From: an uncultured Pseudomonadota bacterium
GTDB taxonomy: Bacteria > Oederibacteriota > Muellerivitia > Muellerivitales > Muellerivitaceae
NCBI GenBank assembly: GCA_963770835.1
Contig: CAVYRH010000003.1
Coordinates: 288,001-352,000 of the forward strand
Direction: 5' to 3'
Length of the DNA stretch: 64,000 bases
Part shown: positions 1 to 64,000 of the stretch, piece by piece
How the letters are laid out: every line of letters begins with the position of its first letter
Position numbering within the stretch: position 1 is the stretch's first letter
The notes under the pieces: generated by a model
The model's database searches: none
The model's input: only the letters and a program-made list of their open reading frames with translations
Told to the model about the DNA's origin: nothing
Made by a program: the position numbers and the translations under genes

Positions 1-2
1 GC

Positions 3-803
3 CTGGCGGAGGACACCCTGAAAAGGTTCCGCCGCAGCGTACGGGAACCCTACGGCATGGTGCTCATCACCGGCCCCACAGGCAGCGGCAAGACCACCAC
101 CCTTTATGCCGCCTTGGGCGAGATCAATACGGGCGAGGAAAAAATCATCACCATCGAGGACCCGGTGGAATACCAGTTGAACGGCGTGGTGCAGGTGCCG
201 GTGAACGAGAAGAAGGGCCTGACCTTCGCGCGGGGCCTGCGCTCGATCCTGCGGCACGACCCGGACAAGATCATGGTGGGGGAAATCCGCGACATGGAGA
301 CGGCCCAGATTGCGGTGCAATCGGCCCTCACCGGGCACCTGGTGTTTACCACGGTTCACGCCAACAACGCTTGCGACGTCATCGGCCGTTTCAGCCACAT
401 GGGCGTCAACCTCTACAGCTTCGTGTCGGCCTTGAACTGCGTCATGGCCCAGCGGCTGGTGCGGGTGATCTGCCCCCAATGCCGGAAAAAGGACAAGGTG
501 GACAAGGACCTTTTGGCCGTTTCCGGGCTGGACACAAAGGAATACGGCGGCCATCCCTTCTTCGCGGGTGAAGGTTGCGGGCATTGCGGAGGAACGGGGT
601 ACCGGGGCAGGCGGGCTGTGGCCGAATTCCTGGCCCTGACGCCCCGAATCCGCAAGCTGATCGTCGACCAGGCGCCCGTGGACGAGCTCCAGGCCGCTGC
701 CGTGGCCGAGGGCATGGTGACCCTACGCCAAGCCGCGTTGGAAAAGGCCCTGGCGGGGGAGACGACCCTTAAGGAAATCAACCGGGTGACCTTTGTGGAG
801 TAG
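3..803 (+). CDS. GspE/PilB-family secretion ATPase (5' truncated by window edge)
   Basis: Frame is open from position 3 (LAEDTLKRFRRSVREPYGM). Walker A GPTGSGKT, ITIEDPVEY Asp box, LRHDPDKIMVGEIRD Walker B, TGHLVFTTVH His box, CPQC/CGHC zinc motif. Confidence 0.95.
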   Translation: MAEDTLKRFRRSVREPYGMVLITGPTGSGKTTTLYAALGEINTGEEKIITIEDPVEYQLNGVVQVPVNEKKGLTFARGLRSILRHDPDKIMVGEIRDMETAQIAVQSALTGHLVFTTVHANNACDVIGRFSHMGVNLYSFVSALNCVMAQRLVRVICPQCRKKDKVDKDLLAVSGLDTKEYGGHPFFAGEGCGHCGGTGYRGRRAVAEFLALTPRIRKLIVDQAPVDELQAAAVAEGMVTLRQAALEKALAGETTLKEINRVTFVE

Positions 804-857
804 GACACCGGCCCCCCGCAAGGGACCGGCGATTATTTTTAAGCGAAAGAATGAAAA

Positions 858-1820
858 ATGGGGATCCTGAAAAACCCGACCCTCCAAAAGGCTGTGGACT
901 TTTTCCGTCCTTTACCCGGGGAAACAACCTGTTTAGGGATTGCCCTGGGTCGGCAAGAGGTGAGCGTGGTGGAGACCTTGGAGTCCCCGGATAAAATTCA
1001 AATCCGTTACTCGGAAAGTTTCCCCTTGCCCGTTTCGTTTTGGGTCGGGACACCCCAACTGGAGGCGCTTCCGGTCCTCACCTCGGTTTTAATCCCGTTT
1101 TTCCAAAACAATGAAAACTACCGGACGGTCCAGGTATCCCTGCCGGACGCGGCGGCGCAGTGGGAAGTTTTTGAATTAGGGAAGGTTCCCGCCGCCGGAA
1201 ATTTCCTGGATAAATTCCTAGACTGGCGATTCAATCCCAACGGTTCCCAAGCCGATCCCCTCGCTTTTACAAGCCAATTCCTGGGTGAGGAAGAAGGGAA
1301 AAAGCTGCTTTTGGGAGTGGCCCTTAACCAAGCCTGGCTTGAGTTGGTTCGCAAGGCTTTTGAGGCAGCCGGGGGAAGAGTTTCCGTCCTGGATGTGGCC
1401 TCCCGGTTCCGGTTCAACCTGTTCCATGCGACCTTTCTCCCAAAAGGCCCGGGCGCCCTGGTCAGCCTCGAACGGGATTATTGGACCCTTTTGATTTGGG
1501 ACCGCCAGACCCGCCCCCGGTTTCACCGCTCCAAATGGTGGAGGGAGCAAGTCCAGGGACCCAAGGACATCCCCCTGGACGAGATGGTGTTGGAAGTGGA
1601 AAGGACCATCCGTTCCTACGTGCATTCGGGCCCGGAGAGGTCCGTGGAGAGTCTGTTTCTCCTGGCGCCGGAATCCTGGCAGGACCAAGCCCTGAAGGCC
1701 TTCCAACAACCAACCGAAGGCAGGATCACCGGCCTTTCACTGGAGCCGTTCTTTAAGATTCACGGTCCCTCAAACCACAGCTTTTCACCCTCCCTCGCGG
1801 CCACAGCGGTGCGGCAATGA
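858..1820 (+). CDS. PilM/GspL-like cytoplasmic platform protein
   Basis: Lies between the ATPase and PilN/PilO-like genes. Actin-fold-like segments (VQVSLPD, FEAAGGRVSVLDV, EVERTIRSY). No TM helix. Confidence 0.6.
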   Translation: MGILKNPTLQKAVDFFRPLPGETTCLGIALGRQEVSVVETLESPDKIQIRYSESFPLPVSFWVGTPQLEALPVLTSVLIPFFQNNENYRTVQVSLPDAAAQWEVFELGKVPAAGNFLDKFLDWRFNPNGSQADPLAFTSQFLGEEEGKKLLLGVALNQAWLELVRKAFEAAGGRVSVLDVASRFRFNLFHATFLPKGPGALVSLERDYWTLLIWDRQTRPRFHRSKWWREQVQGPKDIPLDEMVLEVERTIRSYVHSGPERSVESLFLLAPESWQDQALKAFQQPTEGRITGLSLEPFFKIHGPSNHSFSPSLAATAVRQ

Positions 1821-2362
1821 GGATTGGAACGAACTTTTCCTTTCCCTTCGACCGGGGCCTGCCGGTGCTTATCGGGCTGGGATGGGGAGCGGCGCTTTTG
1901 AGCCTCGCGCTGGCGGTTGGCCTGGTCCTGGACGGAATCCGGTTGCGCGGAGAAAACCCGGCGCTCCAAAAAAAGGTGGCCGAACTGAGGATGGAGCCCG
2001 TTCCAGCCGGCTCCTCGCCCGCCTTGCCCTCGGCGGGGGACCTGTTCGAATTGCGCCGCCGCCTGGGGGAACTGAACGGCCTGGAGGCCGGGGGCGGCCC
2101 CTCGGTGGCCGGACTCTTGACGCGAATGGAAAAAATGACACCGCCGGGAGTGCGCCTGCTCAGTTTCCAAGACGACCGGGACAGCGGGGGCGTCCAATTG
2201 GTGGCGGAAGCCCTGAACCTGGATGACTTGTCCCATTTTTTGGAAACGTTGGAAAAGTCCAATGACTTTTCCCGCGTGAACCTGGCCAAGCAGACCCAGG
2301 CCCAGGATGGGTCAGGCAATTGGATCCAATTTTCAGTGGACCTGATGGAGGCCCCTCCATGA
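1817..2362 (+). CDS. PilN-like assembly protein
   Basis: N-terminal TM, then LLTRMEKMTPPGVRLLSF...FLETLEKSNDFSRVNL typical of PilN. ATGA overlap with the upstream gene. Confidence 0.75.
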   Translation: MRIGTNFSFPFDRGLPVLIGLGWGAALLSLALAVGLVLDGIRLRGENPALQKKVAELRMEPVPAGSSPALPSAGDLFELRRRLGELNGLEAGGGPSVAGLLTRMEKMTPPGVRLLSFQDDRDSGGVQLVAEALNLDDLSHFLETLEKSNDFSRVNLAKQTQAQDGSGNWIQFSVDLMEAPP

Positions 2363-2934
2363 TCCCCTTCCGGCCGCTGGGTGGATTCATCCTGGATGCC
2401 TGGAAACATCCCAAGGTTCGCCGGGCCGCTTGGGCCGCCTTGGCCTTTGCCTTGGTGGATTTCTTGATTCTGGCCGCTTTTTGGATGCCAGCGGCCTGGG
2501 GCCACCACCGGCTGAAAAACGCCATTGACGATTACCGGTCCGCCAAGCTGGAGGCCGCCCATGCCAAGGAAACGGTCGAGTCCTATGACAGGCTTTCTCG
2601 CCTGTCCCAAACCCTTGAAACGAAATGGAAGACCCCCGTGACCCAATCCGGCCTGGTGGAATCCTTGACCCGTTCGGCCGCCAAGTACCGGCTGAAGGTG
2701 TTATCGCAGGACTTCGAGGTGAAAAGCCTTGCCGGGAGCGGCACGGCCTTCGAGCAAAACCTGTCCCTCTCCGGCGACTATACCTCCCTGCGCCGGTTCC
2801 TGGACGGGTTGGAGGACCTGCCGACGCTGACGGTGGTTCGCCAGGCAAGGCTGGACCGGGAGGGAGGGGCAGGCGGAAGGGTCCGGGCCACCCTGCTTCT
2901 TTTGACCTACCAGAAAAACCAGGGAGGGGTATGA
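2359..2934 (+). CDS. PilO/GspM-like assembly protein
   Basis: TM plus coiled coil plus LSGDYTSLRRFLDGLEDLP (PilO-type GxYxxLxxFLxxLE). Start set at the ATGA overlap at 2359. Confidence 0.75.
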   Translation: MIPFRPLGGFILDAWKHPKVRRAAWAALAFALVDFLILAAFWMPAAWGHHRLKNAIDDYRSAKLEAAHAKETVESYDRLSRLSQTLETKWKTPVTQSGLVESLTRSAAKYRLKVLSQDFEVKSLAGSGTAFEQNLSLSGDYTSLRRFLDGLEDLPTLTVVRQARLDREGGAGGRVRATLLLLTYQKNQGGV

Positions 2935-3509
2935 CCATGTTTCGAAAAAACCCCGTTCTTTGGATTTCGGTGGTCGGACTCCTGGTTTTGTTGAACCTGT
3001 TCCATTGGGCGCCTTCCTTGTGGAAGGGGAAAATCGCGCCAGGCCGGGAGGCCGCGGGATGGATGCGCTTGGATTTCCCCGAGCCGCTGGAGAAGGGGGA
3101 CCAAAAGGTGGTGAGAGATTTGTTCGCCCTGGGCTCCAGGCCTTTGGAAAGCAACCGGGTGAGACGGGTCGCGCGGGCGGCGCCGGTTCCGACCCCCGCT
3201 GCGAGCCCCACGCCCTCCTTTCCGGACGGGTCGATTTTGGAAGCGGCCGGCGGCTACAGGCTGATGGGGGTGGTCTCCCGGGAGAATTCCAGCCAAGCCT
3301 TGATCGGGAAGGGAACCCAGTTGTTCCAGGTTGGCCCCGGGGACAGCCTGGAGGACCGCTACCAGGTCCAGTCCATCACGGAAAATGAAGTTTATTTGAC
3401 GGAAAAGCAAACAGGGAATACCCTGAAGCTCCGAATTTGGGATTCGACGGCTGCCGCTATTCCGGCCTCCCAGGCCAACGAGGGGACAAGTTTTCATGAA
3501 CACGACTGA
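2931..3509 (+). CDS. PilP/GspC-like periplasmic connector
   Basis: TM, RDLF motif, Pro-rich linker, then YRLMGVV...VGPGDSLEDRYQVQSITENEV beta domain. ATGA overlap at 2931. Confidence 0.6.
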   Translation: MTMFRKNPVLWISVVGLLVLLNLFHWAPSLWKGKIAPGREAAGWMRLDFPEPLEKGDQKVVRDLFALGSRPLESNRVRRVARAAPVPTPAASPTPSFPDGSILEAAGGYRLMGVVSRENSSQALIGKGTQLFQVGPGDSLEDRYQVQSITENEVYLTEKQTGNTLKLRIWDSTAAAIPASQANEGTSFHEHD

Positions 3510-5823
3510 TCCAAGGGGGAGCCGGTGTTTATCCGTGGCTAAGAGGGAAATTTTCTATCCAGGGCGGTGGGCCGGGCTACTGCTTGTGGGGCTGGCTCTG
3601 GCCGCCGGCTGTTCGTCCCTTCCAAAGCCCGAGAACCACGCAAGTAAGAGCGAGTGGATGAAGGCCGTGCAGGAATACCGCCGCCAATACTCCGACCATC
3701 CTGCCGATTACGAGATCAGGATGAGGTTGGAGGAGGCTGAATTGAACGCCGCGGAGGCCTTCTACGACGACGGGATGGCCCTGGAGGAACAGGGCTCGCT
3801 GGACGACGCCATTTACCAGTTCCGGGAGGGGCTTTCGGCCATGCCCGACAACGAGAAGGTGGCCAATGCCCTCAAAAACGCCTTGGAGCAGAAGGAAGCC
3901 AACACCTTCTACCAACAGGCGGTGGAACTGGACAAGGCGGGTAAGGAGGATGACGCCAAGAACTTGCTGACCCAGGCCTTGGAGGCGGACCCGGACCACG
4001 AGGGCGCCAAGGCCCTTTTGGAAAAGATCAAGGCCGAGTCGCCTGAGACCACCGGCGGCCTGGTGTTCTCCTCCCGTGAGCCCGTTTCCCTCCACTTCAA
4101 CCATACCGACCTCAAGGCGGCCTTCGATTTCATCGGGAAAAGCTTCGGCATCAACATCCTGTTCGACGGGGACCTGAAAGGGCAAAATGTGACCCTCTCG
4201 GTGGAAAACGTGACTTTCGAGCAGGCCCTGGAACTGATCCTCCGCACCACCCAGACCTTCTACAAACCCGTGGGGCCCAACACCATACTGGTGTCGGACG
4301 ACAGCCCGGAAAAGCACGCCCAATACGACGACCTTCTCATCAAGGACATCCAGCTCAATACGGTCCGGGCCTCTGACATGGCGAACCTCCTGAAAAGCAT
4401 CATCGACCTGAAGCACATGGTCGTGAACGAGCAGTTGAACACCCTCACGATCCGCGATACGGCGGACAAGCTGAAACTGGCCCAGGAGATCATCGCGGCC
4501 AACGACCGCCCGCCCGCCGAGGTGCTTTTGGACGTGGAAATTCTGGAAGTGGACCGCACCAAGGCCGAGCAATTGGGCATGGATTACGGGCAATCCTTGC
4601 AGTTCACTTTCGCCCCTCAGACCTCCTTCTCCGACCTCAGCTCGAGCAACATCGCCAACACGCTTAACCAGGTCAGTTTCACCCTGCCAGCGGTCACCCT
4701 GAATTACTTCAAGCAGGACGTGGACGCCAAGACCCTGGCCCATCCCCAGATCCGCACCCTGGACAACAAGGAGGCCAAAATCCACATCGGCGATCGGGTG
4801 CCCCTGCCCTCGGCGGTTATCCAGCAGACCACGGGCCAGGTCCAGACCACCTACAACTACAGCGACATCGGGGTTTTGTTGGACATCCTGCCGGTCATCA
4901 ACCTGGACCGCACTGTCCAGGTGAAGCTCTCCCTGGAAGTCAGCTCCCTGGGACCCAACCTGGGCACGACGGACAATCCCGCCTATGAGATTGGGACGAG
5001 GGACGCGGACAGCACGATGCTTCTACACGACGGGGAATCGGCCATCCTGGGAGGGCTCATCCAGGACAATGACTCCAAGACCCACAACCACCTGCCCATC
5101 ATCGGGGATTTCCCCATCCTGGGCGATTTCCTGGCGGGAAACGTGAACAACTCGGATAGCCGGACGGATATCCTTTTGACCATTACCCCCCATATCGTGC
5201 GGGATTGGAATTTCCCCCATAAGGAACTGCAGGAAATCTATTCCGGGACCCAGAACAACCTGTCAAGCAAGCCCCTTTTCAACCTTTTTCAAAAGGGAGC
5301 CCAAGGCTCCAAGTCACCCAAGATCGCCCTAGGCGCCCCCGGCAACGAGGCCAGCCCGGCGACGCCAGAGGGGACTCCTACCCTGCCCTTCCAGGGGACC
5401 AACACGGGGTTGCCGACGGCCAGTAGCGGGGTGGTCTTTTCCTTTGACCAGCCCCAATACGCGGCCGACCTGGGGCAGCCGGTTGAGCTGAAACTGTATG
5501 GGGAAAACCTCGGCAAGCTCAAGACCTTCCCCCTGGCCGTGGCTTTCAACGCCAGTTACCTGAAATTCGCCTCCGCGGCCCCGGGCTCTCCGGCGGTGGA
5601 GAAGGTCGAAACAGACTCGGATGAAAAACACGGCATGGTCCGGATGTACGTGACCTTAAAGTCCGATCAGCCCGCCACGGGTCCCACCGAGTTGGCCGAT
5701 CTCAAGCTCAACGGATACACTCCTGGTATTTCGTATTTGATCTTCCTCAATCCAACGTTTAAGGACGAGAATGGAAACGACGTGCAAGCGCAGGCCCATG
5801 CCTCCCGCATCGTGGTCAAGTAA
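3496..5823 (+). CDS. gspD: Secretin (GspD/PilQ family) lipoprotein with N-terminal TPRs and C-terminal cohesin-like domain
   Basis: Lipobox LAAGC, TPR helices, EVLLDVEILEV, TLAHPQIRTLDNKEAKIHIGDRVP, LHDGESAILGGLI, TDILLTITPHIV. Tail has a cohesin-like LAVAFNASYLKF segment. Confidence 0.92.
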   Translation: MNTTDPRGSRCLSVAKREIFYPGRWAGLLLVGLALAAGCSSLPKPENHASKSEWMKAVQEYRRQYSDHPADYEIRMRLEEAELNAAEAFYDDGMALEEQGSLDDAIYQFREGLSAMPDNEKVANALKNALEQKEANTFYQQAVELDKAGKEDDAKNLLTQALEADPDHEGAKALLEKIKAESPETTGGLVFSSREPVSLHFNHTDLKAAFDFIGKSFGINILFDGDLKGQNVTLSVENVTFEQALELILRTTQTFYKPVGPNTILVSDDSPEKHAQYDDLLIKDIQLNTVRASDMANLLKSIIDLKHMVVNEQLNTLTIRDTADKLKLAQEIIAANDRPPAEVLLDVEILEVDRTKAEQLGMDYGQSLQFTFAPQTSFSDLSSSNIANTLNQVSFTLPAVTLNYFKQDVDAKTLAHPQIRTLDNKEAKIHIGDRVPLPSAVIQQTTGQVQTTYNYSDIGVLLDILPVINLDRTVQVKLSLEVSSLGPNLGTTDNPAYEIGTRDADSTMLLHDGESAILGGLIQDNDSKTHNHLPIIGDFPILGDFLAGNVNNSDSRTDILLTITPHIVRDWNFPHKELQEIYSGTQNNLSSKPLFNLFQKGAQGSKSPKIALGAPGNEASPATPEGTPTLPFQGTNTGLPTASSGVVFSFDQPQYAADLGQPVELKLYGENLGKLKTFPLAVAFNASYLKFASAAPGSPAVEKVETDSDEKHGMVRMYVTLKSDQPATGPTELADLKLNGYTPGISYLIFLNPTFKDENGNDVQAQAHASRIVVK

Positions 5824-6313
5824 AAAGACGCGTCTTCTTAACGATCAGGGTTTCAGCCTGGTGGAAATGCTGGTGGTCCTGGCCATTCTGGCCATCCTGG
5901 CCGCCGTCACCCTGCCTTATGCCGAAACTACGGTCCGGCGGGACAAGGAACTGGAGTTGCGCCGGGATTTGAGGCAGATGCGCACCGCCATCGACCAGTT
6001 CCACGACGACTGGCAAAGTGGTGTCCTCCCTAAATTGGGAACGGGGACCAGCGACGACGGTTTTCCAAAAAACCTGGAGGTTTTGGTGGAAGGCGTGGAA
6101 CAAAACGGACCCAGGCCGGTTAAGAAAAAATACTTGCGGCGGGTACCTGAAAACCCTTTCGGTGATAAGGAACTGCCGCCGGACCAGCAATGGGGGCTCC
6201 GAAGCTACGCTGACCAGCCGAACTCCAGTTTCTGGGGCGGACAGGATGTTTACGACGTTTACTGCTCCGGGGATGGGAAGGCCTTGGACGGGAGCTTTTA
6301 CCATGACTGGTGA
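5798..6313 (+). CDS. Type II secretion pseudopilin (PulG-like)
   Basis: Prepilin site QG|FSLVEMLVVLAIL. KELELRRDLRQMRTAID and KKYLRRVPENPF. Start uncertain (5771 or 5798). Confidence 0.88.
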   Translation: MPPASWSSKKTRLLNDQGFSLVEMLVVLAILAILAAVTLPYAETTVRRDKELELRRDLRQMRTAIDQFHDDWQSGVLPKLGTGTSDDGFPKNLEVLVEGVEQNGPRPVKKKYLRRVPENPFGDKELPPDQQWGLRSYADQPNSSFWGGQDVYDVYCSGDGKALDGSFYHDW

Positions 6314-6704
6314 CCGGAAAAGGCCGGGTCTTTCGGAGGAGGGCTTCACCTTCATTGAATTGTTGATCGTCCTGGCCATCATGGCCCTTTTGGCGAGCCT
6401 GGTGGTTTCGGTGTCGATGGGAAAGATCCGGCAGTCTAAGGAATCGGCCCTGAAGGAGGACCTTCACCAACTGCGGAAGGCCTTGGATGATTTTTACGCG
6501 GATAAAGGGAAATACCCCATAAAATTACAAGACCTGGTGGACAAACATTACCTCCGCTCGATTCCCGTGGACCCCTTGACTGATAGCGACGACACTTGGC
6601 AGACGGTGATTTCCCAAGACCCAGCCCAAAAGGAAGGGATCGTGGATATCCACAGCGGATCGGAGGAAAAGACAAGTGATGGAAAACCTTACAACGAGTG
6701 GTGA
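6303..6704 (+). CDS. Type II secretion pseudopilin (PulG-like)
   Basis: EG|FTFIELLIVLAI, KESALKEDLHQLRKALDDFYADKGKYP, YLRSIPVDPLT. Confidence 0.9.
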   Translation: MTGDRKRPGLSEEGFTFIELLIVLAIMALLASLVVSVSMGKIRQSKESALKEDLHQLRKALDDFYADKGKYPIKLQDLVDKHYLRSIPVDPLTDSDDTWQTVISQDPAQKEGIVDIHSGSEEKTSDGKPYNEW

Positions 6705-7206
6705 GCGGGAAAAGGTTTTGAAATTCAACTTTCCGGCATTCAACCCGAGGCGGAACCGCCGGGGACTCAGGCCCTTGTCCCAATCGGGGTTCACCCTGAT
6801 TGAGCTTTTGATTGTCTTGGTCATCCTGTCCCTTTTGGCGGCGCTCGTGGGACCCGCCCTGGTGGAACGCCTGAAACCCGCCAAAAGGACGGCTGCCCGG
6901 GCCCAAATCGAGGAGTTCATGGCCGCATTGGACAATTATTACGTGGATGTGGGTCGCTACCCCACCACCGAAGAAGGGCTGCAGGCTCTACGTGAAAAAC
7001 CCGCTTCCGCGAAGAAATGGGACGGACCCTATCTGAAAAAAGAAGTCCCCGCAGACCCTTGGGGAAACCCCTATATCTACCGATCGCCTGGCCATAATGG
7101 TGGATACGAGATCGTTTCCTACGGCGCCGACGGAAAAGAAGGAGGGGAAGGGGAGAACGCCGACATCAACAGCTGGGAAACGGGGCCACCAAAGGCTGCC
7201 AAGTGA
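6679..7206 (+). CDS. gspG: Major pseudopilin GspG
   Basis: SG|FTLIELLIVL, LDNYYVDVGRYPTTEEGLQAL, WDGPYLKKEVPADPWGNPYIY, SYGADGKEGGEGENADINSW. Confidence 0.93.
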   Translation: MENLTTSGEREKVLKFNFPAFNPRRNRRGLRPLSQSGFTLIELLIVLVILSLLAALVGPALVERLKPAKRTAARAQIEEFMAALDNYYVDVGRYPTTEEGLQALREKPASAKKWDGPYLKKEVPADPWGNPYIYRSPGHNGGYEIVSYGADGKEGGEGENADINSWETGPPKAAK

Positions 7207-7751
7207 AATCCCTTCGGCGGGGACCCGAGGACCGTTTAAGGGTGGTGGGCCTGGAAAACCAGGGCGGCTACGCCTACGTCATGGTAATCGCGGCCGCGGC
7301 GGTTCTCGCCATCTTGGCCGCGATCGCCGCCGTGCTGACGTCTTATGAGGTCCGGCACGAAAAGGAGATGGAACTTTTGTTCCGGGGCTTGGCCTATGAG
7401 AAAGCTATTGGGGCCTATTACCGGGCCGGGCCAGCCGGGCAAACCCATAGCTATCCCCACCAACTGGAGGATCTCCTCTTTGATCCGCGTTTTCCCCGCA
7501 AGCGCTACTTAAGGGCTCTCTACCCTGAACCTTTCGGCTCGGGATGGGCCCTGGTCCGCTCCGCCGACGGCAGCATTACCGGCTTGGCCAGTCAGTGCCA
7601 TGAAAAACCCTTGAAGCAGGACGGCTTTCCCTCGGAGCTCCAAAGTTTCGCCGGGTCCGAGCACTACTCGGACTGGATTTTTCTATACCAACCTAATACG
7701 GCGGGAGGGGGAGCCGTTTCCCAAGGAGCAGTGGCCAATAAAGGCGATTGA
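7203..7751 (+). CDS. Atypical pseudopilin lacking Glu5 (GspK-like/tip component)
   Basis: GG|YAYVMVIAAAAVLAILA (no E5), KEMELLFRG, YPHQLEDLLFDPRFPRKRYLRALYPEP. Last gene of the cluster. Confidence 0.7.
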   Translation: MKSLRRGPEDRLRVVGLENQGGYAYVMVIAAAAVLAILAAIAAVLTSYEVRHEKEMELLFRGLAYEKAIGAYYRAGPAGQTHSYPHQLEDLLFDPRFPRKRYLRALYPEPFGSGWALVRSADGSITGLASQCHEKPLKQDGFPSELQSFAGSEHYSDWIFLYQPNTAGGGAVSQGAVANKGD

Positions 7752-7767
7752 GGTTGGCCCGGCGGCG

Positions 7768-7796
7768 TTGACACCCTTCCGCCCGAACCCTATCAT
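7768..7796 (+). promoter_or_regulatory. Sigma70-type promoter
   Basis: TTGACA (7768-7773), 17-nt spacer, TATCAT (7791-7796), then GGAGG RBS and ATG at 7818. Confidence 0.75.
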
Positions 7797-7817
7797 GATC
7801 CCCCTGGAGGGATTGAA

Positions 7818-8090
7818 ATGCCGACTTACGAGTATAATTGTGAAAAATGTGGGGATTTTGAGGCTTGGCAATCCATTAAGGATAACGCCTTGGCGGTCTG
7901 CCCCACCTGTGGGTCGAAGGTTCAACGTCTCCTTTCGGCGAATGTGGGGTTCATTCTCAAGGGAGCCGGGTTTTACCAAAATGATTACAAAAACCCAAAG
8001 GCTTCTTCGGACTCAAAACCCAAGACGTCCGAGTCCACGGGTCCGGGATGTGGAACCTGTGGCAGCCCCGACCCTTGCCCGAATAACTGA
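7818..8090 (+). CDS. FmdB-family zinc-ribbon protein
   Basis: MPTYEYNCEKCG...CPTCG...FILKGAGFYQNDY; extra C-terminal CGTCGSPDPC. Confidence 0.9.
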   Translation: MPTYEYNCEKCGDFEAWQSIKDNALAVCPTCGSKVQRLLSANVGFILKGAGFYQNDYKNPKASSDSKPKTSESTGPGCGTCGSPDPCPNN

Positions 8091-8163
8091 AATCGTCCGA
8101 GAAAAAAGCTTTTTTATTCGATCCGTAGTTGGCCGCAAAAGGTCAATTTAAGTGAGGTGCTCA

Positions 8164-8346
8164 ATGGCTCCAGGATGGATTGTGGGAATCATCGCGGGAT
8201 ATGTCCTTTTTAACCTCGGACTTTGGAAGTCCGATTCTACTCCCAAGCCCCAAGATACCCTTTGGTCATTGGTCATGCTGGGGGGAACCATCCTGATGTT
8301 CCTTTCCGTCTTGCTTTGGGCCGTTCCGGGATTTTTCAACTCGTAA
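8164..8346 (+). CDS. Small two-TM membrane protein
   Basis: GAGGTG RBS and two hydrophobic helices. Confidence 0.55.
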   Translation: MAPGWIVGIIAGYVLFNLGLWKSDSTPKPQDTLWSLVMLGGTILMFLSVLLWAVPGFFNS

Positions 8347-8414
8347 TTTCAACCTTTGGACATCAGCTATAGTTGAAAAAGCAGCCGTTGGGGCCTTTGG
8401 GAGGCATTGGGGCT

Positions 8415-8762
8415 ATGAAAGAAATGATCACCGAGGAACAGGCGAACCAGATCGTCCTTGCCCTTTCCATTTTGGTGACTCTCGCCAGCCTCGGTTTTGG
8501 TTTTTTCTGGAGCTCTCACGTTGAAAAATCCAAAAGGAAACTTTTCTGGTCGAATATCCTGGTGTCCGCCGTGGTCGGGCCGGTGATTTGGGTCTTTTGG
8601 CAGGTTTATAATTCCATTGAAAATTACTATGGACTGGATTCAGTCAAGGCCCTGGGGATCAATTTTTTGATTGCGGTTGGCCTTGGTGCTTTTTTTTTCA
8701 CCCTGTTTTATTTTGCCCCGTATTGGACCGCCAAAGAAACGGGTTCAAAACGGCGGAAATAA
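8415..8762 (+). CDS. Hypothetical three-TM membrane protein
   Basis: Three hydrophobic segments with a basic C-terminus; GGAGG upstream of ATG 8415. Confidence 0.7.
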   Translation: MKEMITEEQANQIVLALSILVTLASLGFGFFWSSHVEKSKRKLFWSNILVSAVVGPVIWVFWQVYNSIENYYGLDSVKALGINFLIAVGLGAFFFTLFYFAPYWTAKETGSKRRK

Positions 8763-8815
8763 CCCCTCCTTGCAACCAAAAAACAAAGAAAGCAGTCTGA
8801 GCGTCTAAACCACCT

Positions 8816-9697
8816 ATGAGTCCATCCGATCCTTTATCCATCATCAATGAAGTTCGCCGCTTAGAGATTGTCACCCGCGGTGCGGTGGATACCCTTCTTA
8901 AAGGCTCCTACAAAAGCACCTTCCGGGGTCGCGGCCTGGAATTCCACCAGGTAAGGGAGTACAGCCCTGAGGACGATTTCCGTTCCATCGACTGGAATGT
9001 CACGGCCCGGTTGAATTCCCCCTTCGTCAAAACTTATGTTGAAGAGCGGGAATTGCAGATGGTCTTGGCGATGGACTTGTCGGCTTCCCTTTGGCATGGG
9101 ACGGGGCCGATGAGCAAGCGGGAAACGGCCTTGCGGCTTTGCGCGGTATTGGCCTTCGCTGCGGTCCAACACCAGGACCGGGTGGGGCTGTTGATTTTCA
9201 CGGATCGCGTCGAGTATTACATCCCTCCTAAAAGGGGGAAGGCGGCCACCCTCGGCGCCTTGAGGGAGTTAGTCCGTTTTAAACCTGCCGGAAAGAGGAC
9301 CGATTACAAACCCGCTTTCCGGATGCTAACCCAGGTCCTCAAGCGTCGTAGTGTCCTGGTGCTCATCTCGGATTTTACGGAGCCGATACCGATGGAAACG
9401 GCGGCGGTTTTGGCGAGGCGCCACGATTTCATCACGGCGGTGATGGAAGACCCAATGGAAAGGGACTTCCGCCTGCCCGCCCGCCTAGCCGTCCGAGACC
9501 CCGAGACGGGCCGGGTTGGATACCTGTCCCCGTCCTCGAACGAAGTTTTTCGCAAGGCCCACGAGTTCCGTGAGACCCAATTGCGCGCTTTGACGGCCAA
9601 GGGCGCGGACCGGTTCGACCTGAAGGCCGGTGAAAATGTGGTTCCCGTGCTGGTTAAATTCTTCCGAAAGCGCATTGACCGGATGGGAAGACGGTGA
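8816..9697 (+). CDS. DUF58 vWA-like protein (MoxR-associated)
   Basis: FRGRGLEFHQVREY...RSIDWNVTAR...KTYVEERE, DLSAS, QDRVGL, LISDF. Confidence 0.93.
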   Translation: MSPSDPLSIINEVRRLEIVTRGAVDTLLKGSYKSTFRGRGLEFHQVREYSPEDDFRSIDWNVTARLNSPFVKTYVEERELQMVLAMDLSASLWHGTGPMSKRETALRLCAVLAFAAVQHQDRVGLLIFTDRVEYYIPPKRGKAATLGALRELVRFKPAGKRTDYKPAFRMLTQVLKRRSVLVLISDFTEPIPMETAAVLARRHDFITAVMEDPMERDFRLPARLAVRDPETGRVGYLSPSSNEVFRKAHEFRETQLRALTAKGADRFDLKAGENVVPVLVKFFRKRIDRMGRR

Positions 9698-9763
9698 CAA
9701 TCTCGAGGCTTTGGAAACCCCAAGAAAATTCGGTTTCATTGCTCTGAACTTGAAGGGTGTTGA

Positions 9764-10885
9764 ATGGAATTACAAAATCTTCATTTCGCCAATCCAAACT
9801 GGCTGTGGGGTATTCTTTTTGTACCGCCAGCCTTATTAGCCGCTTTTTGGCATTCCCGGGCCCGGCATTCCACTCTCCTTATTGGGAATCCCAGATTGGT
9901 AGAAATGGCCCCCAACCTGTTCTCCGCCCAATTGGTACCCTGGTTTTTCCGGTTCCTGATCCTGATCCTCTGCCTTTTCGCGGCGGCCCGTCCCCAGTCG
10001 GGTCAGAAAAAAATCGAGGAAAAAAGGCCGGTGACGGATTTGTTCGTTACCCTCGACGTTTCGGGTTCCATGGTCACGGACGACCTTGAACCAAGCCGGA
10101 TCGAAGCCGCCAAACGGATTCTTTCACAGTTCCTCGACGAGGTGCAAAACGTCAGGGTGGGGCTGACGATTTTCGCATTTTACAGTTTCACCCAATGCCC
10201 ATTGACAACCGATGTTGCCATGGTCAAAAAACTTTTGGAGAATGTGGAGCCCGCTCCCCAGTCGATCAAAGCCGATGGAACGGCCATCGGAGACGCCTTG
10301 GTTTCCTCTTTGAACCGCCTCCAAACCGGTGTTGGAAAGGAAGGAACCACTCCAACCGAGAGTTCTTCCCCCCTTCTCTCCAAGCTTTTCAAAATCAATA
10401 GCCCTGCCGACTCGGAAGAATCGAAACCCAACAGCCAGGCCATCCTGTTGATGACCGACGGGGCGAACAATGCGGGCATCGTGGATCCTTTGACAGCCGC
10501 GCGAATTGTGGCCAGCCGGGGAGTGAAAATCTACGCCATCGGTCTTGGGGATATGACCAGGAGAGTTCCAGCCTCTTACGTGGGCCCGGACGGCAAAAGA
10601 CATTTCGGGCTGGATCAAAATGGAAATCTTGTTTATGAAGATCCTTTAGATATGGGCCTGTTAAATGAGATTGCCCGTATTACCGGTGGAAAGGCTTATA
10701 ACGCAAGTAATACCCACACTCTTAAGTCGGTTTTAGATGATATCGCCAAATTGGAAAAGAGGGATGTTTCGATAACGACCCATTGGGAGTACAACGAGCT
10801 GGCATCGTATTTCCTGTTGGCTGCCTTTTTATTGCTGGTTTTGGATATCGGCTTGGAGACAACCGTTTTAAGAACACTACCGTAA
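9764..10885 (+). CDS. batA: BatA-like vWA membrane protein
   Basis: N-terminal FANP.WL (BatA domain), AARP, MIDAS DVSGSM, SFTQCPLTTD, GTAIGDAL, LMTDG, C-terminal TM. Confidence 0.88.
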   Translation: MELQNLHFANPNWLWGILFVPPALLAAFWHSRARHSTLLIGNPRLVEMAPNLFSAQLVPWFFRFLILILCLFAAARPQSGQKKIEEKRPVTDLFVTLDVSGSMVTDDLEPSRIEAAKRILSQFLDEVQNVRVGLTIFAFYSFTQCPLTTDVAMVKKLLENVEPAPQSIKADGTAIGDALVSSLNRLQTGVGKEGTTPTESSSPLLSKLFKINSPADSEESKPNSQAILLMTDGANNAGIVDPLTAARIVASRGVKIYAIGLGDMTRRVPASYVGPDGKRHFGLDQNGNLVYEDPLDMGLLNEIARITGGKAYNASNTHTLKSVLDDIAKLEKRDVSITTHWEYNELASYFLLAAFLLLVLDIGLETTVLRTLP

Positions 10886-10928
10886 TAACTGATGAAGGTC
10901 TGGTTCCTGAATTTTAAACGGAGAATCG

Positions 10929-11918
10929 ATGAACATCGCAAATAACAACTGGCTTTGGTTCCTTGCACCACTTTTTCTTTTGTGGGCGGGATTAACTTTT
11001 TATACCTTTTGGCGGGATCGCCGTGACCTCGGGGTTCTGGGCGAACACAACTTGGTTTTGTCGCCGCAGGTTGTTTGGATTCGCCGGATATTGAAAGGGG
11101 GTTTGGCGTTGACCGGTCTTTTCCTGGCGCTTTTGGGCGCCGTGCGGTTACAGGGCAAGCCGGTTCCCGAGGACCTGAACTTAAGGGGTATTGACGTGAT
11201 GGTGGTGTTGGATGTTTCCAAAAGCATGATGACCCGCGACATTGTGCCGAACCGGCTGGAGGCCGCCAAAAACGCGATTCTGGATTGGGTTCAAAAACAG
11301 GAAGGGGACCGCGTTGGAATGGTGGTCTTCGCGGGAGAGGCGATGGTACAGGTTCCCCTTACTTTCGACCTGGAGGCGGTTTCCCTCTTTGTCTCTCGGG
11401 CTGACGTGAATTCGGTTGACCGGGGGGGAACGGACATTGGTAAGGGCATCCAGGCCGCCCTGGCGGCTTTCGACAAGGATGCCCAAAGCAAACGCGGGAA
11501 GGCCATTTTGCTCATCACCGACGGCGAGACGACGGAAGGCGCTTCGGACGTGACGGAAGCCTGCCAGGAAGCAAAAGAAAAAAATGTGCCGATCGTGGCG
11601 GTTGGGATTGGAACACGTCAGGGAAGTCCCATTCCGGACGGGGTTTCTTTTTGGGGGGAGGCGGTTTATAAAAGGGACGTTGCCGGCAATATTCACATCA
11701 GCCATTTAGACGAGGGAACCCTCCGGAAAATAGCCGACCTCTCGGGTGGAACCTTTGTCCAAGGGGATAATTCGGAAAATCTTGCCTCCATTGAGGGGGT
11801 TTTAGACGGGCTGCAAAAGACGGAAATGAAGGGTCAGGGGACGATGCGCCGCCAGGAACTGGCTCCCTCCCTCGGCGTTTGGTCGGCCGGAGCCATTTTG
11901 CTTTCGGCCATCATTTAG
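10929..11918 (+). CDS. batB: BatB-like vWA membrane protein
   Basis: LDVSKSMMTRDIVPNRLE, GDRVGMVVFAGEA, GGTDIG, LITDGE, GIGT.QGSPIP. Confidence 0.88.
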   Translation: MNIANNNWLWFLAPLFLLWAGLTFYTFWRDRRDLGVLGEHNLVLSPQVVWIRRILKGGLALTGLFLALLGAVRLQGKPVPEDLNLRGIDVMVVLDVSKSMMTRDIVPNRLEAAKNAILDWVQKQEGDRVGMVVFAGEAMVQVPLTFDLEAVSLFVSRADVNSVDRGGTDIGKGIQAALAAFDKDAQSKRGKAILLITDGETTEGASDVTEACQEAKEKNVPIVAVGIGTRQGSPIPDGVSFWGEAVYKRDVAGNIHISHLDEGTLRKIADLSGGTFVQGDNSENLASIEGVLDGLQKTEMKGQGTMRRQELAPSLGVWSAGAILLSAII

Positions 11919-11927
11919 GAGAATGGA

Positions 11928-12950
11928 ATGTTGATGGATGACTTCAAAATTCGGCAAAGACCAGGCATCGCCGGCTTTTTGTTCTCTGCGTTTTTCCTGG
12001 TTCTGGCGGTGGCCATGCCGTTGACGGCATTGGCCGCATCACCGGGCGATGAGGCTTACCAAAATAAGGATTATGAGACGGCCGCAAAATACTTCGGGGA
12101 GAAGGCCCAGAAAAACCCTGACGATGTCGCCGATGCTTATGGATGGGGGAACGCCCTTTACCAACTTGGAAAATACGAAGACGCCGAAAAAGCCTATTCG
12201 CAGGCTTTGGGGAAGAACCCGAATTTAGAACAGGGTTGGTACAACCTAGGTAATTCGGTGTTTCAACAGGACCGCTACAAAGACGCTATTGACGATTATC
12301 AAAAGGCGCTTCAATTGAATCCAAAAGACGAGGACGCCCATCATAATTTGGAATTAGCCCAGAAAAAGCTCAAGAAAAACCCCAAAAAAGACAAAAGTGG
12401 CAAAAAAAATGATAAGGAAAGCAAAAAGAAAAAAGACGAACAGCAGAACCAGCAGTCCCAAAACCAGGGGCAAAACCAACCCTCCCAATCGCAACAGTCC
12501 CAAAACAAGCAAAACCAAAATGGGAACCAACCCGGCCAAAATCAGGGGCAAAAACAACCTTCCCGATCGCAACAATCCCAAAACAAGCAAAACCAAAATG
12601 GCAATCAACCTAGCCAAAATCAGGGCCCCAATAACCCCAATGGAGGGAGTAAACAGGAGCCCAAGGGCTCCGACCCCGACCAAGCCAACCGTGAACGACA
12701 ACAGGATCAACAACGACAAGAAGAAGTTAGAAAACAGTTACCTATGTCGGATCAACAAGTCCAAAACCTCATGGGCCAACTTCAGCAACAAGAGAAAAAC
12801 ACCCAACAGTATTATTCCGCGAATCCCAATAAGGACCAGAAACAACAATCGGATTTATGGAATTACCTTCCAAGGGAACAGCAGGAATTCATGCGGCGTT
12901 TTTTTGGACAGCCCCAAAAGGGTAAGGATGACGTTCCGGAGGATTGGTGA
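11928..12950 (+). CDS. BatC-like TPR protein with Gln-rich tail
   Basis: Signal peptide, TPRs (GWYNLGNSVF, YQKALQLNPKDEDAHHNL), Lys/Gln-rich region, terminal EDW motif. Confidence 0.85.
   Translation: MLMDDFKIRQRPGIAGFLFSAFFLVLAVAMPLTALAASPGDEAYQNKDYETAAKYFGEKAQKNPDDVADAYGWGNALYQLGKYEDAEKAYSQALGKNPNLEQGWYNLGNSVFQQDRYKDAIDDYQKALQLNPKDEDAHHNLELAQKKLKKNPKKDKSGKKNDKESKKKKDEQQNQQSQNQGQNQPSQSQQSQNKQNQNGNQPGQNQGQKQPSRSQQSQNKQNQNGNQPSQNQGPNNPNGGSKQEPKGSDPDQANRERQQDQQRQEEVRKQLPMSDQQVQNLMGQLQQQEKNTQQYYSANPNKDQKQQSDLWNYLPREQQEFMRRFFGQPQKGKDDVPEDW
12459..12614 (+). repeat. 78-bp in-frame tandem duplication in the Gln-rich tail
   Basis: QNQGQNQPSQSQQSQNKQNQNGNQPG followed by QNQGQKQPSRSQQSQNKQNQNGNQPS; units begin at 12459 and 12537. 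Confidence 0.9.
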
Positions 12951-13089
12951 CGGATCAAATCCGTTGAAAATTTTTTTGCGACTTGGACATAGACTGTCGG
13001 CACAGCTAATGACCGTTGTATCTTCGCAGTGGAATACCGGGTTTTTGTGGTATTTTGGGAAGCCTTTTCGGGTTTAAAAGGAAATTGAA

Positions 13090-14070
13090 ATGAAAAAAGA
13101 AATGGGAATATTTTTGCACCTGGCCGTCTTATGGGTCTTTGGTCTCGTAGCCTTGCCTATTGGAGCCCAGCAGGAAACGATTGGTATACGAATGGACGTG
13201 GACAATCGTCAGGTGGAGGTCGGTGACAAATTGTATGTCACTATCGAGTTCAAACAGTTGGGAAATGGCAATTCCCAAGTTGTCAGCGGCCCTTCCATAC
13301 CCACTCCAGAGCATTTTGAAATTAGAGGACAAACCGCCTATACCCAGGTGGTTATGATCAATCAGCAATCCACCATGATTTATACAACCAAGTTGACCTT
13401 AGTGGCCACGACTCCCGGCAACGAAAGTCTTGGGCCCGCCTCGTTGATTTTCCAAGACCCTGCGATGAAAAAGAAGGAGATCAAATCAAATACCGTCAAT
13501 GTCACGGTGGTGGAAAAGAGCGGTTTTTCGTTATTCGGCGGAAAAAAGAAAAATCCACCGACGGAACCACCGGACAATAACCCGTCCGCCAATCCTGACG
13601 ACTTAAGAGGTTTGAAGCCGCTTCTTCCGGAAGTGGTCAACTTGCTTCGGTATGCTCTTTGGACCGTCGTGGGCTTGCTCATTATCGGGTTTTTCATTTG
13701 GCAGTTTCTGAAACCCAGGCGGCCTTCTTCCACATCGCCCGTCCCAATGGGGGTGGAAGCCCAGTTTAGGGAGGCTTGGAAAAAGCTGGGCAATGAAGAT
13801 TTATCCTCCAAGGAATTTTGCCTGGGACTTTCCAAACTGGTACGGGAGTGCATCCAATACCGTTACCAATTTCCAGCTGTGAATTACACCACCGAGGAGA
13901 TATTGCGAGAGATGTCGAAGCGGAAGTCGTTGGACGATGAAAAAGCGGCCATTGAAAAATGCCTTAAAACCTGCGACCGCGTGCTTCACGCCGACGGTAA
14001 TTTGACTGGCCGGGACAACTTGAGAACACTGGCTTCGGTCATCCTGCCGAAAGTGCAAAAAAACACCTGA
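13090..14070 (+). CDS. BatD-like Ig-fold membrane protein
   Basis: Signal peptide, VDNRQVEVGD beta-sandwich, DDLRGLKP plus TM, helical C-terminus (LVRECI...TTEEIL). Confidence 0.75.
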   Translation: MKKEMGIFLHLAVLWVFGLVALPIGAQQETIGIRMDVDNRQVEVGDKLYVTIEFKQLGNGNSQVVSGPSIPTPEHFEIRGQTAYTQVVMINQQSTMIYTTKLTLVATTPGNESLGPASLIFQDPAMKKKEIKSNTVNVTVVEKSGFSLFGGKKKNPPTEPPDNNPSANPDDLRGLKPLLPEVVNLLRYALWTVVGLLIIGFFIWQFLKPRRPSSTSPVPMGVEAQFREAWKKLGNEDLSSKEFCLGLSKLVRECIQYRYQFPAVNYTTEEILREMSKRKSLDDEKAAIEKCLKTCDRVLHADGNLTGRDNLRTLASVILPKVQKNT

Positions 14071-14116
14071 CCGTCCGCAACGGTCAATCAATTCTAATTC
14101 ATTAAGGAGTTTCGGA

Positions 14117-15106
14117 ATGGCAACTCAAAACGAAGAACTGACCCAGGAAGGGCAGCGGCTAAGCGAGCAGTTTGGTAAAGTCCGGGAGGAAGTGGCCAAG
14201 GTGATTGTGGGGCAGCAGGGTTTGTTGGACCGCCTCCTATTAGGATTGCTTGCCAGGGGCCATCTCCTTTTAGAAGGCTTGCCGGGATTGGCCAAGACTT
14301 TGGCAATTAAAACCCTCTCGGAAGCCCTCGGCGTTTCCTTCAGCCGCATCCAATTTACCCCGGACCTGCTTCCGGCGGACCTGTTGGGAACGCGCATCTA
14401 TATGCCAGCCAAAGGCGATTTTAAAACCCAAAAGGGGCCCGTTTTCGCCAATCTGGTTTTGGCCGACGAAATCAACCGGGCTCCGGCCAAGGTCCAGTCC
14501 GCACTTCTAGAAGCCATGCAGGAGCACCAGGTGACGATCGGCCCGGACACCTACAAACTGGAGGAACCCTTTTTCGTCATGGCCACCCAAAACCCCATAG
14601 AGCATGAAGGAACCTATCCCTTGCCCGAAGCGCAGGTGGACCGCTTTTTCATGAAGGTTCAGGTGGGTTATCCCGGTTTTGACGATGAAAAGGAGATCAT
14701 TACCCGAATGACGAGCGGCACCTCCATCAAGACCCGGGAAATTCTTTCGGCACAGGCCATCCTAAAGGCCCAAAACATGGTAGATGATATTTATGTCAGC
14801 GAGCCCCTCAAGGAATACATCGTGCACTTGGTTACCGCAACCCGGAAACCCAAGGATTACCAATTGGAAAGATTAACTCCTTTGATCGAGTACGGTGCAA
14901 GTCCCCGCGCTTCCATCGGACTGACTGTCGCGTCTAAGGCCCACGCTTTCCTGAACGGTCGGGGATATGCCACGCCGGAGGACGTAAAGGCGTTGGCGGC
15001 GGATGTGATGCGGCACCGGCTGATCATGACCTACGAGGCGGAGGCCCAAAACCTGAAGACGGACGACCTAATTGCCCAGGTGCTGAACAAGGTGAAGGTT
15101 CCTTGA
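14117..15106 (+). CDS. moxR: MoxR-family AAA+ ATPase
   Basis: GHLLLEGLPGLAKT, RIQFTPDLLPAD, LADEINRAPAKVQSALLEAM, ATQNPIEHEGTYPLPEAQVDRF. Confidence 0.96.
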   Translation: MATQNEELTQEGQRLSEQFGKVREEVAKVIVGQQGLLDRLLLGLLARGHLLLEGLPGLAKTLAIKTLSEALGVSFSRIQFTPDLLPADLLGTRIYMPAKGDFKTQKGPVFANLVLADEINRAPAKVQSALLEAMQEHQVTIGPDTYKLEEPFFVMATQNPIEHEGTYPLPEAQVDRFFMKVQVGYPGFDDEKEIITRMTSGTSIKTREILSAQAILKAQNMVDDIYVSEPLKEYIVHLVTATRKPKDYQLERLTPLIEYGASPRASIGLTVASKAHAFLNGRGYATPEDVKALAADVMRHRLIMTYEAEAQNLKTDDLIAQVLNKVKVP

Positions 15107-15147
15107 GCGAAAGTTTGCAGTTCAAAAGCTTTAAGTTTTTTAGAAAC

Positions 15148-16104
15148 ATGATGAACTGCCAATGGATTCTCCTACTGGCCGTGGCTGTGGTTCTCACCGG
15201 TTGTAAGTCCAAGGCCAAATGGGGGGAAAGTAATCTACCCCTGCCACCGGGAGCGGACAGCGGTATTTATGACGGCCAATTTGTTCAGACCGATTACGGA
15301 TTTGGATTCCCTCTTCCTTCCAAATGGCTCTACTTGCGGCTTTCGGCAGAACAAGAAGTTGATGAAGTGGCCCGTTTTTCTGATTCCACCCGGGAAATGA
15401 TTGCGCGGGTTTCGGTCCAGCTCATAGGAGATACCGAGACGTTCTCTAAAAAGGGCTGGCAGGACGCCTCGCAGCAAGATCTCGAAAACCACCAGTTCAA
15501 GATCCGGAAAAAAGATTCCGTCCAGGAATGGAAAACGGAGGATTCGGGGCTTTGGGTAGAGGTGCCTTATTTGGTCACGGATGTCAGAGGCGATGAATGG
15601 GCGGATGAGGAGTGGGCTTTAAATAAGGGGGATCTTCTAATTGGGGTCCATGTCTTAATGCCCGGTGAAACCGCCGGGACTGAAAATGGTAGAAAATTCC
15701 TGAAGACCCTCGAGGGGGCCGTGACCCAAATCCATTGGTACATGCCCATCGGTCCACGAGGTGTTTCCATCGACCGGTTTGAATTACAACATTTCACGGA
15801 AGATTTTTGCCGGGTTTTGGAAAGCCGTTCTGTTTCAAAGGTGGGAACTTATTTTGACGACATGTATCCCGATCGTTCCAAATGGAATGACTGGTACCAA
15901 AAGGCGGTCACGGGCGATCCTCAAACCTTCGAACTTAAGGCATCCCTCTCCGGCTTGGTGATCAATGGGGATGGCGCTACAGCTTCCTTCACTTTAATCC
16001 GCCAAGACAAAAGCGATCCGAATCCCAAAAAGTTCGAGAGAAATTTCAAGCTTTCCAAAAAAGAGGGGAGTTGGAAAATCATGACTTCCCTGGATAAAAA
16101 TTAA
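15148..16104 (+). CDS. Hypothetical lipoprotein (possible NTF2-like C-terminus)
   Basis: Lipobox VVLTGC; terminal beta hairpin FKLSKKEGSWKI. Alternative start at 15103. Confidence 0.65.
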   Translation: MMNCQWILLLAVAVVLTGCKSKAKWGESNLPLPPGADSGIYDGQFVQTDYGFGFPLPSKWLYLRLSAEQEVDEVARFSDSTREMIARVSVQLIGDTETFSKKGWQDASQQDLENHQFKIRKKDSVQEWKTEDSGLWVEVPYLVTDVRGDEWADEEWALNKGDLLIGVHVLMPGETAGTENGRKFLKTLEGAVTQIHWYMPIGPRGVSIDRFELQHFTEDFCRVLESRSVSKVGTYFDDMYPDRSKWNDWYQKAVTGDPQTFELKASLSGLVINGDGATASFTLIRQDKSDPNPKKFERNFKLSKKEGSWKIMTSLDKN

Positions 16105-16478
16105 TCCGCGTTTAGCCTTTCTCCAAACCACCCTGAAACGATGTTTTTGGGCTGTTTTAAGGATGTAGATTTAAAATATTGTTAGGATTTAATTGAGAAA
16201 CTGTTGGAATAACATCTCAAAGTGTAGACCTATTCTTTCATTTGAGATGGATGAAATAATGCCGGGTCATTTGGGTAATGCTGTTAACTTTGTTGCGTTT
16301 GAAGAGTTCGTGGGCTAAATGACTCAAAAAGGCAGTGTTTTGAAGTAATATGTTTGTAAAAAAACGATTTTAGCTTTTTAATTGTCTTTGTTGTTGATAG
16401 AATCTTATTGAATTTACGTCGCTTTTTCTATTTCCACTATTTCCCCAACGCCATTAAAACAAAAAGTTTTGGCTCAAA

Positions 16479-18890
16479 TTGATGTGGAGGAAGCCCTTGA
16501 AGTTTTTTTTAGCTTCAGACCCAGACCGTTTACCCAAGCCGCATTTGGTGATTCTTTTCTTTTTAATTAGTTTTATACCCGTCCAATTTGCTTATGCTTC
16601 CTCAATTGTTACTCCGGCGCACATTTTCAGGACTCGGTTGCCGACGCCTACCCAAATTCCGATAAATATCCCAACCCCACTGCCAACCAATACGCCGACT
16701 TTTACTGCTGTTCTTCCAGCTTTTACATTCACACCCATACCAGCGACAAACACCGCGACCTTGATGCCAACGAACACATTCACCCTCACCGCTTCAAATA
16801 CTCCGGCACCCCCAAATGTGACCCCTACCTTCACGAACGTCGTACCTGCGCTTACGCCAACCAATATTTCAACTCCACCACCGGCTATTCCGACATTTAC
16901 CTCCACCAATACAACCGTCCCATCTACGGAAACGTCTACAGCTACTAACGCGCCTGTCCCACCAACGGTTACCTCAACCTACACGTCCGCCAACACAGTT
17001 GTTCCACCAACGGGCACCCCAACGTTGATTTCGACCAATACTTCCGTTCCGACGGATACGCCGACATTGACCGCTACTAACACACCTGTTCCGCTGACGG
17101 CTACCCCGACTTATACGTTTACTAGCACAGCTGTTCCACCTACGGATACACTCACTTCGACCTCAATCAATACTTCGGTTTCGACGGATACGCCGACATC
17201 GACTGCTACTAACACATCTGTTTCCCCGACGGATACTCCGACCTCGACTTCCACCAACACCCCTGTCCCGACATGCACACCGACATCCACGGCGACGGAT
17301 ACAACGGCTCCTCCCACGGATACTCCAACTTCGACCTCCAGCAATACGCCTGTCCCAACTTGCACACCGACCCCAACCGCTACTGATACTGTGGTTCCAC
17401 CGACAGATACCCCGACTTCGATATCCACGAATACGGCTGTTCCGCCGACGGCTACCTCGACGTCGACTTACACCAACACAGCTGTTCCGACGGATACGCC
17501 AACATCGACGGCGACTAGCACATCTGTTCCACCGACAGATACCCCAACTTCTACATTCACGAATACTGCTGTTCCACCGACGGATACCTCGACGTCGACT
17601 TATACCAACACTTTAGTTCCAACGGATACGCCGACATCGACGGCTACTAACACGTCTGTTCCGCCAACAGATACCGCTACAGTCACTTCCACTCCCACGG
17701 TGTGCTCGATTGCAACTGGTCCTTCCGTTCAACTCGGCTCCACCAGCGTGACCATTTCCTGGTCCTCCAATTGCTCAGGATTGGGAGAAGTCCGTTATGG
17801 GTTAATTCAAACCCAATTGAGCAGCGTTGGCGAGGACAAGACTCTCACCCAAAACCCCACGGTAGTTTTGCCGAATCTAGTTTCGGGAAAGACTTATTAT
17901 TACTACGCTGAGACGTTGAACGGGCTCGGAGTCGTTATCGCCCAAAGCGTGACTCTCAGCTTTACGACGTTGGTTAACACGCCCAGCCCTACCGCTACTA
18001 TGACCCCGACTCCGACTACTACCAATACGCCGACCGTTACCTACACTCCGACTTCCTCCAACTCACCGACTGATACCGGGACTTCGACCCCGTCGGGGAC
18101 GGCCACCCCCACACCTACCGCCACCTTCACCCTGACCTTCTCCGACACGCCGACCGATACCGCTACCTCGACTCCATCCGCGACGGCCACCACCACGCCT
18201 ACTGTTACCTCTACGCCGACCGTGTGTTCGATCGCCACCGGCCCTTCCGTTCAACTTGGATCCACCAGCGTGACCATTTCTTGGTCCTCAAATTGCTCAG
18301 GACTGGGGGAAGTCCTTTATGGTTTAACCCTGACCCAATTGAGCGGTGTTGGCGTGGACAAGACTCTCACCCAAAACCCCGCGGTAGTTTTGTCGAATCT
18401 AGTTTCAGGACAGACTTATTATTACTTCGCTGAGACGTTGAACGGACTCGGGGTTGTCACCGCCCAAAGCGTGACACTCAGCTTTACGACATTGACGAAC
18501 ACGCCAAGTCCCACCGCCACTTCGACCCCAACTTCAACCCAAACTGATACGGCAACGGTGACTTCCACCAACACGCTAGTGCCGACCGACACCCCGACTT
18601 CAACCGCCACCAATACAGCCGTTCCACCCACGGATACGCCGACCGATTCCGCAACTTCGACTTCCACCCCCATTCCACCGACCGATACTCCGACCTCGAC
18701 ATCCACAAATACGGCTGTTCCACCCACGGATACTCCAACATTAACCTCAACCAACACGTCAGTTCCAACGGATACGCCGACATCAACGACTACCAATACA
18801 GATGTTCCACCGACGGATACCCCAACGGTTACTTCTGCCGATACCGGGGAAAATCCGACTGAAACACCAATCAGCACAACCTCCCCCTAA
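16479..18890 (+). CDS. Thr/Pro-rich mucin-like secreted protein with two Fn3-like domains
   Basis: Hydrophobic N-terminus, long PPTDTPTSTSTNT repeats, and two TSVTISWSSN...EVxYG...LVSGxTYYY domains. Confidence 0.8.
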   Translation: MMWRKPLKFFLASDPDRLPKPHLVILFFLISFIPVQFAYASSIVTPAHIFRTRLPTPTQIPINIPTPLPTNTPTFTAVLPAFTFTPIPATNTATLMPTNTFTLTASNTPAPPNVTPTFTNVVPALTPTNISTPPPAIPTFTSTNTTVPSTETSTATNAPVPPTVTSTYTSANTVVPPTGTPTLISTNTSVPTDTPTLTATNTPVPLTATPTYTFTSTAVPPTDTLTSTSINTSVSTDTPTSTATNTSVSPTDTPTSTSTNTPVPTCTPTSTATDTTAPPTDTPTSTSSNTPVPTCTPTPTATDTVVPPTDTPTSISTNTAVPPTATSTSTYTNTAVPTDTPTSTATSTSVPPTDTPTSTFTNTAVPPTDTSTSTYTNTLVPTDTPTSTATNTSVPPTDTATVTSTPTVCSIATGPSVQLGSTSVTISWSSNCSGLGEVRYGLIQTQLSSVGEDKTLTQNPTVVLPNLVSGKTYYYYAETLNGLGVVIAQSVTLSFTTLVNTPSPTATMTPTPTTTNTPTVTYTPTSSNSPTDTGTSTPSGTATPTPTATFTLTFSDTPTDTATSTPSATATTTPTVTSTPTVCSIATGPSVQLGSTSVTISWSSNCSGLGEVLYGLTLTQLSGVGVDKTLTQNPAVVLSNLVSGQTYYYFAETLNGLGVVTAQSVTLSFTTLTNTPSPTATSTPTSTQTDTATVTSTNTLVPTDTPTSTATNTAVPPTDTPTDSATSTSTPIPPTDTPTSTSTNTAVPPTDTPTLTSTNTSVPTDTPTSTTTNTDVPPTDTPTVTSADTGENPTETPISTTSP
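17700..18512 (+). repeat. Direct duplication of a ~290-bp Fn3-like module (17700-17990 and 18222-18512)
   Basis: Near-identical DNA at an offset of 522 bp; differences are mostly at third codon positions. Confidence 0.92.
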
Positions 18891-18972
18891 CCTTCTGTTC
18901 CGACTTCTCAATTGAAATGGGTTGTTTGGATATGTACCCTGTGACTATCTAAATTTTTCTTTGGAGGTTTTC

Positions 18973-19845
18973 GTGCGGAGTATGACGGGTTTCGGACGCG
19001 GCGCAGGGCAAACCAAGACCGTGCAAGTAGTGGCGGAAATTAAGACCGTCAATCATAAATACCATGACCTTTCGGTGAAACTGCCAGCGTCTTACCAATC
19101 CATGGAACCGGATTTGAGGGAGATGATCCTGGCCTCGGTCACCCGGGGCAAGGTGGATTTTTTCCTGAAAGACCTCTCACCGTCGCGATCCAGGACCGTT
19201 CAAATCAACGAAGACCTGATCACCGAGTACCTGAAGGCGGCAAAGAAAGCCGCAACCCGGTTCAAAATCAAAGGTGAACTTTCCATCGAAACCGTCCTTC
19301 GGATGCCCGACGTTCTTTCGGTGGTGGAGGAGGAACGACAGGAGTCGGAACAAAAAAAAGCGGTCATCGAGGCGGTACAAGAGGCCTTAAAAGCCTTGGA
19401 AAAAATGCGACAGTCGGAAGGATCGAGGCTGGGGAAGGACATGTTGGAGAGGGCTCGGGATATTTCGGGAGTGGTCCAACAGATCCGGAGCCGGCACAAA
19501 GCTGTAATGGCTGAAAAGCTGAAAGCTTTCCGCGAGAAAATCTCTGAATTCCTCCCCGTGCCTCTCCAGGATCAGATGCGCCTCTCCACCGAAGAAAGCG
19601 TCACCCTCCAGCGGCATGACATCGCTGAGGAACTGACCCGCCTTGATAGCCATCTTGAAGCTCTGCAGGAAACATTGAAGGACAAGGGGAGTGTAGGACG
19701 AAAACTTGATTTTCTGATTCAGGAAATGAACCGGGAAGCCAATACGGTAGGTTCCAAGTCCGCGGACTCCAAGATGGCCCAAAGCGTTGTCCGGCTAAAA
19801 GAGCTGTTGGAACAATTGAGAGAACAAATCCAGAACATTGAATGA
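18973..19845 (+). CDS. yicC: YicC/YloC family endoribonuclease
   Basis: RSMTGFGR, EIKTVNHKY, DIAEELTRLDSH, GRKLDFLIQEMNREANTVGSK, EQLREQIQNIE. GGAGG plus GTG start. Confidence 0.95.
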   Translation: MRSMTGFGRGAGQTKTVQVVAEIKTVNHKYHDLSVKLPASYQSMEPDLREMILASVTRGKVDFFLKDLSPSRSRTVQINEDLITEYLKAAKKAATRFKIKGELSIETVLRMPDVLSVVEEERQESEQKKAVIEAVQEALKALEKMRQSEGSRLGKDMLERARDISGVVQQIRSRHKAVMAEKLKAFREKISEFLPVPLQDQMRLSTEESVTLQRHDIAEELTRLDSHLEALQETLKDKGSVGRKLDFLIQEMNREANTVGSKSADSKMAQSVVRLKELLEQLREQIQNIE

Positions 19846-19858
19846 AGAACTTTTTAAA

Positions 19859-20458
19859 ATGAACCATGGCAAACCCAAGTATAAAAACAAAAAAGGACTA
19901 ATGATCGTTTTGTCGTCGCCGTCGGGGGGAGGGAAGACGACCATCGCCAAGCGGTTATTGAAACAGGATAAAAATATCATCCGATCGGTTTCCTGCACCA
20001 CCCGAAAACCCCGCCAAGGGGAGAGAAATGGGAGGGATTATTTTTTTGTCACTCCCGCGCGGTTCAAATCTATGGCCGCTCAAAAAGAGTTCCTGGAGTG
20101 GGCCCGCGTGCACGGCCATTTCTATGGCACCCCCCGTCATTGGGTTGAGGGGCGAATGAAAGAAGGGAAGGATGTTTTATTCGTGATTGACGTGCAGGGT
20201 GGAAAAGCTATCAAGGCCAGGAATCCCGCGGCCGTACTGATTTTCTTAAAGCCGCCATCCTTTTCGGTACTCAAGGAACGGCTGGAGGGCCGACAAAGCG
20301 AGAATCCCGCCGGCCTGAAACTCCGCTTAGAAAACGCCAGATGGGAAATTGGGGAGGGCCGTCGGTACGATTACAAGGTTGTGAATGAAAGTCTCGACAA
20401 GGCGCTCTTCGACGTTCTTAAAATTATTAAAAATGCCCGTCAAAGTGTACGAGTCTAG
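19859..20458 (+). CDS. gmk: Guanylate kinase
   Basis: LSSPSGGGKTT, SCTTRKPRQGE.NGRDYFF, FLEWARVHGHFYGT, IDVQG. Confidence 0.96.
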   Translation: MNHGKPKYKNKKGLMIVLSSPSGGGKTTIAKRLLKQDKNIIRSVSCTTRKPRQGERNGRDYFFVTPARFKSMAAQKEFLEWARVHGHFYGTPRHWVEGRMKEGKDVLFVIDVQGGKAIKARNPAAVLIFLKPPSFSVLKERLEGRQSENPAGLKLRLENARWEIGEGRRYDYKVVNESLDKALFDVLKIIKNARQSVRV

Positions 20459-20622
20459 TGTTGTGGCGGCCTCGAAATGAGGCTTAAAGGAGACAAAAGC
20501 ATATAGTTAGCCCCAATCCTTTCGTCACATTGCGAAAAATCAGACGTTTTGCATTACGATTTTGAGGGGGTTTTGAGTATAATCCACCCTCTCACACTAG
20601 ACCGCGAACAACAGGAGAAATT

Positions 20623-20853
20623 ATGGCCGACGAGAAAAAGACCCCGACCCTTGAATCTATTGAGAATAAGTATATGTCCGTTTTAGCTGTCTCCAAACGC
20701 GCCCGCCAACTGTTGGACCGCGCCGAGAAACACAACCTGACTGTGGACACCGAAAAAGTGATCCTCCAATCACTGAACGAATTCATGTCGGGCAAAGTGA
20801 CTTATACCAATACGCCTGTCCCCCCCAAGAAGAAGAAAAAAGAAGAAGAATAA
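20623..20853 (+). CDS. rpoZ: RNA polymerase omega subunit
   Basis: NKY..VLAVSKRARQL...SLNEFMSGKV; sits between gmk and coaBC; AGGAG RBS. Confidence 0.85.
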   Translation: MADEKKTPTLESIENKYMSVLAVSKRARQLLDRAEKHNLTVDTEKVILQSLNEFMSGKVTYTNTPVPPKKKKKEEE

Positions 20854-20931
20854 GAGAGCCTGGCTGTCGGCAGTGAAACATCATGTTGTCTTCTCGTGGA
20901 CTAAAAGCTGTTTACTGGCGGCCGGTTTTCG

Positions 20932-22158
20932 ATGAATCCAGCCCGATCCAAACCCAGAGTGCTCTTAGGCGTCACCGGAAGCGTGGCCGCTTATAAGTCC
21001 GTTGAACTTATCCGAATGCTGAAGATGTTCGCCGATGTAAAGGTGGTCTTAACCAACGCCGGTTCCCACCTAGTTCCGAAAAAAGCCCTCGTCAAAGCCT
21101 CAGGCTCCCCCGTTTGGACCAGCTTGTTTAAGGGTTCCACGCCCATTCCGCCCGGCACCCCCAGCGGAAGCCATCCGATGGCGGTTGTTCCCCATATCGA
21201 ATACGCCAAGGCGGCGAATTTGGCCTTGATCGCACCCGCTTCCGCAGATTTTCTGGCAAAGCTGGCCTTGGGTTTGGCCGATGACCTGCTTTCTGGCCTC
21301 TGCCTCTACGCCACATGTCCTATTTGGGTCGCGCCCGCCATGAACGTCAAGATGTGGAACCATCCGGCGGTTCTCAACAACCGAAAAATTCTACAGGAAA
21401 GAGGACTGCGTTTTTTGGGGCCTGACAGCGGGCATTTGGCCTGTGGGGAAGTAGGGGATGGACGTTTCGCGGAACCTTCGGAAATCGCCTTTCAAGCGGA
21501 GAGTTACTTCAGGCATTTCGGGGATTGGAACGGAAAGAAGGTTTTAGTCACCGCTGGGCCCACCCAGGAACCCATTGACCCGGTGCGGATGATCACCAAC
21601 CGGTCCAGCGGAAAAATGGGGTATGCCCTGGCCCAGGCCGCCTTGAACAGGGGGGCCGAAGTCATTCTTATCACCGGTCCCACTCGTTTGATTCCCCCAC
21701 CCGTTTCAAAGGTCATCCCGGTGGAAAGCGCCAGCCAAATGCACGGCCAAGTCCTGAAATGCCTGCCATCCATGGATGTGGTCGTTATGGCCGCTGCGGT
21801 TTCAGATTACAGGGTGCGAAAATTATCCAAGGTCAAGATTAAAAAAACAGTGGGCGGGCTTTCCCTTCAATTGGAGAAAAACCAGGACATATTGGCCGAT
21901 ATATTACGACGGAAAAAGCCATTACAGACAGTCATCGGCTTTGCCGCGGAAACGGACCATTTAGAGGAAAACGCCATGGCCAAATGGAAAAGAAAACCTT
22001 GCGATTTGTTGGTGGCCAACCTCGTGGGAAAAACCGGGACAGGATTCGATTCCGACCAAAACGAACTGGTTGTTTTCAGCCGAAAGCAAAAGAAGACCAT
22101 CCGGTTTAAAAAAGATTTAAAGAGCCATTTAGCAGAAAAAATCCTGGATTTGGTGTAG
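20932..22158 (+). CDS. coaBC: Phosphopantothenoylcysteine decarboxylase/synthetase
   Basis: LGVTGSVAAYK, APAMNVKMW, LACGEVGDGR, VTAGPTQEPIDPVRMITNRSSGKMG, GFAAET. Confidence 0.96.
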   Translation: MNPARSKPRVLLGVTGSVAAYKSVELIRMLKMFADVKVVLTNAGSHLVPKKALVKASGSPVWTSLFKGSTPIPPGTPSGSHPMAVVPHIEYAKAANLALIAPASADFLAKLALGLADDLLSGLCLYATCPIWVAPAMNVKMWNHPAVLNNRKILQERGLRFLGPDSGHLACGEVGDGRFAEPSEIAFQAESYFRHFGDWNGKKVLVTAGPTQEPIDPVRMITNRSSGKMGYALAQAALNRGAEVILITGPTRLIPPPVSKVIPVESASQMHGQVLKCLPSMDVVVMAAAVSDYRVRKLSKVKIKKTVGGLSLQLEKNQDILADILRRKKPLQTVIGFAAETDHLEENAMAKWKRKPCDLLVANLVGKTGTGFDSDQNELVVFSRKQKKTIRFKKDLKSHLAEKILDLV

Positions 22159-22198
22159 CCTTAGCGTCATTGGTATTCCCCGAAAAAGGCTTGAGCGT

Positions 22199-23998
22199 AT
22201 GTTCTGTAAAAAAGTTCCGATTCTTCTGGCATTGATGGTCTGTGCCTTTGCCTTTCCTGCTTGGGGCAAGATTGCCAGTCTTAAAGGTAAGGAACCTTTT
22301 GTACCCGGTGAAATCCTGGTCCGGTTCAAGGACAACGCATCGCTTCAAGACCGGGCCAAGGCCATGGCCTCCGTGGGGGCATCCCAACCCTTAACCCACC
22401 CTACTTTGGTGAAGATCAAGCTTAAGGCGGGATTGGATATCCAAACCGCCGTAAATCAAATGAAAAACGACCCGTCCGTCCAATATGCCCAGCCCAATTA
22501 CCGGTATTACGCTTTGGCCTGCGGCCCCCCAACCGACCAATACTACGCAACTCCAGTTCCGAATCAGAATGGAGTTTCGGTTTTCGCTAATTGGCCTTTT
22601 ACAAAAATTCAAGCGCCACAGGCTTGGGCATTAGTTTCTACATGTATTACACCACCTGGGGCAGGTAGTGCTTCGGTCACGGTGGCGGTTTTGGATACGG
22701 GTATTTCAAGGAACAACCCCGACCTGAGAACCGTTCCTGCAATCGGTTATAACGCCATTTGTGACGTTCAAGAGCAGGACCCATCCTGCTCTTGCGGTTC
22801 TTCAGTGACGGATTTTGGAGCGACCTATGCTAGCGCAGATGATTTCGGGCACGGGACCTACGTCGCGGGAATTATTGGCGCGGAATGGACTAGCGTGAAT
22901 CCAGAAACCGGTAGTTGCATTTTTACGGCTACTACAAGCGGTTATGCGGGGGTCGCCCCTGGATGCACTTTGCTGGCGGTCAAGGTTTTGGATTGCACGG
23001 GCGGCGGCACTACGGACAGCATTGTGGCGGGTACCGATTACGCCGTGGCGCACAAGGCCAGAGTCTTAAATTTTTCATTAGGTTCCCCTACTGCGGACGG
23101 TTTGGACCAGGCTGAACAAGAAGCCTTGGACAACGCCCTGGCCAACAATTGCGTGATTGTGGCCGCCTCCGGAAATGATTCTTCCAACGGGAATTTAGCG
23201 CCGGTGGATTATCCGGCGGCTTACCCTCCGGTTGTTGCGGTGGGGGCCACGGACCAAAGCGACAATTTGGCGTTTTACTCCAACGGTGGAGCTAATTTGA
23301 AACTGGTTGCTCCCGGTGGTTATGGGGACGGCGCTTTAAATCTTGGCTTTCACCCAGAAACGGATATATTTAGCGATTTTTTATGTCCGCTTTCGGCGGC
23401 CGCAGTCTCGGAAGGGGGGTTCGTCACTGCGCTTGGTGACTCGAATTTCGGGACCGCCGCCGGAACCTCTGCTGCCACTCCCTTTGTTTCCGGTGCCGCA
23501 GCGCTTCTCATGTCCGTTTATCCTAACTTGACCAATACCCAGGTAATCCAGGCCATCATCAACAATACCGACAGCTTGAACGGAAACAAGGGATGGAATC
23601 CCCAAACGGGGTACGGCCGTTTGAACATTTACCAGGCTCTCTTGAACGCCGGTAACGGTGGAGGACAAGTGACTCCTTACCTGGAAACCTTCAACAGCCC
23701 CAATCCCTTTTACACTAAAACCAACGGGACCACCAATATCACCATCGCCATCAGCCAGCCGGCTCCAGTCGAATTAACGATTTGTGACGCTTCCGGAGAA
23801 TTGGTGTTTCATAAGAACTATGATTCGAGCCAATTGGACGACAATCCTTCCAACCCCCAGTTCAAGTCCTATTACGTTTCTTGGGACGGCCGCAACGGGG
23901 CTGGCCAGCCGGTTGTGACGGGGATTTATTTTTACAGTGTGAACGTGAATGGGAAAGTAGGCCGGAACAAAATCGCCCTTATACAGGGAAGCAAGTGA
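22199..23998 (+). CDS. Secreted S8 subtilase with FlgD/T9SS-like C-terminal domain
   Basis: Prodomain FVPGEILVRFK. Catalytic triad in VLDTG, GHGTYVAG, GTSAATP. Tail NSPNPF...WDGRNGAGQPVVTGIYFY...KIALI. Confidence 0.93.
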   Translation: MFCKKVPILLALMVCAFAFPAWGKIASLKGKEPFVPGEILVRFKDNASLQDRAKAMASVGASQPLTHPTLVKIKLKAGLDIQTAVNQMKNDPSVQYAQPNYRYYALACGPPTDQYYATPVPNQNGVSVFANWPFTKIQAPQAWALVSTCITPPGAGSASVTVAVLDTGISRNNPDLRTVPAIGYNAICDVQEQDPSCSCGSSVTDFGATYASADDFGHGTYVAGIIGAEWTSVNPETGSCIFTATTSGYAGVAPGCTLLAVKVLDCTGGGTTDSIVAGTDYAVAHKARVLNFSLGSPTADGLDQAEQEALDNALANNCVIVAASGNDSSNGNLAPVDYPAAYPPVVAVGATDQSDNLAFYSNGGANLKLVAPGGYGDGALNLGFHPETDIFSDFLCPLSAAAVSEGGFVTALGDSNFGTAAGTSAATPFVSGAAALLMSVYPNLTNTQVIQAIINNTDSLNGNKGWNPQTGYGRLNIYQALLNAGNGGGQVTPYLETFNSPNPFYTKTNGTTNITIAISQPAPVELTICDASGELVFHKNYDSSQLDDNPSNPQFKSYYVSWDGRNGAGQPVVTGIYFYSVNVNGKVGRNKIALIQGSK

Positions 23999-24960
23999 AA
24001 TCATTCATTCGAAATTCCGCTGTGTCCATGGTTGTTTTTTTGGCGGCAACGGGGGCCATGGCCGATCAACAAGGCGGGCAGCGGCCTGCGGCCTACCTGG
24101 AACTGGGCGCGGGCGGCGTTCAAAACGCCATGGGCGATGCGGCCGTGGCGGATCGGAACGACCCGGCCTGTGGATTTTGGAATCCCGCCGGATTAAGCGG
24201 ATTAAGGGGATTTCAAATAGAGGATCAATACACCCTGCTGCCCCTGGGCCAACAGCTAAATTACTTCACTTTGGCCAACGGTTTCCGGGACTTCTTTTTT
24301 TATGGAATTTCCTCCTTTATTTACAGCGCCGGCGGAAATATTGAGGCCCGCGTGGGACCTTCCCTCACCCCTGACAGCGTTTTTGGCGACCTGGAAATGA
24401 CTTATTTGGTCTCGGTGGCTTTCCGCTTGAGTCCGCGCTGGTCGATAGGCGGGAATATCAAGATCGAGACGCAAAATTTCGATAACTATAACGGATTTGG
24501 TTTTGGGGAGGATTTGGGACTCCAATACCGTTTGACCCAATACACGACTCTCGGATTAATGATTCAAGACCCCTTCACTATTTTTAACTATGACAATTCA
24601 ACGGAAAACATCGTCCCCATTACCGTAAAGGCCGGTGTGGCCCAACATGACGAGCAATTGAACGCCAAATTGAACTGCGAATTGGATTGGAGCGCCGACC
24701 TCGGGTTTCAGCCCAGACTGGGGATCGAGTGGCGCCCGATGGAGGTTTTGGCTTTGAGGGGTGGATGTTGGGCGGGAGATATTACCGGTGGAATTTCGGG
24801 GGGGACTTTTTCCCTGAATCCAACCGCTGGGTTTGGAATACTGGCGCCACTTGGGTCCGCTGGCGACGGGTTGCTGGAATTCGATTATACCCTTTTGATG
24901 GATCGGATCGTGTCTGGCGGTCTTTTGCACCAAATCGCCATTACGGGGAAATTTCTTTAG
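23995..24960 (+). CDS. PorV/PorQ-like outer-membrane beta-barrel
   Basis: Signal peptide, AYLELGAGGVQNAMGDAAVA..NDPACGFWNPAGL (PorV/FadL N-terminal motif), amphipathic strands, C-terminal HQIAITGKFL. GTGA overlap with the subtilase stop. Confidence 0.8.
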   Translation: MKSFIRNSAVSMVVFLAATGAMADQQGGQRPAAYLELGAGGVQNAMGDAAVADRNDPACGFWNPAGLSGLRGFQIEDQYTLLPLGQQLNYFTLANGFRDFFFYGISSFIYSAGGNIEARVGPSLTPDSVFGDLEMTYLVSVAFRLSPRWSIGGNIKIETQNFDNYNGFGFGEDLGLQYRLTQYTTLGLMIQDPFTIFNYDNSTENIVPITVKAGVAQHDEQLNAKLNCELDWSADLGFQPRLGIEWRPMEVLALRGGCWAGDITGGISGGTFSLNPTAGFGILAPLGSAGDGLLEFDYTLLMDRIVSGGLLHQIAITGKFL

Positions 24961-24999
24961 GACTTTAGGCTTGTTGGTTACAAAAGGACATATAAAGAG

Positions 25000-25788
25000 T
25001 TGAAAAGTCTTAAATCTCACTTGGAACTTTGCCGTCGGCTGGGCATCCGGTATGTATCGTCGTTACCCGTTGAAGGGAAAACCGTCGAAGTCGAATCTCC
25101 TGAAGCGGCTAGTCCGGTCACTTTGGAACCGGAGAAGGAATTTCAGCCTGTTTCGCTCTCCACTGAAGTTTCAGTTACAAGTGGCCTTCCAAAATGGTTG
25201 TCTACCTCCCCCGACACGATTCAAGCAATGGAAATGATTGCTTTTGACCGGGATATTCACGAATGTCAAAACTGCCCCTTAGGGAAAACCCGTAAGAGTT
25301 TTGTTTTTGGAAGCGGGAATCCCCAAGCGGAAGTTGTGTTTATAGGCGAAGCTCCGGGTGCGGATGAGGACGCCCAGGGGCTCCCCTTTGTGGGGAGGGC
25401 GGGCCAGCTGTTGACGAAGATCATCGAATCCACCAAAACGTGGAAGAGGTTGGACGTTTTTATTTGCAATGTTTTGAAGTGCCGTCCACCCGGAAACCGG
25501 CCCCCCTTGCCCGAGGAGGTTGAACAATGCCGTCCTTACCTGGAGGAGCAAATCCGAATTATTAAGCCAAAGTTAATCATGGCATTGGGGGCCAGTGCCG
25601 CCCAGGCCCTTCTCAAAACGAAAGACTCGGTGGGGAAACTACGCAATAAATGGCATGATTTTGACGGAATTCCGCTTCGAGTGACCTATCACCCAGCCGC
25701 CCTCTTGCGGTTTGACGGCTATAAAAAGGATGTTTGGGAGGATATGAAGGAATTAACGGCCAAATGCAGGGAATTACAGGGGAAATGA
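25000..25788 (+). CDS. Uracil-DNA glycosylase family 4 (4Fe-4S)
   Basis: [49 protein letters not shown] start. Confidence 0.95.
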
Positions 25789-25888
25789 TTCGGTTGTAAC
25801 GATGAAATTACGGCCTTTTTTATCGGTTTCACATGAAATAAAGGTATAATTCCAAAATTCATCCAAATTTCCATCTTGACTGGCTGTT

Positions 25889-28800
25889 ATGACAAAAACC
25901 TTAAAATCACTTTACCCTCTTGCTTTGTTCGTTTTCCTACAAGCCATTGTTCCTTCTTCCGTTCCAGCCCAATGTCTTTTAAGTGATCTTTTTACAACAC
26001 CGGGCAACCTGGCCATGCCGCCTTGGTTAACTGCAGATGTCGACGATTCCACCGCAGGCGTGGGCCAAACCATTGGGTCCGCCCTCACGATCACGGCGTC
26101 TGGGAATGGCATCGGTTTCGTAAACGCCGTAGATCCTCCCAACGACTCTTTCTACTACATTTACCAGGAGGTGTCAGAAGACAGTGACATAACCCTGCAA
26201 ATTAATGCCGTTCCTACCTCGAGCCCGGACGGTGAGTGCGGGATTATGATGAGGTCCAGCCTTGGTCCAACTACTTTGATGGCTTACATATGTGCGACTA
26301 ATTCCGGCATATATGACTTTGAATACACGGATAGTGGTGGCTCAGAAATTCCATTCAACGATGGGAACTATACCAATCCCTCAGTGGGCTATGTCCGGTT
26401 GGTTCGGCAACAGGATAATTTCACGGGTTATTATTCCCCCGATGGCGTCAATTGGAACGAGGTGGGTTTTAACGAGAGTTCCGGTGGTTCGAGTTTAAGC
26501 ATGCCCTATCCCTATTACGTGGGCATCGCGACCTCCTCGGCTGCTGGCGTAACAGGAACGGCAATCGTCAATAATTTCAGCGTATCCATAGGCGCCTGCA
26601 CTTCTACACCGACGGTCACCAATACGCCGACGAATACCCTCACCAACACCCCCACCTACACGCCCACTGTCACCCCCACCTTTACCCCCACAAACACTCC
26701 CACCAATACCTTTACGGACACTAATACTGCGACGAACACGCCCACTAATACGACGACGAACACGCCGACCAACACGACCACGAATACGGCAACCAATACG
26801 TCTACGAATACAGCCACTTCCACCCCGACGGATCCGGCGGTGTTGGTTAACCCGGGAAGCGGGGAACCACCTAATTCTACCCAGATACCTGGAGCGATGG
26901 ACGTGGCGGCCATGCAAATGGCGGTGACCAATCAGAGCAACGAGGTGGTGACCTTGAATTACGTTGTTTTGACAGCGGTGGATGGCAGCGGGCCCAACAG
27001 CGCTGCTGGAATCACGGCGGTCAATTTGATGAAAGGAACAATCCTATTGGCCAGTTCGACTTATAACGGGAGCGGTCTGGTGACATTGGGCGGATTCCCG
27101 CTGGATACGCTGGGGGCAGCCGGGTCGCCTTCGGCGGCGCAGACTTATACAGTGGAATACGACTTTTCGAGTACGGCACCTGCGGGGATTTACGTCGCCA
27201 ATTTGCAGAGCGGGGCGGCTGTACAAGGAGTGGGACAGGTATCGGGCATGCCCTTGACCGTATCCGGACCACCCCTCGACGGCGCAACTATCACAATTGC
27301 CACTCCGACACCTACGGCGACGAATACCGCAACCAATACCACCACTAATACGGCTACCGACACAGCCACAAAAACGACAACGAATACGCGTACAAACACC
27401 CCAACCTTCACGCCGACCAATACCCCCACCAATACCCCTACAAATACGACGACGAATACTCCGACTCTCACCCCGACGGTCACAGCGACCCTCACTGCCA
27501 CGAATACAGCCACTTCCACGCCTACCCAGCCAGTGGTGAACATAGCGCGGGTGACGCCGCCGGTGGATTCCACGCAGATACCGGGAGCCATGGGGGTGTC
27601 GGTGATGCAAGTGGCGGTGACCAACACCAGCGGTGAATTGGTGGCGTTGAAGGACCTGATATTCCAAGCTTCAGGGCAGGATGCCACCCAGATAACGCAG
27701 GTAAAGCTGTTTAGGGGATCGACCCTGGTGGGTGGAGGGGTTTATTCAGGAGCCAACGGTTTTGTGACCATGGGAGCACCGGCATTGGATACTCTGGCGG
27801 CCGGGGGGAACCAAAGCTACCTTTTGACCTATGATTTTTCGGGTTCGGCCTTGACGGGAGCATATGCGGTTAGCCTAGTGGGGGCGGAAGGAACAGGCCA
27901 AACCAGCGGCCGGCCAATCCAATTGACAGGGGTACCGGCTGGAGGGGCGATCATTACGATTGCGACACCGACGTCCACGGCCACGAGTACGGCGACCAAC
28001 ACCACCACTAATACCCCCACGAACACGGCCACCAGTACGGCAACCTATACGACGACCAATACACCGACGAATACGGCCACGAACACAACCACCCTCACCC
28101 CGACAAGTACTGCGACATTTACCGCTACGAACACAGCTACCTATACGTCGACCAATACGACGACGAACACGCCGACCCTCACCACGACAGCCACGGCGAC
28201 CTTCACTGCCACAAATACAACCACTAACACGGCTACCAATACACCCACGAGCACGCTCACGTATACTGCCACTAACACCGCGACTGATACGGCGACGAAC
28301 ACCACTACTAGTACTGTCACCGAAACACCCACGGACACCACAACCAACACTCCAACGGCCACGACGACCAATACTCCTTCCCAGCCGGCCGTAAGTATTG
28401 CCACTGGAGTTCCAACTCTGGTTGGTTCAACTCAAATCCCTGGAGCGGTCAATGTGCCAGTTTTGGAGGTGGTGGTCAGCAACAACAGCAGCAGCCCACA
28501 AGAGGCAATCAGCTTAACCGGCATAAAATTCACGGCGAGTGGCTCGGGAAATGATCTGACAGGCTTAACGCAAGTGAGTTTGTATAGGGGTACGGCTCTT
28601 GTTCCGGGAAATTTTGTGCAAGGTGGTGTTTATTCCGCCGACAATGGGGCCGTGACGCTGGGATTACCGCTTGTGGACATTATTTCGGCTACAGCCGCCC
28701 AAACCTATACGGTTGCTTATGACTTCTCGACAACCGCCCCACAAGGAACCTATTCGACGGCGATTTTACTCGGAACGGATGTACAAGGGATAGGACAGAC

Positions 28801-31657
28801 CTCACTACGGTCACTCCAAGTCTCAGGTGCGCCTGTTAATGGAGTGACGATCACGATTGCCACCCCGACCGCTACGGCGACGAACACGGCGACCAACACG
28901 ACAACGAACACGCCTACCGATACCGCCACTAATACCGCGACGAATACGGCCACGAATACCACTACGAATACGCCTACGAATACTGCTACGGGCACGTCGA
29001 CTAACACCGCGACGAACACCACTACCAATACTCCGACGAATACTGCAACAGACACGGCGACGAATACGCCAACGAACACCCCGACGAATACGGCCACGAA
29101 CACTGCCACCAATACGGCGACTAACACCGCTACCAATACCGCGACGCTTACGACGACGGATACCGCCACCGACACAGCTACGAATACAGCTACCTCCACG
29201 CCGATTGATCCGCCGGTAGGGATAGTGTCGATCTGGACCCCTGTGGATCCCGTGGTGATCCCTGGCACGTCGGGAGTGACGGTGATGAAATTCCAGGTGA
29301 CGAACAACAGCACGACGGAAGCGGTGTCTTTCCTGTCCTTGGTGTTGACGGGGACGACAACGGGAACGGCGGACGACGCAACGGGAATAGCTCAGGTGAA
29401 ACTCTTTGACACAACAGAGCAAGTGACGGGTGGGACCTACGCGGTGGGATCGGCGCCCTTGACGCTGGGGTTGGCGCCGAAAGAGATGCGGGGGATCGCG
29501 TCAGCGCCGCAAACCTATGTGGTGACCTACGATTTTTCAGTGACCCAATTGGCAGGGAGTTACGCGGTAACAGTTGGGGTGGGAGGGTTGACGGGAACGG
29601 GGGCCACGAGCGGAAAGCCAATAGCTGTCTCAGTCCTGCCGATTGGAGGAGATGCAGTCACGGAGTCCCTGCCGACTTCCACGCCGACGAATACGGCTAC
29701 CAATACGGCGACAAATACCACAACCAATACGCCGACGAACACGGCTACGAACACAACGACGAACACGACCACCGCCACGCCAACCAATACGGCGACTAAC
29801 ACTCCTACCAACACTGCGACCAACACGGCCACGAATACCGCAACCAATACGGCGACGAACACGGCCACTAATACGGCGACAAAAACAGCAACTAATACGC
29901 CGACGAACACGGCTACGAACACAACGACGAACACGGCCACCAATACCGCGACGCTTACGGCGACCAATACCGCCACGAACACGACTACTAACACAGCGAC
30001 CAACACGGCTACCGATACCACGACGAATACGGCTACTAACACGGCGACAAATACCGCTACTGCCACCGCTACGAATACGGCCACGAACACAACCACCAGT
30101 ACTGCGACAAGTACGGCTACCAATACCTTCACCACAACCCCCACCAGCACCGCTACCCCCACTCCGACATCGACACCCTTGCCACCCGACCATTTGCTTT
30201 TCCTGACGCCCATTCCTCCATTTACCGCAGGAGTTACTACGAGCTTTACGGTCCAAGTTCTTAATTCAAATGGAGTTACGGTGGCTTTCCCGACGGCCGT
30301 AACCATGGATTTGACATCTAGTACTACAGGCGATTACAGTTTCTCGCTTTCTTCAGGCGGGCCAACCATCACTTCTTGTACCCTCCCGGCCGGAGCCGTT
30401 TCCCTGACACTCTTTTACACCGGATACAAGGTGGAAACCTCGAACCCGAACTTGAAGGTAACGGTCCTTTCGTCCATTGCCAACCCCTCGGTTTCGCAGG
30501 CTATTGCGGTTTCGCCGGCCGCTTATTCCAAGCTTCAGGTCTTGTTGCCTAATCAGGTTTCGGATCCGGGTAAACCCTTCTCCGATCCTTTGGGGCGGAT
30601 TGGAACCCCCAATTCGGTGGAGGCAGGAAGTTTTGTGACCGCCACAGTTAACGCCGTTGATAAGTACTTCAACTTGATCAGCACAATCATAGATACAGTG
30701 AACTTCACCACGAGCGACGCGGCCGCTCCACCCGAGGGTTCGGCCAACCTGACGGGAGGCATCGCCACCCATCCTGTGGTTTTCCTCACTGAAGGCGGTC
30801 AAACCTTGACTGCAACGGATCCAAACACGGCTCCCCCTTCAACGGGCACTAGCGACACGATTACCATATTGCCGGGGGTCAACAGCACGCTGTTGAACGT
30901 GGTTCATGGTTCGCCGAACCTTTCCACCGTGACCTTGGGTGAAAATGGAGTCGAAGTGCTTACCTTTAATCTTTCGGTGCAACAAGGGACCGATGCCATC
31001 AAGATCAATAGTTTGACCCTGAATGCAGAAGACCAGGACGGAGTTGGCGTTGCGATGGACACGGCTTTCCAGAACCTGATCCTAACGGGAGGGGCCCTGC
31101 CGATCACCGTTAATACCAGTCTCATAGGCCCGGTTACCGCTGTTTTTCCTGGCCCAATCACGGTTAATGCTGGATCCAACTCGCTAGCTTTGACCGTGAC
31201 TGCCGATATCCTGGCCAATGCTTCGGCAAAAACCGTAAGGCTAAGCTTGGGAAAAACCGGTATCGTCGCTCAAGACGCTTCGGTTGGTAGTCCAGTAGGA
31301 TTCACGACCTTCGGTGATTCCACCGGCTTTCCCATGAATTCTAATCTCATGCTATTCAGGGCGACTGACGTGACAAGTACCTACGGTAATTATCCCAATC
31401 CGTTCCACCCTGGGCAGGGAAGCACGACCATCGAGTTCAACCTGCAGTCCGCATCCACTGTTTCTTTAGTGCTCTATGATGTCATGGGCGAAAGGACGGC
31501 GACCTTGATTGACAACCAAACCCTTCAGGCGGGATTGCAGAGGGTTTCTTGGGACGGACGGAACGGGATGGGAGCTTATGTGTTAAATGGCATTTATTAC
31601 GCTCAACTAATCGTCGACGGCCAAAAATACATGCTTAAAATCGCGGTGGTGAGATGA
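25889..31657 (+). CDS. Giant surface protein: ConA/DUF1349-like lectin head, four repeated beta domains, Thr/Asn-rich linkers, FlgD/T9SS-like tail
   Basis: Signal peptide; GIMMRSSL..YVRLVRQQDNFTGYYSPDGVNW..YVGIA; four copies of STQIPGA..V.N...TYxVxYDFS; tail NYPNPF...WDGRNGMG..VLNGIYY..KIAVVR. Confidence 0.88.
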   Translation: MTKTLKSLYPLALFVFLQAIVPSSVPAQCLLSDLFTTPGNLAMPPWLTADVDDSTAGVGQTIGSALTITASGNGIGFVNAVDPPNDSFYYIYQEVSEDSDITLQINAVPTSSPDGECGIMMRSSLGPTTLMAYICATNSGIYDFEYTDSGGSEIPFNDGNYTNPSVGYVRLVRQQDNFTGYYSPDGVNWNEVGFNESSGGSSLSMPYPYYVGIATSSAAGVTGTAIVNNFSVSIGACTSTPTVTNTPTNTLTNTPTYTPTVTPTFTPTNTPTNTFTDTNTATNTPTNTTTNTPTNTTTNTATNTSTNTATSTPTDPAVLVNPGSGEPPNSTQIPGAMDVAAMQMAVTNQSNEVVTLNYVVLTAVDGSGPNSAAGITAVNLMKGTILLASSTYNGSGLVTLGGFPLDTLGAAGSPSAAQTYTVEYDFSSTAPAGIYVANLQSGAAVQGVGQVSGMPLTVSGPPLDGATITIATPTPTATNTATNTTTNTATDTATKTTTNTRTNTPTFTPTNTPTNTPTNTTTNTPTLTPTVTATLTATNTATSTPTQPVVNIARVTPPVDSTQIPGAMGVSVMQVAVTNTSGELVALKDLIFQASGQDATQITQVKLFRGSTLVGGGVYSGANGFVTMGAPALDTLAAGGNQSYLLTYDFSGSALTGAYAVSLVGAEGTGQTSGRPIQLTGVPAGGAIITIATPTSTATSTATNTTTNTPTNTATSTATYTTTNTPTNTATNTTTLTPTSTATFTATNTATYTSTNTTTNTPTLTTTATATFTATNTTTNTATNTPTSTLTYTATNTATDTATNTTTSTVTETPTDTTTNTPTATTTNTPSQPAVSIATGVPTLVGSTQIPGAVNVPVLEVVVSNNSSSPQEAISLTGIKFTASGSGNDLTGLTQVSLYRGTALVPGNFVQGGVYSADNGAVTLGLPLVDIISATAAQTYTVAYDFSTTAPQGTYSTAILLGTDVQGIGQTSLRSLQVSGAPVNGVTITIATPTATATNTATNTTTNTPTDTATNTATNTATNTTTNTPTNTATGTSTNTATNTTTNTPTNTATDTATNTPTNTPTNTATNTATNTATNTATNTATLTTTDTATDTATNTATSTPIDPPVGIVSIWTPVDPVVIPGTSGVTVMKFQVTNNSTTEAVSFLSLVLTGTTTGTADDATGIAQVKLFDTTEQVTGGTYAVGSAPLTLGLAPKEMRGIASAPQTYVVTYDFSVTQLAGSYAVTVGVGGLTGTGATSGKPIAVSVLPIGGDAVTESLPTSTPTNTATNTATNTTTNTPTNTATNTTTNTTTATPTNTATNTPTNTATNTATNTATNTATNTATNTATKTATNTPTNTATNTTTNTATNTATLTATNTATNTTTNTATNTATDTTTNTATNTATNTATATATNTATNTTTSTATSTATNTFTTTPTSTATPTPTSTPLPPDHLLFLTPIPPFTAGVTTSFTVQVLNSNGVTVAFPTAVTMDLTSSTTGDYSFSLSSGGPTITSCTLPAGAVSLTLFYTGYKVETSNPNLKVTVLSSIANPSVSQAIAVSPAAYSKLQVLLPNQVSDPGKPFSDPLGRIGTPNSVEAGSFVTATVNAVDKYFNLISTIIDTVNFTTSDAAAPPEGSANLTGGIATHPVVFLTEGGQTLTATDPNTAPPSTGTSDTITILPGVNSTLLNVVHGSPNLSTVTLGENGVEVLTFNLSVQQGTDAIKINSLTLNAEDQDGVGVAMDTAFQNLILTGGALPITVNTSLIGPVTAVFPGPITVNAGSNSLALTVTADILANASAKTVRLSLGKTGIVAQDASVGSPVGFTTFGDSTGFPMNSNLMLFRATDVTSTYGNYPNPFHPGQGSTTIEFNLQSASTVSLVLYDVMGERTATLIDNQTLQAGLQRVSWDGRNGMGAYVLNGIYYAQLIVDGQKYMLKIAVVR

Positions 31658-33363
31658 TGCGAAAAATTACACGGTTTAAAGTTCGCGGCTCTAGGTTAAA
31701 ACCGTTCAAAATGAGAAAGACAGAAGTTGTCAGGCGACTTTCAAATGCTCTTTGTGCTTTGGCAATGATTCTTATCCCCGGGATTGTCCGGGCCCAAGTG
31801 GCCACCGGCGGAGTGGTATCACCCTTCAGCTTGGGAGGGTCCGCCAGAATGCTTGGGATGGGAAACACTGGAGCGGCGATCACGGGCGACGGGGATGGGT
31901 TCTTCGAAAACCCTGCGGTGCTGGCCACCCTGGATGAACACCAGATTCTCACCTTCCATGCGCCTTTATTCCAGGATACCCTTTACGATGCTCTAGGTTA
32001 TTTCAATCCGATCACTCTCCACAGCAGTTTCGGACTGGCGGTTGCCCGTCTGGGGGTTTCCAATATTCTTCAAACCCAGAACAATGTCCTGGCCCTTTCC
32101 ACCTTTTCCGATGAGCAATGGCAAGGACTCTTAGGCTACGGTTTCCGCGCCGTGGAAGGTTTGGACGTCGGCGGTACCGTGAAATATGAATTCGAACAGC
32201 TGGATTCCTATCAGGGTAGCGGAGTTGGATTGGATTTGGGCCTGCTTTACCACTTTTCGGATAACCCGCAGGATTTCAGCCAAATCGGCTATAAAAACAT
32301 TACCCTGGGTTTTTCGGCCTCCAACGTGCTTCAGCCTCAAACCAAACTTTTCGAGGATCCCAGCGTTCCTTTAAGAGTCTATCGCCCCGCCCTCTCCTAC
32401 CTTTACCGGTTTCCCTCCTCCACTAGCGAGCTTTGGTTGACCACCGAAGGGGAGGTGCAGGACGGCGGAACCAACCTCGTCAAAGGCGGGATGGAGTACG
32501 GCTGGAACCAAACGGTCTTCGCGAGGGCGGGTTTCGACGGTGTGAGCCCGACGGTGGGCGTGGGTCTGCGGTTATCGGATTTTCAACTGGATTATGCCTT
32601 TAACGAGCGCGATTTAGGCGCACTCCACCGTTTTTCATTGAGCTATCGTTTCGGGCGTTACATCGATCCCCTTCAAACTCAAAAGCTCGATCTTTTGAAA
32701 TCGGTGGCCCGTGGTTATACGGCGGCAAAGGATTATGACCCCGCCATCAAAGCTTGGGAGGATGTATTGAAGGAATTTCCCGATGATGGCGAAGCATCCC
32801 GTTCGCTCCAGGATCTTCAACGAAAACGCAAAAATGCCGTCCAAGACCAACTGGATCTTGCGCGTTCCGCTATGAGCCGAGGAGACTTTGAGAAAGCCCT
32901 GCCCTATATTGCAAAGGTCCTTAGCCTGGACCCCAGTAATAAGGGTGCCAAAGAACTCCTGAAGCAGGTCGATCAAAAAACCCTGATCTCCTCCAATTAC
33001 ACGCGAGGAGTGGAAGCTTATAGCCAAGAAGATTTTGGGCTGGCGGTTCAATATCTTCAGACGGTTTATGAGGTGGACCCTCATTACCGAGACGTGGAAC
33101 ATCTCTACCATGACGCCCAAAGTTATTATCAACCTTTGCAAACCATGCCCAAGGAATTAACGGCCCTCTACGCCAAGGGAGTGGATTATTATATGAATGG
33201 CGAATACCAGAAAGCCATCGACGCCTGGGAGAGTCTGTTGGAAAAAAATCCTAAAAATTATCTAGTGCGCCGAAATATCGAGGAAGCGAAAACCCGTCTC
33301 AGTGAAAAGGCTCCGCCCCACCCTGCGGTTTCCTCTGGCAACAAATCGGGGGATAGGCCTTGA
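31654..33363 (+). CDS. PorV/PorQ-like beta-barrel fused to C-terminal TPR array
   Basis: LGGSARMLGMGNTGAAITGDGDGFFENPAVLA. Barrel ends LGALHRFSLSYRFG, followed by ~220 aa of TPR helices. ATGA overlap with the upstream gene. Confidence 0.85.
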   Translation: MMRKITRFKVRGSRLKPFKMRKTEVVRRLSNALCALAMILIPGIVRAQVATGGVVSPFSLGGSARMLGMGNTGAAITGDGDGFFENPAVLATLDEHQILTFHAPLFQDTLYDALGYFNPITLHSSFGLAVARLGVSNILQTQNNVLALSTFSDEQWQGLLGYGFRAVEGLDVGGTVKYEFEQLDSYQGSGVGLDLGLLYHFSDNPQDFSQIGYKNITLGFSASNVLQPQTKLFEDPSVPLRVYRPALSYLYRFPSSTSELWLTTEGEVQDGGTNLVKGGMEYGWNQTVFARAGFDGVSPTVGVGLRLSDFQLDYAFNERDLGALHRFSLSYRFGRYIDPLQTQKLDLLKSVARGYTAAKDYDPAIKAWEDVLKEFPDDGEASRSLQDLQRKRKNAVQDQLDLARSAMSRGDFEKALPYIAKVLSLDPSNKGAKELLKQVDQKTLISSNYTRGVEAYSQEDFGLAVQYLQTVYEVDPHYRDVEHLYHDAQSYYQPLQTMPKELTALYAKGVDYYMNGEYQKAIDAWESLLEKNPKNYLVRRNIEEAKTRLSEKAPPHPAVSSGNKSGDRP

Positions 33364-35759
33364 ATCTCTACGAATTCTTCACCCGGATTGTTTCCCACAT
33401 TCCCTTGGAACCCAAGCGGAGAAACTACCGCTTGGAGGTGGAAGCCAAGGATATTGAGCTTCTGACCATCAAGGACTTCGTCCAGCGAGTCTGCGACGCC
33501 GCCGGTTGTACCCCGAAGGAAACCTCCAACATCAAGCTGGCCATTGACGAGGCTTGCAGCAACATCATTCGGCACGCTTACAAGGGAAAGGAAGGCGGGA
33601 AGATTACGCTGGAGATGGGGATCGGCTTCACGGACCTGAAAATAAAGATTATCGATTACGGCACTCCGTTTGATTTCAGGAGCGTCAAGGACCCCGATCT
33701 CAACCATTACGTCGATATCGGGAAAAAAGGCGGCTTAGGCATTTGGCTTATCAAAAAGGTCATGAATCGGGTCCAATATAAGTCCTACCAGGACCGCAAT
33801 GAGCTAATCCTTTCTCGCCGACTCTCGAAGGCACCCCCCAAGGAACTGGGCCTCAAGAAGGGAACTTATTCAGTTTCGGCAAAGTTCTCCTTGGGCTCCG
33901 CCGTCCTGGTTATATTGATTACCCTTACGGCTTATTTTTACCTGATCAACCGCCAGCAAACCTTCACTCTCAACCAGCAAAAGAGCAAAGTTACCACTTT
34001 ACTCCAGGCCATCGCCGCTGATGCGGGGAGCCCTGTCGTCCTAAAAAATGACTTGGAACTGAACCACCTTATCCGGGAAGTGCAGGAGGAAGACAAGGAA
34101 AGAGTCTTGAGTTACGTCTTTATCGTCGGAAGTGAAGGGAAATACCTTGCCCATTCCGATTTAAGCCAGCTTTTTAAACCTTACAAACCACTTCCGGGAG
34201 TTCAAATTAAACGAGTTTCAGGTGTTCAAATTTTCCGAATTTCCGCTGACGAAGGGCCCCTGACGGATTATGCCTCCGTCGTTTTTTTCCGAAGTCAGGC
34301 AGTTGGCGAGGTTCATGCGGGTGTCACGGATGAGTCCCTGCACCAGTTGAACACCCGGATTAGGGCCGATATACAAAGGTTAATGTTGTGGATCGCCGTT
34401 ATCAGCATTGCGGGGTTGTACCTTCTTTCCCGAATCTTCATCCGGCCTTTCCAGAAGATACTGGAAGGCATCCAGGCCGTAAGCCAGGGAGACCTCAACG
34501 CAAAGATCGAGGTGGAAAGCCAGGATGAATTCGGCCTATTGGCCAAGATTTTTAACGAAATGACGGTCAAAATCCAGGATTCCCAGGTCGGGCTTGTGGA
34601 ACAGGAACGCCTCCAAAAGGAAATGCAGGTGGCTCAGGAAATCCAACATACCCTTTTGCCCGCCTCCTTCCCCCAAATAGAGGGTTATGAGATCGGGGCC
34701 ACCTACCGGGCGGCTAAGGAAGTGGGCGGTGACTATTACGACTTTTTTTGGGTGGATCCCACGACTTTGGGCATCGTGGTAGCGGACGTTTCGGGCAAAG
34801 GCGTCCCAGGATCTCTCGTCATGACCATGATTCGTACCGCCATGAGGCTGGAAGCCCGGGGAAACTGGTCGGCCTCTGATGTGTTGGCAAAGGTCAACCA
34901 ACATGTCACCTCCGACATGAAGCGGGGCATGTTCGTAACCATGTTTTACATTATTTTGGATTCCCGGGATCGTTCCATTAATTTTGCCAGCGCGGGGCAC
35001 AACCCGATGATCCTCTATCGGGAAAAAACTAAAGAGGTTTATTTCCTCAAGCCCAAAGGTTTCCCGGTTGGAATCGATCTTCCGGAAGCAGATATGTTCG
35101 TCAAAAACATGACTCTCCAGAAAGTCAGTCTTGAAAAAAATGATATGCTCATCATCTATACGGATGGTATTACGGAAGCCATGAACCCCGAGAAAGAGCA
35201 GTTCGGAGAAGAAAGGCTTATCCGCCTCATTAAAGAGAACTCGACTCTCACCCCGGCCGAGTTTGTGGAAAGACTGAATGAGGCGATTGCCCAGTTTACC
35301 CGTGGGGCCGAACAGAATGATGACATCACCGTCGTCGCCATCAAAGAAAAAATGAAAGTGGAGCAGGTGGAATACAAATTCCGGAAGAAATTGATCGATT
35401 TGGTCGAGAAGAAAGGAATGTCAATCGCGTCGGCCTGCCGTCAGATGAACATTTCGCCTAAAACTTATTACCGGTATAAAAAACTTTTTGATGAGAAAGG
35501 AAGAGCGGGATTGAAACCGGTTTTATCCAAGCGGACGGGGTTGATGGAGCTTTCTCAACCTCAGCAACAGGCGGTTCTGGCCCTCGTGAGGGAGCATCCT
35601 GAATACAATTCGAAACGAATCACGGAAGAGATTGGGAAAAGCACTACCCCTCCCCAAAAAGTGGAACACCGACTGGTCCTGGCCTTTTTAAAACGAAAGG
35701 GCTTGCAGGATTTGAAGGCGCGAAAAGCCCTTGAGGTCAACGAGGTTGACAGGGTCTAA
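33360..35759 (+). CDS. Membrane RsbW-type kinase - periplasmic sensor - HAMP - SpoIIE/PP2C phosphatase - HTH fusion
   Basis: LAIDEACSNIIRHAY, DYGTPFD, GGLGIWLIKKVM (HATPase_c_2). Two TMs. DEFGLLAKIFNEM (HAMP). EVGGDYYD, ADVSGKG, AGHNP, YTDGITEA, DDIT (PP2C). SIASACRQMNISPKTYYRY (HTH). TTGA overlap with the upstream gene. Confidence 0.92.
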   Translation: MNLYEFFTRIVSHIPLEPKRRNYRLEVEAKDIELLTIKDFVQRVCDAAGCTPKETSNIKLAIDEACSNIIRHAYKGKEGGKITLEMGIGFTDLKIKIIDYGTPFDFRSVKDPDLNHYVDIGKKGGLGIWLIKKVMNRVQYKSYQDRNELILSRRLSKAPPKELGLKKGTYSVSAKFSLGSAVLVILITLTAYFYLINRQQTFTLNQQKSKVTTLLQAIAADAGSPVVLKNDLELNHLIREVQEEDKERVLSYVFIVGSEGKYLAHSDLSQLFKPYKPLPGVQIKRVSGVQIFRISADEGPLTDYASVVFFRSQAVGEVHAGVTDESLHQLNTRIRADIQRLMLWIAVISIAGLYLLSRIFIRPFQKILEGIQAVSQGDLNAKIEVESQDEFGLLAKIFNEMTVKIQDSQVGLVEQERLQKEMQVAQEIQHTLLPASFPQIEGYEIGATYRAAKEVGGDYYDFFWVDPTTLGIVVADVSGKGVPGSLVMTMIRTAMRLEARGNWSASDVLAKVNQHVTSDMKRGMFVTMFYIILDSRDRSINFASAGHNPMILYREKTKEVYFLKPKGFPVGIDLPEADMFVKNMTLQKVSLEKNDMLIIYTDGITEAMNPEKEQFGEERLIRLIKENSTLTPAEFVERLNEAIAQFTRGAEQNDDITVVAIKEKMKVEQVEYKFRKKLIDLVEKKGMSIASACRQMNISPKTYYRYKKLFDEKGRAGLKPVLSKRTGLMELSQPQQQAVLALVREHPEYNSKRITEEIGKSTTPPQKVEHRLVLAFLKRKGLQDLKARKALEVNEVDRV

Positions 35760-35808
35760 AAGGCCAGTGATAATAAAGCCGCTATCGGCCCTAATTTTCG
35801 GAGGAAGC

Positions 35809-36171
35809 ATGGAAAATATTTCGGTTAATATTTCGGAGCATCCGCAAAACAAGGATATCACGCTTCTTTCCGTTAAAGGGTTCATTGATACGACCACAGC
35901 TCCGGAATTCGAAAAAAAATTCCTTTCGCTATTGGGAGAAAAAAAGTTCAAGCTGGTGGTGGATTTGAAGGATGTGAATTATATCAGTAGCGCTGGCTGG
36001 GGGATTTTTATCAGTGAAATCAAGCGTATCCGCAACCAAAAGGGTGATTTGGTGTTGGTGGGCATGAATCCGGAAGTTTCGGAGGTTTTCGAACTTTTGG
36101 AATTTAATACGATATTGAAATCGTTCCCGAATGTTGAGGCGGCAATTAAAAAGGGGTTCGAGAAAGCCTGA
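35809..36171 (+). CDS. STAS anti-anti-sigma factor (RsbV/SpoIIAA-like)
   Basis: VKGFIDTTTAPEFE, LVVDLKDVNYISSAGWG (phospho-Ser motif), MNPEVSEVFELL. GGAGG RBS. Confidence 0.93.
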   Translation: MENISVNISEHPQNKDITLLSVKGFIDTTTAPEFEKKFLSLLGEKKFKLVVDLKDVNYISSAGWGIFISEIKRIRNQKGDLVLVGMNPEVSEVFELLEFNTILKSFPNVEAAIKKGFEKA

Positions 36172-36264
36172 ACCCGTAAAACGGGGACGAGTTATAACGA
36201 CCCGGGACAAGCCGGTTTTTGCGGCACCGGGCGAAGGATTTGAAGATCCGGAACTTGGAAAATA

Positions 36265-37401
36265 ATGGAATCGGCAGCTTTAACCTCCCTCATTGAAATT
36301 GAGGGAAAAAACTTTACCTTGGAGACATCGCCCATTACGGGGAAAAACCGCATTTCCTCCCTTGTTCAGCTGGGTGGAAGGGCCATTTCCCTTCGGGAAG
36401 TCGAACTGCCTGAGGGATTGGATGATGATTCCCTTAAGCGCTATTTGCAGGAAACCCACCGAATCCGCTCGGTGGAGCTAGAATCCCTTTTTCGCCTGAA
36501 TAAGAAGATTGACGAAAAACCTACGGCGGATGCCTGCTGGAAAATTGGAGTTATCTTTCTCTCTAATGGTTTCTACGAAGACTCCCGCCAGAAATTCCTC
36601 AAAGCCATTGAGCAAGACCCCCGCCACCTACAAGCGATTAAAAACTACGGGATTGCTTTGACCCTTATGGAGGATTATGACGGCGCCTTTGCCAGCCTTA
36701 ATCAGGCCCGTGAGTTGGGTCCATCTTTTGCCGATATTTATTACCACCTTGGAAACACCCACTTATATAAACGTGAGCTTGATGAGGCTGTTCAAGGCTA
36801 TCTCCAGGCTCTTCAAATCAACCCACGTTACGCGGATGCCCGCTTAAGACTGGCCACTGCCTGTGTAGGTTATCTGGCGCAATCTTCCAATCAGCTGGAG
36901 GGAGGGAAGGTTTTGGAGCTTTCCGAAAGGGCGAAAACTGAAGCCGAGACAGCGGCAACTTTAAACCCCAAGGTTCGAAACAGGGCTTATTTGATGGCGA
37001 TGGATTATCTTCGAAACAAGAAATATTCCCAAGCATTCCAGGCTTTTATTGAGGTCCGCCCTAAATATGTTCCTCGAATCGGCGATGAAATCATCTTTTT
37101 CTTTACGTTAACACTTTTATATGGAAGTGAAGGAATCGACCTTCAAATGACAGAGCAATACATCGATAAATTGACGAAGGTAATCGAAGAATACCCGCAT
37201 TATGCCGACCTGCATCACCATTTGGGGACCGCTTATCTGATCAAGTGCCGTTTTGATGTGAGCCGGTCTTTGAAAGAATTCAAGAAAGCCTTGGAAATCA
37301 ATCCCCAGTTTCAGAAGGCCTTAGGGAATTCGGCGGACACGGAGGACCTTCATAAAAAGGTTCTGATAGTCTTAAAAAAGGCAATTATACCGCAGGGTTA
37401 A
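36265..37401 (+). CDS. Cytoplasmic TPR protein with small N-terminal alpha/beta domain
   Basis: TPRs (FADIYYHLG, ALQINPRYADA, YPHYADLHHHLG, ALEINPQF). No signal peptide. Confidence 0.85.
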   Translation: MESAALTSLIEIEGKNFTLETSPITGKNRISSLVQLGGRAISLREVELPEGLDDDSLKRYLQETHRIRSVELESLFRLNKKIDEKPTADACWKIGVIFLSNGFYEDSRQKFLKAIEQDPRHLQAIKNYGIALTLMEDYDGAFASLNQARELGPSFADIYYHLGNTHLYKRELDEAVQGYLQALQINPRYADARLRLATACVGYLAQSSNQLEGGKVLELSERAKTEAETAATLNPKVRNRAYLMAMDYLRNKKYSQAFQAFIEVRPKYVPRIGDEIIFFFTLTLLYGSEGIDLQMTEQYIDKLTKVIEEYPHYADLHHHLGTAYLIKCRFDVSRSLKEFKKALEINPQFQKALGNSADTEDLHKKVLIVLKKAIIPQG

Positions 37402-37483
37402 AAATATTCATTCCTTGTAATCTGCGGTAGGTGGCTGGGGCGTAAAAGTATCCTGTTCAAAATTCCGCCCGCTATAGCGAGCT

Positions 37484-37867
37484 TTAAGATTCAGAGGGAG
37501 AGGATAAGGAGTAATTGGTTTCCAGAAAATGAATGTGCTCAGGGGTTACTTTCTCGAAGTTGACTCCATAAGCGAAGCGCCCCATCGATTTCATTGGGTT
37601 CTTTCGTGCCCAAACCACTTTTCCCAGGTAAATGACTGAATGGCTGCCATCGAGCGAATCTAATTCCAATGAGACGCCCGTGTTGTTGTCAATGGCTTTA
37701 TTCGAGTAAATCTGGGCCCCGGTGAAGCTGACATTAACCAATTGGGCGCGGAAAATATTACCGTCACTGGCGGTATTGGCAACCCGCCCCTTGATGGATT
37801 TGACCATCACCACTCGCCGGTTTGTCCTCTTGTTATTTTTATTTTGAGGACGAATAATTTTTTTCAT
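37484..37867 (-). CDS. Stand-alone PilZ-domain protein
   Basis: RxxxR (KRTNRR) and NxSxxG (NVSFTG) c-di-GMP motifs; GKVVW...YGVNF. Confidence 0.85.
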   Translation of the reverse strand: MKKIIRPQNKNNKRTNRRVVMVKSIKGRVANTASDGNIFRAQLVNVSFTGAQIYSNKAIDNNTGVSLELDSLDGSHSVIYLGKVVWARKNPMKSMGRFAYGVNFEKVTPEHIHFLETNYSLSSPSES

Positions 37868-37992
37868 TAAGGAATTTTCCCTTCAAGATTTGGCGGCTTT
37901 CTTAGCATAACATCACCATCCGGGCTTGCGGCAACAAAACGGTTTTTAAGGAATAAGTCGAAACGGTAAAAAAATAGCAAGGATTAGCTGGC

Positions 37993-39468
37993 ATGTCAAA
38001 GGTTCGAGTCAGATTCGCTCCAAGTCCTACCGGGTACCTTCATGTGGGAGGGGCCCGAACGGCATTATTTAACTGGCTTTTTGCGCGCCACCATGGCGGA
38101 AAATTCATTCTTCGCGTCGAGGACACGGACCGGGAAAGATCCAAGCCCGAATATGAGGAAGCTATTATCCGGGACCTTCAATGGTTGGGCCTCGATTGGG
38201 ACGAAGGACCTTCCTTGGGAGGAACTTTTGGGCCTTACCGTCAGACGGAACGTGGACCCCTTTATCGCGAACAGTTAAAAAAGCTTATCAATTCGGGTCA
38301 CGCCTATCCTTGTTTTTGTACTTATAAAGAACTGGAGGGCGAGAGACACAATGCCCAGGCCCTGGGCAAAAACTATCGTTATTCTGGGAAGTGTCGGAAC
38401 CTTACGGAGGAAGAAGCGGAAACAAAACGGAAAGCGGGAATGCCCTTTTCCGTCCGCCTCAAGATCCTAGAGGGGGTGACGACTTTCTCCGACATCATTC
38501 GAGGCGTTGTGACGGTTGATCACTCGGAAATCGACGACTTCATCCTGGTGCGAAGTGGCGGGGAACCAACATATAATTTCGTGGCGACTGTGGATGACGC
38601 GTTAATGGAAATGACCCATGTCATTCGCGGAGACGACCACCTTTCCAACACCCCCAAACAAATCCTCGTTTATCAGGCCCTGGGCCTGACGCCACCCCAG
38701 TTTGCCCATATTCCTTTGATCCTGGGATCCGATCGAACGCCTCTTTCTAAACGACATGGAGCCAATTCGGTAGGGGAGTTCAAACGACAAGGATATCTGC
38801 CTGAGGCGATGATGAATTATCTTGCCCTCTTGGGCTGGTCTTTCGATGGAAAAACCGACATTTTCTCGAAGGACGAGCTGATTCGCCGGTTTACCTTGGA
38901 AAGGGTCGTCAAAAGTCCGGCTTGTTTTGATTTCGAGAAGCTTCAATGGCTTAATGGCCACTACATCCGGGAAGCGGATGAAGAACGAATCTTCCAGCTC
39001 TGCTTGGAATATCTCTGGGACGCTGACGCCATTGACGCGAATTTCATGAGGGAGGGTGGTCAGGCCCTTCGAAGAATGGTGGGGACGATCAAAAACAGCT
39101 TGAAAACAATCTCGGATGTGGGGGAACAACTTACCTATTTCCTGGGAGAGGTTCATTCCTACGATCCCCAAGGATTGGCTAAATACATGACTCCTGAAAC
39201 GATCCCCCTTTTGGAACAGGTTGTTTGGATATTGGAAGAGTCGTTCGACTTCAATGCTATGAGCCTAGAGGAGAAATTGAGGAAGAAAGCCGCCGAAACC
39301 GGACACAAATTCGCCGATTTCGTGCATCCAATGCGATTGGCAATAACGGGTAAAACCACTAGTCCTAATTTGTTTGAGCTTATTGAAATATTGGGAAAAG
39401 GTCGTTGTATTGTTCGTTTGATGCGTTTTATACAATTGATTAAACATTCTGGAATTCCGGCTGTTTGA
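37993..39468 (+). CDS. gltX: Glutamate--tRNA ligase
   Basis: VRFAPSPTGYLHVGGART, LRVEDTD, THVIRGDDHLSNT, LSKRHG. Confidence 0.97.
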   Translation: MSKVRVRFAPSPTGYLHVGGARTALFNWLFARHHGGKFILRVEDTDRERSKPEYEEAIIRDLQWLGLDWDEGPSLGGTFGPYRQTERGPLYREQLKKLINSGHAYPCFCTYKELEGERHNAQALGKNYRYSGKCRNLTEEEAETKRKAGMPFSVRLKILEGVTTFSDIIRGVVTVDHSEIDDFILVRSGGEPTYNFVATVDDALMEMTHVIRGDDHLSNTPKQILVYQALGLTPPQFAHIPLILGSDRTPLSKRHGANSVGEFKRQGYLPEAMMNYLALLGWSFDGKTDIFSKDELIRRFTLERVVKSPACFDFEKLQWLNGHYIREADEERIFQLCLEYLWDADAIDANFMREGGQALRRMVGTIKNSLKTISDVGEQLTYFLGEVHSYDPQGLAKYMTPETIPLLEQVVWILEESFDFNAMSLEEKLRKKAAETGHKFADFVHPMRLAITGKTTSPNLFELIEILGKGRCIVRLMRFIQLIKHSGIPAV

Positions 39469-39605
39469 GGATAGACAGCTTATTGTGGTTCCGTTGATTT
39501 TTATGGTTGTGGGTTAAAATAGGGTTTGGGACAATTCTCGGTGTCTTCTAAAATTCAGGATGAGCGAATAAGAAAAGCACAACGGTTCTTTGAAAGGAAC
39601 AAGGC

Positions 39606-40175
39606 ATGTCCAACCAAATCATAGATTTCGTCTTTCAACGGGGGGAAAAAAAGGGACGTTTGAGGGCCGTTAGCCGGAAAGATTGGGCTCAAATCGTGGG
39701 TTGGTGGAACGATCCGGAGGTGCGTCGTCTTTTCGACGTGCATTTTGTCGACCAGACTTTCTCCGATGCGGAGAAATGGTTCGCCAAATCGGGATCTGGC
39801 GAGGATGAGAAGCCCCCGCGGTCCTTTGTTATTGAGGTCGAGGATGAAGGAAAATGGCTTCCTGTCGGCACCGCGGAATTTTACAGCGAACGCCCTTTTC
39901 ACAAGACCGCTGAGTTTGGGTTCTTGATTGGAGACAAGAAATGGTGGGGAAAAGGTATTGGAACGGAAACCGCTAAGCGCATGGTTCAATACGGCTTGGA
40001 CCAGTTGGGCTATAAGCGCATTGGTGCGGTTTCAGCCGCATATAATGTTCGTTCCCTCAACGCTCTTCAAAAAGCCGGGTTCCAAATCGAAGGAATCCGC
40101 AAGAGCTATGTTTTCCGCGATGGCGAACATCATGACCAAACGATGATGTCGATCGTCCGGCCGGATTCAAATTAG
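39606..40175 (+). CDS. GNAT acetyltransferase (RimJ/RimL-like)
   Basis: IGDKKWWGKGIGTE, NVRSLNALQKAGFQIEG. Confidence 0.9.
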   Translation: MSNQIIDFVFQRGEKKGRLRAVSRKDWAQIVGWWNDPEVRRLFDVHFVDQTFSDAEKWFAKSGSGEDEKPPRSFVIEVEDEGKWLPVGTAEFYSERPFHKTAEFGFLIGDKKWWGKGIGTETAKRMVQYGLDQLGYKRIGAVSAAYNVRSLNALQKAGFQIEGIRKSYVFRDGEHHDQTMMSIVRPDSN

Positions 40176-40296
40176 TTTTACCCTAGAAATTTGAAAATAG
40201 AGGCAGGAACTTTCAGCCCTGTCCCGTTCATTTTCTTCCATTGGAGATTTTCAGTTTTGTGTTACAATCCCCGTCTTTCCATCGTTTTTTTCTGAT

Positions 40297-40370
40297 TGGG
40301 AGATCGTCTAATGGTAGGACAGCAGATTCTGGATCTGCTTATCTTGGTTCGAATCCAAGTCTCCCAGCCA
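40297..40370 (+). tRNA. tRNA-Gln (CTG)
   Basis: Acceptor TGGGAGA/TCTCCCA plus GCCA; anticodon arm GCAGA-TTCTGGA-TCTGC; T-loop GGTTCGAATCC. The U1-A72 pair fits the GatCAB route. Confidence 0.97.
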
Positions 40371-40380
40371 ATAAACCAAT

Positions 40381-40410
40381 AAAACCCAGCTTCTCAGGAA
40401 GCTGGGTTTT
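40381..40410 (+). terminator. Intrinsic (possibly bidirectional) terminator after tRNA-Gln
   Basis: Perfect inverted repeat AAAACCCAGCTTC-TCAG-GAAGCTGGGTTTT. Confidence 0.88.
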
Positions 40411-40500
40411 ATTATTTAGGAACAGAAAACTAAAACATGTTGGGAAGCTAAAAATTAAAATCTTTTCTCTTTTTTCTTAAAGAAAACTGAAATTTTGTCC

Positions 40501-41612
40501 TCATAACCACCCATAATCCATAAGAATCTTCTGAAGCTGAGCATCGTGCGTGGATACTGGGGGAAGCCAAAGGCCCAATTAGGTCCGCTACCACCATTGC
40601 CCATTTGGGTGGTTCAAAGGAGCGAACCGGTACCGGAAAAGGCGGATTCGCAAATGGGGTGGCGTTTCACTGAGAAATGGGTTGTTCACCAAGAGAACTC
40701 AATATCCTGGATCGTTGTGGAGAGTTTCCAGGCCAAGTTGAAGACCCAGGAATATTGGGATGATTCGGACATGGTGACGAATCAGATTTGCCAGTCTTGG
40801 CGGTACTGGTAGTGCGCACAGAAGCAGAGTTTTCGATAGAGATTCCCCGGCTGGCATTTAAAATTGTAAACCTTCCAGTTCGTTTTACCGGTTAATACCT
40901 GGTCAGAGGCCCCTTCCATTACCAACTGAAGCCGTTCCCGTCCGGGCTCAAAGGCTCCGTAGGTATTCACTAAATGAAGAGGATTAAAGGAAGTATTCAT
41001 CATTTGGGAGGGGGGACGAGATTCAGAACGGGGTGATGCTAAAGAAAACACAAGGACGGTCAAAGCCCAAGGAATCTTTTGAGCAATTCGGAGGATAAGC
41101 CAACGGAAAAGCCATATGACTTGTATTGGTGGAGATGTTTTGGGAAGGGGTAGACCATCGACCAAGGGGACAAGAAAAACCGCAAGGAAGCCTGTTTCCA
41201 ACAACTGAATTTCCCGCCCCAATACCAGTCCTGTCCAACATTGACGAAAGATAAGTCGATAAGTATAGAACCTAGAGAACGATCAAAAGAATTCCATTGG
41301 TACTCCTCCAAAAAACAACCAGGGAGAGGAACGCGTCGATCCAAGCGGTGATGACCATCAGGCTGTCGGAATGGCCAAACAAAATTAGGATTGGTAAATG
41401 GGGGACAGCAGGAATTAAGGAACCCGATTCAAGTTCGACGTGAGAAAAAAAGGGAAGCGGGTATTAATCCCCTTTCTCCGATTAAAGGCTTCAATTGTTG
41501 GGCAAGTGAAAGATTAGGTGATGAAATAGACCAAGTCCAAGCGCCGCAAAATCATGAACTGGGTTGGCTGGTAGATAGGTCGGTGGGAAATTGTGTCTAA
41601 GTTTTTTTCCAT
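40501..41612 (-). pseudogene. Lipase maturation factor (LMF1-family) pseudogene
   Basis: Fragments LKPLIGERGLIP, QLLETGFLAVFL, VIWLFRWL, MNTSFNPLHLVNTYGAF, FKCQPG..DWQI*F, NNPF..FRYRF..WW*RT*LGLWLPP. Several frameshifts and stops (40782-84, 40588-90, 40579-81). Confidence 0.88.
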
Positions 41613-41913
41613 GTGTCCCAAATTTTATAATTTAGATGGGTGAAAGTAATCGTCGAACACTTTGAGTTTAATGTGAAACTTATTCTGCCCAAATAAGCGT
41701 TGATAATGAGGCTTATTTGGGGGAAAAGTGATATATTTTTCTATGTAGAAAACGCTTTTTTACCTTTCTATCAAAGCCCCGACTAAACAGGACTTTGAAC
41801 TTTACCAACACTTTACTTGCATCGTTTTTTGGTACCAGGCGGTTGAATAAATTGGAAAGAAAAATATCCCCCAAAAACAACTGGGTTAACAGCTTTAAGC
41901 GCTGAAGGGGAAA

Positions 41914-44900
41914 ATGAATTTAGACTTTAAAACTTGTTTAATAAATCTAAGAAGTTTTGACCTTTCTAAACTTCGAATAGTTTTCCTTTTGTTAATGACG
42001 TCGAGTACTTCCCCCCTGATGGCTCAAGTGCTTGGCAGTGCGAACCTTTGTCCGACTGGAGGAGGTCCGACCACCTATTCCGCGCACGCCACAACTTATA
42101 CCCTGGGTGGTACGGGAGCCTGTGGTTATCCTTCCGGATCCTTTGATCCGAATTATTACGCGGCTATTGCCGGAACCAGTAGTTACGGGGGGGATTACCA
42201 GAGCGGTGAAATTTGCGGGGCCTGCGCGGCTGCGTATTACGGCTCAAATGCCGTTACGGTAATGATTATTGATAATTGCTCTACTTGTGCTGACTCCAAC
42301 CAACTCGACCTGGGGCCTGTTGCCTTCAATGCCTTGACTGGCAATACGACGGGCGATTATGCCATCAACTGGAATTTTGTTCCGTGCCCATTGAGCCTGA
42401 TGACAGGCGATTCCTCCGGCGATATTTCCTACGAGTGGAAGCAATGCGGAAATGCGAATTATAATCCGATTCAATTTCTAGACACCTTATTTCCCATCAC
42501 GGCCGTCGGTTGGAGCACTGGCGCCACAGGCCCCTTTACCGCGCTTCAGGACGACTATAATAATGTTGGCGGGAATTCCTATTGGTCGAATGCCGGCCAA
42601 AACTTGAACGGGACTAACGGCCCCTTTTATTTTGCTGTTACGGACGCAAGAGGTGATACGGTCACATTAGGACCTATTAGCGGTACTACTTGTGGTGTCG
42701 CAGCGGCGAATGCCCAATTTAATGGTTGCGGGCCGACGGCCACGCCTACGATAACTGGGACACCCACTCGGACTGATACGCCCGGTGGCCCTCCTACCCC
42801 TACTTATACTTTTACCCCCGTCTCCAGCGGTGACTGCGTTTACGATTATGGGTCGGGTGCCGCCTGTACTTTTACCCAAAACGCCTCAATCGACAATTGC
42901 ACGACTTCCAGTAGTTCGCCTAGCACTCAAGCCATTAACCAGTTTTACGCTTATGGGGCATCGGGCGTGTCGGTTCTTTACTGCAGTGGCGACTCAGAAG
43001 GACCCAGTGGATCGGGCGCAGGAGGCGGATCCAACACGGTCAACCTTCAATGCGCTCCTCCCGCCAATGCCACCATCGTGGCGGCTTTTGTGGACGTCGT
43101 AGAATATAACGGCAACGCCAGCCCAAGCTTGGCCCCCAGCACGGGTCCTATTGTTGTTGCGGCTACCACGACAGGGGCCGGGGTGGCGTCGGGGTATGCC
43201 AATTTGTGGAATAAGTGGGACGACCCCCGGTATGGCTGGCAAGCCAGTTCTTATGGACAAACGGCCTGGAACGTTCGTTACAGCGTTCCTCTCAGCGCTA
43301 TTACTACCGGCACGACTTCCTATAGTGTTTCTTATCCCAACATTGGAAGCAATACAGTTTGGTCGGCATCGATGGTGGTGGTTTATACCATACCAGCGCC
43401 TAATGTTTGCGGCGCCATAGCTTTGGATGACGGCCTATTTTATTGGGACACCTTGGATGGGGAAGGACAGCAAGTTCTAAATGAAGGCATTACTCCCTGG
43501 GCCCCAACCTTGGACATGGGCTGTGTGGATCCCACCACGAGCTGTGCCACCAACCAGTTTTCCGTCATGGGAGGGAACCAATACGGGAGCTGCGCGAGCA
43601 ACCCAACCACCTTCCTGGACCAATTTTACGGCAATACTTCGGGAAGCGTTACCTTACAGTCCACTGCGGCCAATGAATGGAACCAGGCTACAGGGGGGCA
43701 GTGCGGAAACCTTTATGCTTTTGACGGAACCTACTCTGGGGTTCCTTTGTCAGGGACGGATAAAATGACCTGGGGGTTGGGGCAAGCCCTGGATTCGGGA
43801 GGAAAGCAAGAGTACTGGGTAAATATGCTGGCGGCCTATTGTAATGCAACTTGCATAACCCCTACCCCAACACCCACCCCATCTAAGACTCCGACACCCA
43901 CAGTACCCCCAACTTCTACCCCCACAAGAACAACTACTCAAACGGCTACATCGAGCACGACTTCGAGTGCTACTTCTACCACCACCAGGACGGCCACCCA
44001 GACGGCCACGACAACAGCCACCTCATCCACAACATCCACGGCGACTTCCAGCGCCACTTCTAGTGCTACATCCTCGGCGACAGCTTCAGCGACCACCAGC
44101 GCAACTTCCACCACCACCCGAACAGCTACCCAGACGGTTACCACAACAGCCACCTCGTCCACAACCTCCACGGCGACTTCCAGTGCCACTTCTAGTGCTA
44201 CATCCTCGGCGACAGCTTCAGCGACCACCAGCGCGACTTCCACTACTACCCGAACAGCTACCCAGACGACCACTACAACAGCTACCTCATCCACGACATC
44301 CACTTCAACGGTCACGGCCGTTGCGACCGCCACTAGTACTTCCGCAGCTACCGCTACGGCGACAGCGGTTGCTACAAGCACTGCCACATCCGTTCCCACG
44401 GCTACGGCCACTGCTATCCCAACTTCCACCAGTACCAGTACGGCAACCTCCATACCGACGAGCACTTCCACATCCACTTATTCGACAACGGCTACCGCTA
44501 CTGCCACCTCCACTTTTACCGAAACTTCGACAGCCACTTCTACCGCCACGGCGGTTCCGTCGGCCACGGCCACCAGCACCGCTACCATGACTGCAACCAA
44601 AACAATGACCGATACCCCCATTGACACCTCTACGGCAACTCAGACGGCAACCGATACGGCGACATCCACGGCCACTAATACCTTTACTGTCACGAACACG
44701 ACAACAAGCACATCCACGGCGACTGCAACCCGGACAGCTACTTCCACCAATACGGTGACGGACACCTATACACCCTCTAATACCGCGACCAATACAGCCA
44801 CAAATACAATGACGTCCACCGCAACCAACACCCATACGGCGACTAATACGGCTACCATGACGGCGACAGCCACAGCCACCAATACCTATACTTCTACTTC

Positions 44901-46704
44901 AACGGCTACCAACACAGCCACGGCAACGCCTAGCTTTACTCCCACCGATACCTTTACTGCGACTGATACCTTTACACCGACCAATACAGCCACTGATACC
45001 TTTACGACCACAAATACCGATACTTCGACGGATACAAAGACTCCCACGGATACCCCCACCGTCACCGCCACCTTTACGGCCACTTCCACGCCCACCAACA
45101 CTTATACCCCCACGAACACTCCGACTTTGACTCCCACTTGGACGTCCTCCAACACCCCCACGGAGACCGATACCTATACGGTAACCAAAACCTTCACTTT
45201 TACCTGGACGCCCACCTTCACTTTCACGCCCACCAATACCTGTACTTCCACCGCTACGGCTACACTGACTTCCACACCCACATTTACCGCTACCTCCACG
45301 GCCACAAAGACCTCGACCAATACGGCCACCGCCACAAGCACTAACACGGCCACCTTGACACCCACCGCAACAGCGACCTCCACAGCCACCTTTACCGCCA
45401 CTTCCACTTACACTTTTACACCCACTCCAGGGATTTCTATCACCAAACAGGTCTCGGAAACAGCAGCCCAGTCTGGTGATGTGGTCACCTACAGGCTGAT
45501 TCTCAACGTCGTCCAGTCTTCCGCTTCCTCGGTGACGGTGACGGATGTTTTGCCCTCCCAAATGACGTTTGAAGGGTTTGGTGCCACTCCGGCTGGCGGA
45601 ATTGCCAGCGCGGTTGGGAACAACCTGGCATGGGTCTTCCCAAGCCTGCCGGAGGGGGCCGTGACCATGACTTATCGTGCCCAAATCGCAAACTTTTTGG
45701 CCGGGGGAACGGTGTTGACCAACAACGCCCAATTGACCTATGCGGGGAACCCGGTTCCCCAGAAAGCCTCGGTAAATGTCACCATTGAGGCGGAATATAC
45801 GGTGAAGATAGGGGTGTATAACTCGGCTGGAGAGTTAGTGAAGCAAATTTACGTGAAGGAACTTTCACAACAGATCACCAATATCAGCCTGTTGCAGACG
45901 CCTACCATTACCAGCTTGCATGGGGTTGTATATGTGACCGTGGATGGGGTTCAACTCGCTTCTTGGGACGGAACGAACCAGGCGGGAGACCCGGTGAGTA
46001 ACGGTGTTTACTACGTCAAGGTGGATAACATTGATCCGAATGGGGTGGATACGAGTGTGTCGGAGACGGTGACGGTAAGCCGGTCGATCGCGAAGATCCA
46101 AGTGAACATCTACAACGAGGCTGGGGAAGTCATAAAGCATCTTTACGCCTATTCGGACGACCCAGGAAACATGAACCTGGGGGATGTGGCGTTTTCCAGC
46201 AGCGTGATCAAGCCGACGGTGGGGACGCCAACCTCCAACAGCACCAGCGATTTGACCCTGACCTTCCCGAATGGGACGACCGTGACTTGGGATGGGACCA
46301 ATGACAACGGGCAGATTGTGACCGACGGGACCTATGAAGTGGAAGTGAATTGGATGGACGGGAAGGGTGGCCAACAGGTTACCACTCATAACGTGACAGT
46401 AGAAAGAGGGAATAACTCGCCGGCGGGCGGGAACGTGTTTGCCTACCCGAATATTCTGAAGGGCGGGGCGACGTCGGTGACGGTGCAGATTAATTCGAGT
46501 CTGAGCCTGACGCTCACGGCCAGCGTGTATGACGTGGCGGGCGAGTTGGTGAAGAGGCCGGTTGTAAGCCCGGCGGGGACCGGAACGGCGCCGGTGGATG
46601 TATCGGGGCTGGCTAGCGGGCTTTATTTCATAGTGGTGGACTTAACGGACACAAACGGACATTTCATCCAGAAACAAGTGACCGAGATCGTTATCCGCAA
46701 ATAA
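41914..46704 (+). CDS. Giant secreted protein: expansin-like head, Cys-rich domain, Thr-rich stalk, DUF11, two FlgD-like domains, T9SS-type tail
   Basis: [71 protein letters not shown] and [13 protein letters not shown]...[12 protein letters not shown]. Confidence 0.88.
43972..44304 (+). repeat. 132-bp (44-aa) tandem repeat, about 2.5 copies, in the Thr/Ser stalk
   Basis: Units start at 43972, 44104 and 44236 ([22 protein letters not shown]...). Confidence 0.88.
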
Positions 46705-46779
46705 TTTAACCGTTCTCCGGGACATTTACGTTTCTCCCAATGTTTGATATTCTCCTGGCATTCCATCCAAGAGAAGGAC

Positions 46780-47367
46780 ATGAAAAACCTCCGCTCTCCG
46801 ACCGTTACAATGCCTTTGTTATTTCTAATGTTTTCGTTTCCGAGGTTGATTTCTGCTCAAGAAAGTGCTGATTCATCCCATCTGAGCGAGCCGAAATTAA
46901 AACCCATTGAAATCGAGTATCACACCCTGGGGGGGCTACAATATTCCCTAGACGGAAGGCTTCTAACCCGCTATCAGGATCTCCGGAATATTGTTTTGCC
47001 GTTAGGGGATTATGAGTCGGAACGGTTATTGAAACGATCCGAATCCTCCGATGTGAATTCTCAAATTTTTGGTACGGTAGGTTTTGTAAGCTTCGTGACG
47101 GGTGTGGCGGGTTTATTGACCTCGGGTTCCAGACAGCAAACTCCTTTTTGGGTTACAGCCATCGGTGGAGGTGTTTTAATCGATGTTGGAAGTCTGTTCC
47201 AATCGGAAGCCCAGACAACGAAATTTACCTGTGTCCAACGCTACAACCGGTTCGCAAGGGGAGAAGAGCAGATACTTCCCAAGGGACCGACGGATGAAAA
47301 GTCTCTTTTAAACTTTGGCTCCGAGGACGATTCCAAGACCTCAAAAGGGGGAGAGTATCCTCAATAA
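46780..47367 (+). CDS. Hypothetical exported/membrane protein
   Basis: AAGGA RBS, signal peptide, Gly-rich hydrophobic hairpin followed by VQRYN. Confidence 0.7.
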   Translation: MKNLRSPTVTMPLLFLMFSFPRLISAQESADSSHLSEPKLKPIEIEYHTLGGLQYSLDGRLLTRYQDLRNIVLPLGDYESERLLKRSESSDVNSQIFGTVGFVSFVTGVAGLLTSGSRQQTPFWVTAIGGGVLIDVGSLFQSEAQTTKFTCVQRYNRFARGEEQILPKGPTDEKSLLNFGSEDDSKTSKGGEYPQ

Positions 47368-47478
47368 TCAGGAAACTTTTTTGCTTAAAACCTTGTATTT
47401 TCTAATAGTAACCATAAAGTCCATTAGAAATTGGGTGATATTGTGCGAGCCAAATACCAAAGGGGTTTCGATTTCAAA

Positions 47479-48078
47479 ATGATCAGGGCTTACTTTGTTT
47501 TTGCCATTGTTGCGTCAATAGCTTTAGGTTCGAAAGCATTGGCGGCTTCCAAACCCGAATCACAAGAAAAAACAAATACCCAAACTCCAATGTCCTTGGA
47601 GGATTTGGGGTTTTCCAAGGAAGATTTCCAAGCAGATCCCCAGTTTCAAAAGGAACTGGAAACCCGTTCCGATATGTTGCGAATTCACCAAACCTTGGGA
47701 CTTATTACGGCGGTGCCCATGACGACGGAGTTCGTACTCGGTATTGCCACTGCGGGGAATGTTTCCAAGGGTAGCACGAACACCACACTTCATACTACCT
47801 TGGGACTTGCAACTGTAGCTCTTTATGGGACAACGGCTTTATTCGAAATCCTGGCACCTAAACCCAAGGGGTTGAAACCAAGCGGGAACACTGAGATTCA
47901 TGAGGCACTTTCCTGGATCCATCTCCCTTTAATAGTGGTGGTACCCTTGGTGGGAGACATGATCAACGACCGTATCGCCAATAACCAACCCATTGGAAAC
48001 TTAGGAGTGGTTCATGGAGTTATGGCCACGACCCTCCTGACTTCTTATCTCGCCTCTTTAACCGTCATGACCTTTTAG
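47479..48078 (+). CDS. Membrane protein with His-bearing helices (cytochrome b561-like?)
   Basis: Signal peptide, then helices IHQTLG, LHTTLG, IHEALSWIH, VHGVMA; directly upstream of a YceI gene. Confidence 0.55.
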   Translation: MIRAYFVFAIVASIALGSKALAASKPESQEKTNTQTPMSLEDLGFSKEDFQADPQFQKELETRSDMLRIHQTLGLITAVPMTTEFVLGIATAGNVSKGSTNTTLHTTLGLATVALYGTTALFEILAPKPKGLKPSGNTEIHEALSWIHLPLIVVVPLVGDMINDRIANNQPIGNLGVVHGVMATTLLTSYLASLTVMTF

Positions 48079-48085
48079 GAGACCT

Positions 48086-48652
48086 ATGAAACGCTCTCTA
48101 GCCTGGTTTTTCGCTTTTTTAACCCCAGCATTGGCTCTTTCGGCCGGAGAAAAGGCGCAGTGGACCCTGGAAAAGTCCGAAATTAGCTATACCGTCACTC
48201 ATCCTCTCCATGTTGTGAGCGGAAAGAGTTTGTCGGCTAAAGGAAAAGGTGTATGCTATGGGGGCCATTGCGACTTTTTGGTGGCTGTCCCCGTGAAATC
48301 CTTCGATTCGGGGGATGAAAACCGCGATCTCCATATGCTGGAGGTAACTCGGGCGGGTCTTTATCCTTTGATTGAAGTCGAGGTGGAAACGCCCGAAATC
48401 CGGTCCGGCCAAAATCCGAAAACTGTGACGGCTGATTTTGAAGTTGATTTTGCAGGTCAAAAGGTTGAATACCAAAAAGTTCAATTGGATGTACAGGATT
48501 GGAAGTCCGAGGAAACCCGCATCACCGGCGGCTTTACCTTGAGCTTGAAGGCTTTTAAGATCTCCCCCCCTTCCCTTTTAACGATGCCCGTGAAGGATGA
48601 TGTTCCGGTGAAGTTAGATATGACCTGGAAGCGGACTACTTCCAGCGATTAA
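48086..48652 (+). CDS. YceI-family lipid/polyisoprenoid-binding protein
   Basis: SEISYTVTHPLHVVSG, VPVKSFDSGDENRDLHM, FKISPPSLL. Confidence 0.85.
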   Translation: MKRSLAWFFAFLTPALALSAGEKAQWTLEKSEISYTVTHPLHVVSGKSLSAKGKGVCYGGHCDFLVAVPVKSFDSGDENRDLHMLEVTRAGLYPLIEVEVETPEIRSGQNPKTVTADFEVDFAGQKVEYQKVQLDVQDWKSEETRITGGFTLSLKAFKISPPSLLTMPVKDDVPVKLDMTWKRTTSSD

Positions 48653-48682
48653 AACTATTTCATTAAGCGAGGGTTTGTTTTT

Positions 48683-49522
48683 ATGGCACAAACAATGGAA
48701 GCGATAACACTCAAAAACGAGGAGGCTAAGTCTGACATCCTCGAAAAGGCCAACGCCAAGACTTGGGATGGGCTTTCCCGCATGGCCTTCGCGGCCAATT
48801 GGGACCCGGAGGGTGCCATTGATTGGAACCAGCCCATCGAATTGGGTGGAATTAAAGAAGGCTGGATCAATATCCTCCACTATTTTTACGAGGGGGAATG
48901 GCAGGGGTTGGAAATCATCCAGCGTCTCATGAACAAAGCCGCCCACATGTTCAAAATCAACGAAATGGTTACCTATTACTCCACCCAGTGCTGCGACGAA
49001 GCCAAACACCTGTTCGTTTTTCGGAAGTATCTCTATAAGCTTAATTCTCCGCCAGCCAAACAAAAGGTGTTTGATTGGTTGGTCTGGTTGTCCACGAGTG
49101 GGCCAATGCCGGTGGAACGTTGGATACTGGCTACTTATTTCACCGAAACCATGGCTGGTGCCATTTTTCAAAAGTCATTGGAATTAGACAGCATCGATGC
49201 CACCGGAAAGGAAATGATCCGTCTCATGCTGAAAGACGAGTCCCGCCACATCGCCGGCACCAAACTTGGGGTCCAGACTTTGATGGACCATTCCGGACCC
49301 ATCAAAACCATTTTCCTTAAAATGTGGTGGAAATTATTCGTTCGTTTGGCCGTAAGAGAAGTCCGCAGCCTGAAACCCTATGGAGATCAGGTCGGCATGG
49401 ATCCAGAGTATATTCTGCAAAAGTTTTTCGCCAAGATGGCCGAGATGGAAGAATTCGACAAGAAGTTCTTGAGTGATGATTTCTGCAAAAGTTTTTTGAA
49501 AAAGACGAACGCTGCGGTCTGA
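48683..49522 (+). CDS. Ferritin-like diiron protein
   Basis: WDP...IDW, GEWQGLE, DEAKH, TETMA, KDESRH (two E...ExxH sets). Confidence 0.82.
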   Translation: MAQTMEAITLKNEEAKSDILEKANAKTWDGLSRMAFAANWDPEGAIDWNQPIELGGIKEGWINILHYFYEGEWQGLEIIQRLMNKAAHMFKINEMVTYYSTQCCDEAKHLFVFRKYLYKLNSPPAKQKVFDWLVWLSTSGPMPVERWILATYFTETMAGAIFQKSLELDSIDATGKEMIRLMLKDESRHIAGTKLGVQTLMDHSGPIKTIFLKMWWKLFVRLAVREVRSLKPYGDQVGMDPEYILQKFFAKMAEMEEFDKKFLSDDFCKSFLKKTNAAV

Positions 49523-49581
49523 TCACGGCTGGGTTTTCCACCGGTTTTATGAACGGAGTTTTCGGCAATCTTCAGGGGGAG

Positions 49582-50088
49582 ATGATGGGTAAAAGACTTT
49601 ATGTTGGAAGCCTTCCTTTTGAGACGACAGACGCGCAGTTACAGGAACTTTTTTCGGCTTGTGGACGTGTTGAAAGCGCCAAAGTGATCATGGACAAGGT
49701 GTCGGGGCGCTCCAAGGGATTCGGGTTTGTTGAAATGGCCACGGATTTGGAAGCACAGGCCGCCATTCAAAAGTTTAACGGCGGTTCGGTTGGTTCCAGG
49801 ACCATCGTTGTCAATGAGGCACGCCCCATGGAAGACCGCAAAGGTGGGGGCGGAGGTTTCCAAGGTAACCGCGGAGCCGGCGGAGGCCGCCGAGAGGGTG
49901 GGTTCGGCGGAGGCAACCGCGAGGGTGGTTTTGGCGGGAACCGTCGGGAAGGTGGCCTTGGAGGTGGAAACCGCAGGGATGGTGGATTTGGCGGCGGGAA
50001 AGACGATTTTGGCGGGGGGCGCCGCAGAGACAATCGCGGAGGTGGACGCAAAAATTCCAACGGCGGAGACTTTGGAAACCGTTGGTAA
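49582..50088 (+). CDS. RRM RNA-binding protein with Gly/Arg-rich tail
   Basis: RNP2 LYVGSL, RNP1 KGFGFVEM, VNEARP, repeated GGNRREGGFG. Confidence 0.95.
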   Translation: MMGKRLYVGSLPFETTDAQLQELFSACGRVESAKVIMDKVSGRSKGFGFVEMATDLEAQAAIQKFNGGSVGSRTIVVNEARPMEDRKGGGGGFQGNRGAGGGRREGGFGGGNREGGFGGNRREGGLGGGNRRDGGFGGGKDDFGGGRRRDNRGGGRKNSNGGDFGNRW

Positions 50089-50115
50089 TGACAAGTTAAG
50101 TTGATAACCTATCGG

Positions 50116-50147
50116 AAGCCTTCTTCGAATACGAAAGAAGGCTTTTT
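50116..50147 (+). terminator. Intrinsic terminator
   Basis: AAGCCTTCTTCG-AATA-CGAAAGAAGGCTT followed by a T-run. Confidence 0.8.
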
Positions 50148-50306
50148 GATTTAGAGTTCCAACAAAAGTCGCACAACAGAGTTAAATACAACCAAAAAAT
50201 CCCAATATCAAAAGAATTAATCTGATGCCTCTTCGATGTTGTTCGTGGCTCTGGGGTTTTTGAAGGGTTCCACCGCTTACCATTTTTAAAATACAAGGAT
50301 CGAACT

Positions 50307-51959
50307 TTGGGAAAACTTTCATTTATTCCGTTAGGTGGCCTAGGCGAAATCGGTAAGAACATGGCCTTGCTGGAGTACGAAGGCCAGGCGGTCATGATCG
50401 ACGCGGGGCTTATGTTCCCGGATGAGATGCACCCGGGGGTCGATTACATCATTCCCGACTTCAACTTCCTCGCGGAAACCCCGGGCCGACTGAAAGCCGT
50501 CCTCCTCACCCACGGCCACGAGGACCATATCGGGGCTGTTCCTTACCTCCTCCAGAAGCTCAATGTGCCTATTTATGGGACCAAGCTGACCTTAGGGTTT
50601 GTGAAGGCGAAGTTGGAAGAATTTAAACTGGAATCTCCGCCTACTTTCATCGAGGTGGACCCCAAGAAGCCCTTTGACGTGGGGCCTTTCCATATCGAAT
50701 TCATCCGGGTTACCCACAGTATCGTGGACGGGTGCGGAATCGCCATCACGACTCCCGCGGGAGTCGTGATCCACACAGGGGATTTTAAGATCGATCCGAC
50801 CCCTATGGACGGCGTCCCCATCGACCTTAACCGCTTCGCCGATTACGGTTCCAAGGGAGTTTTGGTGCTCATGTCCGATTCCACCAACGTGGAAAGGGAA
50901 GGCTACACCCTCTCGGAAAAGGTGGTGGGCGAGGAATTTGAGAGGATATTCCCCAAGGCTAAGCGCCGCATTATCGTGGCCTGTTTCGCCAGCAACATCC
51001 ACCGCGTCCAGCAAGTAATCGAGGCGGCCAAGAAGGTGGGCCGCAAGGTCTGCATCATGGGCCGAAGCATGGTGCGCAACACCCAGGTGGCCCGGGATCT
51101 GGGCTTCATGCACGTGCCCACCAACCTGCTGGTCCAGCCCGACAACCTGAAGGGGATGGATCCCAAGGAAGTGGTCATCGTGACCACGGGAAGTCAAGGG
51201 GAGCCCATGAGCAGCGTCTCCCGCATGGCCATGGGGGACCACAAGCAGATTTCCCTCCAACCGGACGACATGGTGCTCTTGTCCGCCCGCACGATTCCGG
51301 GAAACGAAAGGGCCATTTCCAACATCATCAACCTGCTTTACCGCCGCGGGGCGGAAGTCTTGTATGAGGCGGTTTCCGAAATCCACGTCTCGGGCCACGC
51401 CTGCCGGGAAGAACAGAAAATTATGATCGCCCTGGTGAAACCGAAGTATTTCATCCCCGTGCACGGGGAATACCGCCATTTGGTGTTGCACGCCCGCCTG
51501 GCCGAGGAAATGGGTCTCCCGCCGGAAAATACCATCATCTTGGAAAACGGCGAGAAGTTCATGATCGAGGGGGAAGAGGCGCGGATCGAGAAGGAACTCT
51601 CCAGCGGCACCATCCTGGTGGACGGAAAACACATCTCCGACGTAGGAGAAGTGGTGCTGCGCGACCGCTTGCACTTGTCCCAGGACGGCGTGGTGGTCGG
51701 GCTGGTCACGGTCGACATGGCCAAGGGTAAAATCGTTGGTGGGCCGGACCTGGTGACCCGTGGTTTTACCGAAAGTCTGTCGGACGAGCTGATGAATGAA
51801 GCCAAGGAATTGCTTAAAAGGACCCTGGAGGAAGAAATCCACGATAAGATCACCGACTGGTCCACCATCAAGGAGACCATGCGGAAAACGCTTCAAAAAT
51901 ATTTCTCTCAAAAGTCCAATCGCAGGCCCATGATCATGCCGGTGATCATGGAAATTTAG
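50307..51959 (+). CDS. rnj: Ribonuclease J
   Basis: PLGGLGEIGKN, THGHEDHIG, HTGDFKID, FASNIHRVQQ, TGSQGEP, HVSGHA, PVHGEYRH. TTG start. Confidence 0.97.
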   Translation: MGKLSFIPLGGLGEIGKNMALLEYEGQAVMIDAGLMFPDEMHPGVDYIIPDFNFLAETPGRLKAVLLTHGHEDHIGAVPYLLQKLNVPIYGTKLTLGFVKAKLEEFKLESPPTFIEVDPKKPFDVGPFHIEFIRVTHSIVDGCGIAITTPAGVVIHTGDFKIDPTPMDGVPIDLNRFADYGSKGVLVLMSDSTNVEREGYTLSEKVVGEEFERIFPKAKRRIIVACFASNIHRVQQVIEAAKKVGRKVCIMGRSMVRNTQVARDLGFMHVPTNLLVQPDNLKGMDPKEVVIVTTGSQGEPMSSVSRMAMGDHKQISLQPDDMVLLSARTIPGNERAISNIINLLYRRGAEVLYEAVSEIHVSGHACREEQKIMIALVKPKYFIPVHGEYRHLVLHARLAEEMGLPPENTIILENGEKFMIEGEEARIEKELSSGTILVDGKHISDVGEVVLRDRLHLSQDGVVVGLVTVDMAKGKIVGGPDLVTRGFTESLSDELMNEAKELLKRTLEEEIHDKITDWSTIKETMRKTLQKYFSQKSNRRPMIMPVIMEI

Positions 51960-51964
51960 GTCTT

Positions 51965-52303
51965 TTAATTTTCGTTGTGTCGACATCTATGCAGAGAATA
52001 TGGGGGGCCATCCACTGGATTTTTCAGGCGGCCCGCGCGGGCAGTCACACAGAGGTTGCCTGAAGCCAGTGAAATGTGAGGTTCCGCAAAGAAAAGGTCC
52101 AAGCAGTTATAAACCACCGAATGGTAACAGACCTTCAAAAGATGGTCGGTTTTCTTGGAGCAGACTGGAAGAGTTTTTTTCGATCCGAGAGCTTGGTCTA
52201 TTTTAGAGAAAGTCTTCGTCACCTGTACCCCGTCCTGGGTCAAAAGAAACAAACATTCAAGCTTGGGAAAAACTGTCAAGAGCTGTGGGAACCTTTCTTC
52301 CAT
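51965..52303 (-). pseudogene. Probable remnant of an EAL-associated (YkuI_C/PDC-type) sensor domain
   Basis: LECLFLLTQDGVQVT...KKTDHLLK...EPHISLASGNLCVT resembles the C-terminal domain of EAL proteins. No EAL domain present and the tail looks degenerate. Confidence 0.5.
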
Positions 52304-52354
52304 CCTTCTCCAATATCTGCAACAAATACCCTTGGTTTAAAGGGTCCGGCCGGC

Positions 52355-53281
52355 TTAGTGGGTTTGTTCCGCTAGCCACCGCTCCGCTTCAATAGCCGCC
52401 ATGCAACCCATTCCCGCCGCAGAGATGGCTTGGCGGTAGTAATGGTCCGCCACGTCGCCGGCTGCGAAAACGCCGGGAATATTGGTGATGGTTTTTGGAG
52501 GGGACGGTAATTTTAGGTAGCCGACTTCGTCCATATCCAACTGGCCCTTAAAAATGGAAGTGTTCGGGGTGTGGCCTATGGCGAAAAAAAGACCGGTGAA
52601 AGGGTGTTCTTTTTCCTCGGCTGTTTTCAAGTTTTTGACCTTGAGCCCCTTCAGCTCTTTTTCACCAATCAGTTCCGTCACTACGGAATTCATCATCCAG
52701 TGAATTTTGGGATTGGCCTTGGCACGCGCCAACATGATTTTTGAAGCACGGAATTCGTCCCGGCGGTGAATGAGGGTCACGCTCTTGCCGAATTTCGTGA
52801 GGAATGTGGCTTCTTCCATAGCCGAATCGCCGCCCCCGACGACCGCGATTTCCTGGTTTTTGAAGAAAAATCCATCACAAGTGGCACAGGCTGAAACGCC
52901 ATGACCTACCATTTCCATTTCTCCGGGCACGCCGCCGTACTTAGCCGAAGCGCCTGTACTGATAATAACCGTTTCGGCTTCCAATACCTCTTTCTCGTCT
53001 ATCCAAAGCCTGAATGGCCGTTTTGAGAAATCGACTTTGTTGACGAAGCCCGTTTTGAAGCGGGTGCCGAACCGCGCCGCCTGTTGTTTCATGTTTTCCA
53101 TCAATTGAGGGCCCATGATGCCCTCGGGGAAACCGGGAAAATTCTCCACTTCAGTGGTGGTGGTTAACTGGCCGCCAGGCTGAGGTCCATCAATTAAAAG
53201 CGGGGCTAAATTAGCGCGGGAGGCGTAGAGCGCGGCGGTATAACCTGCCGGGCCAGAGCCGATGATGACCACTTTTTCCAT
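52355..53281 (-). CDS. trxB: Thioredoxin reductase
   Basis: [47 protein letters not shown]. Confidence 0.97.
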
Positions 53282-53367
53282 GTCGATTCCTCACTTTATT
53301 TGTCTTTTATGGATTCAGAAACGTATGTAACTTAGGACTTAGGGCTCTAACAAGTCAAGATTTAGAG

Positions 53368-54945
53368 TCAAGGGGCCGGAAACAGCTTTTGGTGGTATTG
53401 ATCCAGCTCTTCCTGTCTCTTGTTCTCATCCCAATTTAGAAGTTCTGCCATCAGGCGGGACGTCTTTTCCGCCGCCTCGCCCCACCTTTCCTGACTATAT
53501 CCGAGCTCCAGACGACGCAGGAGCACATCCTCGAGGTGGAAGGCTTTTTCTTTTTGAACGGCATAGACTACCTGGGCAAGGATTTCAGGCCGGGATGGAT
53601 GCAGGCGTTCTAAAAGCCGGGGGTCAGCCTGTGCAAGCCTTAAAATGTCCTCACCTTTTTGGCCGTACAGTCGAGCCAAATGGCCGGCTTGCTCACCTCC
53701 AATGCCATACGCCGAGATCCATTGCCGGGGTTCTTTGGTTAGAAATAAATCCCAAGATTTTTCAGGTGTACCCGGTAATCTATCGAGTTTTTGGCCTGGT
53801 GGCCTTCTTCCCAAGTGTTTCAGGATAAGTTTCAAGGTTTTTTGGGCCATGGAATGGTAGGTGGTAAGCTTTCCCCCGACGATGGTAAATAAGTTCCCGC
53901 TGACAAGGATTTTATCCTCCCGGGAAACGGCAGAGGCGCGCCCGATATCCGACCAGGCTAGTGGACGCAGGCCCGCGAAAGCGGAGATCACTCTTTCACG
54001 TCCCCAGGAGACGTTGGGAAAAATTCTAGAAGCTTCCAGCAGAAGATAATTTATTTCTTCTTCGGTGGGATGAACTTTGTCCGGATCTTCAGAATCATCC
54101 AAATCGGTGGTACCTACTAGGCTGTTACCCCGCCAAGGGATAATAAAAATGACACGGTTATCCTTTTGGGACATTACTAGCACCGCATGATGGCGTAGTA
54201 CCTCGGGCACTACGATGTGGGTTCCCCGGGTCGGGCGAACCAGGTGTAGAGAGTCGTCGGATATAAGTCTGCCAGTTTGATTAGCCCAAGGCCCCGAGGC
54301 GTTCACGAGGCAGGAAGCAGCAATAGTGCCTTCCTCACCTGACTGCTCATGGTGGAAGAACACGCGGGATTCGGATAGTTGCCGATCGATTTGAGTGACA
54401 CGGCAATAGTTGAAGCAATAAGCGCCAAAATTTTCGGCAGCCAGGACGTTTTCCAATACCAGCCGCGCATCGTTGACCTGGGCATCGTAGTAAAGTCCAC
54501 AACCCACCAAATTTTTCATATTTAATGTTGGCGCCTCCATAAGGGCTGCGGAAGGGGAAAGCCATTGGTGCCGGGAGATATTCTTGGCTCCGGCCAGCAG
54601 GTCATACAACCATAATCCAGTTTTGACCATCCAGGCGGGGCGGTTGTCTCCCTTGTAAGATGGTAAAAGAAAAGAGATGGGGTGAACTAAATGGGGGGCC
54701 ATAACCATTAAGCGATGTCTTTCGTGGAGCGCCTCAAAGACCAAGGAAAACCGACCTTGTTCCAAATAGCGGATGCCTCCGTGGACTAGTTTGGTGGATT
54801 TGCTGGAAGTACCTGAACCGAAGTCTCCCTTTTCCAAAAGGACCACAGAAAGCCCTGCGCGAGCCGCCTGGGCCGCTAAGCCCGCCCCATTGATTCCGCC
54901 GCCGATAATGGCAAGGTCAACCTTGGAAATTTCCGAGGGATTCAT
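53368..54945 (-). CDS. glpD: FAD-dependent glycerol-3-phosphate dehydrogenase
   Basis: IIGGGINGAG, DFGSGTSSKSTKLVHGGIRYLE, DARL, GTTD, AGLRPL, GGKLTTY. Confidence 0.93.
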   Translation of the reverse strand: MNPSEISKVDLAIIGGGINGAGLAAQAARAGLSVVLLEKGDFGSGTSSKSTKLVHGGIRYLEQGRFSLVFEALHERHRLMVMAPHLVHPISFLLPSYKGDNRPAWMVKTGLWLYDLLAGAKNISRHQWLSPSAALMEAPTLNMKNLVGCGLYYDAQVNDARLVLENVLAAENFGAYCFNYCRVTQIDRQLSESRVFFHHEQSGEEGTIAASCLVNASGPWANQTGRLISDDSLHLVRPTRGTHIVVPEVLRHHAVLVMSQKDNRVIFIIPWRGNSLVGTTDLDDSEDPDKVHPTEEEINYLLLEASRIFPNVSWGRERVISAFAGLRPLAWSDIGRASAVSREDKILVSGNLFTIVGGKLTTYHSMAQKTLKLILKHLGRRPPGQKLDRLPGTPEKSWDLFLTKEPRQWISAYGIGGEQAGHLARLYGQKGEDILRLAQADPRLLERLHPSRPEILAQVVYAVQKEKAFHLEDVLLRRLELGYSQERWGEAAEKTSRLMAELLNWDENKRQEELDQYHQKLFPAP

Positions 54946-55290
54946 TTTGCTTTCCGTTAATGAAGAAGTTATGGGTTTAAACCCAATATAATAGCCTATA
55001 GGTATTGAAAGACATGGATATGCAACATACTATCAAGTTCAAGCGTTTGACCGTGTTTGGCTTAAGCCTGGGTTTTTCAAGTTTTCTACCTGCTATCGAG
55101 ACTCCCAAATTGACGTAGGATTGAGCCACCGGTAAGATGGGGCCTGTTTTATGGACTTTTGCCGATTACGTGAAAAACGGGAGTGGCGCACCCAAGTTGA
55201 CAATTTAAGTTTATGGACAGAAACGACGAAACTGGGTAGGTGCCAGCCTTCTTATGTCAAAATTGGAGATATAATCGCCACTTGTTCAAT

Positions 55291-55375
55291 GCGAGGGTGG
55301 CGAAATTGGCAGACGCACCAGATTTAGGTTCTGGCGGGGTAACCCGTGGGGGTTCAACTCCCCCCCCTCGCACCA
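55291..55375 (+). tRNA. tRNA-Leu (TAG)
   Basis: Acceptor GCGAGGG/CCCTCGC plus ACCA; anticodon arm CCAGA-TTTAGGT-TCTGG; long variable arm; GGTTCAACTCC. TATAAT at 55270. Confidence 0.96.
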
Positions 55376-55441
55376 ATCTTCGAAACCGCGGGATTTTTTA
55401 CCGCAAAATAAGGCAAATTTTAATTTTAAATTAACTAAGGA

Positions 55442-56731
55442 GTGGCCGTGAAAGTCAGCGTAAATAACGTTTCTGGTTGTGCCAAGGAAGTCCACGTGGA
55501 AGTTCCCGCGGAGGATGTTCAAAACAAAGTGAACGGCATTTATGGTCGTATTTCACGTGAGGCCAAGTTGCCGGGTTTCCGCAAGGGAAAGGCCCCCTTG
55601 GAGGTCATCAAAAAACAATACAAGTCCGCTGTCCGGGAAGAAATCATTCACCACGAACTACCGGAGTTTTTTCGATCGGCACTCACCGATCAGAAGATCG
55701 ATCCGGTCGCTCAGCCCCAAATCTCTCATCTCCAATTCGAGGAAGGTGCGCCCCTAAAGTTTATCGCGACAGTTGAAATCAAACCCGAATTCCAATTGAA
55801 GGACTATAAAGGTTTGAAAGTTAAGAAAGAAAAACCCACGGTTACGGAAGAGGAAGTGGACAAGGCATTAGATAATATGCGAGAGCAGATGGCCCAGTTT
55901 GTTCCTGTGGAGGATCGGCCGGTCCAAACGGACGATTTGATAGTCATTGACTTTGAAGGGAAGATCGGAGGCAAGCCTTTTGAAGGGGGTAAGTCATCCC
56001 GTTATCCGGTGCTTTTAGGAAGTAATAGTCTATTGAAAGACTTTGAATCGAACCTTATTGGTATCAAGAAAGGCGAGATCAAAACTTTTAAAATGACGTT
56101 CCCGCAGGATTATGGAAAAAAGGAAGTCGCAGGGCAAGAAGCTGAATTTATGGTGGCTCTCCATGAAATTAAGGAAAAGAAACTTCCCGTGGTGGATAAC
56201 GACTTTGCAAAAGACGCAGGGAAATGCGATACCGTGAAAGAGTTCAGAGAGAAGCTGGAAGCTCAAATCAAAGCTGCCAAGGAAGTCGAACAGAGATCGA
56301 AGATGGTTGAGCAGATTAGTGATAAATTGCTGGCCCTCCATCCTTTCGACGTTCCAGTTTCTTTGGTTAATATGGAGCAACAGCGCCTTGTACAACAGGG
56401 TGTTGACCGTTTAAAGCGACAAGGGATCGATGTCAATAAGCTTGCGGATGACCAGAAGAAAGAATTCGTTGAAAAGCTTCGCCCGGTAGCTCAAAAGAAC
56501 GTTCAGATGGCGCTAATCGTCGAGAAAATCGCCGAAACCGAGAAAATAACCTGTGAGGAGAAGGATTTAGAGGCTTATTACGCAAAAGTCGCTCAGAGTT
56601 CCAATCAACCGTTGGATGTTGTGAAACGCTATTTAAAGCAGCAAGAAAATACGGAATCCATCAAAGAATGGATTCAATATGAGAAAACACTCGATTATTT
56701 AATCGCGCAGGCAAAGATTGAGGCCGCATAG
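55442..56731 (+). CDS. tig: Trigger factor
   Basis: LPGFRKGKAP ribosome-binding motif, FKBP segment IDFEGKIGGKPFEGG, FPQDY. Confidence 0.96.
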   Translation: MAVKVSVNNVSGCAKEVHVEVPAEDVQNKVNGIYGRISREAKLPGFRKGKAPLEVIKKQYKSAVREEIIHHELPEFFRSALTDQKIDPVAQPQISHLQFEEGAPLKFIATVEIKPEFQLKDYKGLKVKKEKPTVTEEEVDKALDNMREQMAQFVPVEDRPVQTDDLIVIDFEGKIGGKPFEGGKSSRYPVLLGSNSLLKDFESNLIGIKKGEIKTFKMTFPQDYGKKEVAGQEAEFMVALHEIKEKKLPVVDNDFAKDAGKCDTVKEFREKLEAQIKAAKEVEQRSKMVEQISDKLLALHPFDVPVSLVNMEQQRLVQQGVDRLKRQGIDVNKLADDQKKEFVEKLRPVAQKNVQMALIVEKIAETEKITCEEKDLEAYYAKVAQSSNQPLDVVKRYLKQQENTESIKEWIQYEKTLDYLIAQAKIEAA

Positions 56732-56790
56732 AAAATTAAAAAGAATTTTGAAGGTTTAATTCAGAATTCACCAAGACTTTGGAGGGATTT

Positions 56791-57390
56791 ATGGCGCTTA
56801 TTCCAATTGTGGTAGAGCAAACCAATCGTGGTGAGAGATCTTATGACATTTACTCCCGCCTCTTAAAAGACCGGATCGTCATGCTGGGCACGCCGATCAA
56901 TGATGATGTCGCCAACACCATTATTGCCCAACTATTATTTCTGGAATCGGAAGATCCGGATAAGGATATCAACCTTTACATCAATAGTCCCGGCGGCGTT
57001 GTTACTTCAGGCATGGCCATTTACGACACCATTCAGTTCATGAAGGCGCCAGTATCGACGATTTGCGTTGGCCAGGCCGCCAGCATGGGAGCTTTGCTCT
57101 TGACGGCTGGGGCCAAGGGCAAGCGGTACGCCTTGCCTAATGCCCAAATCATGATCCACCAACCATCGGGGGGCACCCAGGGGCAAGCAACGGATATTGA
57201 GATCCACGCCAAAGAAATCTTGAAGACTCGGGAGAGGCTGAACAAAATTTTGGCATTCCATACAGGGCAACCCCTGGAGAAAATAGAAGACGATGTCGAG
57301 AGGGATCATTTTCTCACGGCTGAGGAAGCCAAAGAATATGGCTTGATTGACGACATCCTGACCAAACGGCCTGACATCAAGAAAAAATAA
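56791..57390 (+). CDS. clpP: ClpP protease
   Basis: [39 protein letters not shown]. Confidence 0.98.
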
Positions 57391-57524
57391 GAAGGCCAGC
57401 CCTTTAAAAGCGGTTGGAGTGGGTGTCAGTTTTCGATAAAACAGGTAAGATATTGGGGAGATTCACTGGGTAGCAGGCATGGGGCCTGATCCTTTTCCTT
57501 AAATTTAAATAAGGACTGATTGTT

Positions 57525-58790
57525 ATGGCTGGCGAGAAAGACAAATCTTCTTTTTTGCGGTGTTCCTTCTGTGGCAAGACACAGGACGAGGTCAAGAAAC
57601 TCGTCGCGGGCCCTACAGTTTATATTTGCAATGAGTGCGTGGCGCTTTGCAACGACATACTGAAGGAAGAGGATAAAATTGAAGTCAAAAGTGGAAGTCC
57701 CAAGGGCAGGATATCGGTCCCTAAGCCCTCGGAAATCAAGGAAATCTTAGATGAATACGTCATTGGTCAGGAAAAGTCCAAGAAAATTCTGGCCGTGGCA
57801 GTCCACAACCACTATAAACGTCTCGTCGTAAAAAACGGTCCTGAAGACGTCGAGCTTCAAAAAAGCAATGTTCTACTCATTGGCCCCACGGGAGTTGGAA
57901 AAACTTTACTTGCTCAAACCCTGGCTCGTATTTTGGATGTGCCTTTTGCCGTTGCAGATGCCACTACTCTCACGGAAGCCGGTTATGTAGGTGAGGATGT
58001 GGAAAACATTATTTTGAAGCTTCTCCAGAATTCGGAATTCGACGTCAAACGGGCAGAGCGGGGGATTATTTATATCGATGAAATCGACAAGATCAGCCGG
58101 AAGTCGGAAAACCCTAGCATTACCCGTGACGTGTCAGGAGAGGGTGTCCAGCAGGCTCTTTTGAAAATCATCGAGGGAACCGAAGTTAATGTTCCTCCCC
58201 AAGGCGGACGCAAGCACCCTCACCAGGAATACATCAAGGTGGACTCCAGCAATATTCTTTTCATTTGTGGCGGGGCTTTTGTCGGCTTGGAAAAGATCGT
58301 TGAAAACCGCTTGGGACGGCGCAGCATTGGCTTTAAGGGAGAGGCTCTCAGCCGTCAGGAAAAGAAATTGGGTGAATTATTTGAGCAAGTCCAGCCCGAG
58401 GACCTAATCAAGTTCGGCCTGATTCCGGAATTTATCGGGCGGCTCCCGGTTGTGGCGGCCTTGCATGAGCTGGACGAGGACACGTTGGTGCGGGTTCTGA
58501 CCGAACCCAAAAATGCCTTGACCAAGCAATATCAACGTTATTTCGAAATAGAAAACGTCAAGCTCAAATTCACGCCTGAAGCCTTAAAGGCAGTTTCTAG
58601 GGAAGCTATTAAGCGGCATTCAGGAGCCCGTGGTCTTCGTTCCATCCTAGAGGAAGTAATGATGGAGTTGATGTATGACATACCCTCTCGGAAGGATATT
58701 AAAGAAGTGGTTATAACCGAAGGGGTAATCCTCAAAAGAGAAGAGCCGATACTGGTTTATCAAAAGGGCCGCGGCGAGAACACTGCTTAA
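57525..58790 (+). CDS. clpX: ClpX ATPase
   Basis: CSFCGK..ICNECV zinc finger, [21 protein letters not shown] loop. Confidence 0.98.
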
Positions 58791-58858
58791 AGCGGACTGG
58801 GTTTTAGTACTCAAACTTCTATCAAATACGGCAATATTTCGGATATTGCTCTCGTCAA

Positions 58859-59734
58859 TTGCAAACGGTTAAAAATGAGTTGCCTTTGAAAATTTTTGAA
58901 TTCAATCCTGGTTCAACAAAACGACTTCTCCACTTGGCCCATGCAAATGGTTTTTTGCCTCCTACCTACCGTGAAGCTTTAGAACAGCTTTTTCCTTACT
59001 TTCGTGTCGTTGCCTTGGCCCCCCGACCTATTTGGAATAATACTCCACCCGAATGGCTTAAGTCTTGGTCTCAAATGAAAGATGATTTACTAATGGGGTT
59101 GAAGGAAATGGGGGCTCAAAAGGTGGTCGGTGTGGGGCACAGCTTGGGCGGGGTCCTGACACTTTACGCGGCGGTCAAGCAACCTGATCTTTTTAGCCAT
59201 GTCGTCCTGATTGACCCTACTATGCTGTCGCCCAAACTATTATGGCAAATCAGGCTTATGAAGTTCTTTGGCTTTGAGGCCCGTTCTTTCTTGATTAAGG
59301 GTGCTCTGCGGCGAAAGCGGGACTGGGAAAATTCGGAAGCTGCTTACAAATATTTCAGAGGGAGACAACTCTTTAAGAATTGGTCTAATGAAATGGTAAG
59401 AGCCTATACAGAAAGTATTACCGCTCCCTCTCCTGTGGGCGGAATATGTCTTGTTTACCCGCCTGAGTGGGAAGCCCGGATTTATAGAACTATCCCCACG
59501 GATGTTTGGAAGTTTGCTAAGCAGTTACAGCTACCTACGCTTGTTGTTCGTGGTGAGAATTCCAATACCTTTACTGCCGATGGCGAGAAAATCTTTCGAA
59601 AATTAAATCCAAAGGCAGTTTTTAAGGTTGTTCAAAACGCAGGACATTTGCTGTCTCAAGAAAAACCGAAAGAAATCGGAAGACTGATTTTGGAATTTCT
59701 AGAAGGAAATAACTTTGTGAGAAATGTTTCTTAA
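58859..59734 (+). CDS. Alpha/beta hydrolase
   Basis: HANGF oxyanion motif, GHSLGG nucleophile, C-terminal AGHL. Confidence 0.9.
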   Translation: MQTVKNELPLKIFEFNPGSTKRLLHLAHANGFLPPTYREALEQLFPYFRVVALAPRPIWNNTPPEWLKSWSQMKDDLLMGLKEMGAQKVVGVGHSLGGVLTLYAAVKQPDLFSHVVLIDPTMLSPKLLWQIRLMKFFGFEARSFLIKGALRRKRDWENSEAAYKYFRGRQLFKNWSNEMVRAYTESITAPSPVGGICLVYPPEWEARIYRTIPTDVWKFAKQLQLPTLVVRGENSNTFTADGEKIFRKLNPKAVFKVVQNAGHLLSQEKPKEIGRLILEFLEGNNFVRNVS

Positions 59735-59871
59735 GAGGTAGTGCATTCAAAATATCTTTCTAGATATCCGGATTCAGGCTGAAAATGCTCACCTCCGCTT
59801 TAAGTTATTTCGATTTCGATCCGTTAATATTTCGAAAAACCTTCTTTATTTCCAAAGTTCTAACGACGCTC

Positions 59872-59899
59872 TTGACAGCAAATAAGAAGGCATTATACT
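59872..59899 (+). promoter_or_regulatory. Sigma70-type promoter of the aminotransferase-serA operon
   Basis: TTGACA (59872-59877), 16-nt spacer, TATACT (59894-59899). Confidence 0.75.
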
Positions 59900-59937
59900 A
59901 ACGCTGACTTTGTGAAATGTTTCACAAAGTCAGCGTT
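59900..59937. promoter_or_regulatory. Perfect 18-bp-arm palindrome containing a Rex/CRP-type operator
   Basis: AACGCTGACTTTGTGAAA-TG-TTTCACAAAGTCAGCGTT; core TTGTGAA-ATGT-TTCACAA at 59910-59927. Confidence 0.75.
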
Positions 59938-60006
59938 TTCGGCATAAAATCAGGGAAAATACCCGCTTTACCTTCTCTCCACCCACAGGGTTCAAAAGGA
60001 TCTTTC

Positions 60007-61161
60007 ATGCGAAAAAAATACATTATGGCCCCTGGGCCAACTCCCATACCGGCGGAAGTTCTGGCGGAAGCCAGTATGCCGATTATTCACCATCGAACAC
60101 CTCAATTTCAGGCCATTTTCAAAGCGGCCCATGAGGGGCTTCAGATGCTTTTCCGGACCAAACGGCCTGTCATGACATTCGCTTCGGTTGGAACCGGGGC
60201 AATGGAGTCAGCAGTCGCTAATTTAACTTCGCCAGGCGAGAAAGTTTTGGTTGCTTCTGCCGGACATTTTGGCAACCGCTGGAAGGATATTTGCGCGGTC
60301 TTTGGGGTTCAGGCTGAGCTTTTAGAGGCCGAATGGGGACAAGCTGTTGATTCAGAAGAAGTGCGCAAAAAATTGAAGCTTTTTCCAGAAATTAAGCTGA
60401 TTTTCACGACCCTGAATGAAACGTCCACAGGAGTAGTCAACGACATCCAAGCCCTAACCAAAGTTGCCCATGAATCTGGAGCCTTGATTGTAGTGGACGC
60501 CATTTCGGGTCTTGGCGCCATGCCGTGTGAAACGGATGCATGGGGTGTGGACCTAGTTCTTTCGGGTTCGCAAAAGGGATTCATGATTCCCCCCGGATTA
60601 GCGTTTGTCTGTGCCCAGCTCACAGCAGTAGAAAAAACAAAATCCGCCAAGAATCCGCGGTATTACTTCAGCTATGAGAAGGCCCTGAAAAAATTGATTG
60701 AGGAAAAGATGCCGGATACGCCCTTTACTCCGGCTATTTCCTTAGTAATCCAATTAAAAAAAGCACTGGAACTTATCAAGGAAGAAGGCGTGGAGAATGT
60801 CTGGAAAAGACACGCTGGCCTGGCTAAGGCCGCACGGGCGGGGGTGGAAGCGCTCGGGCTGAAGTTATTTGCTCCCAAGGCTCCTTCAGCGGCACTGACT
60901 TCTGTTGTGGCTCCAGATGGGATCGATAGTGGCCTCATCAATAAAACATTCCGAGATACCTACGGCATTAGTATTGCCGGTGGACAGGGAAAAGTGAAAG
61001 GTAAGATTTTTCGAATTGGCCACTTGGGGTATGTCGATGGTTCGGATGTCATTTTGGGAATCGCCACCTTGGAAATGGTGATGCACAAGGTGGGCCACAA
61101 GGTTCCTTTGGGCGTCGGGGTAAAAGCTGCGGAAGAAATCTTACTAATGGAAAACATCTAG
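60007..61161 (+). CDS. Class-V PLP aminotransferase (serine-pyruvate/alanine-glyoxylate type), probable SerC substitute
   Basis: PGPTP, HHRT, NETSTGV, VDAIS, SGSQKG..PPGL, TPFTP, FRIGHLG; directly upstream of serA. Confidence 0.9.
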   Translation: MRKKYIMAPGPTPIPAEVLAEASMPIIHHRTPQFQAIFKAAHEGLQMLFRTKRPVMTFASVGTGAMESAVANLTSPGEKVLVASAGHFGNRWKDICAVFGVQAELLEAEWGQAVDSEEVRKKLKLFPEIKLIFTTLNETSTGVVNDIQALTKVAHESGALIVVDAISGLGAMPCETDAWGVDLVLSGSQKGFMIPPGLAFVCAQLTAVEKTKSAKNPRYYFSYEKALKKLIEEKMPDTPFTPAISLVIQLKKALELIKEEGVENVWKRHAGLAKAARAGVEALGLKLFAPKAPSAALTSVVAPDGIDSGLINKTFRDTYGISIAGGQGKVKGKIFRIGHLGYVDGSDVILGIATLEMVMHKVGHKVPLGVGVKAAEEILLMENI

Positions 61162-61170
61162 GAGTATCCA

Positions 61171-62754
61171 ATGTTTAAAGTTTTAATTACCGACAAGCTT
61201 TCGGAACAAGGGATGGAAGTTTTCAAGAAAGAAAAGGATTTACGTGTTGAGGAGCATGTCGGCAAAAGTCCGGAGGAATTAAGGAAAATACTAGGGGACT
61301 ACGACGCTTGGGTTATTCGTAGCGGTACGACCGTCACGGCTGAATTAATTCAGGCTGCCAGCAAAATGAAGATTATCGGGCGCGCGGGCGTTGGTGTTGA
61401 TAACGTGGATTTAGAGGCGGCCACCAAACGCGGTATTATCGTCATGAACACACCGGACGGAAACACCATTTCCACCGCCGAACATACCATTGCAATGTTA
61501 ATGTCCATGGCCCGTAGGATTCCCCAAGCTCAACAGTCACTTAAAGAGAAGAAGTGGGAACGTAGCAAATTCATTGGCTGCGAGTTGAACGAAAAAGTGT
61601 TGGGTGTCGTGGGACTCGGACGGATCGGAACCAATGTTGCCCGCAAGGCTATCGGCCTGGGGATGCGGGTTTTGGCTTATGACCCTTATGTGGATCCAGC
61701 CAAAACCAAGGGCCACGAATTCGAGGTTGTGACGCTGGATGAAATTATAAAGAGGTCAGATTTTATTACCGTTCACACGCCCTTAACCAAGGAAACAAAG
61801 GGATTGATCGGGGCCAAGGAAATTGCGGCCATGAAAAATGGTGTCCGGCTCGTGAATTGCGCACGCGGCGGTATTATTGATGAAGCGGCCTTGTTCGAGG
61901 GCTTGAAAAACGGCAAGATAGCCGGTGCCGCCCTAGATGTATTCGAGAAGGAACCTCCCTTTGACAGCCCTCTTTTGACTCTGGAGAACGTAGTTTGCGT
62001 GCCCCATTTGGGTGCGGCCACCCAAGAAGCCCAAGTGAATGTAGCAGTCGTAGTAGCCGAGCAAATGGTGGAAGCCTTGAAAGGTGGCCGAGTGAAGAAT
62101 GCGGTCAATATGCCTTCTTTAGACCCTAAGATCTTAGAAGAGTTGAAACCTTATTTAACTCTCGTGGAGAAAATTGGATCCTTTCATGCGCAACTCGCGG
62201 AGTCTTTCATTAAGAAAATCCAAGTTGAATACAACGGGGAAGTGGCTCGGTTTGATGCCAAGCCTTTGACCCTTAGCTTGGTGAAGGGGATCCTTCAGAA
62301 GGGTATGAGTGAGGCCGTCAATTATGTGAACGCTCTCTTTATCGCCAAAGAACGTGGATATGAGATTTCTGAGACTGTAAACAACAGCGCTCAGGATTAT
62401 TCTTCCCTCATCACCGTCACGGTTACGAACGAAAAAGCGACCCATTCCATTTCTGGCACGGTATTCGGCAAAAAAGAATTTCGAATCGTCAACTTAGATG
62501 GAAATTCAACCGACTTCACGCCTGAAGGCAATATGATCTGGATGGCCCATCATGACCGGCCGGGCATTGTTGGAAAACTGGGGACTATACTAGGCAGCAA
62601 TAATGTCAATATTGCCGGCCTTTACGTGGGGAGGCAGGCAGTGGGTGGAACAGCCATAGCCATGGTGAACGTGGACAACGAGGTGCCGGAAAAGGTAATG
62701 GCCGAATTACGCGAGATACCCCACATTCAAGATTTAAGATTCGTTAAGTTCTAA
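61171..62754 (+). CDS. serA: D-3-phosphoglycerate dehydrogenase (type I, ASB and ACT domains)
   Basis: GRAGVGVDN, GLGRIG, VHTPLT, NCARGG, PHLGAAT, DRPGIVG..NVNIA. Confidence 0.96.
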   Translation: MFKVLITDKLSEQGMEVFKKEKDLRVEEHVGKSPEELRKILGDYDAWVIRSGTTVTAELIQAASKMKIIGRAGVGVDNVDLEAATKRGIIVMNTPDGNTISTAEHTIAMLMSMARRIPQAQQSLKEKKWERSKFIGCELNEKVLGVVGLGRIGTNVARKAIGLGMRVLAYDPYVDPAKTKGHEFEVVTLDEIIKRSDFITVHTPLTKETKGLIGAKEIAAMKNGVRLVNCARGGIIDEAALFEGLKNGKIAGAALDVFEKEPPFDSPLLTLENVVCVPHLGAATQEAQVNVAVVVAEQMVEALKGGRVKNAVNMPSLDPKILEELKPYLTLVEKIGSFHAQLAESFIKKIQVEYNGEVARFDAKPLTLSLVKGILQKGMSEAVNYVNALFIAKERGYEISETVNNSAQDYSSLITVTVTNEKATHSISGTVFGKKEFRIVNLDGNSTDFTPEGNMIWMAHHDRPGIVGKLGTILGSNNVNIAGLYVGRQAVGGTAIAMVNVDNEVPEKVMAELREIPHIQDLRFVKF

Positions 62755-62807
62755 GCTAATTTGCTGTTTCCTTGACAGCGCTAGGGGCTAGGGATACCTT
62801 AATGCCT

Positions 62808-63377
62808 ATGAAATTTAAGGTCTTCTTGGCTACAACAATCTTGGTTTTACCTTTAGTTTCCCAGGCGGCGCCCAATTTTTGGAATGTTCCCAATGCTACG
62901 CCCACGCCTTTACCGCCTCCGGACATCCAACAGTCATTGGGGCCCCCGGAGTTTCAAACTGCCACTCCAACGCCCGTTTTGGCTCCACCGGTCCAATTGC
63001 CAACTACTACTCCCACTCCCCGTCCTGGGTTGAAGCCTAAAAATCCAACAGAAGCGGCACTTTTTTCCGCCGTGATTCCAGGTTCGGGCCATGTTTACGC
63101 AGGAGACCCTGCAAGGGGATTGGTTTTTGCTACGCTTTTTGGACTGGGGCTTTGGCAGACACTTGATAATCTCCAGTTGGTTCATGATGATACAGGTGCC
63201 TTAGTTGCGAAAAATGAAACGGCAGGCAACTTATTCGGGTTGGCGACGCTCGCAGCCTATGGTTTCGGCATCCAGGATGCTTATAACACAGCCGTTCATT
63301 ACAACAAGCAGAATTACTTAACTCTTAATTTTGGGATTGAGCCTAGGCCCAACGCCAGCCTCGCCTTCTCCTTCTAA
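62808..63377 (+). CDS. Hypothetical exported protein (Pro/Thr linker, DUF5683/TM2-like motif)
   Basis: Signal peptide; KNPTEAALFSAVIPGSGHVY, IQDAY, terminal aromatic residue. Confidence 0.7.
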   Translation: MKFKVFLATTILVLPLVSQAAPNFWNVPNATPTPLPPPDIQQSLGPPEFQTATPTPVLAPPVQLPTTTPTPRPGLKPKNPTEAALFSAVIPGSGHVYAGDPARGLVFATLFGLGLWQTLDNLQLVHDDTGALVAKNETAGNLFGLATLAAYGFGIQDAYNTAVHYNKQNYLTLNFGIEPRPNASLAFSF

Positions 63378-63389
63378 AAGGTTGGTTTA

Positions 63390-64000
63390 ATGACAAGGGG
63401 TTTGGGGACCGCCCCCAAAATGACAGATAAATTTCCACTCTTTTTTACCCTCATGGTTTGGCTTTTTCTTTTGGCGCCTCCTGGTTCCCATGGCGTGGAA
63501 TTAGATCCTTATCCTGTTTTTGATTTTTCGCGTGATCCGTTTTCCATTACTCTTTTTCGGGAAGAACGGCCAAGCTTTTATTGGGTGAATATCGGGGTGC
63601 CCGATTTTTTCTTCAAAGGTGTCCAGCAACTTTCATCACTTCCCAATCCAACCGTTTACACGATCCGAAGCATCGAATATGGCGTTCAAACGAAAGGATG
63701 GGCTACCGACCAACTGCAACTGAGAGCGACTTTTCCATTTGAGGCGAATGCCCTTGTCGATCCGTCGGGCAATACCCACAATGTAGCGAAATTCGGGGAC
63801 TTGGAAGTGGGGGCCACCTATTTAGTAGCGGGGAAGCGGGAAAAAGGGAGTTTTATTGGTGTGGACGGTTGGTGCCGGTTTCCGACAGGGACCAATCCCT
63901 TTAGTCTTGCTTATCCCATTCTTTCCTCGGGGAAAGGTGCTTCGGAAGGAGCACTGGGCCTTATCGTGGCTGAAGAACTGGGTGGATTTTCTTTTTTTCA
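63390..64000 (+). CDS. Outer-membrane 'transporter' (MetA-phenol-degradation-like) barrel, 3' truncated
   Basis: Open frame from ATG 63390 to the window end (absent from the ORF track). Signal peptide, FGDLEVGATY, RFPTG.NPF, SSGKG. Confidence 0.65.
   Translation, partial: MTRGLGTAPKMTDKFPLFFTLMVWLFLLAPPGSHGVELDPYPVFDFSRDPFSITLFREERPSFYWVNIGVPDFFFKGVQQLSSLPNPTVYTIRSIEYGVQTKGWATDQLQLRATFPFEANALVDPSGNTHNVAKFGDLEVGATYLVAGKREKGSFIGVDGWCRFPTGTNPFSLAYPILSSGKGASEGALGLIVAEELGGFSFF

Follow-up and report, generated by a model that had tools for sequence, protein, structure and literature searches.

In type IX secretion (T9SS), the C-terminal domains (CTDs) of cargo proteins bind PorV/PorP-type barrels, whose genes are often neighbours of the cargo genes. 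Serines of STAS proteins are the target of RsbW kinases and of PP2C phosphatases, and SypE takes its input through a receiver domain. In FecA-FecR-FecI, NlpE-CpxA, RcsF-IgaA and YfiBNR, a regulator in the inner membrane is under the control of an outer-membrane protein that extends into the periplasm, and TonB-dependent signalling is built from a 22-stranded TonB receptor, a FecR-type anti-sigma factor and an ECF sigma factor. To our knowledge, diderm sensing of non-importable polymers and surfaces has been described for only a few systems.

We analysed a 64,000-nucleotide stretch of DNA (the window) that contains five co-oriented ORFs, as a preliminary description had it, all on the + strand: a cargo (25889-31657, 1922 aa), a barrel with tetratricopeptide repeats (TPRs) (31654-33363, 569 aa), a receptor (33360-35759, 799 aa), a STAS protein (35809-36171, 120 aa counted from the ATG behind GGAGGA) and a cytoplasmic TPR protein (36265-37401, 378 aa). 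The first three genes overlap (ATGA at 31654, TTGA at 33360) and 49 nt separate the receptor gene from the STAS ATG. The locus is thus as described, and the proposed trans-envelope signalling role is partly supported. The five-gene unit is rejected in favour of a core of three genes: CTD cargo, PorV-family barrel with a TPR arm, and TM-Cache-TM-HAMP receptor.

T9SS cargoes with their cognate barrels (PorV; PorP/SprF with type B CTDs; PorP-PorE) resemble this core in the 14-stranded FadL-family barrel, the CTD cargo gene directly upstream and a SprA-like protein in the genome, though one below the family cut-off; here, however, the barrel carries a fused TPR arm and is followed by a receptor gene, and the sections of the T9SS papers drawn on here give the shuttle no signalling role (PMC10994853, PMC12618676, PMC9143113). 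On the cytoplasmic side, excerpts on SypE/SypA of Vibrio fischeri (PMC10120452) show a kinase and a phosphatase acting on STAS, with STAS as the later component and the opposing activities of SypE in one chain, and SiaA/B/C/D, as covered in part of PMC7278518, also pairs kinase and phosphatase on STAS, the GGDEF genes next to some paralogs recalling SiaD beside SiaC. In contrast to SypE, the input here is TM-Cache-TM-HAMP, the C-terminus carries an IS481-like HTH, and there is a tie to an outer-membrane barrel and a surface protein.

Components of the locus

The cargo opens with a signal peptide, recognised by eye, and a concanavalin-A-like tip (25970..26608). Its middle consists of four repeats of ~150 aa between five Thr/Pro/Asn-rich stalks (565 aa), followed by a conserved barrel-proximal region and a T9SS-like/FlgD-Ig CTD (31364..31654; NYPNPF...WDGRN...KIAVV) that is conserved among cognate cargoes. 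A profile search of the 1922-aa protein gave no Pfam or NCBIfam match, but 17 further proteins encoded in the genome, including FlgD_ig/Por_Secre_tail proteins at 22199 and 41914, resemble its final ~97 residues, and orthologous cargoes match the FlgD_ig or Por_Secre_tail profiles weakly. The term “lectin-tipped” used earlier holds for the fold only, since the tip resembles GH43_C2/DUF1349 (concanavalin-A-like) clusters (score 0.96); searching the PDB with its sequence returned weak, unrelated matches only, and a single-sequence fold (pLDDT 30.6) was not used. Among 72 other cognate cargoes, many of them truncated by contig ends, just 2 have a ConA-like tip, so we regard the tip as variable, the CTD and barrel-proximal region being the conserved parts.

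The second gene was expected to encode an outer-membrane PorV barrel with a TPR tail, and the models agree. The predicted barrel (31798..32652, pLDDT 89.9) has 14 strands and an N-terminal plug, with PorV chains 8gl6_F (E 2.7e-12) and 6h3i_F as best PDB matches; after strand 14 comes a TPR/helical arm (32668..33306) that is predicted to be periplasmic. We class the protein as a member of PorV_fam rather than PorV itself, because it passes NCBIfam NF033709 (90.7 bits, cut-off 90) and fails the PorV equivalog NF033710 (24.1 bits, cut-off 250). Arm length varies about twofold among intact relatives (157-321 aa), and pairwise identity climbs from 17% to 33% towards the tip. The last TPR unit (33151..33306, LYxxGVxxYxxGxYxxAIxxWxxxLxxxPxN) is the arm's most conserved part and a candidate sensor-binding tip.

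In the inner-membrane receptor, an RsbW-type kinase domain (33456-33815) lies upstream of TM1, an sCache domain (about 33945-34379) between TM1 and TM2 and a HAMP domain after TM2, followed by PP2C/SpoIIE (34593-35357) and a C-terminal IS481-like tandem HTH (35379-35729). Matches to HATPase_c_2, sCache_3_2, HAMP, SpoIIE and HTH_28/29 bear out the kinase/phosphatase-HTH assignment; the HTH found no match in the PDB. No other RsbW-type kinase or SpoIIE phosphatase was detected in the genome. Both enzymes have intact catalytic motifs and adjoin a serine-bearing STAS gene, as a partner switch would have it. Kinase residues E64, N68, H72, D99, G101 and G124/125/127 (N, G1 and G2 boxes) and the metal-binding aspartates D458, D476, D602, D654 and D655 of PP2C are invariant in 24 sequences; the G2 motif is present in 80 of 83 sequences, DVSGKG in 82, and YTDG and DD[IV]T in 81 each. 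The Cache domain scores above cut-off (PF17203, 30.8 bits), with DcuS as best full-length PDB match (E 7e-4). Of the DcuS/CitA carboxylate pocket, which we take to be Arg-x-x-His plus a distal Arg, neither arginine is present in the Cache profile, and the histidine is retained in 64% of 89 sequences.

The STAS and TPR domains named earlier were likewise matched. The STAS protein (TIGR00377, 74.7 bits, above cut-off) has the motif YISSAGWG, with Y[IV]SSAGWG in 69 of 80 sequences; from its sequence, Ser61 is the likely phospho-acceptor, a position that presumably corresponds to the one in RsbV/SpoIIAA. A sigma-70-like promoter, TTGACA-N17-GATAAT (35746..35774), overlies the receptor's last codons. 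It matches the consensus at 11 of 12 positions. Of 23 related loci, 17 have a site with this score, whereas among 4026 upstream windows of the genome 26 score at least 11; promoter counts across the region do not exceed shuffles (11 vs 10.9), so only this conserved site was used. STAS thus probably has its own promoter. The locus holds no sigma gene, and SigB/F/G-type sigma factors (TIGR02980) exceeded the cut-off in none of five genomes, a control matching in one. As final output, an effector bound by STAS is probable, or else the binding of DNA through the IS481-like HTH, which sits on the receptor and, in several other lineages, on STAS. In L090 and at 9 of the 20 loci from the G099 phylum, the receptor and STAS genes are separated by a ParA gene (identified by Pfam at one locus, by size and place at the others); HTH and ParA are missing from many receptor orthologs. 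GGDEF, MCP or PilZ genes adjoin some paralogs. The cytoplasmic TPR protein (36265..37401), in which no signal peptide was seen, is a loosely linked accessory whose gene remains when the cassette is lost or moved.

Conserved gene order and a shared input type

Gene order was compared around 88 full-length receptor orthologs. The barrel lies directly upstream of the receptor in 84 of 88 loci, and a gene ending in the arm's last TPR unit in 86. This order reaches far past close relatives, over three phyla and despite different flanks; the receptor occurs in 80 of 86 genomes of a Calditrichota sample and in 88 of 121 of a further phylum. STAS follows the receptor in 68 of 88 loci, being absent beside it in 20, and the cytoplasmic TPR gene lies within 1.5 kb downstream in just 30, which together with the probable STAS promoter speaks against the five-gene unit. 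PilZ was also rejected as a core member, being detected downstream in family f1 only. In families f8, f11, f13 and f18-f23, barrel and receptor stand alone, with neither cargo nor STAS, and such pairs also occur inside housekeeping operons. Where the barrel is absent, an exported-looking TPR protein with the same last unit takes its place (L043, L146-150, L159, L184, L205). Barrel or last-unit TPR neighbours accompany 8 of about 10 deep receptor branches; Cache-PP2C paralogs L153 and L156-158 have neither. The “missing” barrel of L191 is probably a rearrangement, with a likely ortholog elsewhere in G131.

The genome containing the window holds a second cassette (on C10) of cargo, barrel/TPR, Cache histidine kinase and response regulator, the last two being of HisKA and OmpR type. 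By HH comparison its periplasmic domain is homologous to the receptor Cache with a probability of 96.2% (0.5% for a reversed control), and its arm tip matches that of the barrel described here at 99.2%. The two cargo tips show no significant likeness (BLAST, E 0.15). At 21 of 23 places with this type of cassette the kinase lies downstream. From these sequences, the receptor output is exchangeable, and the histidine kinase cassette shares the input type. The same genome offers an internal control: a HAMP gene is among the next two genes for both of its long-armed barrels and for none of the other 23 (25 barrels in all; 16 HAMP genes in 4038). In five other genomes, among the 150 of 247 matches listed, HAMP lies within 5 kb of 8 of 16 armed and 5 of 121 other barrels, genomes and profile having been chosen through the cassette itself; six of these 16 armed barrels, again among the 150 of 247 matches listed, have no signalling gene behind them. 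On C11 and C16 of the window's genome, separate TPR genes with the tip unit adjoin barrels, with no receptor.

In G015 (99% complete), G028 and G017, no barrel, cargo or STAS ortholog was found genome-wide, and the receptor lacks Cache and HAMP while keeping kinase, PP2C and HTH. The three receptors form a single clade (100% SH-aLRT), so this co-loss counts as one event; two or three events were rejected. An earlier AU rejection rested on the TPR gene, with G025's ancestral copy omitted from the group, and was discarded. Apparent further receptor/barrel co-absences in G021, G007, G009 and G016 were also rejected, since in these genomes the contig breaks off at the STAS gene or at that for the cytoplasmic TPR protein. 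G003, which gave only a paralog, was uninformative, and G001, whose frameshifted receptor lies close to the end of a contig, was left aside. One genome, G305, retains the Cache with no arm found.

Co-folding of arm and Cache gave a score of 0.36 against 0.01 for the best control, weak support for a predicted interface. The runs share at least 78% of contacts, with partner pLDDT of at least 83. In calibration, 116 of 157 solved pairs and 2 of 215 mismatched ones came up to the mark; scores no higher than 0.60, however, accounted for just 18 of the 157 solved pairs and for both mismatches. Most weak passes are false unless the pairing was already likely on other grounds. Direct contact between arm and Cache is thus weakly predicted by the model.

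Proposed outside-in signalling and its alternatives

On balance we favour, as somewhat probable, the view that the products of the cargo, barrel and receptor genes form a chain that signals from the outside in and acts on STAS phosphorylation. The cargo would be exported through a divergent SprA-like translocon; the genome has a SprA-like frame (1994 aa, E 5.8e-34 but below cut-off), SprA exceeds the cut-off in G203 and G253 and in none of 14 control genomes, and GldN (PF19841) matched in none of five genomes, with no positive control matched either. Held by its own CTD on the cognate PorV-like barrel, the predicted surface protein would be linked through the barrel's TPR arm to the receptor Cache, which the last TPR unit may contact. 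What is read would be whether the barrel is loaded with cargo or the cargo tip engaged, and the signal would run inward via TM2-HAMP, biasing phosphatase over kinase, so that the receptor shifts STAS phosphorylation. Synteny, re-use of the input with a histidine kinase, the internal barrel control, the co-loss, the TPR stand-ins, tip conservation and the weak co-fold argue for this chain, as do the Cache without DcuS arginines and paralogous cassettes with malectin/CBM9 cargoes and a LacI regulator. It is weakened by the low co-fold score, the singleness of the co-loss, the six receptor-less armed barrels, the C11/C16 TPR genes, the paralogs without neighbours and the Cache without an arm; for barrel and TPR proteins elsewhere, moreover, roles in transport or anchoring have been proposed in the passages drawn on (PMC8407342, PMC9143113).

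The alternative that survives best, although unlikely, is secretion feedback: the Cache would bind the cargo CTD or the unloaded barrel and report export failure or envelope assembly, nothing extracellular. The conserved CTD and barrel-proximal region beside a variable tip would suit this, as would the loss of cargo together with Cache, and according to the portion of PMC12152298 used here the PorA CTD binds PorY in Porphyromonas. However, barrel and receptor persist with no adjacent cargo in 19 of 91 pairs (mostly one large lineage, a few at contig ends), and barrel-less TPR proteins stand in for barrel and cargo alike.

Slightly more doubtful is a co-regulated operon with no contact, with a small molecule as the Cache signal, adhesin production under the control of the switch, and an arm that, as PorE does for PorP, fixes the barrel to the secretion machine or the cell wall. 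In favour are the DcuS-like Cache, the six armed barrels that have no receptor, the OmpA-domain genes that separate barrel and receptor in paralogs L092, L094, L152 and L184, and PorP-PorE (TPR) anchoring, known from the part of PMC9143113 cited here. Such an operon leaves unexplained why only the Cache-HAMP part is lost when the barrel is lost, why the same arm tip and Cache are re-used with a histidine kinase, and why barrel and receptor pairs occur in housekeeping operons. The lack of the DcuS pocket arginines and the weak arm-Cache co-fold also stand against it.

More improbable again is control from the inside, for which the LapD/LapG/LapA logic is the model: receptor state would decide whether the surface protein is retained or released, or where it is placed, and HTH and ParA would tie the complex to the nucleoid. 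The HTH on receptor or STAS and the ParA genes fit this reading, yet both are missing from many orthologs, the conserved set includes no protease, and the second cassette ends in an ordinary, inward-signalling kinase-OmpR pair. Inherited gene order without a functional link is very improbable and largely refuted: genomes hold many barrels (25 in this one) and kin share order, but the order persists over three phyla although the flanks change, and it recurs in paralogs and beside a different output; in G025 the three core genes moved together, unless the contig is misbinned.

More tentatively, the outside-in chain may represent a new class of cell-surface signalling over several little-studied phyla. 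In it, the T9SS-type shuttle barrel would stay bound to a giant exported sensor or adhesin with a swappable tip, the fused TPR arm would be a periplasm-spanning rod that switches a ligand-free Cache receptor, the cytoplasmic end would be a plug-in (kinase-phosphatase/STAS or histidine kinase/regulator), and arm length would be tuned to the lineage's periplasm.

Relation to known systems

All the parts are known; their connection is the new claim and is unproven. The preliminary description knew of no characterised system joining these modules, and the literature searched gave no paper that joins cargo, armed barrel, Cache receptor and STAS. If true, the chain would be a surface-sensing route built from type IX secretion parts, PorV-like paralogs outside Bacteroidota would gain a role beyond shuttling, and the Cache domain would be a protein-contact sensor. 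A cell could then feel polysaccharide or surface contact far outside its membrane without TonB or an ECF sigma factor. With two cassettes of differing output, this genome offers small soluble domains for comparing cognate and non-cognate pairs.

PorA-PorY-PorX-SigP of Porphyromonas gingivalis likewise involves PorV, a sensor kinase of the inner membrane and a cargo of the T9SS; there, in the sections drawn on of PMC12152298, the periplasmic binding partner of the sensor is the CTD, and PorV is not required, whereas here the genomic link is between barrel arm and sensor. Treponema pallidum FadL-like/UPF0164 proteins TP0548, TP0859 and TP0865 also have a barrel of 14 strands and, C-terminal to it, a TPR bundle in the periplasm, but this bundle is short, with three helices, and is proposed to pass nutrients on to a TRAP transporter; the extracts used of PMC8407342 report no link to a cargo or receptor. 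In logic, the locus is like FecA-FecR-FecI, NlpE-CpxA, RcsF-IgaA and YfiBNR (NlpE and RcsF are also named in part of PMC12152298). The FadL-family barrel, the TPR arm and the Cache receptor have no homologous counterparts among the input parts of these systems, and by domain search and model the locus lacks TonB-type signalling parts, its barrel being 14-stranded and its receptor Cache-type. Unlike in those systems, the sensor here would be a separately exported giant protein, and the output PP2C/RsbW-STAS or a kinase-regulator pair rather than an ECF sigma factor.

The cassette and its neighbourhood

The five open reading frames of the cassette (25889-37401, + strand), both overlaps and the 49-nt gap reported in the preliminary description were all borne out by the sequence. 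Profile searches matched PorV_fam and TPRs in the barrel protein (31654-33363), HATPase_c_2, sCache_3_2, HAMP, SpoIIE and HTH in the receptor (33360-35759), STAS in the fourth product (35809-36171) and TPRs in the fifth (36265-37401). The cargo (25889-31657) has four internal repeats, five Thr-rich stalks, a tip of concanavalin-A-like appearance (0.96) and a C-terminal sorting domain (CTD) common to 17 other proteins of this genome, G000.

The surrounding window holds a further cargo-shuttle pair, a CTD-bearing S8 peptidase followed by an arm-less PorV-like barrel (22199-24960), kept in families f1 and f2. A PilZ gene (37484-37867, - strand) converges on the cassette and is retained throughout f1, also in cassette-loss lineages. 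Other loci encode a secretin with TPR followed by a Bat-type DUF58/vWA/TPR/BatD/MoxR cluster (3496-16104), a 1596-aa protein with an EXLX1-like expansin N-terminus, Thr-rich stalk and FlgD_ig/Por_Secre_tail domains (41914-46704), and consecutive YceI-like, AurF-like diiron and RRM proteins (46744-50088). The available part of PMC7031533 assigns the FCPU426 16S cluster to Goldbacteria.

A TTGACA-N17-GATAAT element overlaps the final receptor codons. Of 23 related loci, 17 have a site scoring 11/12; in G000, just 26 of 4026 upstream windows reach at least 11, and GTTGACA is the spelling of 0.8% of Val-Asp dicodons. From this sequence pattern, the STAS and cytoplasmic TPR genes are probably under a promoter of their own. 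Separate transcripts, which the preliminary description held would count against a single system, are thus likely for these last two genes and not for the first three.

Conservation, loss and the arm-Cache contact

The receptor was searched for in 99 genomes of its own phylum, 121 of the phylum of G099 and 86 of that of G100 (Calditrichia), giving 88 matches at E 1e-90 among the G099-phylum genomes and 80 among those of the G100 phylum. Loci were sampled from most own-phylum orthologues plus 20 from each other phylum, with long contigs preferred; of 99 tabulated, 11 were left out (three Cache-less receptors, three at contig ends, five paralogues). Among the remaining 88, the gene directly upstream of the receptor ends in the last TPR unit of the arm in 86 and is a barrel gene in 84. 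Downstream, 68 have a STAS gene within 1.7 kb, and 30 have the cytoplasmic TPR gene within 1.5 kb. Of 91 barrel-receptor pairs, 72 have a CTD gene ahead of the barrel, and in one large lineage the pair stands by itself, flanked by RNase R and hisD. What is stably kept is therefore the armed barrel with the receptor, usually joined by a cargo: the synteny expected from the preliminary description holds across three phyla for this adjacency, and less so for the STAS and cytoplasmic TPR genes.

Orthologues of the barrel, cargo and cassette STAS were not found in three genomes (G015, 99% complete; G028, 66%; G017, 82%), where the best barrel hit had an E-value of 2e-16 versus 1e-213 in G025. In their receptors Cache and HAMP are gone but the HTH, kinase and PP2C parts are still there, and these genomes also retain the cytoplasmic TPR gene. 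As these receptors form a single clade, the co-loss was counted as one event. G025, from the genus of G015, has the TPR gene alone at the old site, and cargo, barrel and receptor on a 9.7-kb contig. The receptor there clusters with those of a different genus, so either the three genes were relocated together or the contig is misbinned. The remaining cases of apparent absence were put down to assembly breaks.

The barrel protein model (pLDDT 89.9) has a plug, 14 strands and a helical TPR arm behind the final strand. An even strand number leaves the C-terminal arm of a barrel periplasmic, which predicts a periplasmic position for this arm. The top structural matches are the PorV chains 8gl6_F and 6h3i_F; the barrel belongs to the PorV family yet is not PorV itself. 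Arm length is 157-321 aa among intact genes, and conservation climbs towards the tip. The Cache domain is DcuS-like, but without the pocket arginines.

Co-folding of TPR arm and periplasmic domain, a check proposed in the preliminary description, did predict a contact, at a weak 0.36 against 0.01 for the best control, with at least 78% of contacts shared between runs and partner pLDDT of at least 83. Of 157 solved pairs, 116 reach the mark used, as do 2 of 215 mismatched ones; with scores at or below 0.60, only 18 solved pairs and both mismatches do so. Because the contact had been guessed from synteny and co-loss before co-folding, its odds are raised modestly.

A GldN search, run without a positive control, gave no match. 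G000 does encode a divergent SprA-like protein (1994 aa), followed by a 1557-aa CTD protein (G000:C5:192794-198778). CTD-like proteins number about 90 in this genome, which lies outside Bacteroidota, and PorV-like barrels 25. A type II/IV secretion ATPase is fused to TPRs whose final unit resembles the arm tip at G000:C5:149478-151781 and in locus L275, where its gene sits behind a PorV-like gene.

Shared input, different outputs

A second cassette, with an upstream AraC regulator (G000:C10:20833-26091; L226:6834-12092), is conserved in f1 and encodes a CTD cargo (450 aa), an armed barrel (591 aa), a kinase (TM-periplasmic-TM-HAMP-HisKA) and an OmpR-type regulator. Its barrel occurs in 20 of 99 genomes and is followed by the kinase at 21 of 23 places, the other two being cut by contig ends. 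Its periplasmic domain and the first-cassette Cache are homologues (HH probability 96.2%; reversed control 0.5%), and the tip of its arm is likewise homologous to the arm of the first cassette (99.2%). Only two of the 25 G000 barrels, one of them the search seed, have a long fused arm, and only these precede one of 16 HAMP genes. Across five genomes chosen, like the profile, through the cassette itself, a HAMP gene lies within 5 kb downstream of 8/16 armed versus 5/121 other barrels (among the matches listed, 150 of 247). Given that choice and that subset, the p-value of the contrast is unreliable. Of the eight armed barrels lacking a HAMP match, one adjoins a Cache-HAMP-PP2C gene missed by Pfam, one has an RsbW/STAS cluster nearby and no receptor, and the other six lack any signalling neighbour, so the arm has further uses or unlinked partners.

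In other families, paralogous Cache-PP2C genes are accompanied either by malectin/CBM9 cargoes and a LacI regulator or by MCP, PilZ or GGDEF genes. The paralogous cassette at L151, L160-L162 and L185 comprises cargo, armed barrel, Cache-PP2C, STAS, RsbW and LacI-type regulator; malectin/CBM9 was present in both of two cargoes scanned, and these cassettes offer the most direct hint of polysaccharide sensing. An Avs2-like anti-phage gene, below cut-off, lies immediately behind one (L161:1222-5109). At L092, L094, L152 and L184 a beta-propeller/OmpA protein gene separates the TPR and Cache-PP2C genes. Barrel-less loci often have upstream a TPR protein with a hydrophobic N-terminal leader (judged by eye) and an arm-tip unit. 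A quick 50-row PP2C tree shows barrel/TPR neighbours in 8 of its roughly 10 deep branches, and none was seen at L153, L156 or L096.

Kinase and PP2C catalytic residues are all retained in 24 receptor sequences (motifs counted in 83), and the receptor is the sole RsbW-type kinase and sole SpoIIE phosphatase found in G000. Three of the eight G000 STAS genes are close paralogues of the cassette STAS, orphans at C26:659967, C14:41983 and C4:349760 with the motif YISS[AG]GWG; two have C-terminal extensions, and one a hydrophobic end segment. The Cache-less lineage yielded no close STAS of this type. SigB/F/G-type sigma factors were not found above cut-off in five genomes, and the cassette output does not belong with sigma-B switches. 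Some loci have a STAS with a C-terminal receptor-like HTH or, in some members of the G099 phylum, a ParA-sized gene separating the receptor from STAS (L031-L034, L173-L175, L178-L180, L206-L225; L090, L186-L194). A second copy of the cytoplasmic TPR protein, 37-38% identical, occurs at L285 (G003:C347) and G007:C120.

Proposed mechanism and known systems

The cassette is real, conserved and modular. We lean towards a model in which the cargo, once exported, would be retained on its own barrel through the CTD, the arm tip would contact Cache, and TM2-HAMP would relay this state either to the PP2C/kinase pair or, for the sister cassette, to the histidine kinase; the sensed cue and signal direction are what we infer. 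CTD feedback in the style of PorA-PorY is an improbable account of the same genes, co-regulation without contact is less probable again, and inside-out control ranks below both. That the gene order is merely inherited is very improbable. Comparative evidence gives good grounds for the proposed trans-envelope role of the cassette, and modelling weak ones.

No paper in the literature covered (main texts, mostly outside subscription journals) connects a Cache receptor or a partner switch with a barrel of the PorV family. The available parts of PMC9143113, PMC12618676 and PMC10994853 describe type B cargoes as held on PorP-like barrels, which may by analogy model CTD retention here. The barrel+TPR build is already known from Treponema pallidum, whose proteins have a proposed transport role (PMC8407342, in part) and are listed as UPF0164 (PMC13749626, in part). 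The cassette output resembles SypE/SypA.

Follow-up and report, generated by a model that had tools for sequence, protein, structure and literature searches.

An IS481-type helix-turn-helix module on a membrane kinase-phosphatase: an old, conserved variant of partner switching with a predicted DNA-binding output

The window, i.e. the whole stretch of DNA that was analysed (64 kb), holds an operon on its plus strand (+). A TATAAT sequence (25845–25850, +) is likely the -10 box of the operon promoter, and TATAAT or TATACT precedes the start of the first gene in 9 of the 10 orthologous regions examined. This gene (25889–31657, +) encodes a secreted T/N/P-repeat protein of 1922 amino acids with a T9SS-type C-terminal sorting tail (FlgD-Ig-like), referred to as cargo below. 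The cargo protein itself has no Pfam match, and its orthologue at locus L027 weakly matches FlgD_ig and CHU_C. The following gene (31654–33363, +) encodes an outer-membrane barrel of the PorV/PorQ family with C-terminal TPRs (NF033709, 90.7 bits against a cut-off of 90), and its stop overlaps the start of the gene under study. The latter (33360–35759, +) is one open frame for a bifunctional sensor of 799 amino acids. A putative sigma-70 consensus promoter in its 3′ end (TTGACA-17-GATAAT, 35746–35774, +; 11 of 12 consensus positions, in 17 of 17 loci L001–L017) is directed toward a gene for a STAS protein of the anti-anti-sigma type (35809–36171, +; PF01740, E 2e-21; TIGR00377, 74.7 bits, above the cut-off of 53.45). 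This protein of 120 aa has no HTH tail and is the predicted substrate of the enzyme, with Ser61 taken to be the phospho-acceptor on the basis of the SpoIIAA/RsbV motif. A cytoplasmic TPR protein of 378 aa (36265–37401, +), identified by Pfam and the neighbour survey, is a conserved downstream member.

EEVD-type peptides bind TPRs, and the conserved C-terminal NEVD[T/R]V of the enzyme was considered as a peptide of this kind. This candidate was rejected: V-D-[T/R/S] is conserved because its codons encode the TTGACA box of the putative internal STAS promoter, with the -10 box 16–18 nt further on in 17 of 17 loci.

Gene order was surveyed at 106 distinct loci out of 111 given (2 were under the PP2C threshold and 3 duplicates were removed); these loci were chosen by similarity, and the following counts come from kin that are not independent. 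In 85 of 86 loci that extend far enough, the gene directly before the enzyme encodes a PorV-family barrel, and 65 of 78 loci encode a T9SS-type C-terminal domain upstream. Out of 92 loci, 32 have STAS fused to the enzyme behind the HTH and 36 have it next to the enzyme (68 together), whereas 24 have none, 20 of these being L209–L228. The TPR protein follows downstream in 53 of 84 loci with enough DNA.

Pfam, NCBIfam and hydropathy give the domain order of the 799-aa protein as RsbW-type kinase, transmembrane helix, sCache, transmembrane helix, HAMP, PP2C and two HTHs. The kinase domain is a serine kinase domain of the RsbW/SpoIIAB type (HATPase_c_2, aa 33–152; 33456–33815, +; PF13581, E 4e-25). 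It is followed by TM1, a periplasmic sCache domain (sCache_3_2, aa 205–329; PF17203), TM2 and HAMP (aa 355–406; PF00672), encoded at 33879–34577 (+), with hydropathy peaks at aa 177–196 and 341–361. The phosphatase is a PP2C/SpoIIE domain (aa 467–662; 34758–35345, +; PF07228, E 3e-50), with motif 1 just upstream at D458. The original prediction was silent on the N-terminal RsbW-type kinase, the two transmembrane helices, the sCache and the HAMP domain. Both sets of catalytic motifs are intact in an alignment of 101 sequences. Kinase residues E64, N68, D99, G101 and G124–G127 are invariant, of which N68, D99-x-G101 and G124-G125-L126-G127 correspond to the N, G1 and G2 boxes of a GHKL serine kinase; the metal-binding aspartates D458, D476, D602, D654 and D655 of the PP2C domain are likewise invariant. 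The protein is predicted to be an inner-membrane sensor that carries kinase and phosphatase in one chain. Pfam finds no receiver (REC) domain in it, with TM/sCache/TM/HAMP instead, and all equivalog cut-offs are missed (RsbW 64.9 against 145, SiaA 74 against 700). The enzyme gene is the sole SpoIIE match in the genome and the sole strong RsbW-type (HATPase_c_2) match, the second one being marginal at 29.7 bits.

The PP2C domain is followed in frame by residues 671–799 (35370–35759, +), where the HTH peptides quoted in the original prediction are indeed present. HTH1 comprises aa 670–718 (35367–35513, +; Pfam, NCBIfam, alignment and structure model), and HTH2 with a terminal helix, the part that is always kept, aa 729–790 (35544–35729, +; Pfam and structure model). 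Pfam HTH_28 (E 2e-11), HTH_29, HTH_23 and HTH_Tnp_1 pass their cut-offs, HTH_32 matches below its cut-off (E 2e-5), and the HTH_28/29/23/32 matches span aa 674–758. An IS481/IS630-like transposase head had been proposed, and of these the IS481 half stands: NCBIfam profile NF033577 aligns to the tail over positions 2–115 of 284 with 59.8 bits (E 3e-16), both HTHs and the terminal helix being included. Other transposase profiles are weaker, with 35.2 bits for IS630, 30.6 for IS3 and 28.0 for ISNCY, and IS481 (for background, see the accessible text of PMC10045372) is therefore the favoured family by profile score; an IS630 origin was rejected. Among the best 19 rows of a tblastn search against plasmids, 14 are annotated IS481 transposases at about 30% identity and 5 are unannotated, hypothetical or integrase; no full-length plasmid copy was found. 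For the N-terminal domain of the IS481 family, identity to L279 is 31% over 106 aa.

The enzyme has no DDE/rve match, the open frame ends at 35759, and 59.8 bits compare with an NF033577 cut-off of 224; in 35100–36300, no long inverted repeat brackets the module, the 9 short pairs of 10–13 nt being chance-like. Both absences had been noted before. The GC content of 0.47–0.48 over the module lies inside the flank range of 0.42–0.56. The module occurs once in the genome, and the only other HTH1 matches there are four IS3-type OrfA copies. Its structure model (pLDDT 84.9, pTM 0.49) consists of two three-helix domains with a loose linker. The best whole-length fold matches are all weak (Foldseek E ≥0.011, with no match at E 0.001 or better; Z ≤7.3 at rmsd 7–10 Å), and all are bipartite DNA-binding domains (TnsB, IstA, Tc3, SETMAR, Pax5/6 and Mos1). 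A PDB sequence search with the HTH profile gave no real relative (best E 0.024), while an atlas search with the module returned HTH/transposase-type clusters only. The HTH identity given to the tail is supported by this modelling.

Retention of the module was followed in a set of at least 98 loci, obtained by searching 41 related genomes with the full-length protein and by scanning GTDB with generic PP2C patterns, the latter being a sample. Among the matches listed, 30 of 31 loci of the subfamily (L001–L031) carry the HTH, L018 being cut off by the end of its contig, and none of the 67 loci with a more distant PP2C does. The query of the first protein search included the HTH, and the search was repeated with the PP2C domain alone, taken from a distant member. 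HTH2 was found in 119 of 120 matches of this second search, the sole miss being a partial protein cut inside HTH2, and both HTHs in 73 of 73 matches outside Goldbacteria. HTH1 has no profile match in 47 of 47 proteins of the Goldbacteria clade, nor in 18 of 18 Goldbacteria loci. This clade with a decayed HTH1 has no adjacent STAS. HTH1 is also deleted in one KSB1 paralogue (L282).

An unrooted tree built on the PP2C domain alone has a branch (support 99/96) that separates 46 HTH-bearing sequences from 38 HTH-less ones. An unrooted tree of the module (121 columns) likewise places the 46 family modules on one side (100/99), opposite 21 transposase and 24 GT2-linked modules, and the subclades of both trees largely match. 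The module was likely captured once from an IS481-type transposase; as the trees are unrooted, the direction from transposase to regulator is a matter of parsimony and not of proof. According to their record labels, which can be wrong for MAGs, carriers belong to FCPU426, Goldbacteria, Firestonebacteria, Latescibacterota, Krumholzibacteria, Eisenbacteria, KSB1 and Calditrichota, together with one Ignavibacteria bin and one Spirochaetota bin. In the Calditrichota phylum, 56 of 57 genomes have the module in one copy; 28 of 61 genomes sampled from the phylum of locus L021 carry it, and it is patchy in the phylum of the window. A MAG labelled Caldithrix abyssi, a cultured species of Calditrichota, has the gene (L331). 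Candidate division FCPU426 is the label of the nearest named relatives; in the accessible text of one report, Goldbacteria/FCPU426 are described as cellulose degraders (PMC7031533).

Selection was assessed in 16 close orthologues, a set that excludes the frameshifted L016 and the truncated L018. Substitutions at synonymous sites have reached saturation (pS 0.70–0.78). Amino-acid identity amounts to 0.83 in PP2C, 0.70 in the kinase, 0.67 in HTH1, 0.46 in HTH2 and 0.43 in the sensor. HTH1 is about as conserved as the kinase domain, and the fusion is under purifying selection. The original prediction of a domesticated transposase domain, which was to fall if orthologues lacked the HTH, thus agrees with the counts, the trees and the selection data; together they support an old, kept fusion of single origin, in which a transposase head was probably domesticated.

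The genome has 20 Sigma70_r2 matches, none of them inside the window, as the original prediction had it; the nearest on the contig lies about 38 kb beyond the gene. There is also no sigma gene among the conserved operon neighbours in the neighbour survey. Absence from the window proves little, given the 20 sigma factors elsewhere, and a sigma target in trans is conceivable because of these 20 factors and of 8 STAS ORFs in the genome, one of which is 72% identical to the STAS of the window and lies next to an ECF sigma gene. The genome further contains 24 PorV-family ORFs and a partial SprA-like match below cut-off. At 5 loci, PorV-TPR barrels are paired with ECF sigma/anti-sigma genes; these cassettes encode an ECF sigma factor and a membrane protein whose periplasmic part matches FlgD_ig in 4 of 5. 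Common descent of the barrel of the window with these sigma-linked PorVs was not supported. The five form a clade of their own that excludes it, and the parallel between the loci is hence an analogy.

Based on this dataset, we propose as best explanation a sigma-free, envelope-linked partner switch in which the HTH module is the DNA-binding output, a reading to which we give slightly less than even confidence. The sCache domain would receive its input through the envelope from the PorV-TPR barrel and the T9SS-type cargo, and HAMP would tip the balance of kinase and phosphatase acting on Ser61 of STAS. Unphosphorylated STAS would bind the kinase domain, as SpoIIAA binds SpoIIAB, and this binding would change whether the HTH modules of the dimer hold DNA. 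A STAS protein with an HTH2 of its own, as in Calditrichota, Eisenbacteria, KSB1 and other FCPU426 families, would act as a CapS-like DNA binder controlled by phosphorylation, possibly at its own promoter. Since the genome has no SpoIIE match and no strong RsbW-type match besides the enzyme, the lack of a free anti-sigma partner is counted for this proposal, as are the precedent of CapK/CapS and, by analogy, the 5 loci at which PorV-TPR barrels accompany ECF sigma/anti-sigma genes.

An output by DNA binding is plausible, with basic charge, a kept HTH1 helix and CapS-like STAS-HTH2 partners in its favour. The median net charge of the module is +16 for the 17 family members, compared with +7 for 66 others and +9 for 23 transposase modules. 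The STAS tails, which group together with weak support (SH-aLRT 85), are basic as well, with a median of +9 over about 63 aa and a positive charge in 17 of 17. HTH1 keeps S699, Y703, Y704 and R705, and a helix S-x-x-T-Y-Y-R is present in most phyla. Against it stand a substitution at residue 700, the decay of HTH1 in one clade, the lack of an operator and the 20 sigma factors elsewhere. Residue 700, which is Arg in 98% of the GT2 modules and in 48% of those from transposases, is Pro or Thr in the family; residues 701–702 are variable inside the family. Positions 699–705 are taken to be the recognition helix, with base-reading and backbone-contacting roles assigned on the same assumption, and the pattern at 700–702 is not what a fixed recognition helix would show. 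The enzyme HTH2 is only weakly basic, and deletion of CapK's own HTH had no effect (PMC13373217); both are counted against a DNA-binding output. The operon promoter and internal STAS promoter regions examined contain no conserved palindrome. Of 9 orthologous promoters, 7 have GTTT 16–19 nt upstream of the operon -10 box, compared with 21 of the genome's 547 TATAAT sites; since these promoters are kin and AT-rich and their palindromes differ, it is a weak lead to an operator. DNA binding in some form, specific or not, is fairly probable, as follows from the weights given to the competing readings.

The module may instead be a protein-docking or dimerisation domain that has lost DNA binding and contacts STAS, the TPR protein, the kinase domain or RNA polymerase, the output lying elsewhere, e.g. 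in a sigma factor in trans, for which the genome offers 20 candidates, or in a SypA-like non-transcriptional target. This is unlikely in our view, although several observations speak for it. HTH2 is always kept and repeatedly duplicated, in tandem in some family members (L010/L013) and, at 15 of 36 loci with a free STAS, as a C-terminal tail on that partner. In 32 of 92 loci STAS is fused behind the HTH and elsewhere it is free, partly with such a tail, as if these were alternative tethers. The decayed HTH1 recognition helix of Goldbacteria would also fit, as would SypE, which acts downstream of transcription (PMC3610818, accessible text). On the other hand, STAS in the lineage of the window is free and has no tail. 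Both HTH2 copies are basic, weakly so in the enzyme (median +3, 61 sequences) and more so in the STAS tails (+9), and mutual HTH2–HTH2 binding is disfavoured for this reason. The S-x-x-T-Y-Y-R helix kept in most phyla, the single strong RsbW-type domain and the lack of a sigma gene travelling with the operon also speak against docking.

Somewhat less likely still is DNA binding of low specificity by which the membrane complex and STAS-HTH2 are held at the nucleoid, so that the role would be positioning or a raised local concentration and not gene control. Conservation covers the charge and the backbone-type residues, whereas positions assigned to base reading have changed or vary, and the operator search was negative at both promoters. 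A ParA-family ATPase follows the enzyme gene in 32 of 92 loci, often with a small ORF behind it that we take to be RHH-like. However, ParA occurs only at loci of the Latescibacterota/Krumholzibacteria type and at L024, the locus of the window having none, and a conserved Trp starts the recognition helix in 14 of 17 STAS tails, which is more like a specific binder.

That the module is an input, sensing nucleic acid and regulating the phosphatase or kinase, is very improbable. A near-invariant junction directly after the last PP2C strand, with K662 and E663 invariant, joins the HTH to the phosphatase, and CapK is activated by ssDNA; however, a periplasmic sensor and HAMP are already present in the protein, and the ssDNA site of CapK is modelled between its STAS and GHKL domains and not on its HTH (PMC13373217, accessible text). 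A recent IS insertion scar or a functionless assembly chimera, for which only the likeness to IS481 sequences speaks, is refuted by in-frame retention across several phyla, synonymous saturation, one branch in each of two independent trees and the absence of IS ends, the four IS3-type OrfA copies being the only other HTH1 matches in the genome.

Returning to the partner switch with a DNA-binding output, we tentatively extend it to a wider picture that is possible but open to more doubt: an IS481 DNA-binding domain may have become the output of an ancient, phylum-core trans-envelope switch, which runs from a T9SS-type surface protein and a PorV-TPR barrel via the kinase-phosphatase to HTH modules on enzyme and STAS, replaces sigma and represents a bacterial domestication of the Pax type. 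The system itself is real, old and conserved, a variant of partner switching with a predicted output. It represents an old domestication of a transposase domain in bacteria, with one apparent origin and in single copy; nearly all Calditrichota have it, as do several further phyla that are mostly uncultured. It would extend sigma-free partner switching, as in CapK/CapS, to a membrane receptor linked to PorV-family barrels, and the PorV link suggests that type IX-like secretion parts have a signalling role at the cell surface beyond Bacteroidota. Natural variants, in which HTH1 is lost, HTH2 is copied onto STAS or STAS is fused (three times), provide a comparison set for the role of each HTH, and automatic labels such as "RsbU/transposase" on these proteins can be corrected. 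No published description of this HTH/kinase/PP2C fusion was found in the mostly open-access literature covered.

RsbU/RsbV/RsbW-sigmaB and SpoIIE/SpoIIAA/SpoIIAB-sigmaF are partner-switching modules. The system described here has the same three catalytic and substrate parts with intact motifs; in contrast to the RsbW and SpoIIAB systems, kinase and phosphatase are fused and membrane-bound, and the operon has no sigma gene. Pax paired domain, SETMAR and CENP-B are domesticated transposase DNA-binding domains of eukaryotes. As in Pax and SETMAR, a bipartite transposase-type fold is kept without a working transposon (fold E-values 0.09–1.2), whereas the present module is bacterial, IS481-derived, fused to a membrane kinase-phosphatase and, with respect to DNA binding, predicted. 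The N-terminal domain of IS481 transposases (NF033577) aligns in its two HTHs and terminal helix; unlike these enzymes, the protein has no DDE core, no terminal repeats, a single copy and changed recognition-helix residues.

SypE of Vibrio fischeri, which acts on SypA, also combines a serine kinase at the N-terminus and a serine phosphatase at the C-terminus in one chain with a STAS target. It differs by a central REC domain and an effect downstream of syp transcription, and the accessible text of the report names no TM/sCache/HAMP or HTH (PMC3610818). In CapK/CapS, an anti-sigma-type kinase controls the binding of a STAS-HTH repressor to its own promoter, and deletion of the HTH of CapK itself was without effect in the assay, according to the accessible text (PMC13373217). 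Both systems combine a GHKL anti-sigma-type kinase and a STAS substrate, in CapK/CapS without a sigma factor and in the present case probably so; the kinase carries an HTH, and the STAS gene has its own promoter, here a putative one. CapK is an HTH-STAS-GHKL protein beside an immune operon, activated by ssDNA, with no phosphatase or membrane sensor described in that text; architecture and neighbours in the window differ, with kinase, sCache, HAMP and PP2C in one membrane protein and an HTH of the IS481 type. CapS consists of STAS and an ArsR/MarR-like wHTH (PMC13373217, accessible text), whereas the 120-aa STAS of the window has no HTH and 15 of 36 free STAS neighbours carry an IS481-type HTH2. 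The protein resembles the CapK/CapS, SypE and IS481 systems, yet it is built without their respective defining features, wHTH, REC and DDE.

A paralogue (P0229, P0266) nested in the family of kinase-PP2C-HTH proteins to which the window's enzyme belongs has kept both HTHs, and its kinase and PP2C motifs look broken. It is possible that this paralogue is a pseudo-enzyme retained for its HTH. Two HTH-less kinase-sensor-PP2C fusions from the same phylum (L243:316-2250 and L244:2685-4733) fall outside the HTH clade, i.e. the HTH-bearing PP2Cs on one side of a branch in the unrooted PP2C tree, and represent natural controls without the HTH. A KSB1 genome (G101) encodes a 1993-aa paralogue in which HTH1 is deleted and TPRs occupy the C-terminus (L282:5194-11172). 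The same genome also carries a protein with TIR, RsbW-like and STAS-like parts immediately upstream of another copy (L285:3089-4327).

HTH1-HTH2 modules were also found in a second family that lacks a DDE core, as an N-terminal tandem pair on large GT2 glycosyltransferases (P0164, P0166, P0188, P0196, P0204, P0212, P0224 and some 50 more) that reach 2949 aa in length, one of them labelled Microgenomates. The recognition-helix residues S-R and H-G are near-invariant in these modules. The HTH1-HTH2 module may have been domesticated separately in this family. Within the genome of the window (G000), the sole other HTH1-like matches are four IS3-type OrfA copies (contig positions C3:75475, C3:88404, C2:192778 and C18:2136).

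Immediately 3′ of the enzyme, 32 of the 92 loci carry a ParA/Soj ATPase gene (L021:10395-11394; L119, L120, L141, L155 and others), often followed by a 90-aa ORF. This ORF has no match in Pfam, and we take its pattern to be ribbon-helix-helix-like. In the window, a stand-alone PilZ protein (37484-37867, minus strand) lies convergent to the TPR gene of the operon, and the two adjoin as a cluster in 13 family loci. A STAS paralogue with 72% identity to that of the window (L317, G000:C26:659961-660494) is located about 0.6 kb from a divergent ECF sigma gene; two further close paralogues lie at C14:41986-42609 and C4:349763-350158.

The window additionally contains a subtilase gene whose product has a FlgD_ig tail, with a second gene of the PorV family behind it (22199-24960), and a secreted protein of 1596 aa with a Por secretion tail (41914-46704). 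Elsewhere in G000, five cassettes join an ECF sigma factor and a single-pass anti-sigma-like protein to a secreted cargo protein and a PorV-TPR barrel: L312 (C26:278000-283000; cargo with CBM9/PA14), L313 (C4:556300-561700), L314 (C5:363600-367400), L315 (C26:341500-346400) and L316 (C26:307200-311700). The anti-sigma-like protein displays a periplasmic FlgD_ig fold, which resembles a T9SS sorting domain, in four of the five, and the PorVs of the five cassettes are united in one clade (100/99). These cassettes look like cell-surface signalling made from T9SS parts.
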